DNA of 32,507 bases from an uncultured Christensenella sp. (GCA_964487575.1 CAZARP010000003.1:12178-44684), one strand, 5' to 3'. Positions 1-32,507 are shown, counted from the stretch's first letter. Numbers and translations are program-made. The notes: a model not told the origin generated them from the sequence alone.

Positions 1-255
1 TTTTTGAATAATTTTTCGGTGTTGTTATTCGAATATGCGCATATAAGCATAGATTTTTACAACCCGTTCGTGATAGCTTCCGGGCTTTTGATGCTGTGCG
101 GTTTTATTGCGTTTGTGCTTGTGCAAGGGCGCAGTCTGAAAGATGAAAAAACTGAAAAGCAACAAGACGAACGCGGAAGTTTCTGGGTGCCTTGCGGGGT
201 AGTCGGCGCCGCGGTGTACGTCGTCTTGATAGTCGTCGGGGTGATAGGCGCATGA
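1..255 (+). CDS. 3' end of a membrane-protein ORF entering from the left edge; function unknown
   Basis: Frame 1 is open from base 1 to the TGA at 253-255. There are two hydrophobic helix-like stretches (FVIASGLLMLCGFIAFVLV and VPCGVVGAAVYVVLIVVGVIG). The stop overlaps the next gene's ATG (ATGA at 252-255). The TTG at 4 used by the ORF track is probably not the true start. Confidence 0.35.
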   Translation, partial: FLNNFSVLLFEYAHISIDFYNPFVIASGLLMLCGFIAFVLVQGRSLKDEKTEKQQDERGSFWVPCGVVGAAVYVVLIVVGVIGA

Positions 256-722
256 TAAAGATATCCGTGGTTGCGGTAGGCAAGGTTAAAGAAAAATATT
301 TTTCCGACGGCATAACCGAATATGCCAAGCGTTTGTCGCGATTTTGCGAATTTAAGATAATCGAGGTAAAAGAGGAAAACTTCGCCAAAGTCGGCGCCTC
401 GGAGAGGGAGATTATAAAACGCAGAGAGGCGGAAAGGATTGAGCCGTATCTTAAAGGCAAGGTCTTTGCTATGGCGATAGAGGGCGAGCAATTATCGAGC
501 GAGGGGTTTTCTAAACTCATACGCGGCGCGGTCGACGCGTCGGGTGAAGTCACTTTCGTTATAGGCGGTTCGTACGGGCTTGACGACGAAATAAAAAGAC
601 GAGCGGACAAGTCGGTGTCTTTTTCGTCGATGACGTTTCCGCACACTATGTTCAGGCTTATGCTGACCGAACAGATTTATCGCGCGTTTTCTATAGACGA
701 GGGTAGCGCTTACCATAAATAA
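252..722 (+). CDS. rlmH: 23S rRNA (pseudouridine1915-N3)-methyltransferase RlmH
   Basis: The ATG at 252 gives 156 aa starting MIKISVVAVGKVKEKYF, a typical RlmH length. The C-terminus matches the SPOUT/RlmH signature (FVIGGSYGL...RAD...SFSSMTFPH...R..L.EQIYRA..I..GS.YHK). The track start at 192 adds an Arg-rich extension that overlaps the upstream ORF. Confidence 0.85.
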   Translation: MIKISVVAVGKVKEKYFSDGITEYAKRLSRFCEFKIIEVKEENFAKVGASEREIIKRREAERIEPYLKGKVFAMAIEGEQLSSEGFSKLIRGAVDASGEVTFVIGGSYGLDDEIKRRADKSVSFSSMTFPHTMFRLMLTEQIYRAFSIDEGSAYHK

Positions 723-738
723 ATCATATCATATTGAT

Positions 739-1524
739 ATGGATGTGTTGCGAGAACTGAGCGATTTTTATGAAAAATTCGACGGCGACAAAGGCGTTAC
801 GGGATATACCGCTCGCGGATTGCCGATATACTTTTTTTCGATTGTCAAATCGTCGACGCCCGTTGTTTTGGTACAATACGGAATACACGCCAGAGAATAC
901 GTGACGACGTATTTGGCATTGCGGCAGATAGACGATTTTCGTCGCAGAGGAAAGAAGGGCGCCGTTTATTTTATACCGGCGGTTAATCCCGAGGGTATAG
1001 CGATAACCAAAGTTTTGCCTTTGTATAAAGCGAACGGCAACGGCGTGGACTTAAACGTCAATTTCGACGCGGATTGGGGAACGGGTACGTCTAACGTGTT
1101 TATTCGTTCGAGCGAGAATTACGTCGGCAAAAGTCCGTTTTCGGAACGGGAAACTTCGGCGTTGAGGGATTTTACGCTCGCCGTCGCCCCCGACGTGACG
1201 GTTAGTTATCACAGCAAAGGCGAAGAAATCTATTATGCCTTTTCGCAAGATAAAAAGCGTTTGAAAAGAGATAAAAACATTGCCGAAAAGTTGTCCGACG
1301 TTACGGGGTATTCGTTAAAATTTACCGTAGGGTCGGCAGGCGGATATAAAGACTGGTGCATTGATAAACTTAAAATCCCGGCGTTGACCGTGGAAGTCGG
1401 CGACGACGGGCTGTCGCATCCTATAGGAAGGGAAAGCGTCGACGAAATTTTCGATAAAAACAAAGACGTGCTTAAAACGTTAACGGAGAAGATAAAATGG
1501 AAAAATTTATGCGTGCGGCGATAG
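739..1524 (+). CDS. M14-family zinc carboxypeptidase (gamma-D-glutamyl-diamino-acid peptidase-like)
   Basis: HxxE zinc motif (YGIHAREYVTT), VNPEG, DLNVNF (compare the DLNRNF motif of M14) and a downstream SYHSKGEEIYY histidine ligand region. No signal peptide and no obvious SD sequence. Confidence 0.75.
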   Translation: MDVLRELSDFYEKFDGDKGVTGYTARGLPIYFFSIVKSSTPVVLVQYGIHAREYVTTYLALRQIDDFRRRGKKGAVYFIPAVNPEGIAITKVLPLYKANGNGVDLNVNFDADWGTGTSNVFIRSSENYVGKSPFSERETSALRDFTLAVAPDVTVSYHSKGEEIYYAFSQDKKRLKRDKNIAEKLSDVTGYSLKFTVGSAGGYKDWCIDKLKIPALTVEVGDDGLSHPIGRESVDEIFDKNKDVLKTLTEKIKWKNLCVRR

Positions 1525-1955
1525 CGGAAGCCGAAAAAGCGCGTATCGAGGACGAAGTGCCGATAGGCGCGGTGATAGTGCTTGACGGCAAAATTATAGC
1601 GCGCGCACACAACAAAACCGAAAAAACCAATTCGGCGACCGCTCACGCGGAAGTGTTGGCTATACAAAAGGCGTGCAAAAAACTGAAAAGTTGGAGGCTG
1701 GAGCAAGCCGAGATGTACGTCACGGTGGAACCTTGCGCCATGTGCGCCGGCGCGATAGTCAACGCAAGAATGAAGAAGGTTTATTTCGGCGCGTACGAAC
1801 CTAAAAGCGGTTGCGCGGAGAGCAAATATTCCGTTTTAAAGGACGGCGGACTTAATCATTCGGTCGAATACGAGGGCGGAATGGAAAGAGAAATTTGTGA
1901 AAACCTCATAAAAAATTATTTTAAATCAAAGAGAATTAAAAAAAGCCTTGACTAA
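1497..1955 (+). CDS. tadA: tRNA-specific adenosine deaminase
   Basis: CDA-fold zinc motifs are present: HAE (TAHAEVLAI) and PCxxC (VEPCAMCAGAI). Size is about 150 aa. The start overlaps the end of the peptidase gene by 28 nt; an alternative ATG lies at 1509. Confidence 0.85.
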   Translation: MEKFMRAAIAEAEKARIEDEVPIGAVIVLDGKIIARAHNKTEKTNSATAHAEVLAIQKACKKLKSWRLEQAEMYVTVEPCAMCAGAIVNARMKKVYFGAYEPKSGCAESKYSVLKDGGLNHSVEYEGGMEREICENLIKNYFKSKRIKKSLD

Positions 1956-2021
1956 AATAATCTGAAAGGGTACAATAATAACGTACTATATGTACGCAAA
2001 GTTACATTAGGAGAAACTAAA

Positions 2022-2975
2022 ATGATTACTCACGGCAACTCTATCGAAATTTTAGCAGGCAATTCAAACAAGGCTCTCGCCGAAGCCGTCGCTAAACAAC
2101 TCAATCTTCCCGTAAGCGATGCGGAAGTCGGTAAATTCTCCGACGGCGAAATCAGCATCACGTTACCGCAGACGGTCAGGGGTAAAGATATTTTTATTAT
2201 CCAATCGACTTCCGCTCCGGTTAACGACAACCTTATGGAACTGCTTATCATGATCGACGCTTGTAAGAGGGCGTCCGCCGGCAGAATAACGGCGGTTATG
2301 CCTTACTTCGGCTACGCAAGGCAGGATAGGAAGGCTCGCCCCAGAGACCCGATTACGGCAAAATTGGTGGCGGACATATTGGCAAGCGCAGGCGCGGACA
2401 GGGTGATGACTATGGACTTGCACGCGGCGCAAATACAAGGCTTCTTCGATATACCCGTCGACCATTTGTACGGCGCACCGCTTCTTGCAAAATATTTCAA
2501 GAACAAAATGGACGAAAACTGGGTTGTCGTTTCGCCCGACGTCGGTTCCGTCGGCAGAGCGAGAAATTTCGCGTCGAGGGTTAACGCCTCCATCGCCATC
2601 GTGGACAAGCGCAGACCTAAAGCCAACGCTATAGAAATAATGAATATAATCGGCGACGTTAAAGGTAAGACTTGTCTTATGGTCGACGATATGATAGATA
2701 CTGCCGGCACTATATGCCAAGGTGCCGAAGCGCTGGTTAAAAACGGCGCTAAAGAAGTTTACGCGTGTTGCACGCACGGCGTATTCTCCGGCCCGGCAAT
2801 GGATAGGATAAACGCTTCCCCCATAAAAGAATTGGTTGTTTTAGATACGATCGATATGCCGGAAAACGTTAAGAATAATCCTAAAATCAAGGTTTTAAGC
2901 GTAGCCAAAGCGGTAGCGAAAGCAATAGCGGCTGTTTACTCCGACTCTTCGTTGTCCGCAATCTACGAAGACTGA
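2022..2975 (+). CDS. prs: ribose-phosphate pyrophosphokinase
   Basis: 317 aa. Contains [38 protein letters not shown] and the PRPP-binding loop [11 protein letters not shown]. The RBS GGAG lies upstream of the ATG at 2022. Confidence 0.95.
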
Positions 2976-2990
2976 TAATAACGTCAAAAG

Positions 2991-3021
2991 AAAAAAGCCG
3001 TTACCAGATAACGGCTTTTTT
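2991..3021 (+). terminator. rho-independent terminator after prs
   Basis: The AAAAGCCGTTA / TAACGGCTTTT stem has a CCAGA loop and runs into a T tract (3016-3021). Confidence 0.6.
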
Positions 3022-3037
3022 AACGGGTTGAATAACT

Positions 3038-3616
3038 ATGAAAATAATCGTCGGTCTCGGTAATCCGGGCAGTGAGTACGAAAACACTTTCCATAATCTC
3101 GGATTTAAGTCCATCGACGCTGCGGCGCGGTTCTTGGGCGTGCGCTTCGATAAGGAAAAATTTAAGGGTTTGATTGCCGAAACGAAAATCAACGGCGAAA
3201 AGGTTATACTTTTAAAACCGCAAACGTATATGAATTTAAGCGGAGAAAGCGTAAAAGAGGTTATGTCGTTTTACAAGGCGGACCTTAAAGATTTGCTTGT
3301 TATTTACGACGACGTGGATTTGTATAAGGGTTCCGTCCGCATACGCGAAAGCGGTTCCGCCGGGACGCATAACGGTATGCGCAACATCGTCAAAGAACTC
3401 GGCAGCGGTAATTTTTTGCGCGTGCGCGTAGGCTTTAAGCCGATAGGCGGCATAAATATACCGCTTGTGGATTACGTGCTTTCGGGGATAAAGGCGCCGG
3501 ACGCCGAAACGTTTGCCGAAGTCACCGCGCTCGCGGGGCGCGCCGCCGCGGATTTCGCGGAGGGCGTATCGTCGCAACAAATAATGCAAAAGTATAATTT
3601 AACCGTGCAACCGTAA
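3038..3616 (+). CDS. pth: peptidyl-tRNA hydrolase
   Basis: The N-terminus is IVGLGNPGSEYENTFHNLGF, followed by LLKPQTYMNLSGESV and GSAGTHNGMRNI. These are canonical Pth motifs. It sits in the conserved position next to prs and mfd. Confidence 0.95.
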   Translation: MKIIVGLGNPGSEYENTFHNLGFKSIDAAARFLGVRFDKEKFKGLIAETKINGEKVILLKPQTYMNLSGESVKEVMSFYKADLKDLLVIYDDVDLYKGSVRIRESGSAGTHNGMRNIVKELGSGNFLRVRVGFKPIGGINIPLVDYVLSGIKAPDAETFAEVTALAGRAAADFAEGVSSQQIMQKYNLTVQP

Positions 3617-3656
3617 TCGATTTTAATCGGGCGAAATCGTTCGCCTTCGGTACTAT

Positions 3657-6600
3657 ATGTTGGAACGACTTTCAGAATTAAAAAACGGCGTTAATTCCGT
3701 GTCGGAATTAACCGAATATATCCGCCAAGGCATACCTTCGGCGGTTTTCGGCGTTACGGACGCGTTTAAGTACTTTCTCGCTTCTCAAATAGAGGATAAG
3801 GTTTTATACGTGACGAGGGACGCCGTTTCGGCTTACGCCGCGGCAGAAGCGATAACGGCTTTTTCGGGCAAAAAGGCGGTATATATTCCGCCGAAAGACG
3901 AAAATCTTTTGATTACGCGCGCGCACTCTAAGGATAACGAAATTAAGAGAACCAATGCGCTTTACGAGTCGGAAGCCGCCTCTTGTATAGTCGTAACCAT
4001 AGAAACTTTGTTGTGCGGTTGCCCTAAAAAATCGGAATGTTTGACGATTGTAAAGGGTGAGCGTTTCGAACGCGACGACGTTGTAAAATTGCTTGTCGGA
4101 ATGAATTATAAACGGGTGGAAGCGGTAGAAGACAAGGGTACGTTTGCCGTTCGCGGCGACGTGTTGGACGTTTTTGCGATAAATTCCGACGAGCCGATAA
4201 GGATAGATTTTTTCGACGACGAGATTGAAAACGTCAAAATATTCGACCACGAAACGAGGAAGAATTTAGGCGCGGTTACGGAAGCCGTCGTATTGCCGAA
4301 TTGCGAATATCGTTTTACGGAAGAAGATTTTGCAAAAATAAAGGCGGAAGTATTAAAGGACGTCCGCGAAAATAAAGCGGGCGACGCGGCTAAAATGCGG
4401 ACAGTCGCCGACGACGTGTTGACGGCGATTGACGAACGTAATTGCGATATACTTTCCTCGTTCGCGTCGCTTTGCGACGGATACGGGGACCTTTTCGACC
4501 GCTTAGACGGCAATGCGGTTATCGTGCTTGACGAGCCGAAAAGGATAAAAGAGTTAGCAGAACTTACCGTTACCGAATTCACCGAGCGGTTTAACGCGAT
4601 GCGTGCCGCCGGCGAAGCGTTCGGCTTTGCGAAAAATAATTTTAAAACCGTCGAACGGGTCACGGAAGATATGAATAAGTATCGCTTGGCGGCGATGCAG
4701 AATTTATCTTCCTCGGTCGCTTTTTTTAATCCGCTAAAGATTGTGACGCCGACGGTTAGCGCGGTCTCCAATTATCGTTTGGATTTTAAAGAGGTATACG
4801 GCGATATTAAAAACTGGCTTTTTTCCGGTTACACGGTCCTTGCTTGCGCAGGGTCGAGAAAGCGTGCCGACAAATTTGTTTCCGACCTCTCCGACAACGA
4901 GATTGCCGTTTCGGGCAAGCCGCGCGGCGTAACGGTTTCTGCGGAGACTTTGCCGAACGGGTTTGTTTTTCACGAGACGAAGACAGCCGTTATCGGCAGC
5001 GGAAATCTTTTCGTTAAACCGCAAAGCGTTAAAAGGACTTCGAGAAAGAAAAACGTGTTCTTTACCGCGCCCGAGGTGGGCGATTACTGCGTGCACGAAA
5101 TACACGGTATCGGCAGAGTGCTCGGCAATAAAAAAATCAGCACGACCGAGGGGACCAAAGACTACGTGGCGGTGGAATACGCCAAGGGCGATATTTTATA
5201 CGTTCCCGTCGAGCAAATGGATATACTTACAAGGTATCTCGGCGGCGAACGCAAGCCCAAACTTTCCGACATAGGCGGAAAAGATTTCGAAAGGATAAAA
5301 AAACAAGTCAAAGAAAGCATTAAAAAGATGTCTTTCGACCTAAAGAAGCTGTACGAGGAGCGCAACTCGCTCACGGGACATAAATTTGCCGAGGAAAGGG
5401 AATTGCAGGAACTGTTCGAAGACGCCTTCCCGTTCGAAGAAACGCCCGACCAAGAAGCCGCGAACGCCGATATTAAAAAGGATATGACGAGCGGTAAGGT
5501 TATGGACAGACTGGTGTGCGGCGACGTCGGCTTCGGCAAAACGGAAGTGGCGTTTCGCGCGGTTTTCCGCGCCGTTGCCGACGGGAAACAAGCGGCTATG
5601 CTTGCACCGACGACTATTTTGGCGGAACAACATTACAACACGGCGTTAGAAAGGTTTAAGGGCTTCGGTGTCAGAATAGCGGCGCTGAACAGATTTAAAA
5701 AACCCGCCGAACAGAAAGTTATTATAGAAAAACTTAAAAAAGGCGAAATAGATTTCGTTATAGGCACGCACAGATTGCTGTCTAAAGACGTGGGGTTCTT
5801 CGATCTGGGACTGTTGGTTTTGGACGAAGAACAGCGCTTCGGAGTGGAGCACAAAGAACGCATAAAACTGATGAAAAAGAACGTCGATACGTTAACGCTG
5901 ACGGCGACGCCCATACCGCGAACGCTGCATATGTCGTTGTCGGGCATCCGCGCGATAAGTACTATAAACACGCCGCCGAAAAAGCGCTTGCCCGTTCAGA
6001 CGTTCGTTACCGAACAGACGGACGCGTTGATAAAAGACGCCGTAACGAGAGAAATCAATCGCGGCGGTCAGGCTTTCATATTATATAATCGCGTGGACGG
6101 TATTTTTAAATTCGCGACGGAAATGCAGAATTTACTCGGCGACGTGAAAATCACCGTCGTTCACGGGCAGATGGACGAAAGCACGATGGAAAAGAACATT
6201 CTGACTTTCTATCGCGGAGAGAGCGACGTTTTGGTTTCTACCACGATAATCGAAAACGGGGTGGATTTGCCCAGGGCAAACACGCTTATAGTGATAGACG
6301 CCGACAGACTGGGTTTGTCTACTTTATATCAGTTAAAAGGCAGGGTCGGCAGAAGCAACAGACTGGCTTACGCTTATTTTACCTTTAAGCGCGATAAAAT
6401 ATTGAGCGACACGGCTTTTGAAAGGCTTAACGCCATTACCGATTTTACCGAAATGGGAAGCGGAATAAAAATCGCGATGCGCGACCTTGAAATCCGCGGC
6501 GCCGGCAACGTGCTCGGTGCGGAACAGCACGGGCATATGGATAAAGTGGGGTACGAATTATATTCTAAACTGTTAAAAGAAGAATTGACAGGGGAAGAAG

Positions 6601-7046
6601 AGGTGTTCCCCGAACTCGATATACGCGTAACCGCATATATACCGGAGAGGTATATAGAAAGCAACGTATCGCGAATGGACGCCTATAAACAAATTGCCGA
6701 AATTGTTACGAAAGACGACGAACGCGATTTTATAGCGTATGCGGAAGAAACGTTCGGGAAGCTGCCGATTGAGACCGTCAATCTTATAAACATAGCGGTC
6801 GTTAAACGTATGGCGATGAAGTTCGGCGCTTCGGAAATCAACGTTAAAAAAGAGGAAGTAAGTTTGGTATTCGAAAACTTCAAAGTTTTTGCCGACGGAA
6901 AACTTGCCGACGCCGTGGACGCGAGCAAAGGCAGAACGCGCATATCCGTGTCGGGCAAACCCAAGATAGAGTTTGCGAAACGAGAAGGGAGCAATGCCGA
7001 TATGCTTGCCGAAATGCGCTTGTTTTTAGAGGAAGCGACCGTTTAA
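3657..7046 (+). CDS. mfd: transcription-repair coupling factor
   Basis: 1129 aa. Has a UvrB-homology N-terminus and a CarD-like segment (GDYCVHEIHGIGRV...YVAVEYAKGDILYVPVEQ). Also has Walker A (GDVGFGKTEVA), DEEQ (LVLDEEQRFGV), helicase motif VI (QLKGRVGRS) and the TRG region. Confidence 0.95.
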   Translation: MLERLSELKNGVNSVSELTEYIRQGIPSAVFGVTDAFKYFLASQIEDKVLYVTRDAVSAYAAAEAITAFSGKKAVYIPPKDENLLITRAHSKDNEIKRTNALYESEAASCIVVTIETLLCGCPKKSECLTIVKGERFERDDVVKLLVGMNYKRVEAVEDKGTFAVRGDVLDVFAINSDEPIRIDFFDDEIENVKIFDHETRKNLGAVTEAVVLPNCEYRFTEEDFAKIKAEVLKDVRENKAGDAAKMRTVADDVLTAIDERNCDILSSFASLCDGYGDLFDRLDGNAVIVLDEPKRIKELAELTVTEFTERFNAMRAAGEAFGFAKNNFKTVERVTEDMNKYRLAAMQNLSSSVAFFNPLKIVTPTVSAVSNYRLDFKEVYGDIKNWLFSGYTVLACAGSRKRADKFVSDLSDNEIAVSGKPRGVTVSAETLPNGFVFHETKTAVIGSGNLFVKPQSVKRTSRKKNVFFTAPEVGDYCVHEIHGIGRVLGNKKISTTEGTKDYVAVEYAKGDILYVPVEQMDILTRYLGGERKPKLSDIGGKDFERIKKQVKESIKKMSFDLKKLYEERNSLTGHKFAEERELQELFEDAFPFEETPDQEAANADIKKDMTSGKVMDRLVCGDVGFGKTEVAFRAVFRAVADGKQAAMLAPTTILAEQHYNTALERFKGFGVRIAALNRFKKPAEQKVIIEKLKKGEIDFVIGTHRLLSKDVGFFDLGLLVLDEEQRFGVEHKERIKLMKKNVDTLTLTATPIPRTLHMSLSGIRAISTINTPPKKRLPVQTFVTEQTDALIKDAVTREINRGGQAFILYNRVDGIFKFATEMQNLLGDVKITVVHGQMDESTMEKNILTFYRGESDVLVSTTIIENGVDLPRANTLIVIDADRLGLSTLYQLKGRVGRSNRLAYAYFTFKRDKILSDTAFERLNAITDFTEMGSGIKIAMRDLEIRGAGNVLGAEQHGHMDKVGYELYSKLLKEELTGEEEVFPELDIRVTAYIPERYIESNVSRMDAYKQIAEIVTKDDERDFIAYAEETFGKLPIETVNLINIAVVKRMAMKFGASEINVKKEEVSLVFENFKVFADGKLADAVDASKGRTRISVSGKPKIEFAKREGSNADMLAEMRLFLEEATV

Positions 7047-7184
7047 AAAGAAAAAAATCGTTTAGTTGCCGTTCGGATGTTTTTCTATTCGGAAAAAACC
7101 GTAAAAAACGATTGCTTTTTTTGACGGTATGGTATATACTAATTGAGTATAACGCTATTTTACACTTATTCAGTGGGAGGATAT

Positions 7185-9077
7185 ATGAAAAAAAGACTGT
7201 TTGCGTTCGTTGCGCTCGTGTTATCCGTACTTATGTGCGCGACTTCGCTGTGCGGTTGCTCTTTAGTAACCAAAAATTCCGAAAAAGATATGGGACAAGT
7301 TGTCGCCACCGTCAATCTCGGCGATGCGTATTCCGACGAAATCACTAAACAGGAACTTGTTCTTGCTTATATGAACTACGGCTACGTTTACACGCAGTAT
7401 TACGGTAAAACTCAGGAAGAAACCATTGAATTGTTGATGGACAGCCTTATCAATACCAAAGTGCTCGCGCTTAACGCGATGAAAGAATTTGACGAAAGCG
7501 AAGCGTCTTTTTTGAATAAGGACATTGCCAAAGGCAATCCGGCAAGATATCTTACCGAAGAGGAGAAAATCGACGCTAAGTATAATACGTTGAAGGACAT
7601 CAACTCGCTTCTCGACAGTTACGAGGTTACCGGGGAAGAAGACAAAAAAGACAGCCTTACCGAAACGGTGAGGACGGTTCCTACGGGTGCTGCCAATGCC
7701 GAGAAAGAAGAAAACAAAGCGGATTTTAAAGTAGACATCAACAGCACCGCGGCAAGAAGGAAGGCATACGGTAAAGTCGTTAGGTTGCTTGAGAGTTACA
7801 ATATGCTCGGCGAAGGGTTCGAAGATTACGGTAACCTCGATAAAACCGATTATTACAGCCGTTCGCTTGACAGTTACTACACTTCCGCGATAATAGAAAA
7901 ATACGAGGACGGTATAAATTCCGCCGCGCGTGCGGAATTCGGGTTTGCCGACCTCGCCGAATATTTCGAAAAGGAATACAAAAAACAACAAGAATGGAGC
8001 AATGAAGATTTTGTTTCGGCATTGTCTTCTGCCTCCGTATCGTCTCCCGTGCTTTACAGTGCGTACGGCACCTACGGGTACGTGTATAATTTGCTTTTGG
8101 GTGTGAGCGACGAACAGACCGATAAACTTAATGACATAGACGATGATTTGTCGGTTGCCGAAAAGGAAGCTCAAAGGAAGGTTATTCTTGCGGAAACGAC
8201 GGTTAAGGATTTGCGTTCTTCTTGGATACATTCCGGATACGATTTCGATTTCGCCACTAAAAAGTTTACCGGCGATTACACCTTCGCAAAGATAACCGAA
8301 GACGGTTCGACTGTCGCTAAAAACAGTTTGCCGTTTATGGGTGACGTGGTCGAACTTAAAGCGAAAACCGACGACGAAGCCGGCGAATACGACGTTACGC
8401 CGACCGTTTACGGGTTGGACGAATTTATTGCTTTTATGGATAATTACGTTTACGGCGCCGCGCAAAGCGGTGACGGTTCCGCCGTAAACAATAATATATA
8501 CAAACAAGTGACTTATACTTCGGGCGTGGAGGAATATGCGGAAAAGATTAATGAACTTCTTTTCGCCTTCTCTACCGACGACGGTTCGCTCAATACCTAT
8601 AAAGGTTACGTTATTAAGCCTGCCGTGGACGGCGCGGACTCCGAAGAATACGTTGAAACTTTTGCCGACGCCGGCAGACAGTTGTTGGAACTCGGCGGAC
8701 AGAGTTATATTATCGTGGCTTCCGATTTCGGTTATCACGTTATGTTCTTCTCGCAAGTTTATAAAGTCGGCGATACGGCTATCGACGGTTTGCTCGATAC
8801 CGACACGGCGGAGGATATGTTGGTTAAATATTTGAATGCGGTTTCGGGTAAGAACGAAGACAAGGCGTATTGGGAAGCCGAACTTGCAGACATAATAGAA
8901 AATTACGACGACCACGAAGACGACGAAGACTATTTGTATCTGGCGTTCAACGCGTTGACCTCGAATAAGGTGTCCAAAACTCTCGAACGTGAGGAAACGA
9001 AGGTTTCTAACAAGTACGTCAGGGAAGGCGACTACGTGGTTAAGTACGAAAGCAGATATTCCGATTTGCTCGGCTAA
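7185..9077 (+). CDS. large PrsA/SurA-like foldase lipoprotein (degenerate parvulin-like C-terminal region)
   Basis: The ATG at 7185 is preceded by GGGAGG. The signal peptide has a lipobox (MKKRLFAFVALVLSVLMCATSLCGC). The C-terminal part resembles the end of a PpiC/parvulin domain (STDDGS...GY..., SYIIVASDFGYHVMFF). A position just after mfd is where PrsA-like genes sit in many Firmicutes. The track start at 7143 is an unlikely upstream extension. Confidence 0.5.
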   Translation: MKKRLFAFVALVLSVLMCATSLCGCSLVTKNSEKDMGQVVATVNLGDAYSDEITKQELVLAYMNYGYVYTQYYGKTQEETIELLMDSLINTKVLALNAMKEFDESEASFLNKDIAKGNPARYLTEEEKIDAKYNTLKDINSLLDSYEVTGEEDKKDSLTETVRTVPTGAANAEKEENKADFKVDINSTAARRKAYGKVVRLLESYNMLGEGFEDYGNLDKTDYYSRSLDSYYTSAIIEKYEDGINSAARAEFGFADLAEYFEKEYKKQQEWSNEDFVSALSSASVSSPVLYSAYGTYGYVYNLLLGVSDEQTDKLNDIDDDLSVAEKEAQRKVILAETTVKDLRSSWIHSGYDFDFATKKFTGDYTFAKITEDGSTVAKNSLPFMGDVVELKAKTDDEAGEYDVTPTVYGLDEFIAFMDNYVYGAAQSGDGSAVNNNIYKQVTYTSGVEEYAEKINELLFAFSTDDGSLNTYKGYVIKPAVDGADSEEYVETFADAGRQLLELGGQSYIIVASDFGYHVMFFSQVYKVGDTAIDGLLDTDTAEDMLVKYLNAVSGKNEDKAYWEAELADIIENYDDHEDDEDYLYLAFNALTSNKVSKTLEREETKVSNKYVREGDYVVKYESRYSDLLG

Positions 9078-9098
9078 GTCGCCGAAAACAGGATATGG

Positions 9099-9126
9099 AA
9101 GGCAAAACGTTTCGTTTTGCCTTTTG
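9099..9126 (+). terminator. rho-independent terminator after the PrsA-like gene
   Basis: AAGGCAAAACG / CGTTTTGCCTT forms an 11 bp stem with a TTT loop, followed by TTTTG. Confidence 0.55.
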
Positions 9127-9138
9127 AAATACCAAGAA

Positions 9139-9741
9139 ATGATTTTATATTTCGATACCGAAACGACGGGGTTGTACCCCGGTGAAATTTGTCAGTTGGC
9201 GTACCTTATGCAGGACGCGGAAAAAACGGTGGCAAAGAATATGTTTTTTTCCGTTGACTACGTAGAAGTCGGCGCCTTCGCCGTTCACGGTTTTTCGCCG
9301 TCCGTATTGGCGGAATTATCCGACGGTAAAATATTTTGCGACAGAATAGACGAAATCGAAAAAGATTTTTTAAGCGCGGACGTCGTTGTCGCGCATAACT
9401 CGGCTTTTGATTTTTCGTTTATGCGTAAAGAATTCGAACGTTGCGGTAGAGAATTTTGCGTTAACGCGGAATTTTGTTCGATGAAGCGCACGGTGACTTT
9501 ATGTAAGTTGTCGAAAACGCGCGGCGCCGGATATAAGTATCCCAAGCTGTCGGAATTATGCGCGAACTTCGGCGTTACCGACGCCGATATCTGCGAAGAA
9601 ACGAAAAAGTTTTTCGGCAGCGAACTAAGTTTTCACGACGCGAGATACGACGTCGTTGCGACTTATTTATCGATAAACAAAGGAATGCAAACGGAGGACG
9701 CCTTAAAAGAGTTGTCTTCGGCGTTGAGGGTGAACGTATGA
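9139..9741 (+). CDS. DEDDh 3'-5' exonuclease (DnaQ / DNA polymerase III epsilon-like, stand-alone)
   Basis: Exo I (ILYFDTETTGL), Exo II (VVAHNSAFDFSFM) and Exo III (FHDARYDVVATY) are all present. The start is taken as the ATG at 9139 so that Exo I is included. The SD is weak and the start lies only 13 nt past the upstream terminator. The track start at 8989 overlaps the previous gene and the terminator. Confidence 0.8.
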   Translation: MILYFDTETTGLYPGEICQLAYLMQDAEKTVAKNMFFSVDYVEVGAFAVHGFSPSVLAELSDGKIFCDRIDEIEKDFLSADVVVAHNSAFDFSFMRKEFERCGREFCVNAEFCSMKRTVTLCKLSKTRGAGYKYPKLSELCANFGVTDADICEETKKFFGSELSFHDARYDVVATYLSINKGMQTEDALKELSSALRVNV

Positions 9742-10727
9742 ATATAGATTTTATAGAAGTTTTATTGACGGTTTTGTCGCTTGTGCTTCTTGCCGTCCCC
9801 GGGTTTATACTGGCAAAGTGTAAGATGATACCCGAAAAAGGCGCGGAAGCGCTATCCAACGTCGTTTTGTACGCTTGTCAACCGATGATGGTGTTTATGG
9901 GTTTCCAAGGTAAACAGTACAATCCCGACGTTGCGCTTAATATGCTGTACGTTGCCGGGGCTTCTTTTGCCGTGCACTTTATTATGATTGCCGTCGTAAG
10001 TTGCTTTAAAGAGGGCGACAACGAGGCGAAAATGCGTTGCGTGCGTTACGGAAGCGTTTTCGGAAATTGCGGATTTATGGGCATACCATTCCTTAAAATG
10101 TTGTTTACCGGCGAAACGCAGGGCGAAATTTTAATTTATACCGCAGTCGTTTTGTCCGTTTGGAACATTTTGAACTGGACTTTCGGTGTGTATATGATGA
10201 CAAAGGACAAAAAGACGGTTTCCGTTAAAAAAATTCTGCTCAACCCCGTAATCATAGCGGTGGTGTTAGGTTTTTTGTCGTTCGTTATCATAAAACAACC
10301 GATAGCGGACGTTGCCAACGGCACGGCTTGGGACTCGGTTTTAGAAAAAACGATGTCTGTTTTCAATATGATAGGCGACGCGGTTACGCCTATGTCTATG
10401 ACGGTTGTCGGCATTAAGCTGGCGAACGTTAACCTTAAACAACTGTTTTTGGATAAGCTTGCCTATCTGCAAAGCGGTCTTAAATTGATATTGATGTCTT
10501 TCGTAAGCGTGTTGGTAGTGGCGTTTTTACCGATAGACGTTACGGTAAAATACGCGGTGTTCTTCACTATGTCGATGCCGGCAGCCACCAGCGTGGCGCT
10601 TTTCGCGGTGAAGTTTAACGCCGACGCCGATTTCGGTTCGGTATGCGTGTTGCTGTCGACGATATTGTCTATTGTAACGATACCGTTGATGTTTTTGGTA
10701 CTGAAAGCGTTCGGCGTCGTCGCGTGA
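9738..10727 (+). CDS. AEC-family (auxin efflux carrier / malate permease-like) transporter
   Basis: The ATG at 9738 overlaps the exonuclease stop (ATGA). The product is about 329 aa and polytopic. Its N-terminus (LLAVPGFILAKCKMIPEKGAEALSNVVLYACQPMMVF) is typical of AEC permeases. The 60 Arg-rich codons upstream in the track ORF are an overlap artefact. Confidence 0.75.
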   Translation: MNIDFIEVLLTVLSLVLLAVPGFILAKCKMIPEKGAEALSNVVLYACQPMMVFMGFQGKQYNPDVALNMLYVAGASFAVHFIMIAVVSCFKEGDNEAKMRCVRYGSVFGNCGFMGIPFLKMLFTGETQGEILIYTAVVLSVWNILNWTFGVYMMTKDKKTVSVKKILLNPVIIAVVLGFLSFVIIKQPIADVANGTAWDSVLEKTMSVFNMIGDAVTPMSMTVVGIKLANVNLKQLFLDKLAYLQSGLKLILMSFVSVLVVAFLPIDVTVKYAVFFTMSMPAATSVALFAVKFNADADFGSVCVLLSTILSIVTIPLMFLVLKAFGVVA

Positions 10728-10815
10728 ACGGCTTGTCATATATACAAGAGTGCATACGTACATAGGTGCAAACGGGCGCGAAATAACGAATATTTAAAAA
10801 ACGGCGTTAAAACGC

Positions 10816-10844
10816 TTGTAAGATTTTTTGCGATTTGATATAAT
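10816..10844 (+). promoter_or_regulatory. sigma-A-type promoter for tRNA-Gln
   Basis: TTGTAA (10816-10821), a 17 nt spacer, then TATAAT (10839-10844) with an extended -10 TG at 10836-10837. It lies about 20 nt upstream of the tRNA 5' end. Confidence 0.5.
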
Positions 10845-10863
10845 ACACTATGTTAATCGCGAT

Positions 10864-10939
10864 AGGGGTATCGCCAAGCGGTAAGGCAACGGACTCTGAC
10901 TCCGTCACTTCGTTGGTTCAAATCCAGCTACCCCTGCCA
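10864..10939 (+). tRNA. tRNA-Gln (anticodon CUG)
   Basis: Cloverleaf read by eye. Acceptor stem AGGGGTA/TACCCCT plus G-CCA. D arm GCC-AAGCGGTAA-GGC. Anticodon stem ACGGA/TCCGT with loop CTCTGAC (anticodon CTG). T arm GTTGG-TTCAAAT-CCAGC. It closely resembles bacterial tRNA-Gln as I recall it. Confidence 0.85.
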
Positions 10940-10940
10940 A

Positions 10941-10975
10941 AACCTCTCGGTAATTTTTGCCGAGAGGTTTTTCGT
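10941..10975 (+). terminator. rho-independent terminator after tRNA-Gln
   Basis: AACCTCTCGG / CCGAGAGGTT forms a 10 bp stem with a 9 nt loop, followed by TTTCGTTT. Confidence 0.6.
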
Positions 10976-11004
10976 TTAAGCTGCAAATAAAAAGAAAAAA
11001 CCTA

Positions 11005-11033
11005 TTGCAAAAAATTCGAAGCGGTGATATACT
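11005..11033 (+). promoter_or_regulatory. candidate promoter of the DUF4832-like / isomerase pair
   Basis: TTGCAA (11005-11010), a 17 nt spacer, then TATACT (11028-11033) with TG at 11025-11026. This placement argues against the GTG start at 11043. Confidence 0.45.
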
Positions 11034-11075
11034 TAATTCAAAGTGCGCGTTAATGGCGTTAAACAGAGGTGTAAG

Positions 11076-12395
11076 ATGTTAGTTAAAAGTAATACTTTTG
11101 CGTCTTTTGAAAGGACGGACGAACTTTTAAGCAATCCTTTTATAGGTTTCGTGGAATTTAATCACTTCGGGAACGGAAAACTTTTTTCGGACGAAGCGTT
11201 GGGTACGGATAAAGAAAGTTATCCAATAGCGGAGAACGTTTTGCAAATCGACAGGTCGCAAAGTTATCATCCCGACTCCACCGTCGTATACATAAGGATA
11301 CTTTGGAAGAATTTCGAAACTGCAAAAGACGTGTACGACTACGCTTTTATAGAAAGTATTCTGGCGGAAGCGAAAAAGCACGGGCAAAGCGTAATGCTCC
11401 GTCTTATGCCGCACACCACCAAACGCAACGAGGACATTCCCGAATATCTTAAAGAAGAAATAGAATATCCGGCTCGCCCCGATACCGAGAGGGTGAAAGA
11501 GTCGCCGACCGACCCGAAGTTTATAGACAGGTTTTGCAAGGCGGTGTACGCGCTGGGCGAAAAATTCGACGGCAGAGAAGAACTTTATGCGGTAGATATA
11601 TCTTTAACGGGTGCTTGGGGCGAGGGGCATATGTATGAAACTTATCCCGAGCAAGACGCCAAAAAACTTATGGATACTTATCTCGCGGCGTTTACGAGCA
11701 CGCCCTTGCTGGGACAGATATGCTCGCCCGAACTTAACGTATACGCGAATTCGGTTCACCCGATAGGGTACCGCGCGGACGGCTTCGGCAACGGCTTCCA
11801 TATGCTTAATTACTTCCCCGAACCTATTTATCTTATGCGAGATTTTTGGAGGAAATCGCCTATATCTTTCGAGGCGTATTGGTATATTTCCGAATGGGAC
11901 AGACAGGGCTGGGATATAGATTATATGATAGAACAGTCGCTCAAATGGCACATCAGCACGTTTAACAACAAGTCGTCGACCGTTCCCCTTAAATGGAAAG
12001 GCAAGGTGGAGGCTTGGCTTAAAAAAATGGGTTACCGCTTTGCTCTGCGTAACGTTCGTTATCCGTCGGAGGCGGCGGAGGGCGACACTTTGCAGATGTC
12101 TATGTGGATAGAAAACGCCGGCGTGGCGCCTATTTATAAACGCATACCGCTTAAAATCATGTTTAAAAATTCGGAACGTGCGGCGACGGTCGAAACGGAC
12201 GCGGACATAAGGGAATGGATGCCGGGCGACAGTATAGAACGTTTGTCGGTTAAACTTCCGAGCGAAGTAACCGAGGGCGAATACGATATTTTAGTCGGAA
12301 TAAGCGACGGTAAGGGGCTTGACGTAAAGTTTGCCACGGCGGCGGAAAAAGACGGGGTTTTCTTAAAGGTCGGTCAAATAAATATTAAGGCATAA
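11076..12395 (+). CDS. cytoplasmic TIM-barrel glycoside-hydrolase-like protein (DUF4874/DUF4832-like)
   Basis: The ATG at 11076 follows GAGGTG. There is no signal peptide. An N-terminal NPFIGF motif, a LTGAWGEGH segment and an overall length of about 440 aa match my recollection of DUF4874+DUF4832 proteins. The family assignment is from memory and was not searched. Confidence 0.5.
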   Translation: MLVKSNTFASFERTDELLSNPFIGFVEFNHFGNGKLFSDEALGTDKESYPIAENVLQIDRSQSYHPDSTVVYIRILWKNFETAKDVYDYAFIESILAEAKKHGQSVMLRLMPHTTKRNEDIPEYLKEEIEYPARPDTERVKESPTDPKFIDRFCKAVYALGEKFDGREELYAVDISLTGAWGEGHMYETYPEQDAKKLMDTYLAAFTSTPLLGQICSPELNVYANSVHPIGYRADGFGNGFHMLNYFPEPIYLMRDFWRKSPISFEAYWYISEWDRQGWDIDYMIEQSLKWHISTFNNKSSTVPLKWKGKVEAWLKKMGYRFALRNVRYPSEAAEGDTLQMSMWIENAGVAPIYKRIPLKIMFKNSERAATVETDADIREWMPGDSIERLSVKLPSEVTEGEYDILVGISDGKGLDVKFATAAEKDGVFLKVGQINIKA

Positions 12396-12410
12396 AGGAG
12401 GAGAAATATT

Positions 12411-13268
12411 ATGTTTAAACCGAAGTTGTCTACGAGCGTGTCGTTTGTTGTCGGCAAAGGGCTTGTCGACGGGGAATATCTTTATGATATCGACGAAAAG
12501 TTGTGCGAGCGTTTGAAAGAATTAAAGAAGTTGGGCTTCGACGCCGTTGAACTCGACGTGTGCGGAATGAATTACGCGTGGGCGGCGGAAAAAACGCTTA
12601 AATATTCGCTTGAAGCGGCACGCGAAGCAGATATTACGGTAAACAGCGTGCATTATCCGTTCGGCAATACGTGGGTGGATTTAGCCTCCCCGTGGGAAGC
12701 GGACAGAAAAGAAATAGTCAAGTGGTTCGGCAAGGTTTTCAAAATAACCGACGAATACGGCGTGCGAGCGCACGTGTTGCACCCGGGCGGCATAGACGTT
12801 ACCAAACCCGAACTTTACGACGTGTATAAAGACCGCTTCCACGACAGCGTGCGCGGACTTACAGAACTCACCGACGCGTACGTGTGTATAGAAGATATGG
12901 TCGGCGGCGAACTTTTCAATACCGTCGACAAGATGGAAGCGATGCTAAAAGCGGTACCGAAAGCGTGCATAGTGCTTGACGTCAATCACCTGTTGCACGA
13001 CACCCCGTACGACGCTGTTAAAAGGCTGGGAAACAGAATAAAAACGTTGCATATATCCGATTACGACTTCGTGTACGAACGGCACCTTATGCCGGGCGAG
13101 GGCAAGATAGATTGGAACCGCTTAATAGAAGAACTCGAAAACGTCGGTTACGACGGCAGGTTCAATTACGAGCTGAATATGGCGCAACACGGCTATACAT
13201 ACGAGCAGATAAAAGAGAATTACGAAAATCTTTTTGCCGATTATAGACAGTATAAGGCGACAAAATGA
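12411..13268 (+). CDS. sugar phosphate isomerase/epimerase (xylose-isomerase-like TIM barrel)
   Basis: Strong RBS (AGGAGG). The pattern is typical of the AP-endonuclease-2/xylose-isomerase-like TIM-barrel fold (VLHPG, CIEDM, VLDVNH, LHISDYD...ERHLMPGEGKIDWNRLIEELENVGYDGRFNYEL). Confidence 0.75.
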   Translation: MFKPKLSTSVSFVVGKGLVDGEYLYDIDEKLCERLKELKKLGFDAVELDVCGMNYAWAAEKTLKYSLEAAREADITVNSVHYPFGNTWVDLASPWEADRKEIVKWFGKVFKITDEYGVRAHVLHPGGIDVTKPELYDVYKDRFHDSVRGLTELTDAYVCIEDMVGGELFNTVDKMEAMLKAVPKACIVLDVNHLLHDTPYDAVKRLGNRIKTLHISDYDFVYERHLMPGEGKIDWNRLIEELENVGYDGRFNYELNMAQHGYTYEQIKENYENLFADYRQYKATK

Positions 13269-13327
13269 ACACTTTTATCGTAAAATCATAAACAATAATA
13301 AAACTAAAATATAAAAATCGCAAACAG

Positions 13328-13364
13328 ACACATCGTTTTTTGATAATAAAAACGATGTGTTTTA
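13328..13364 (+). terminator. rho-independent terminator after the isomerase gene
   Basis: ACACATCGTTTTT (13328-13340) pairs with AAAAACGATGTGT (13348-13360) around the loop TGATAAT. TTTT follows. Confidence 0.6.
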
Positions 13365-13590
13365 CTACCGAAAAAGGCGATTTGTGCATTAGTACGAAAA
13401 AGGACATAATAATTCAGAAAAAAAACCTTTACATCTCGCGGTAAAAGTGATAAAATAAATAAAAAAGAAAAATAAAAACACACGCGTGTTTTTGCAACGT
13501 ACGCGTTTTGCGTTGGATTGCAAAATAAAATCGTGAGGTTTTTACTGGTAAAATCGGCGGCAAACTCACCCGTGCCGAGTGAAAAAATTC

Positions 13591-13603
13591 GGGGGGGGGG
13601 GGG
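13591..13603. repeat. G13 homopolymer in the intergenic leader
   Basis: Direct count gives 13 consecutive G at 13591-13603 (ATTC-G13-TGCGG). It sits inside an otherwise AT-rich spacer. Confidence 0.9.
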
Positions 13604-13877
13604 TGCGGCTAAAAGAAATGACTTCGTTTAAGCCGTTTTTGCTGTTTTACGATATTACGTATCGGGAAATAAAGACGAAAAGGTTCTTCGTCGAATAAAA
13701 TTCAGACGATATAGGTGCTTTGAAAAATTAAAAAAGCCATATCGTCGTTTGTGCTTAAAAAAATTTGTTCTACTAACGTATAACAAACGCCACCGCAGCT
13801 TAGCGCTGCGGTGGCGGAGATAAAGATAGTAATATATAAGTTGCTATCGGTTTAAAACATTTTCGGGGGTGCTTTTT

Positions 13878-14798
13878 ATGGAAGACACCATAAAAGTTCA
13901 AAAAAAGCAAACCAAAAACACGTCTAAAAGGGACAGTATAATCTTCCTTTGCGTTCTTTTGGTCGTGCCTATCGTGCAGTGGTTGATTTTTTGGTTGTAC
14001 GTCAACATCCAATCGATCGCGCTGGCTTTCCAAGACCCGCGTACCGGCGTATTTACGCTTCAAAACTTTGCGACGTTTTGGGAAAACCTGACCAACCCTA
14101 TCGGTAACAACATAGGTATGGCGGTCAAGAACACTTTCTTGTTCTTCGGCTTGCACTTGTTCGTTACTATGCCGCTGTCGCTGGTCATCGCCTTTTTTAT
14201 GTATAAAAGGATATTCGGGTACAAGTTCTTCCGCGTTATGTTCTATATGCCGGCAATCGTTTCCGGCGTTGCGCTTACCGCGGCGTTTAAGCAGATAATA
14301 GACCCGACGGGACCTTTGGGTGCAATTATGCCGCGCGAGGGTATGCTTAATCATATGGAACTTGCCAACGTTGCGGTGATGATTTACTGTATATGGACGG
14401 GCTTCACGACCGACGTGCTGCTTTTCGGCGGCGGTATGGCGCGTATCCCGGTGGACGTGCTGGAAAGCGCCAAGTTGGAAGGCTGCGGCCCGTGGAACGA
14501 AATCACGCACATCGTGTTGCCGATGATATGGCCCACGGTGGCGACGCAGATAGTCTTTATATTCACGGGTATGTTCAATGCCGGCGGTCCCATATTGTTG
14601 TTGACAAACGGCGAATACAATACCACGACAGTCGCATTCTGGATATTCAAACAAGTGTACGGCGGTATCGGTTCGCTCGGCGGCACGGGTGTGTACAACC
14701 ACGCGTCTTGCGCAGGCTTGTGCTTTACGTTGGTAAGCATGCCGGTGATAATGTTCGTTAAGTGGGTGACCGGTAAGGTCGACTCGGTGGAATATTGA
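13878..14798 (+). CDS. carbohydrate ABC transporter permease (MalF/LplB-like)
   Basis: The ATG at 13878 follows a GGGGG SD sequence. The protein has multiple TM segments. The EAA loop is ESAKLEGCGPWNEITHIVLPMIWP. Confidence 0.85.
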   Translation: MEDTIKVQKKQTKNTSKRDSIIFLCVLLVVPIVQWLIFWLYVNIQSIALAFQDPRTGVFTLQNFATFWENLTNPIGNNIGMAVKNTFLFFGLHLFVTMPLSLVIAFFMYKRIFGYKFFRVMFYMPAIVSGVALTAAFKQIIDPTGPLGAIMPREGMLNHMELANVAVMIYCIWTGFTTDVLLFGGGMARIPVDVLESAKLEGCGPWNEITHIVLPMIWPTVATQIVFIFTGMFNAGGPILLLTNGEYNTTTVAFWIFKQVYGGIGSLGGTGVYNHASCAGLCFTLVSMPVIMFVKWVTGKVDSVEY

Positions 14799-14816
14799 CA
14801 AAGGGGGTTAAAGTTT

Positions 14817-15737
14817 ATGAAGTTATTCAAAAGACATAAGGCAAAAGACGAAGCCAGTATACTTACCTCCAGAACCACGGCGGAAAAGATTGTTTACGCT
14901 TTCGTTTTCGTTATCTTTTTGGCATACGCCGCAACGATAATATATCCGTTGCTGTATTTGGTGTCGAATTCTTTGTTGGACGGCTTGGATTACACTGACG
15001 GCTTGCGTGCTTTTTTCATACCGAAAAATCCGCAGTTTTCAAATTACGGCATCGCGCTGAGTTCGATGGCTATGCCGGACAGCAAGGGGCACGACATCGG
15101 TTTGCCGATGATGTTCTTTAACAGTATTTGGTACTGCGCGGTTATAATAGGCGGCGGAATTTTGATGAGCAGTTTCACCGGATACGCGCTCGCTAAATAT
15201 AATTTCAAATTGAAACCCATAATATATACCGTAGCGATATTCTCTATGACCATACCCATCGTAGGTACGACGGGCGCTATGTTTAAGTTGGTCAGCGACT
15301 TAGGGCTTTACAATACGCCGTTTTATGCGATTTGCACTTCGCTCGGCGGTTTCGGGTTTAACTTCCTCGTTATGTACGGGTTTTTCAGCAGTATCAGTTG
15401 GAGTTACGCGGAAGCTGTGTTTATAGACGGCGGCGGACACTTTACCGTGTTTTTTAAGATAATGTTGCCGCAAGCCAAAATGGCAATGCTTACCCTTGCG
15501 ATAGTGTCGTTTATAGGCACGTGGAACGATTATATGAACGTTCTTTTGTACTTACCCGACTATCCGACCGTCGCATCCGGTTTATATGCTTTGGAATATT
15601 CGCCCTTCGTTCGTAGCGGCAATATGCCGGCGTACTACGCGGGGCTTGTTATAGCCACCATACCGGTTATTATAATATTCGCTTGCTTCCAAGACACCAT
15701 AATGAAGAATTTCTCCGTCGGCGGTCTTAAAGGCTAA
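14817..15737 (+). CDS. carbohydrate ABC transporter permease (MalG/LplC-like)
   Basis: Six TM-like segments. The EAA loop is EAVFIDGGGHFTVFFKIMLPQAKMAM. The RBS AGGGGG lies upstream. Confidence 0.85.
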   Translation: MKLFKRHKAKDEASILTSRTTAEKIVYAFVFVIFLAYAATIIYPLLYLVSNSLLDGLDYTDGLRAFFIPKNPQFSNYGIALSSMAMPDSKGHDIGLPMMFFNSIWYCAVIIGGGILMSSFTGYALAKYNFKLKPIIYTVAIFSMTIPIVGTTGAMFKLVSDLGLYNTPFYAICTSLGGFGFNFLVMYGFFSSISWSYAEAVFIDGGGHFTVFFKIMLPQAKMAMLTLAIVSFIGTWNDYMNVLLYLPDYPTVASGLYALEYSPFVRSGNMPAYYAGLVIATIPVIIIFACFQDTIMKNFSVGGLKG

Positions 15738-15789
15738 ACCGAGGATAAATATAAAAAAAAGAAAAAAATCATATCATAGGAGAAGATGT

Positions 15790-17433
15790 ATGAAAAAGAG
15801 TAAAAGACTTTTAAGCTTACTGTGCTGCGCTTCCGTAGCGTTGTCGGTAACCGCAAGCGCCGTAGGTTGCGGCAGTCAAAGTGCCGGCGGCGCGAACGTT
15901 TTGCAAGTTTATTGTATGGACGCCGGTTACGGCTACGCGTGGTGCGAAGATTTATTGGACTTGTTCCAAAAACAAGACTGGGTTAAAGAAAAATATCCCG
16001 CGTTAAAGGTAGAGTTCACGCAAAACGCCGTTCAAACGTATGCGCAAACGAGGCTTGACTCTCCGGCGAACAATCAATTCGACATATTGTTCTCTACCGG
16101 ACTTAGCAGTAACGTCGGTCCCGAAAGCAACTCGCTCGATATAACCGAAAGCGTTTACAATTCCACCGTCCCCGGCGAGAACGTCAAGTTTATAGACAAA
16201 ATGTATCCGTCGTTCGTGACCTCTAACAAGTATACCTCTAAGAGCGACGTCAACGACGTGCACTACTATTACAGCAGCTGGGCAAGCGGTATGGACAGCT
16301 TCGTGTACAATCAGGCGATACTCGACAAGTACGGCTTAGAGTGCCCCAGAACCACCGACGAACTCGAAGCCGCGGCGGCAGCCATCAAAGCGGACCCGAG
16401 CAAAAGCGGCAACGCTGACGGCTATTCGTTCTATTCCGGCACTAAAGGTTATTGGGGATACCTCTTCGATACGTGGTGGGCGCAATACGACGGAATAGAA
16501 AACTATTGCTACTTCTGGGAAGGCAAATATAACGAAGACGGCGACGTAGGTTATTCGTCGAAGATTTTCGATTTGGAAGGCAGATTAGAGGCTTTAAGAA
16601 TATACGAGCAGTTGCTCGATTACGATAAGGGGTATCTTAACCTTAACGTAGACGATAAAGCGTTTATGTCCAATCAGGCGACCATGCTCAGCGGCAAATA
16701 CGCGTTTATGCCCAACGGAGACTGGTTCGACAGCGAAATGGCGGAGCAGAAGAAGGGGAGACTGGACAGTGGTAAGGACGTTGCGGACCTCCGCATTATG
16801 CCTATGCCGATAGTCAGCGCCATAATAAAAACCCCCGAGTGTGCGACGATAGCGGACGACGCCGAACTTTCCGCTTTGATTAAAGCGATCGACAACAGCG
16901 ACGCAAACGAAGACGCTCCGTTAAAGGGTGAAGGCTACGACGTAAGTCAAGAGGCTTGGGACAAGGTTAAAGAAGCAAGGACTATCGTTCAATCGATAGG
17001 ACCGGGACACTCGGCGCTTATCCCCAAATATTCGGACGCAAAAGGAGTTGCAATCGACTTCTTAAGGTTTATGGCTACCGACGTCGCTTGCGAACAATAC
17101 ATTAAGTCCACCGGCGGCGCAAACCTCCCCTTCTACTACAACGTAAAGGAAAAGGCTCCGGACACTTATAACAGTCTTACGACCTTCCATAAAGAAAGAA
17201 TGGACTACTACAACAGCAAGGCGTACGAAGTCTATACCTTGCCCAACACCTATAACTATCCGTTAGTTGTTTATTCGGGACTTAGGGCGATACAGGGCGA
17301 TTACAGCTATTATGCGATTTTCTCGTCCGAAAACAATATGAAAACCCCTGAAGAGATGTTCGAACAAACTAAAAGTTTATGGCAGAGCGGCTCTAAATTC
17401 AGGCTTGCGTTAGAAGGCGCGGGGCTGGCTTAA
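15790..17433 (+). CDS. large extracellular solute-binding lipoprotein of the ABC transporter
   Basis: The signal peptide ends in SAVGC-GS, a lipoprotein-type Cys. At 547 aa it fits the large LplA/YtcQ-like class of sugar binding proteins. It lies immediately after the two permeases. Confidence 0.8.
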   Translation: MKKSKRLLSLLCCASVALSVTASAVGCGSQSAGGANVLQVYCMDAGYGYAWCEDLLDLFQKQDWVKEKYPALKVEFTQNAVQTYAQTRLDSPANNQFDILFSTGLSSNVGPESNSLDITESVYNSTVPGENVKFIDKMYPSFVTSNKYTSKSDVNDVHYYYSSWASGMDSFVYNQAILDKYGLECPRTTDELEAAAAAIKADPSKSGNADGYSFYSGTKGYWGYLFDTWWAQYDGIENYCYFWEGKYNEDGDVGYSSKIFDLEGRLEALRIYEQLLDYDKGYLNLNVDDKAFMSNQATMLSGKYAFMPNGDWFDSEMAEQKKGRLDSGKDVADLRIMPMPIVSAIIKTPECATIADDAELSALIKAIDNSDANEDAPLKGEGYDVSQEAWDKVKEARTIVQSIGPGHSALIPKYSDAKGVAIDFLRFMATDVACEQYIKSTGGANLPFYYNVKEKAPDTYNSLTTFHKERMDYYNSKAYEVYTLPNTYNYPLVVYSGLRAIQGDYSYYAIFSSENNMKTPEEMFEQTKSLWQSGSKFRLALEGAGLA

Positions 17434-17450
17434 AAAAAAGGTTAAACATT

Positions 17451-20138
17451 ATGAAGAAAAATAAATTTTCTATAAGAACGGTCGCTATGGCGTTGTCGCT
17501 TTGTACCGTGTTCGGCGTTGCCGGATGCGGAAGCGATGGCGGCTCGGTTTCTCCGCTAAAAGAGAGCGACGTGGAATTCTGGGGGACGTACGCTACCGAA
17601 AAGGTTTTGCAAGACAAGCACGACTACGACTCCGTTAAACGCGACGCCGCAATAAACCTTACGGTTGCAAAAGGCGAGTACGAGAGTTCGCAGATAATAA
17701 TGACCGCGGCAAATGACGTGCCGTCGTATACCGTTACCGTAACCGATTTAAAGACGTCTGACAACAAAGTTTTCCCCAAAGAAAACATTTCTATATACAA
17801 TGAAAAGTATATAGAAGTGGTTTCCGTTTACAAGGCGTACGAGGGGGCGGTGCCGGGGTTCTATCCCGACGCGCTGTTGCCTATGGATACTGCGGTGAAA
17901 TGGGGCGAAAACAAGATATCCAAGGGTAACAACCAGGGTATTTACGTGACGTTCGACAACAACGCGCACAAAGACGAAAACGGCGAGTATATAATGACCG
18001 ATGGCGATTACACTTACTTCGACAGCGGCGTATATACCGGCAATATGACGATTAAGTACGGTGACTTTTCTAAGGCTATACCGATTACTCTCGAAATTTT
18101 AGACGCGACCGTCGGCGAAGAAAACCACGTTCAGTCGCACTTCGGCTCTTACAGAAGCAAGGGTACGGCGGACCTCGAGGACACGCAGGCGGAAAAGGAC
18201 GCGTGGAACCAAAAATTCTACGAATACAGAATAACCGGCGACCAAGTGCTTGCGGACTTCGCTTACGACGACAATATGATAAAAAATTACGTCGCCGCCA
18301 CGATGAAGTATCTAAAGAGCCCTAAATGCTCGGGTTTATCGCTCCCGACGAGGAACGTTTATAACTATCAATATACTTCGTCGGACGGAGTTACCTCCGG
18401 CGAAACGGTTATCGATAAGGACTTTTTTAAGGATTTCGTTTGGGCGTACCTTAACGAAAGCGTCGCGCAGAATTACAACTTCGTCGCTAAAATAAACGTA
18501 AGTTGCTCGATTATCGACGAACCTACCAGTCACCCCGAACTTGCGCGCAGGGTCCCTGCGGTTATGGAACTGTTCCGCTTGGCGAGGGAAGAATTGGCTG
18601 CCGAGATTTACGACCTTGTAAAAGGCAATTATAAAAACGCCGATTACAAGTTGACCGACTATCAAAAGAAGATTTACGATAAACTTACCGACGAGCAAAA
18701 GGCGGCGTACGAGGGGATCTCCGAAGAATTTATGCAGCAGCTTATTTCGGGCGTGCTTAACATAAAAATGCCGGTAACCAGTGACTACGCTCCGGGGTAC
18801 AATATAGAAACTTATTGCCCCAACGCCAACTTGTACGACTCCGAGGCAAGCCGTAAGGTGTTCTCCGACCATCAGCAGTCGATGAAGGAAACTTACGAAA
18901 CGCTGTATCACAACGGATATACCTTAAACGGCAACACGTACGTTTACGACTGGTACGAATACAAGACTTGCGAATGGTGGTACACCGCGGCTTCGGTACC
19001 GTGCATTACGTTTGACTTCGAAATGCCGCTTGCAGGAATTAGGACTAACGGTTGGATGCTTGCCGACTACGACGCCGACGGCTTCTTATACTGGGCGGTA
19101 GACCTTTTTGCGTACGACTCTACGGGCGGCTCTGGCGTTTATTACAATATAGAAGACTACTACACCGAAAACGCGATGAGATACACCAAGAGCAGCGGTA
19201 ACGGCTATCTCTTCTATCCCGGCGGGCAGTACGAACTTTCCGAACCCGTCGCGTCTATGCGTATAGAAGCGTATAGGGACGGGTTAGAGGAATACGAACT
19301 CATCTACGGGCTTAAAGAGACTTACAGTCAGTACGGCTTCGACGCAAGCGACGTTATAAGCAGTATAGGTACTTCTATCTATACGGGTATGGTTTCTACC
19401 GCTACCGGCGCGACGATGGCTGCCGCAAGAACGGCTTTATTGCAGGTCGTTAACTGCGCGGCGTCCGACGCAAAGATGTTCATTACGGGTTATAATGAAG
19501 ACGGCTACGGTAATTGTACTTACAAAGTCTTTATGAAAGAGGGTTACGAACTCAAAAACCGCGGCGTAACCGTCACCGACTGCGAAAAAGTCGACGGCGG
19601 CGTGATGTATACCGTCGTGGTGAAGCTTAAAGACGCGACGAACAGCGTTTCGTTGAGCTTCGAAGCCGGCGGAAAGACTTATAAATTCGAATTAGGTTTG
19701 GGCGGCGAGGCGGAAGTCAACGACGCAAGCATATTTAAGAGTGCTTTCAAAAAGTCGACCGTTGCGCCTTCTTCCAAAATAGAAGACGGAATGATCAAGT
19801 TGACGCTCCCCGAAAGCGGAAGCAAGTCGCAAAGGGTAATGCTCGGCGGCGAAATCTTGTCTAAGTTTAAAACGGGCGTTAAAAAGATATTGTTCCATAT
19901 AGAAAACCCGACGGACGGCGACGTGAAAATCGTTATTTCGTTAAAACGTTCCGACCGCGACGTGTCTTTGGAATTGGTGAACCAAGTTTTGAAACCCGGC
20001 GCTAACGTCGTGGAATTTTCGGTTAACGGCGATTGGAACAGCGCAACGGCGGATAATTTGCTTATCACGTTCGGCGACGGCAAAGAACAGCCGGAGAGAA
20101 CGATATACTTCAAAGACGTCGTCGTTTATTACAAATAA
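17451..20138 (+). CDS. surface lipoprotein with DUF4091 (GH123-related) glycoside-hydrolase-like domain plus a C-terminal beta-sandwich-like module
   Basis: Lipobox FGVAGC-GS. Segments GFYPDALLP, DGFLYWAVDLF, GNGYLFYPG and SMRIEAYRDGLEEYELI match my recollection of DUF4091 proteins. The last roughly 140 aa end in TIYFKDVVVYYK, which resembles the closing motif of the downstream array. Confidence 0.65.
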   Translation: MKKNKFSIRTVAMALSLCTVFGVAGCGSDGGSVSPLKESDVEFWGTYATEKVLQDKHDYDSVKRDAAINLTVAKGEYESSQIIMTAANDVPSYTVTVTDLKTSDNKVFPKENISIYNEKYIEVVSVYKAYEGAVPGFYPDALLPMDTAVKWGENKISKGNNQGIYVTFDNNAHKDENGEYIMTDGDYTYFDSGVYTGNMTIKYGDFSKAIPITLEILDATVGEENHVQSHFGSYRSKGTADLEDTQAEKDAWNQKFYEYRITGDQVLADFAYDDNMIKNYVAATMKYLKSPKCSGLSLPTRNVYNYQYTSSDGVTSGETVIDKDFFKDFVWAYLNESVAQNYNFVAKINVSCSIIDEPTSHPELARRVPAVMELFRLAREELAAEIYDLVKGNYKNADYKLTDYQKKIYDKLTDEQKAAYEGISEEFMQQLISGVLNIKMPVTSDYAPGYNIETYCPNANLYDSEASRKVFSDHQQSMKETYETLYHNGYTLNGNTYVYDWYEYKTCEWWYTAASVPCITFDFEMPLAGIRTNGWMLADYDADGFLYWAVDLFAYDSTGGSGVYYNIEDYYTENAMRYTKSSGNGYLFYPGGQYELSEPVASMRIEAYRDGLEEYELIYGLKETYSQYGFDASDVISSIGTSIYTGMVSTATGATMAAARTALLQVVNCAASDAKMFITGYNEDGYGNCTYKVFMKEGYELKNRGVTVTDCEKVDGGVMYTVVVKLKDATNSVSLSFEAGGKTYKFELGLGGEAEVNDASIFKSAFKKSTVAPSSKIEDGMIKLTLPESGSKSQRVMLGGEILSKFKTGVKKILFHIENPTDGDVKIVISLKRSDRDVSLELVNQVLKPGANVVEFSVNGDWNSATADNLLITFGDGKEQPERTIYFKDVVVYYK

Positions 20139-20152
20139 AGGAGAGAGTGATT

Positions 20153-21439
20153 ATGAAATTTTTGAAAAAAACGTTATGTTTTATATTTGCTCTCGCGTTA
20201 CTCTGCACGGCGGTATTCGCCGCCGGTTGCGGAGAGGTTCAAACCGACGACGACAACGCCGAAGCGGTTAAATCGGTGGAATTTAGGAACTTCGAACAAT
20301 GGGGACCCGATTTCCAGATAACCAGATTGTTGAGAAGCTTCGGCAAAGTATCCAGAAATACCGAGAAGCAATACGTTCACAACGGCGAGTATTCGATGAA
20401 GATACAGCCGATGGGCGGGTACTGGTACTACAGCGAGCCGATTATGTATTTCGAAACGATTTCCAAGCGTTTTAATTACGACTACAGCGACTTCACCAAG
20501 GTAGATTACGTTTCGATGTGGGTTTACAACGCCAACGACGTCGAAAAGACGGTAAAAGTAGGCTTGGTGACGAATATCGCCGATTATCAAACCATTACGT
20601 CGGCGGAGGGTACTAAGTTCACGCTTAAACCCGGTCAGTGGCAAGAAATCACCTATTACGTTGACTTCAACGCGATGAACGTTTCCACCACCGTCACGTC
20701 GGAGATGATGACTGCGATAAAGGGTATATACCTCGCTTTCGACAACGCTAAAACGGAAAATTTGGACGAGGCGCCGATATTCTATTTAGACGACGTTTAC
20801 ATCGGATACAAAGACGCGGAGAACACCGTTTCGGACGTTCTTCAGTTCGACGACGGCGAAATTTGCGATTTCGAAAAACTTTATCAAAAATACGTGTTCG
20901 TTCCCGTTACGCGCAGCATAAACGCCAAATGCGTTTCTCAGTTGGAAGTCGTCAGGGCGACCGACTGCGGTATAGAAGCGTCTTCCGGCAACAACGTGCT
21001 TAAGTTGACGGCAAGGTCGGGAGATACAAGCCGAGGTACTTGGCCCGGGTTCAATCTCCCGGCGTCGGTACTGCACGCTTCCGGTATAACGACCGTTGAC
21101 GAAAAGGATTACGAAAACACCTATTTCGCGTTCGACGTATACAACGCCGAGGCGGAAGACTTCGAGTTCTATATGGTTTTCAGGCAAAACGACAAGGGCT
21201 TTAAGTTGACCAAAATCCACAAGGCGACGGCAGGCGAATGGACTACCTTCAAAATTTCTCTCGCAGAACTCGGTTCGGTTAATTCGAGCGACGTGTTCAG
21301 CAGCGATTACGTGGCGAACGGCAGGGTAACCGACCCCCAAGACTTGCTTATATCTTACGGCGAGTTTTTGGGTGCGGAAGACGGCAGTCAGATAGAAAAG
21401 ATTTTCTATTTCGACAACTTCAGAATAATTCAACTGTGA
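20153..21439 (+). CDS. lipoprotein of unknown function, two copies of the array module (array member A)
   Basis: The ATG at 20153 follows AGGAG. Lipobox VFAAGC-GE. There are two roughly 180-200 aa segments. Their motifs are VDYVSMWVYNAN / QWQEITYYV / IFYLDDVYIGY and YFAFDVYNAE / EWTTFKISL / IFYFDNFRII. Confidence 0.6.
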   Translation: MKFLKKTLCFIFALALLCTAVFAAGCGEVQTDDDNAEAVKSVEFRNFEQWGPDFQITRLLRSFGKVSRNTEKQYVHNGEYSMKIQPMGGYWYYSEPIMYFETISKRFNYDYSDFTKVDYVSMWVYNANDVEKTVKVGLVTNIADYQTITSAEGTKFTLKPGQWQEITYYVDFNAMNVSTTVTSEMMTAIKGIYLAFDNAKTENLDEAPIFYLDDVYIGYKDAENTVSDVLQFDDGEICDFEKLYQKYVFVPVTRSINAKCVSQLEVVRATDCGIEASSGNNVLKLTARSGDTSRGTWPGFNLPASVLHASGITTVDEKDYENTYFAFDVYNAEAEDFEFYMVFRQNDKGFKLTKIHKATAGEWTTFKISLAELGSVNSSDVFSSDYVANGRVTDPQDLLISYGEFLGAEDGSQIEKIFYFDNFRIIQL

Positions 21440-21449
21440 GGAGGTAAAT

Positions 21450-23654
21450 ATGAAAAAGTTTTTAATTTCCGTATTGTCTCTTTTAACGTTGTTGTGCGTC
21501 TGCCTTGCCGCGGCGTGCGGCGGTCAAACCTCGACCGTAGAGTTGGTCGATTTTAAAGACGTGACCGTGGAAGCGGAAATCGGCAGCGTGGTTTCGTTGC
21601 AACCGTATTTGGTCGTCGCGGATAAAGACGGTAAAACCTATCATACGAGCGTTTCGATTAAGACCAAAGACGGCAAAGCGGTCGAAACGTTGATGTACGA
21701 ATTCAACGCAGACGATCACGACGGCTATATCGTGAGCGTTTCGTTGAAAATCGACGATAAATATTACGCTCGCACGGTGACGATAAATATGAAGGATACG
21801 TCTTCGCCGACGATAGTGATAGCGGACCTTCCCGACTTCGGCACCACGGGTGAAGAATATAAAGTAAAATATACGGTAAAAGACGCCAATCAAACGTCTT
21901 CCGAATTAAAGATAACTTTCGTTAACGCCGACGGCAGCGAAACGCCAGTCGAACACGTCGACGGCAAGTTTACGCCTTCTAAACCCGGCGAATACAAACT
22001 GACCGTAACGGCGACAGATAACAAGGGCAACCCCTCGGCTACGAGGAGCAAGACCTTCGTCGTTCGCGAAGTGCTTGCGGATTACTCTTTGGAAGAATTT
22101 TCGGATAAGTTCAGCGTGGACAACGCGACGAACTACCTCAACAATTTATCTTCGGATAAGCCCGTGTACAAAGACGAGTTGGACGGCAGATACGGCGTGG
22201 TCGGTCAGACCAGCCAAAGCGGCTATCACGATTTTTCGTTCAGATTTAACAGAAGCCTTTCTTGGCTTAACGGTATAGACGCTTCTTCGTGGGATTACGT
22301 TTCGATATGGATATATATCGACGACGAAGGCGAATACAACCTTTACACTTGGAACGCGAAGTACGACGCCACGGTTATAGGCAAACGCTGGACGGAAGTC
22401 AAACTTACCAAGTCTATGATAACCGAACAGAGGAGTTTATACGCTCAACACGGCGGCACGGTGGAAGCGTTCAACAAATTGCACAGTTCCGAGAACAAAG
22501 GATTTAAGATGTTCTGGATACACAGGTTGGATTTGCGGCAAGACGACCCCGAGCGCGTGCTCGACAACGTGTACGTGTACGTGGACTCCATTCGTTTCGG
22601 CAGAGATATAGCGACCTCGCTTGAAAAGACGGAGTACGTTCTCGGCGATACGGTAAAACTTTCCGCGACGGCAGACGGCGTGGGCGAGGCTAAGTTCTCT
22701 TACGAAGTCGTCGACGCAGACGGCAAAGTTACCGCGATAGAGGGCGACGAATTCATCCCGACAAAACCCGGCGAATACACCGTCCGCGCGACCCTTTTAG
22801 GTAACGCTTACGGCGTTGCGGAAACTAAAATAACGGTCAGAAACAACGTGGAAATCTCTGCGAAAAAGCATACCGAAATTTTGGTAAACGATACGGTCGT
22901 CATTCCGCAAGGCGTCGTAATAGACGTGAGAAGCGGCGCAAAACTTGACGGCGTCGTATCGTTAAAGGTTGTAGACGCGGCAGGGGAAGAAGTCACGCTC
23001 GGTATAGACGGCGCGTTGAAGTCCACCAACGTGGGCGACAGTTACACCGTTACGTACACCGCGGAAGCGAACGGCGAGGCTTTGGAACTTTCTTACACGG
23101 CGGTGACCGTCAGAAACTACGCTCGCAGTATAAACGAATTCAGCGACGCATCGACGGTAACAGGCATCGTACCGAAAACCGATAACGACAAGTCAACGAC
23201 CGATCCCGAGTGGTTGGCGGAATTCGAGGGCAGAACGGGCGTCGTAAAAGCGCACGTGCCGAAGAACGACAGCATATATCAGAACTTCTGCGTGCAGGGC
23301 GAAACGGACAGCGTTACTTTGAGGGAGTATATGTTAGAACACGACGCCGAGTGGGATTATATCTCCGCGTGGGTGTATATAAACATAGAGGGCGAAGTTA
23401 ATTGCATTATCAACAGAGCAAACGTAAAAGTACGAGGCAAAACCTGGTACGAGGTCAAGATAACCAAAGAAGACATCTTAAACAACGACAAAAGCTTGTA
23501 TAAAAAATGCGATAACGACGACAACCCCTATTGCAACGTCGCAAACATATTCTCCACCACAAAGGTTAAAGAATATTTGATTTGTATCGTCGATAACACT
23601 CATTCCGACAACGTTATTTATATCGACAGCATAAGGCTCGAAAAGAACGCGTAA
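21450..23654 (+). CDS. lipoprotein of unknown function: Ig-like repeats alternating with two copies of the array module (array member B)
   Basis: RBS GGAGG. Lipobox LAAAC-GG. The Ig-like segments share F.P.KPGEY...T..D patterns (FTPSKPGEYKLTVTATD, FIPTKPGEYTVRATLL). The two modules carry DGRYGVVGQ / WDYVSIWIYI / RWTEVKLT / VYVYVDSIRFG and EFEGRTGVVKA / WDYISAWVYI / TWYEVKIT / VIYIDSIRLE. Confidence 0.65.
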   Translation: MKKFLISVLSLLTLLCVCLAAACGGQTSTVELVDFKDVTVEAEIGSVVSLQPYLVVADKDGKTYHTSVSIKTKDGKAVETLMYEFNADDHDGYIVSVSLKIDDKYYARTVTINMKDTSSPTIVIADLPDFGTTGEEYKVKYTVKDANQTSSELKITFVNADGSETPVEHVDGKFTPSKPGEYKLTVTATDNKGNPSATRSKTFVVREVLADYSLEEFSDKFSVDNATNYLNNLSSDKPVYKDELDGRYGVVGQTSQSGYHDFSFRFNRSLSWLNGIDASSWDYVSIWIYIDDEGEYNLYTWNAKYDATVIGKRWTEVKLTKSMITEQRSLYAQHGGTVEAFNKLHSSENKGFKMFWIHRLDLRQDDPERVLDNVYVYVDSIRFGRDIATSLEKTEYVLGDTVKLSATADGVGEAKFSYEVVDADGKVTAIEGDEFIPTKPGEYTVRATLLGNAYGVAETKITVRNNVEISAKKHTEILVNDTVVIPQGVVIDVRSGAKLDGVVSLKVVDAAGEEVTLGIDGALKSTNVGDSYTVTYTAEANGEALELSYTAVTVRNYARSINEFSDASTVTGIVPKTDNDKSTTDPEWLAEFEGRTGVVKAHVPKNDSIYQNFCVQGETDSVTLREYMLEHDAEWDYISAWVYINIEGEVNCIINRANVKVRGKTWYEVKITKEDILNNDKSLYKKCDNDDNPYCNVANIFSTTKVKEYLICIVDNTHSDNVIYIDSIRLEKNA

Positions 23655-23674
23655 CGCTTATCGGGAGAGAGAAG

Positions 23675-24955
23675 ATGTTAAAAAAAATATTAGCGATTAT
23701 CCTTGCGCTCGCGGCGGCATTGTCCGTTTGCGGGTGCGGGGGCGCGGAAGACGAGGGGGATAAATCCGACGTAACGCCGCCGGGCAACACGGTCGAAACG
23801 CCGACCCCGACGGACGACCCCGAATTGGATTACACCGCTTACGACTTCGACGATACGGTAGGGGTTGCGACGACGTTCGGCGACGGCAGTAAAGAAACGC
23901 TTTACGTAGATACGTCCGACCCGTCGCAAGCCGATAACTTCGGCACGACCGGAGGTGTTTGCGAAGTAGGGTATTTAAACAAGGCGGACGAAGCCTTGCG
24001 CGACCCTGCCGACCCGTACGTGCCGGAAGAATACGGCGGATATGCGTACGTGCGCAACGTAAACAAGTATACGTACGTCAACGTCCGCGTTAAGCCGCAG
24101 TGCTCTAAAGAAGATTTTCTTCTTGCTGACTATATAGAAATGCAGGTCTTCTGCAATAAAGAAGTCCGCGTGAGTTACGGCAACATGCACCTCGCCACGG
24201 TGAAGAAGTTCACTTGGACGACTATCCGTTATTCGACGGAAATATGGCGTGCTTCCAAGCACAGCAACCAAGTATACAGTTCGGTGACGTCGAAATCGGA
24301 TTTTTACGATATGCTAAGTCGCGACGGCTCGTCGCTTGCGGGTAAACCCGGCGTAACGGAAGAAGCCGCGAAGACAGACGCCAACAACGGCAAAATGCTG
24401 ATGATAACCGGTTACGGCAGCGAAGGTGCGGAAGCAAACGATTATTCTTTTTATATAGCCGACGTAAAAATCGGTATAGAAGAAACGAACGTCAAAGCCG
24501 GCAGAAACTTCGCGGACGTGTCGGAGGACGGCATAAGCTTGCCGTACGGCAGCGTAAAAGAAGTTCTCTTCCGCGGCGTGGACGCGGTGGAAATAACTAC
24601 GGACGACAAAAACGTTCAGCGCGAACTTAAAGTATTGGTAAAACCCGAAAAGCGTTTCGACCAGTTAAAATATTACGACAGCGTAGTCGTGAGAATGTTG
24701 GTGCAAACGGAAGGGGATACGGCGGATATTTACGCGTACGTACCCAATAACGTCTCTTATTTAGAGGATCAACTCAAAATAAAAACCGTACCGGTTAACG
24801 TGTGGGTCAACGTGGAAATCCATATAGACTTCGTTAAGTCGATGTACCCGGGCATATATACGGGCACGCACTCGCTGTTCGTGTACAAAAGCGACGTGGC
24901 GAAACCGGTAACAATTTACGTATCCGACATAATGCTTTGCAAAAACGCGGATTGA
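23675..24955 (+). CDS. lipoprotein of unknown function, two divergent copies of the array module (array member C)
   Basis: Lipobox LSVCGC-GG, followed by a Pro/Thr/Asp linker. The divergent modules carry ADYIEMQVFCN / FTWTTIRY / FYIADVKIGIE and YDSVVVRMLVQ / VWVNVEIHI / TIYVSDIMLCK. Confidence 0.55.
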   Translation: MLKKILAIILALAAALSVCGCGGAEDEGDKSDVTPPGNTVETPTPTDDPELDYTAYDFDDTVGVATTFGDGSKETLYVDTSDPSQADNFGTTGGVCEVGYLNKADEALRDPADPYVPEEYGGYAYVRNVNKYTYVNVRVKPQCSKEDFLLADYIEMQVFCNKEVRVSYGNMHLATVKKFTWTTIRYSTEIWRASKHSNQVYSSVTSKSDFYDMLSRDGSSLAGKPGVTEEAAKTDANNGKMLMITGYGSEGAEANDYSFYIADVKIGIEETNVKAGRNFADVSEDGISLPYGSVKEVLFRGVDAVEITTDDKNVQRELKVLVKPEKRFDQLKYYDSVVVRMLVQTEGDTADIYAYVPNNVSYLEDQLKIKTVPVNVWVNVEIHIDFVKSMYPGIYTGTHSLFVYKSDVAKPVTIYVSDIMLCKNAD

Positions 24956-25050
24956 CGTAAAAACACTAAAGTGACTTAAATTTTGCGACCCGACGATTTA
25001 TTTGATTTATTAAATAAGTTAAAAACCTATTAAAGGAGGGTTTATAAAAG

Positions 25051-25185
25051 ATGAAAACTTACACAAAACCGTCGTTAGAAATGTTCGCTTTTGAAAAAGT
25101 AGATATTCTATCGACAAGCGGCGACAAGAAGGACCAAGACGCACAGTGGGTGTCCACGTGGACCGACGAGTCGTTCTGGAACTAA
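25051..25185 (+). CDS. unannotated 44-codon ORF (MKTYTKPSLEMFAFEKVDILSTSGDKKDQDAQWVSTWTDESFWN)
   Basis: AGGAGG at 25034-25039 lies 11 nt before the ATG at 25051. The TAA stop at 25183-25185 sits immediately before the GGAGGG RBS of the next gene. It is too short for the supplied ORF track. Coding status is unproven. Confidence 0.4.
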   Translation: MKTYTKPSLEMFAFEKVDILSTSGDKKDQDAQWVSTWTDESFWN

Positions 25186-25196
25186 CGGAGGGCACT

Positions 25197-27935
25197 ATGA
25201 AGAAACTATCGCTTAAAAGAATAGGTCTTATATCGGTATGCTTCGTTATGGCGCTCGCGTCGTTTATGTGTTTCGGCAAGGTATCCGCAAAGGCTGAAGA
25301 AGAAGCCGCGTCGGTTACCGTTAACGAAGAGTACGTTAAAGCAAACTTGCAAGTTTCAGGGTATTCTTTGCGTTTGCCGGCACTCGGCGACGACGAAACT
25401 CAGCCGGGTATCAGGGCAGTCGTTACCATGTCCGACGAGATGTATAACGCTCTCGAAGGCACGGATTACGCGACCGGTACCTTGTTCATCGCCAAGGCTA
25501 ACGCTAACGGCGCGGAAATCAAAATCGATACCGCGGACGTAAGCAACACCGTGACGACCGACGGCTGGTATCAGCGCAGCGACGCAAAACACGCGACTAA
25601 CGTAGTTTTGGTCGGCATCACCTCCGAACACGTCAACACTTCGGTTATCGCTCGCGGCTATATCACCATAGGCACGACGACGTATTATTCCGAAGCCGGC
25701 AACCCCGTCAGCATGGCAAGCGCCGCAAGGAGCCTCTATGACAGCGCCGAAACGGACGATGCGATGAAGGATATGCTTAAAACCGCTTATCTTCCCGCTC
25801 TTTCCGTAAAAATCGACAACGCCCCGCAAGAAGGCGTTATTTACGGCGACAAACTCACTCAACCTGAATGCGTCGCGGAACCGAACACCTATTTGAAAGG
25901 TTACTACAACACTGCGGAAACGGGTAAATGGGATTTTGAGAACAACACCGTAACGGGTACTACCAACTTACATAGCGTTGCGTCTAACGTAATGACGTTG
26001 GAAGACTTTAACCAACCGTATTCGGTTAACTCGGTCCGTACAAACTGGACGACCGACGCGCCCGTGTACCACAAGACTTTCGAAGGCAGAAACGGCGTCG
26101 TGGAAGTTACCACTACCAGCGGATACGGCAACTTCGGCTTCAAGTCGGCTATGTCTAAAGAACAATTACAAGAAATAATCGACGCAAGCGACTTCGACTA
26201 CCTCTCTATTTGGGTATACTTTAAGTCTACCACCCAAACCACGGTTAAATTAAGTCAAGCCGGTTACGACGGAGTCGTTGACGAAATCAAAGCCAACGAA
26301 TGGCAAGAAGTAAAAATCGCAAAAGAAATCGTTACTAAAACGAACTGGGCGCAGAGCGGAAGCAACTTCGTAGAAGCTTTCCGTGCAGACTCCAACGTTG
26401 CGGCTCACACCTTCTGGAGTCAAAGCATGAAGAAGGCCGACGGCACGCTTTACGTAGACAGCATCGGTTTGGGTAAAGAAGTAACGATAACCGTACCCGA
26501 CAGAGTTTACGTAGGCGACACCGCAAAATATTCGGTAAGCATCAATGCCGACTCTTCCGCTTATACGACAAACGTAGTCGTAACTTGTGACGACGAAGTA
26601 ATAAGCGTTTTCGACGAAGGCATCGTCGCAGACAAAATCGGTATGTATAAAATTTCCGCTACCGTTACCTATAAGGGCGCAACTTACACTGCGGAAAAGA
26701 CATTGAACGTCGTTACCGCGGACAACGTCCTCGGCGATTACCTCGACGGCAATATAGAGGGCTGCAACCCGAACGGTGACAAGAGTGCCGAATACCTTGC
26801 AAGTTATATGGGCAGATACGGCGTTATGAAGGCTTATACCAACGGCGACTATCGTAATTTATTCGTTAGAGTACCCGGCAACGCAAGCGACGTAAAAGCC
26901 AAGATGGAAGCGACCGATTACGACTATATTTCCGTATGGTTGTGGGTAGACGCCGAATTGTCTGCCGGCGCTTTCAAAGCGACTTTACGTAACGGCTACA
27001 CGAGGATACCCGTACAGACTTGGTACGAATTAAAGATTACCGCGGAAAACGCAGGGGACTATTACAGCAACTATGTTAACGGTGCTCTTGCAAGCGGTTC
27101 GGGTGACCAAAAATGGTTGTTCTGGTCGCAAGAAATTCCGGAGAGCACTGCTATCTATATCGACAGCGTATCGCTCTGCAAAGATATAGAGTTGACTACC
27201 GAAATCACCGATAACACCATAGCGTTGTCGGCGGCTATAGACGGCGTAGAGGACGCGACGTTTACTTACAACGTAATCGGACCCGACGGTAAAGACGTAG
27301 AACTTATCGACAACAAGTTTACCGCAACGGCAAACAACCCCTATCAAGTAGAAATAACCGCTAAATACAACGGTAACGTAACGAAGACGGTTAAGGTAGT
27401 TTCCTTAAACGAAGGTTTGTTAACCGGTATCAACAACAGTTACGAGACTAACTTCCTCGCCGCAAGCGGAACAGAAATGGTTAACGAATACTTGACCGAG
27501 TTCGAAGGCGCAAACGGCGTAGTTAAACTCAGCGGTCAGCACGCTTCCGACGCCGACCTTAACACTGCGATAGGTTATCAAAACATCCATTACAAAGCCG
27601 GCAAGTCGGTTGAAGAAATCAACGCAATGGCTACGGCGACCGACGCCGACGGCAACGCTAAATACACCAAGTTGGTGTTCAGAGTGTACGTCGCTCCGTA
27701 CGTAGCGGAAACCGAAACGGTACGCGTAGGTTTCTTGGCAAGCGAAATAGACGTTAAGACGGGCGAATGGGTGGACGTAGAAGTCGCGTTAAGCAGCGAT
27801 AACCTCTATAACAGCATTTCGTTAGGCAACCGTTGCGGTTGGGACAGCGCCGTAACGTTCAACAGACCGTTTATGTATCTGTGCAACACGCAACCCGGTA
27901 CGCTTATCTACTTAGACTGCATTTATTTTGCGTAA
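25197..27935 (+). CDS. large secreted protein of unknown function, three copies of the array module separated by Ig-like spacers (array member D)
   Basis: The ATG at 25197 follows GGAGGG. The signal peptide is type I-like (MKKLSLKRIGLISVCFVMALASFMCFGKVSA-KAEE) with no clear lipobox. The N-terminal roughly 260 aa include a segment resembling a Listeria-Bacteroides (Flg_new-like) repeat (IYGDKLTQPE...GYYNTAETGKWDFENNTVTGTTNL). The three modules carry TFEGRNGVVEV / FDYLSIWVYF / EWQEVKIA / TLYVDSIGLG, YMGRYGVMKA / YDYISVWLWV / TWYELKIT / AIYIDSVSLC and EFEGANGVVKL / LVFRVYVA / EWVDVEVAL / LIYLDCIYF. Confidence 0.65.
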   Translation: MKKLSLKRIGLISVCFVMALASFMCFGKVSAKAEEEAASVTVNEEYVKANLQVSGYSLRLPALGDDETQPGIRAVVTMSDEMYNALEGTDYATGTLFIAKANANGAEIKIDTADVSNTVTTDGWYQRSDAKHATNVVLVGITSEHVNTSVIARGYITIGTTTYYSEAGNPVSMASAARSLYDSAETDDAMKDMLKTAYLPALSVKIDNAPQEGVIYGDKLTQPECVAEPNTYLKGYYNTAETGKWDFENNTVTGTTNLHSVASNVMTLEDFNQPYSVNSVRTNWTTDAPVYHKTFEGRNGVVEVTTTSGYGNFGFKSAMSKEQLQEIIDASDFDYLSIWVYFKSTTQTTVKLSQAGYDGVVDEIKANEWQEVKIAKEIVTKTNWAQSGSNFVEAFRADSNVAAHTFWSQSMKKADGTLYVDSIGLGKEVTITVPDRVYVGDTAKYSVSINADSSAYTTNVVVTCDDEVISVFDEGIVADKIGMYKISATVTYKGATYTAEKTLNVVTADNVLGDYLDGNIEGCNPNGDKSAEYLASYMGRYGVMKAYTNGDYRNLFVRVPGNASDVKAKMEATDYDYISVWLWVDAELSAGAFKATLRNGYTRIPVQTWYELKITAENAGDYYSNYVNGALASGSGDQKWLFWSQEIPESTAIYIDSVSLCKDIELTTEITDNTIALSAAIDGVEDATFTYNVIGPDGKDVELIDNKFTATANNPYQVEITAKYNGNVTKTVKVVSLNEGLLTGINNSYETNFLAASGTEMVNEYLTEFEGANGVVKLSGQHASDADLNTAIGYQNIHYKAGKSVEEINAMATATDADGNAKYTKLVFRVYVAPYVAETETVRVGFLASEIDVKTGEWVDVEVALSSDNLYNSISLGNRCGWDSAVTFNRPFMYLCNTQPGTLIYLDCIYFA

Positions 27936-27954
27936 AAAGTAAAACCGAGGTTTA

Positions 27955-28005
27955 ATCGGGTACCTTACGGGTCGGTCGGGGAAACCCGACCGACCGAAAC
28001 CCGAT
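27955..28005 (+). terminator. GC-rich compound hairpin after the array (possible terminator or RNA-stabilising stem-loop; no U tract)
   Basis: The inner 11 bp stem GGTCGGTCGGG (27970-27980) / CCCGACCGACC (27985-27995) has a GAAA loop. An outer 7 bp stem ATCGGGT (27955-27961) / ACCCGAT (27999-28005) encloses it. No T run follows. Confidence 0.4.
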
Positions 28006-28062
28006 CCCATACGCAAGTTGAAGACCCCTTTTATCGACGATGAAAATTTTTTATCGTCACGC

Positions 28063-28091
28063 TTTACTTTTACTTTAAGATATGGTACAAT
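28063..28091 (+). promoter_or_regulatory. candidate promoter of the GH31-like gene
   Basis: TTTACT (28063-28068), a 17 nt spacer, then TACAAT (28086-28091) with an extended -10 TG at 28083-28084. This implies a leader of about 130 nt. Confidence 0.4.
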
Positions 28092-28229
28092 ATCCGAAGA
28101 GGGGAAAAGTATTTTATTTTGTCGGAACCACTCGCGTTTCCGAGTCGCTTTAGGGGTACCTCCTTCTTCCCCGTCGGCGGCTCGGTACGCGGGTGTTCTG
28201 AATATTATCGGAAAAAAGCGAGGTTTGCT

Positions 28230-29768
28230 ATGAAAAAATCGGTTAAAATTTTCGACGGAGAGTGTTGGTACGGCGGAAACTGCTGTCGAACCGACAAGAA
28301 CTTTTTTCTCGACGCGAAGTCTGAATATAAGTTCGACGTTTTAATCGACGCCAACAATCAGACGGCTTCGCTTTTGCTGTCGTCGTTCGGCAGGTATATT
28401 AAAACGAGTTCGGCTTTTACCGTAAGCGTTTCAAACGGGGTTATAGAGATCGACAGTCCGACCGCGATAGAGGTGAGCGACGAGGGGACCTCTTTAAAAG
28501 ACGCGTACCGGATGGCTTGCAAAAGGTACTTCCCCTTTAGCGGAAAGGTTCCGCAATTAAAGTTTTTCACCACGGCGCAGTACAACACGTGGATGGAATA
28601 CGATTATCGGTTAGATCAAAAGGGCGTTTTGGATTACGCGCACAAGATTGTCGACAACGGCTATGCGCCCGGCATTTTGATTTTGGACGAGGGCTGGCAC
28701 AATCATTACGGGTTGTGGGAATTCGACAAGATAAAATATCCCGACCCGAAAACGATGATAGACGAACTCCACTCGCTGGGGTTTGTCGTTATGCTGTGGG
28801 TAGTGCCGTACGTCACCGCCGACGGTTACGACTTCATTACCGCTCGCGATAAGGGTTTGTTCTTGCGCACGGACGACGGTAACGTAGCTTTGATGCGCTG
28901 GTGGAACGGTTGCAGCGCCGTGCTTAATATGAAGTGCGAGGCGGACAGAAACTATCTGTCGCAAAAGTTGGACGTTTTGATGAAAGATTACGGCGTCGAC
29001 GGGTTTAAGTTCGACGGCGGCAATGTCAGCGCGTTTGCACCGAGCTGGGTTTTAAGCGGCAAACAGACCGAGTACACGGCGGAAGAATTGAACGCGGCGT
29101 GGAACGAGTTCGGCGAGGATTACGAATATCACGAATATAAAGACAGTTTCAACTGCGGCGGCAAGGCGGTTATACAGCGTATTCGCGACCGCAGCCACAG
29201 TTGGGACGACGACGGGCTTAACACGCTGGTACCGACCGCGATTACGCAGGGGCTTATGGGGTATCCGTTTATCTGTCCCGATATGATAGGCGGCGGCGAA
29301 TGGACGTTTAACTATAAAGAGGGGTTCGTTGTCGACGAGGAGCTTTTCGTCAGAATGGCGCAATGTTCGGCGCTCTTTCCGATGATGCAGTTTTCTTGGG
29401 CGCCGTGGCGAGTTTTAAGCGAGGATATGCAAAAAATCGCGCTGTCTGCAGCTAAACTGCACGCGAAATTTGCCGATTACATTACTTCTTTAGTAAAAAA
29501 CACCGCCATAACCGGCGAGCCGATTATACGGTGTTTGGAATATCAATATCCGCAATGCGGATACGAAAGAATTTACGACCAGTTTATGCTCGGCGACGAC
29601 GTGCTCGCGGCGCCCGTGCTTAAAAAGGGAGAGTACAAGAGGAAGGTGGTTTTGCCGCAAGGCGAGTGGCTATACCTCGGCACGACCCCGATACGCGGCG
29701 GTGCGGAAGTAACCGTCGACGCGCCGATAGAGGTGTTGCCGTACTTCGTTAAAGTCAAGAACGACTAA
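28230..29768 (+). CDS. GH31-like glycoside hydrolase (cytoplasmic, short form)
   Basis: The ATG at 28230 follows GAGGT. There is no signal peptide. The TIM-barrel signature is PGILILDEGWHNHYGLWEFDKIKYPDPKTMIDELHSLGFVVMLWVVPYV. The nucleophile-region-like segment YGVDGFKFDGG compares with VDCFKTDFGE of YicI-type GH31. PDMIGGGEW is also present. The TTG-extended track start at 28119 is unlikely. Confidence 0.65.
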   Translation: MKKSVKIFDGECWYGGNCCRTDKNFFLDAKSEYKFDVLIDANNQTASLLLSSFGRYIKTSSAFTVSVSNGVIEIDSPTAIEVSDEGTSLKDAYRMACKRYFPFSGKVPQLKFFTTAQYNTWMEYDYRLDQKGVLDYAHKIVDNGYAPGILILDEGWHNHYGLWEFDKIKYPDPKTMIDELHSLGFVVMLWVVPYVTADGYDFITARDKGLFLRTDDGNVALMRWWNGCSAVLNMKCEADRNYLSQKLDVLMKDYGVDGFKFDGGNVSAFAPSWVLSGKQTEYTAEELNAAWNEFGEDYEYHEYKDSFNCGGKAVIQRIRDRSHSWDDDGLNTLVPTAITQGLMGYPFICPDMIGGGEWTFNYKEGFVVDEELFVRMAQCSALFPMMQFSWAPWRVLSEDMQKIALSAAKLHAKFADYITSLVKNTAITGEPIIRCLEYQYPQCGYERIYDQFMLGDDVLAAPVLKKGEYKRKVVLPQGEWLYLGTTPIRGGAEVTVDAPIEVLPYFVKVKND

Positions 29769-30610
29769 TTGGACGACTTCCTCGGTTTTCTTTTGGGCGG
29801 CGGATCGTCGGGGAATTTGTATCGACGATACTGCGCCGGCGACATTTGCACTTCTTCGGTAAAGACGATGCAAAAATAGTTTTGCGAGGCAAAACCGCAA
29901 GCTTCGGCGACTTCCGCAATGGTTTTTGCGGAGGTGGTAAGCAGGTTTTTCGCTTGCGCAATTCTGACGCTTTGCAGATATTCGTTTATCGACGAACCCG
30001 TGTCGTGTTTGAATTCCCGACATATAAGGGTTTTTGACAGGTTCAATAGGGCGGACAAGTCGTCCAGCGTGATTTTTTTAGAGTAGTTTTTGGTTATGTA
30101 CTCTATCATCTTTTTGGTCCGCGCGGAGTAGGCGTTGCCCGGACGGAATTTTTCGGTCGGGAAGCCGCTTAACGATTTTAACCGCAGTACGAAAAACGAA
30201 AAGCAGACTTGCGTTTCGTATTCACGCGCTTGTATGGTGCGGCGCTGTTTGAATTGCTGGGCTTCTTCCAATAAACCTAAAATTTGCAGAAGTTCGCGCC
30301 GTTCTTCGTCGGTAACGTGAATTACCTGTTTGACGCACATGTCGATTACCGAACGTTGAAAATCGTCCAAATACGTGGCGGTAAAGTCGATTTTTACTCG
30401 GTTGTAAGGACCGCCTTCCATTCTGTGCAGACAGTAGGGCGGAATACACAATAAAGAATTGCCGTCGATATGGTAAACTTCGTTCTCTATCGTGACGGTA
30501 CGCGTACCGTCGAGCAGAAAATACAGTTCGTAATGTATGTGAGAGTGGAAGTTATATGCCGAGAACGCTTTTTCGCTCGACAGTTTTTCATACATGCAGA
30601 ATTTCATCAT
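29765..30610 (-). CDS. AraC-family transcriptional regulator (cupin sensor domain plus HTH)
   Basis: The N-terminal cupin-like part is HSHIHYELYFLLDGTRTV...LLCIPPYCLHRMEG. The C-terminal double HTH is ITLDDLSALLNLSKTLICREFKHDTGSSINEYLQSVRIAQAKNLL...IAEVAEACGFASQNYFCIVF. Its 3' end overlaps the GH31 gene's 3' end by 4 nt. Confidence 0.85.
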   Translation of the reverse strand: MMKFCMYEKLSSEKAFSAYNFHSHIHYELYFLLDGTRTVTIENEVYHIDGNSLLCIPPYCLHRMEGGPYNRVKIDFTATYLDDFQRSVIDMCVKQVIHVTDEERRELLQILGLLEEAQQFKQRRTIQAREYETQVCFSFFVLRLKSLSGFPTEKFRPGNAYSARTKKMIEYITKNYSKKITLDDLSALLNLSKTLICREFKHDTGSSINEYLQSVRIAQAKNLLTTSAKTIAEVAEACGFASQNYFCIVFTEEVQMSPAQYRRYKFPDDPPPKRKPRKSSN

Positions 30611-30687
30611 TACACCGTTTTTGTTTACGATTGTTATATTTATATTTAGATTATAACACTATAAACGGTGCAATATCAAGCAAAATT

Positions 30688-30710
30688 ACCGAATATTGCA
30701 AAAATTCGGT
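30688..30710. promoter_or_regulatory. inverted repeat in the AraC / GH36 divergent region (candidate operator)
   Basis: ACCGAAT (30688-30694), 9 nt, then ATTCGGT (30704-30710). A related TTACGAAT half-site at 30711-30718 echoes TTACCGAAT at 30686-30694. The function is not established. Confidence 0.3.
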
Positions 30711-30764
30711 TTACGAATTTATAAAAAGTCGATTTTATGCGTCGGCAAACAAGGGATTTATCTT

Positions 30765-32507
30765 ATGCAATCGTTTATTTTTAACCGATTAAAATTTAAT
30801 ATTGTCGGCGACAAAATCTCGCTTCGCGGTTTGGGCGTTTACGCGCCCGACGACGCGGTTTTGAAAGGCAACTTCGCGGAGTTTCAGGTGGCAGGCGAAA
30901 ACCGACCCAGTCGGTACGGCAACAAACAGATTTGCTCGTCCGAGGGGGCGCGGCTTAAATACGTTTCGCACTCGATACGCGGCGACGTGCTTACCGTAAT
31001 TCAAAAAAGCGAGCTTTTAGAGGTTAAAACGGTAATAAGCGCTCACGTCGGGACGAGCGTTTTAAGCGTTTATTCGGTTGCCGAAAACGTTTCGGGCGGC
31101 GCGCTGACTTTGACGGAGGCTGCGGCGTTTTGTTTGCCGTACGTTGCGGACGTGTCGGAAAAAACCGCAGAAAACCTTTCTTTTTTCAGGTTCGAACAAG
31201 GGCATCATACCGAATGTCGCGTACACGAAGCGTCTTTTGCGCAGTCGGGGATTGCGACGTGCGAGCCGGACGGACAGCGCGCGCTTGGTTTTACCAACGT
31301 CGGCAGTTGGTCTACAAAAGAAGAACTTCCTCAAGGGATTATAAAATCGCCCGACGGCGCGCTGTTCTTTCAGATAGAAAGCGACGCGTCTTGGCGGTAC
31401 GAGATAAGCGACGGCGGCGACGGGTATTATCTGCTTGTCGGCGGTCAGTCGGAATGTTACACCGGTTGGAGCGTTAATTTGGCGCACGGAGAGAGTTACA
31501 CGACGGAAATCGTCGCGCTTTGCCGCGAAAAGACCGTCGGCGACGCTATCGCGCAGATGAGCGCGTATCGTAGAATTATTTGCGGCAAGTGTGAGGCGGA
31601 TAGGGATATGCCGGTTATTTTTAACGAATATATGCACTATTCTTGGGACAGCCCGACGGAAGAAAACACGGCGTACAACGCTCCGATTGTCGCGGACGTC
31701 GGCGCGGATTATTACGTCATCGACTGCGGCTGGCACGACGAGGTGCCCGGAAACGAGATTTATCCGTACGTCGGAGAGTGGAAGGAGAGTAAAACGCGTT
31801 TTCCGCACGGCGTAAGACGGATTACCGATTATATCCGCTCGCTCGGTATGCGCGCGGGGTTATGGATAGAACCCGAAGTCGTCGGCGAACGCTGTTATAA
31901 AATGCTCGACTATTACGGCGACGAGTGCTTCGTAAAAAGGTACGGCAAAAAAGTTTGCGTAAACGGGAGGTACTTCCTCGACTTCCGCAAACAAAAAGTC
32001 GTCGATTATTTAAGCGAAACAATTCGCAGAATGGTCGAAGACTACGGCGCCGATTACGTAAAATTAGATTACAATCAAGATATGGGCGTCGGGACGGAAG
32101 TCGACGCGGCAAGCTTCGGCGACGGGCTTAAAAAGTGTCGCGACGCTTACGCCGCTTGGGTGGACGGTATAAGGCGGCGCTTCCCGAACGTTATTTTCGA
32201 AACGTGTTCTTCGGGCGGACTTAGAATGGATTACAAAACGCTTAGGCGGTTTTCTTTGGTTTCGACTTCCGACCAGACGGATTATCTTAAATACAGGGCG
32301 ATTGCGGCGAACGTGCTTGCTTGCGTTTTGCCCGAACAAGCCGCCGTGTGGAATTATCCGGTCGACTGCAAGGTTCCGCCCAACGTGGAATTCGTTCCGT
32401 CGAAAGACTGGGTGAAAGAGAACGTTTCGGAAGAACAAATCGTTACCAACGTCGTAAATTCTCTGCTCGGCAGGATGCACCTTGCCAGCCGTATAGGGTT
32501 GCTCGGT
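30765..32507 (+). CDS. GH36 alpha-galactosidase-like glycoside hydrolase, 3'-truncated by the window edge
   Basis: I translated this frame codon by codon. It is open for 581 codons from the ATG at 30765 to the last base. GH36 hallmarks are present: YYVIDCGWHDE, GMRAGLWIEPE, YVKLDYNQD (nucleophile-region K-x-D-x-N), ETCSSGGLRMDY and STSDQTDY. It is absent from the ORF track, presumably because no stop codon lies within the window. Confidence 0.85.
   Translation, partial: MQSFIFNRLKFNIVGDKISLRGLGVYAPDDAVLKGNFAEFQVAGENRPSRYGNKQICSSEGARLKYVSHSIRGDVLTVIQKSELLEVKTVISAHVGTSVLSVYSVAENVSGGALTLTEAAAFCLPYVADVSEKTAENLSFFRFEQGHHTECRVHEASFAQSGIATCEPDGQRALGFTNVGSWSTKEELPQGIIKSPDGALFFQIESDASWRYEISDGGDGYYLLVGGQSECYTGWSVNLAHGESYTTEIVALCREKTVGDAIAQMSAYRRIICGKCEADRDMPVIFNEYMHYSWDSPTEENTAYNAPIVADVGADYYVIDCGWHDEVPGNEIYPYVGEWKESKTRFPHGVRRITDYIRSLGMRAGLWIEPEVVGERCYKMLDYYGDECFVKRYGKKVCVNGRYFLDFRKQKVVDYLSETIRRMVEDYGADYVKLDYNQDMGVGTEVDAASFGDGLKKCRDAYAAWVDGIRRRFPNVIFETCSSGGLRMDYKTLRRFSLVSTSDQTDYLKYRAIAANVLACVLPEQAAVWNYPVDCKVPPNVEFVPSKDWVKENVSEEQIVTNVVNSLLGRMHLASRIGLLG

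Follow-up and report, generated by a model that had tools for sequence, protein, structure and literature searches.

Sas6 and Sas20 of Ruminococcus bromii reportedly contain dockerins or CBMs of known families and form part of amylosomes. More broadly, the gpPULs (Sheridan et al. 2016, PMC5320581) are defined by glycosidases, an ABC transport system, and an AraC regulator (PMC13543919). For the Bacteroidota, we took as SGBP-B references BoSGBP-B of the xyloglucan locus (PDB 5E7G/5E7H), the B. uniformis protein 7K44, BtSGBP-B (7KWB), and the family PF18329; BtSGBP-B comprises an Ig domain and two CBM-like domains, each glycan-binding (PMC7974029).

Here we compare these systems with a locus of an uncultured Christensenella sp. 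(GCA_964487575.1, CAZARP010000003.1:12178-44684), a stretch of 32,507 nucleotides that was analyzed whole and is called the window. Four back-to-back plus-strand genes, A to D, occupy positions 20153-27935. As stated in a preliminary description, they encode three lipoproteins and one protein with a type I signal, which is confirmed by reading the N termini: the lipoboxes are ...VFAAGC (A), ...LAAAC (B), and ...LSVCGC (C), and D has the type I site ...GKVSA/KAEEE. The same description read the four as surface glycan-capture proteins comparable to SGBPs. Computational tests of fold, synteny, and profile support this, and we consider it likely that A to D are noncatalytic extracellular glycan-binding proteins, the substrate-capture part of a Gram-positive PUL-like cassette.

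Like SGBP-B, these are lipid-anchored, noncatalytic surface proteins encoded beside a glycan importer and a predicted surface endo-type enzyme, with Ig-like domains followed by CBM-like beta-sandwiches. Unlike SGBP-B, they belong to a Gram-positive Clostridium without an outer membrane, and their partner is an ABC transporter; domains of SusC (the TonB-dependent transporter) and SusD, which mark a Bacteroidota Sus-like PUL, were not found in the window. With Sas6 and Sas20 they share an origin in Gram-positive gut Clostridia and, as predicted here, the form of stand-alone glycan-binding proteins accompanied by enzymes and importers, whereas Pfam detected no dockerin, cohesin, or known CBM in A to D or in 61 members of their module family.

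A conserved core with variable flanks

The window holds the three components of a gpPUL, namely GH123-like, GH31, and GH36 glycosidases, two permeases with an SBP, and an AraC regulator (Table 1). The intracellular glycosidases lack signal peptides, and the cassette in two related loci (L003 and L004) is likewise flanked by an AraC gene. Three features point to a Gram-positive host: the prs-pth-mfd context, the presence of lipoboxes, and relatives among Clostridia MAGs.

Table 1. Genes and modules of the cassette, in window coordinates
Feature	Position	Strand	Evidence or architecture
ABC permease 1, first cassette gene	13869..14798	+	PF00528; homologue at same position in related loci
ABC permease 2	14817..15737	+	PF00528; position conserved in related loci
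Large lipoprotein SBP, 547 aa	15790..17433	+	PF01547, TIGR03850-like; lipobox SAVGC; position conserved
GH123/DUF4091-like lipoprotein	17451..20138	+	PF13320 at 1.8e-9
Protein A	20153..21439	+	Conserved cassette lipoprotein; two tandem CBM-like beta-sandwiches
A1	~20270-20809	+	~aa 40-219; module of protein A
A2	~20858-21433	+	~aa 236-427; module of protein A
Protein B	21450..23654	+	N-terminal beta domain, PKD-like Ig domain, B1, two Ig-like spacers, B2
B1	22077-22607	+	aa 210-386; module HMM
B2	23118-23648	+	aa 557-733; module HMM
Protein C	23675..24955	+	Lipoprotein; two degenerate modules
C1	~23828-24481	+	Module profile, 22.4 bits
C2	~24575-24946	+	Module profile, 36.2 bits
Conserved small ORF, 44 aa	25051..25185	+	Directly upstream of D
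Protein D	25197..27935	+	Type I signal, N-terminal domain without family, Listeria-Bacteroides-type repeat, D1-D3 with Ig-like spacers
D1	25986-26480	+	aa 264-428; module HMM
D2	26718-27185	+	aa 508-663; module HMM
D3	27408-27932	+	aa 738-912; module HMM
GH31 glycosidase, cytoplasmic	28227..29768	+	PF01055, PF21365; no signal peptide at N terminus
AraC-family regulator	29765..30610	-	PF12833, PF00165, PF02311
GH36 (melibiase), cut by window end	30765..32507	+	PF02065 on the 689-aa product of the longer contig L001

The proposed link between these proteins and the upstream importer is borne out by synteny. The five-gene core, in the order permease, permease, SBP, GH123-like enzyme, A, is conserved in nearly all of 29 further independent loci, and at least four genomes have it in more than one copy. 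Module proteins lie downstream of A in about 18 of about 30 loci (L001 to L004 and the window counted). The genes nearby are mostly glycosidases, which vary from locus to locus (GH20, GH109, GH36, GH28, GH78, GH39, GH42, GH3, and CE2). Protein A invariably accompanies the transporter and the enzyme, and the B-, C-, and D-type proteins are a variable capture layer. While described gpPULs have no fixed core, the one found here is conserved and its flanking enzymes vary, a logic closer to the Sus-like one of Bacteroidota. The pairing of a constant GH123-like enzyme with varying cytoplasmic glycosidases, a point against the capture reading, also differs from a simple prediction of one locus for one glycan.

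Within the variable layer, D-like genes of other loci form a subfamily, and no C-like gene was found in other cassette loci. Homologues of the small ORF lie 5 to 43 nucleotides upstream of a D-like gene in six loci; in two more, the homologue is overlapped by the ORF caller's extended start of the D-like gene. The small ORF has no Pfam or NCBIfam match.

At 2e-33, the profile of the core GH123-like protein matches PDB 8k2f, a beta-N-acetylgalactosaminidase that releases oligosaccharides, and the D356-E357 pair of the core protein is invariant in 28 orthologues. As the DE motif is catalytic in the GH123/8k2f enzyme group (PMC11087588), this lipoprotein is probably an active surface beta-HexNAc-type glycosidase.

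The cassette's setting also bears on whether the modules could be adhesins that bind host mucus or the glycans of other cells for attachment, with nutrient capture secondary. The related loci all come from gut Clostridia MAGs (humans, chickens, ruminants, reindeer, and horse), and the multi-repeat, Ig-plus-lectin-like architecture is typical of adhesins too. Against this, the genes of the A to D region are embedded at 10- to 20-nucleotide spacing in an operon-like string with the ABC importer and glycosidases, in which no convincing plus-strand terminator was found, and the conservation of this linkage over 29 loci argues for a nutritional role. We regard primary adhesion as quite unlikely.

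A rare module family

B1, B2, D1, D2, and D3 are plainly homologous modules: nine of their ten pairs score at z = 4.3 to 28.5 (Smith-Waterman against 200 shuffles), with B1-D3 the sole low pair (z 1.4). In the same comparison, the weaker copies give z 6.3 for A1-D1 and 4.8 for C2-D2, and A2 and C1 are not significant. An independent profile, iterated on database modules with A and C never in training, finds all four in register, at 23.8 (A1), 24.8 (A2), 22.4 (C1), and 36.2 (C2) bits, against maxima of 13.3 bits for A and 8.9 bits for C in 500 shuffles each. In hhalign, the module profile matches the N- and C-terminal domains of A with probabilities of 92% (E 6e-7) and 83% (E 1e-5), C1 with 63% (E 7e-5), and C2 with 94% (E 1.5e-7); three control domains all remain below 1%. 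As profile scores exceed shuffles and hhalign values exceed controls, all nine copies are supported, C1 being the weakest. The expectation that the repeats would outscore shuffled controls is upheld, the A and C copies reaching 22 to 36 bits and 1,000 shuffles at most 13.

Details of the preliminary description fared unevenly. Its six motif positions are exact (DYVSMWVY at 20504, WDYVSIWIYI at 22290, WDYISAWVYI at 23352, DYIEMQVF at 24128, DYLSIWVY at 26196, and DYDYISVWLWV at 26916). The start of C1, given there as 23830, lies one base off the reading frame (in frame, 23831). The signature [EYT][FLM][ED]GR.GV[VM], credited there to six of nine copies, is counted in three in strict form and in five as the loose G[RA].GV.

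Searching among 1.84 billion proteins, as had been proposed, retrieved 200 cluster representatives at E ≤ 1e-3, 93 of them at E ≤ 1e-10, so that the module makes up a real yet rare family. Its proteins usually carry 2 to 8 copies. Relatives reach seven modules in a single protein, where SGBP-B has one or two domains for binding. Across 61 complete family members and 45 isolated modules, the module is covered by no Pfam model, and neither Pfam CBM models nor PDB sequences gave a significant CBM match by sequence. In the 61 proteins, only Ig-like domains co-occur with it. Such spacers had been noted in B and D, and they are recognizable by their likeness to one another (z up to 13.4) and to B 120-209, within which residues 130-205 match PKD and Y_Y_Y above the Pfam cutoff.

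Divergence between modules is strong (24 to 35% identity). Only G34, G37, V38, W106, Y156, and D158 (D1 numbering) are invariant or nearly so over 45 modules; these look like core, structural residues rather than a shared binding site, so conservation itself names no ligand.

Fold and relationship to SGBP-B

The beta-sandwich fold suspected earlier is found in the AlphaFold models of both D1 and whole A. The D1 model (pLDDT 89.1, pTM 0.86) is a beta-sandwich with helical insertions, and its best Foldseek matches are CBM11, CBM22, CBM4, CBM16, CBM29, CBM30, and CBM61, at modest TM-scores of 0.42 to 0.47. The modules resemble these type B/C beta-jelly-roll families in their predicted fold and their length of ~160 to 180 residues, and differ from them in the helical insertions and in matching no Pfam CBM model by sequence. 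Unlike CBMs appended to catalytic domains, they form stand-alone proteins.

Beta-jelly-roll folds also host enzymes, for example GH16 and several PL families, and A to D carry no annotated function in Pfam or NCBIfam, so at least one of them could be a glycosidase, lyase, or esterase with an uncatalogued catalytic motif. This is very improbable. The claim that A to D lack a catalytic motif agrees with the absence of any catalytic domain in Pfam and NCBIfam searches, and in Pfam the 61 family members have none either, nor is the module contiguous with one. Enzyme matches are absent from Pfam, NCBIfam, and PDB; the residues conserved over 45 modules include no acidic catalytic motif; and where enzymes appear among the fold matches, it is their CBM portion that aligns and not the catalytic domain.

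The model of whole A (pLDDT 90.8) has SGBP-B 7kwb_B as its top Foldseek match (E 5e-9) and also matches SGBP-B 7k44 (5e-6); CBM22 and CBM16 match its domains at TM 0.6 to 0.7 on the target (CBM22, 0.69). SGBP-B is absent from the top 50 fold matches of D1. By sequence, PF18329 (SGBP_B_XBD) aligns with A2 at residues 269-426 with 21.8 bits (E 2.3e-4), below the gathering score of 26.4. Protein A has 98 orthologue clusters, and PF18329 matches 15 of 81 orthologues at E ≤ 0.01 (best, 7e-9); two orthologues carry the precomputed domain. PF18329 matches nothing in B, C, or D and none of the 45 isolated modules. This places the A2 lineage at the fringe of PF18329 and the rest outside it. The description of the module as unassigned holds for the eight copies without a Pfam match and fails for A2, a divergent PF18329-type domain.

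The best PDB sequence matches of the module profile are again SGBP-B (7k44 at E 3.8e-4, and 5e7h/5e7g at 0.02 to 0.04). With E between 4e-4 and 0.04 they are borderline, and they are confined to the C-terminal half of the module, where the W...I strand and the YxD strand at the C terminus align. The proposed likeness to Bacteroidota SGBPs is upheld, and judging by these profile and PF18329 matches it looks like remote homology rather than mere analogy.

These relatives also weigh on whether the modules are instead protein-protein or scaffold domains that hold the SBP together with the GH123-like enzyme and the other lipoproteins in a surface complex, or form wall stalks, and bind no glycan. 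Such a role would suit the structural character of the conserved residues, among which no shared aromatic platform is obvious, and an obligate protein partner could equally explain the strict co-conservation of A with the enzyme and the SBP; D, in whose sequence no anchor is evident, might dock onto another component. However, the nearest relatives, whether by fold or by sequence, are domains that bind glycans (CBMs and SGBP-B), numerous copies at such low identity are typical of binding modules of diversified specificity, and a stalk function is already served by the Ig-like spacers. We hold the scaffold role to be unlikely.

Proposed role of the cassette

Under the glycan-capture reading, A, B, and C would be tethered to the membrane by their N-terminal lipid, and D would be secreted through its type I signal. 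The two or three CBM-like modules predicted in each protein, set in B and D as beads on a string of Ig-like spacers, may keep a glycan, soluble or mucosal, at the cell surface. The adjacent GH123/DUF4091-type lipoprotein would cut oligosaccharides from the captured glycan, and the lipoprotein SBP and two permeases, judged by family membership, would import the fragments. Signal-less GH31, GH36, and DUF4832 enzymes, controlled by AraC, would then complete the breakdown in the cytoplasm. A hint that the target is a HexNAc-containing, host-type glycan comes from the GH123-like enzyme of the core and from GH20 and GH109, which are frequent neighbors in sister loci.

More tentatively, uncultured gut Christensenellales-type Clostridia may run a Sus-like paradigm, in which an invariant, duplicated capture-cut-import core at the surface is combined, copy by copy, with varied capture proteins and glycosidases for a glycan of its own. 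If so, the core would consist of an LplABC-type importer, a GH123-like oligosaccharide-releasing enzyme, and an SGBP-B-homologous A, with multimodule B, C, and D proteins as the capture proteins and different cytoplasmic glycosidases for each copy. The conserved 40- to 45-aa ORF before every D-type gene would then encode a so far unrecognized accessory, which might be an anchor, a chaperone, or a signal. The module of B and D, as compared with Pfam CBM models and PDB, would represent a new CBM family, and the SGBP-B-type domain would be common to Bacteroidota and Bacillota, by descent or by transfer.

Secretion signals, repeats and the wider module family

The four adjacent proteins A to D carry secretion signals of two kinds. 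A, B and C have lipoboxes at their N-termini (FAAGC, LAAAC and SVCGC), whereas D has a type-I signal peptide that ends in VSA, followed by KA; module proteins can be divided into B-type lipoproteins and D-type proteins with a type-I signal. No catalytic motif had been recognised in the preliminary description, and Pfam and NCBIfam searches of the four proteins likewise return no catalytic domain. The Ig-like spacers proposed for B and D are indeed similar to each other, and also to the PKD-like domain of B (residues 130 to 205, an Ig-like domain with a PKD/Y_Y_Y match). A has a sub-threshold PF18329 match at residues 269 to 426, and single-sequence PDB searches with A to D gave no meaningful match.

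Nine module copies had been described (A1, A2, B1, B2, C1, C2, D1, D2 and D3), those of A and C aligned by eye. The six motif coordinates are exact, but C1 starts out of frame by one base, and the GR.GV motif, claimed for six copies, is strict in three and loose in five. In pairwise Smith-Waterman comparisons scored against 200 shuffles, the ten pairs among B1, B2, D1, D2 and D3 all have z values of 4.3 to 28.5 except B1-D3 (z = 1.4, not significant). Of the A and C modules, A1 scores significantly with D1 (z = 6.3) and C2 with D2 (z = 4.8), while A2 and C1 have no significant pairwise score. As B1 is nearest to D1 and B2 to D2, the sequence relationships indicate that the B/D duplication started from a multi-module ancestor. 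An iterated profile trained on modules of database proteins, with A and C always excluded, matches A1, A2, C1 and C2 in register at 23.8, 24.8, 22.4 and 36.2 bits, against maxima of 13.3 bits for A and 8.9 bits for C (500 shuffles each). Profile-profile comparison gives 92% and 83% for the N- and C-terminal domains of A, 63% for C1 and 94% for C2, with three unrelated domains from the same locus all below 1%. Together these scores support all nine copies, C1 being the weakest. By hhalign, neither B nor D has a further module as its N-terminal domain, and the C terminus of the GH123-like lipoprotein is not one either (...TIYFKDVVVYYK; hhalign 0.2%, no HMM match), although the last strand of this ~200-residue region does look like the closing strand of a CBM.

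When 1.84 billion cluster representatives were searched exhaustively with HMMER and a five-module profile, 200 module proteins were recovered at E ≤ 1e-3, 93 of them at E ≤ 1e-10, and most contain two to eight matched stretches. The same profile found nothing in a word-indexed protein search, where whole D retrieved only itself and one 76% relative, and a genome scan with B found nothing. By a PROSITE-like rule, about half of the family members that start with Met (77 of 146) have a lipobox. No Pfam model accounts for the module, whether in 61 complete proteins of the family or in 45 modules cut out of their proteins; in the complete proteins Pfam assigns only Ig-like families and no catalytic domain. 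Strict or near-strict conservation is confined to G34, G37, V38, W106, Y156 and D158 (residue numbers of D1), which look like structural positions. That A to D are cryptic enzymes is less well supported, and this role was rejected because a conserved catalytic-type motif is absent.

D-type proteins have an N-terminal domain of ~170 to 280 residues (31 to 262 in D) that belongs to no family, with the motif GASVRL...GIRF in relatives. It is common to D and the D-like proteins of seven related loci in other MAGs (L002, L010, L012, L016, L018, L020 and L024). A Listeria-Bacteroides (Flg_new) repeat closes it in D and L002, and apart from this repeat it has no relative in PDB or Pfam. It might retain the anchor-less D protein. 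Directly 5' of the D-type gene, in eight of eight loci examined, lies a conserved ORF encoding 39 to 46 residues, separated from it by 5 to 43 nt in six; in L012 and L024 the D-type start, as extended by a crude ORF caller, overlaps the small ORF. Its product reads MKK.Y.KP.h.h...DV[LV]T[AST]S, continues with an acidic segment and has a Trp close to the C-terminus; it lacks a signal peptide and belongs to no family of Pfam or NCBIfam.

Predicted fold and similarity to SGBP-B

The jelly-roll, CBM-like fold proposed for the modules agrees with the structural models. With a 45-module alignment, AlphaFold2 predicts D1 as a β-sandwich with short helices (pLDDT 89.1, pTM 0.86), whose best PDB fold matches, at TM 0.42 to 0.47, are CBM11, the CBM-like domain of GH50 agarases, CBM8, CBM22, CBM4, CBM29, CBM16, CBM30 and CBM61. 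Whole A, modelled with 81 orthologues (pLDDT 90.8), is predicted to form two β-sandwich domains (residues 40 to 219 and 236 to 427). Its top fold match is 7KWB, SGBP-B of Bacteroides thetaiotaomicron (E = 5e-9), with SGBP-B 7K44 at 5e-6 and CBM22 and CBM16 at TM 0.6 to 0.7 on target.

Searched against all PDB sequences, the 45-module profile matches only SGBP-B proteins below E = 0.1 (7K44 at 3.8e-4, 5E7H/5E7G at 0.02 to 0.04), the alignment spanning from the W-x-x-x-x-I strand to the C-terminal Y-x-D strand. PF18329 (SGBP_B_XBD) matches 15 of the 81 A orthologues, at best at 7e-9, and is precomputed on two. What had been offered as a functional analogy to the surface glycan-binding proteins of Bacteroidota is therefore probably remote homology. 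BtSGBP-B consists of an Ig-like domain and two CBM-like domains, each of which binds glycan, likened to "beads on a loose string" (PMC7974029). Glycan binding by A to D would fit this relationship; readings of the modules as scaffold or protein-interaction domains, or of A to D as adhesins, are less well supported.

The gene string and its recurrence in other genomes

In the window, the cassette (two permeases, the solute-binding lipoprotein [SBP], the GH123-like lipoprotein and A) and the genes B to D form one unbroken plus-strand string, with gaps of 10 to 20 nt from the SBP gene to C and no convincing plus-strand terminator inside. The string would be co-transcribed. Upstream are a promoter-like site and a strong hairpin, which is probably a terminator marking the start of the cassette transcription unit, and farther upstream is prs-pth-mfd, an arrangement typical of Bacillota. 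The DUF4832/DUF4874 (weakly GH42-like) and xylose-isomerase-like families just 5' of the cassette recur downstream of the L002 cassette, so these genes may belong to the pathway.

Features of the window and small ORFs of related loci
Feature	Location	Strand	Remarks
644-aa ORF	7143-9077		3' of mfd; no Pfam match
DUF4832/DUF4874 and xylose-isomerase-like TIM-barrel genes	11043-13268
Promoter-like site	13428-13456
Hairpin	13788-13816		12 bp, perfect, GC-rich; between TIM-barrel gene and permease 1
ABC permease	13869-14798	+	Cassette gene
ABC permease	14817-15737	+	Cassette gene
Solute-binding lipoprotein	15790-17433	+	547 aa
GH123-like lipoprotein	17451-20138	+	895 aa; PF13320 match
A	20153-21439	+
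B	21450-23654	+
C	23675-24955	+
Small ORF	25051-25185	+	44 aa
D	25197-27935	+
N-terminal domain of D	25287-25982
GH31 gene	28227-29768	+
AraC regulator	29765-30610	-	Divergent
GH36 gene	After AraC gene		Truncated by window end
Small ORF, L002	9844-9981
Small ORF, L010	12574-12693
Small ORF, L012	13538-13675
Small ORF, L016	8512-8649
Small ORF, L020	11938-12078
Small ORF, L024	13668-13793
Small ORF, L030	15009-15143

Three NCBI MAGs have the same order of two permeases, SBP, GH123-like protein and A orthologue (408 to 438 residues), followed by one or more module proteins. A scan with the A alignment of one genome per GTDB species found 29 loci, in MAGs labelled Clostridia, Christensenellales, "Ca. 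Borkfalkia" (Christensenellales in the NCBI taxonomy), "Ca. Gallimonas" and "Ca. Scatosoma," except for one Firmicutes, two Bacilli and one Lachnospiraceae; gut sources are human, chicken, sheep, yak, reindeer and horse. Local HMM annotation finds the five-gene core in nearly all loci, and module proteins with one to seven modules lie directly 3' of it in about 18 of ~30. A second cassette, on a different contig, is present in at least four genomes (L008/L022, L013/L031, L020/L024 and L028/L032), which suggests, by analogy with Bacteroidota PULs, paralogous expansion.

The other neighbors (100 ORFs) are mostly glycosidases that differ from locus to locus: GH20 (8), GH109 (6), GH36 (5), GH28 (5), GH78 (3), DUF4838 (3), CE2 (3), GH39 (3), GH42 (3) and GH3 (2). 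The GH123/DUF4091-like lipoprotein is constant across cassettes, while the cytoplasmic glycosidases change. Used as a profile, it matches 8K2F, an oligosaccharide-releasing β-N-acetylgalactosaminidase, at 2e-33, and 28 orthologues all keep its D356-E357 pair. As DUF4091-containing β-N-acetylgalactosaminidases rely on a DE motif as their catalytic pair and use substrate-assisted catalysis (PMC11087588), the lipoprotein is probably an active surface enzyme.

A proposed Gram-positive PUL-like system

The mechanism of gut glycan foraging is known mainly for Bacteroidota, where SusC/D and SGBPs define PULs. The window locus is not a PUL of this type, since it lacks SusC/D; it is best supported as a Gram-positive PUL-like system and fits the gpPUL definition (PMC13543919). 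In such a system, A to D would be exposed at the surface and capture a glycan ligand, the GH123-like enzyme would cleave it there, the ABC system would import the products, and the GH31, GH36 and DUF4832 proteins, all lacking signal peptides, would degrade them in the cytoplasm under AraC regulation.

We found neither cassette nor module described in the literature on PF18329, on GH123 lipoproteins and Clostridia, on Borkfalkia or on gpPUL/SGBP, and we know of no comparable conserved surface module in Gram-positive gut bacteria. We rate the modules as a new branch of CBM-like/SGBP-B-like binding modules, unannotated by Pfam, located in a cassette that is conserved in an uncultured gut lineage. 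The module family (~200 sequence clusters) and the partner family (~100), currently annotated only as "hypothetical," mark a recurrent cassette in the poorly cultured Borkfalkia, Gallimonas, Scatosoma and relatives, and the constant GH123-like enzyme is a testable handle on the glycans that these organisms eat. If glycan binding by the modules holds true, these would establish a new CBM family, provide a sequence marker for Gram-positive glycan utilization loci in metagenomes and demonstrate that SGBP-B-type binding domains also occur outside Bacteroidota.
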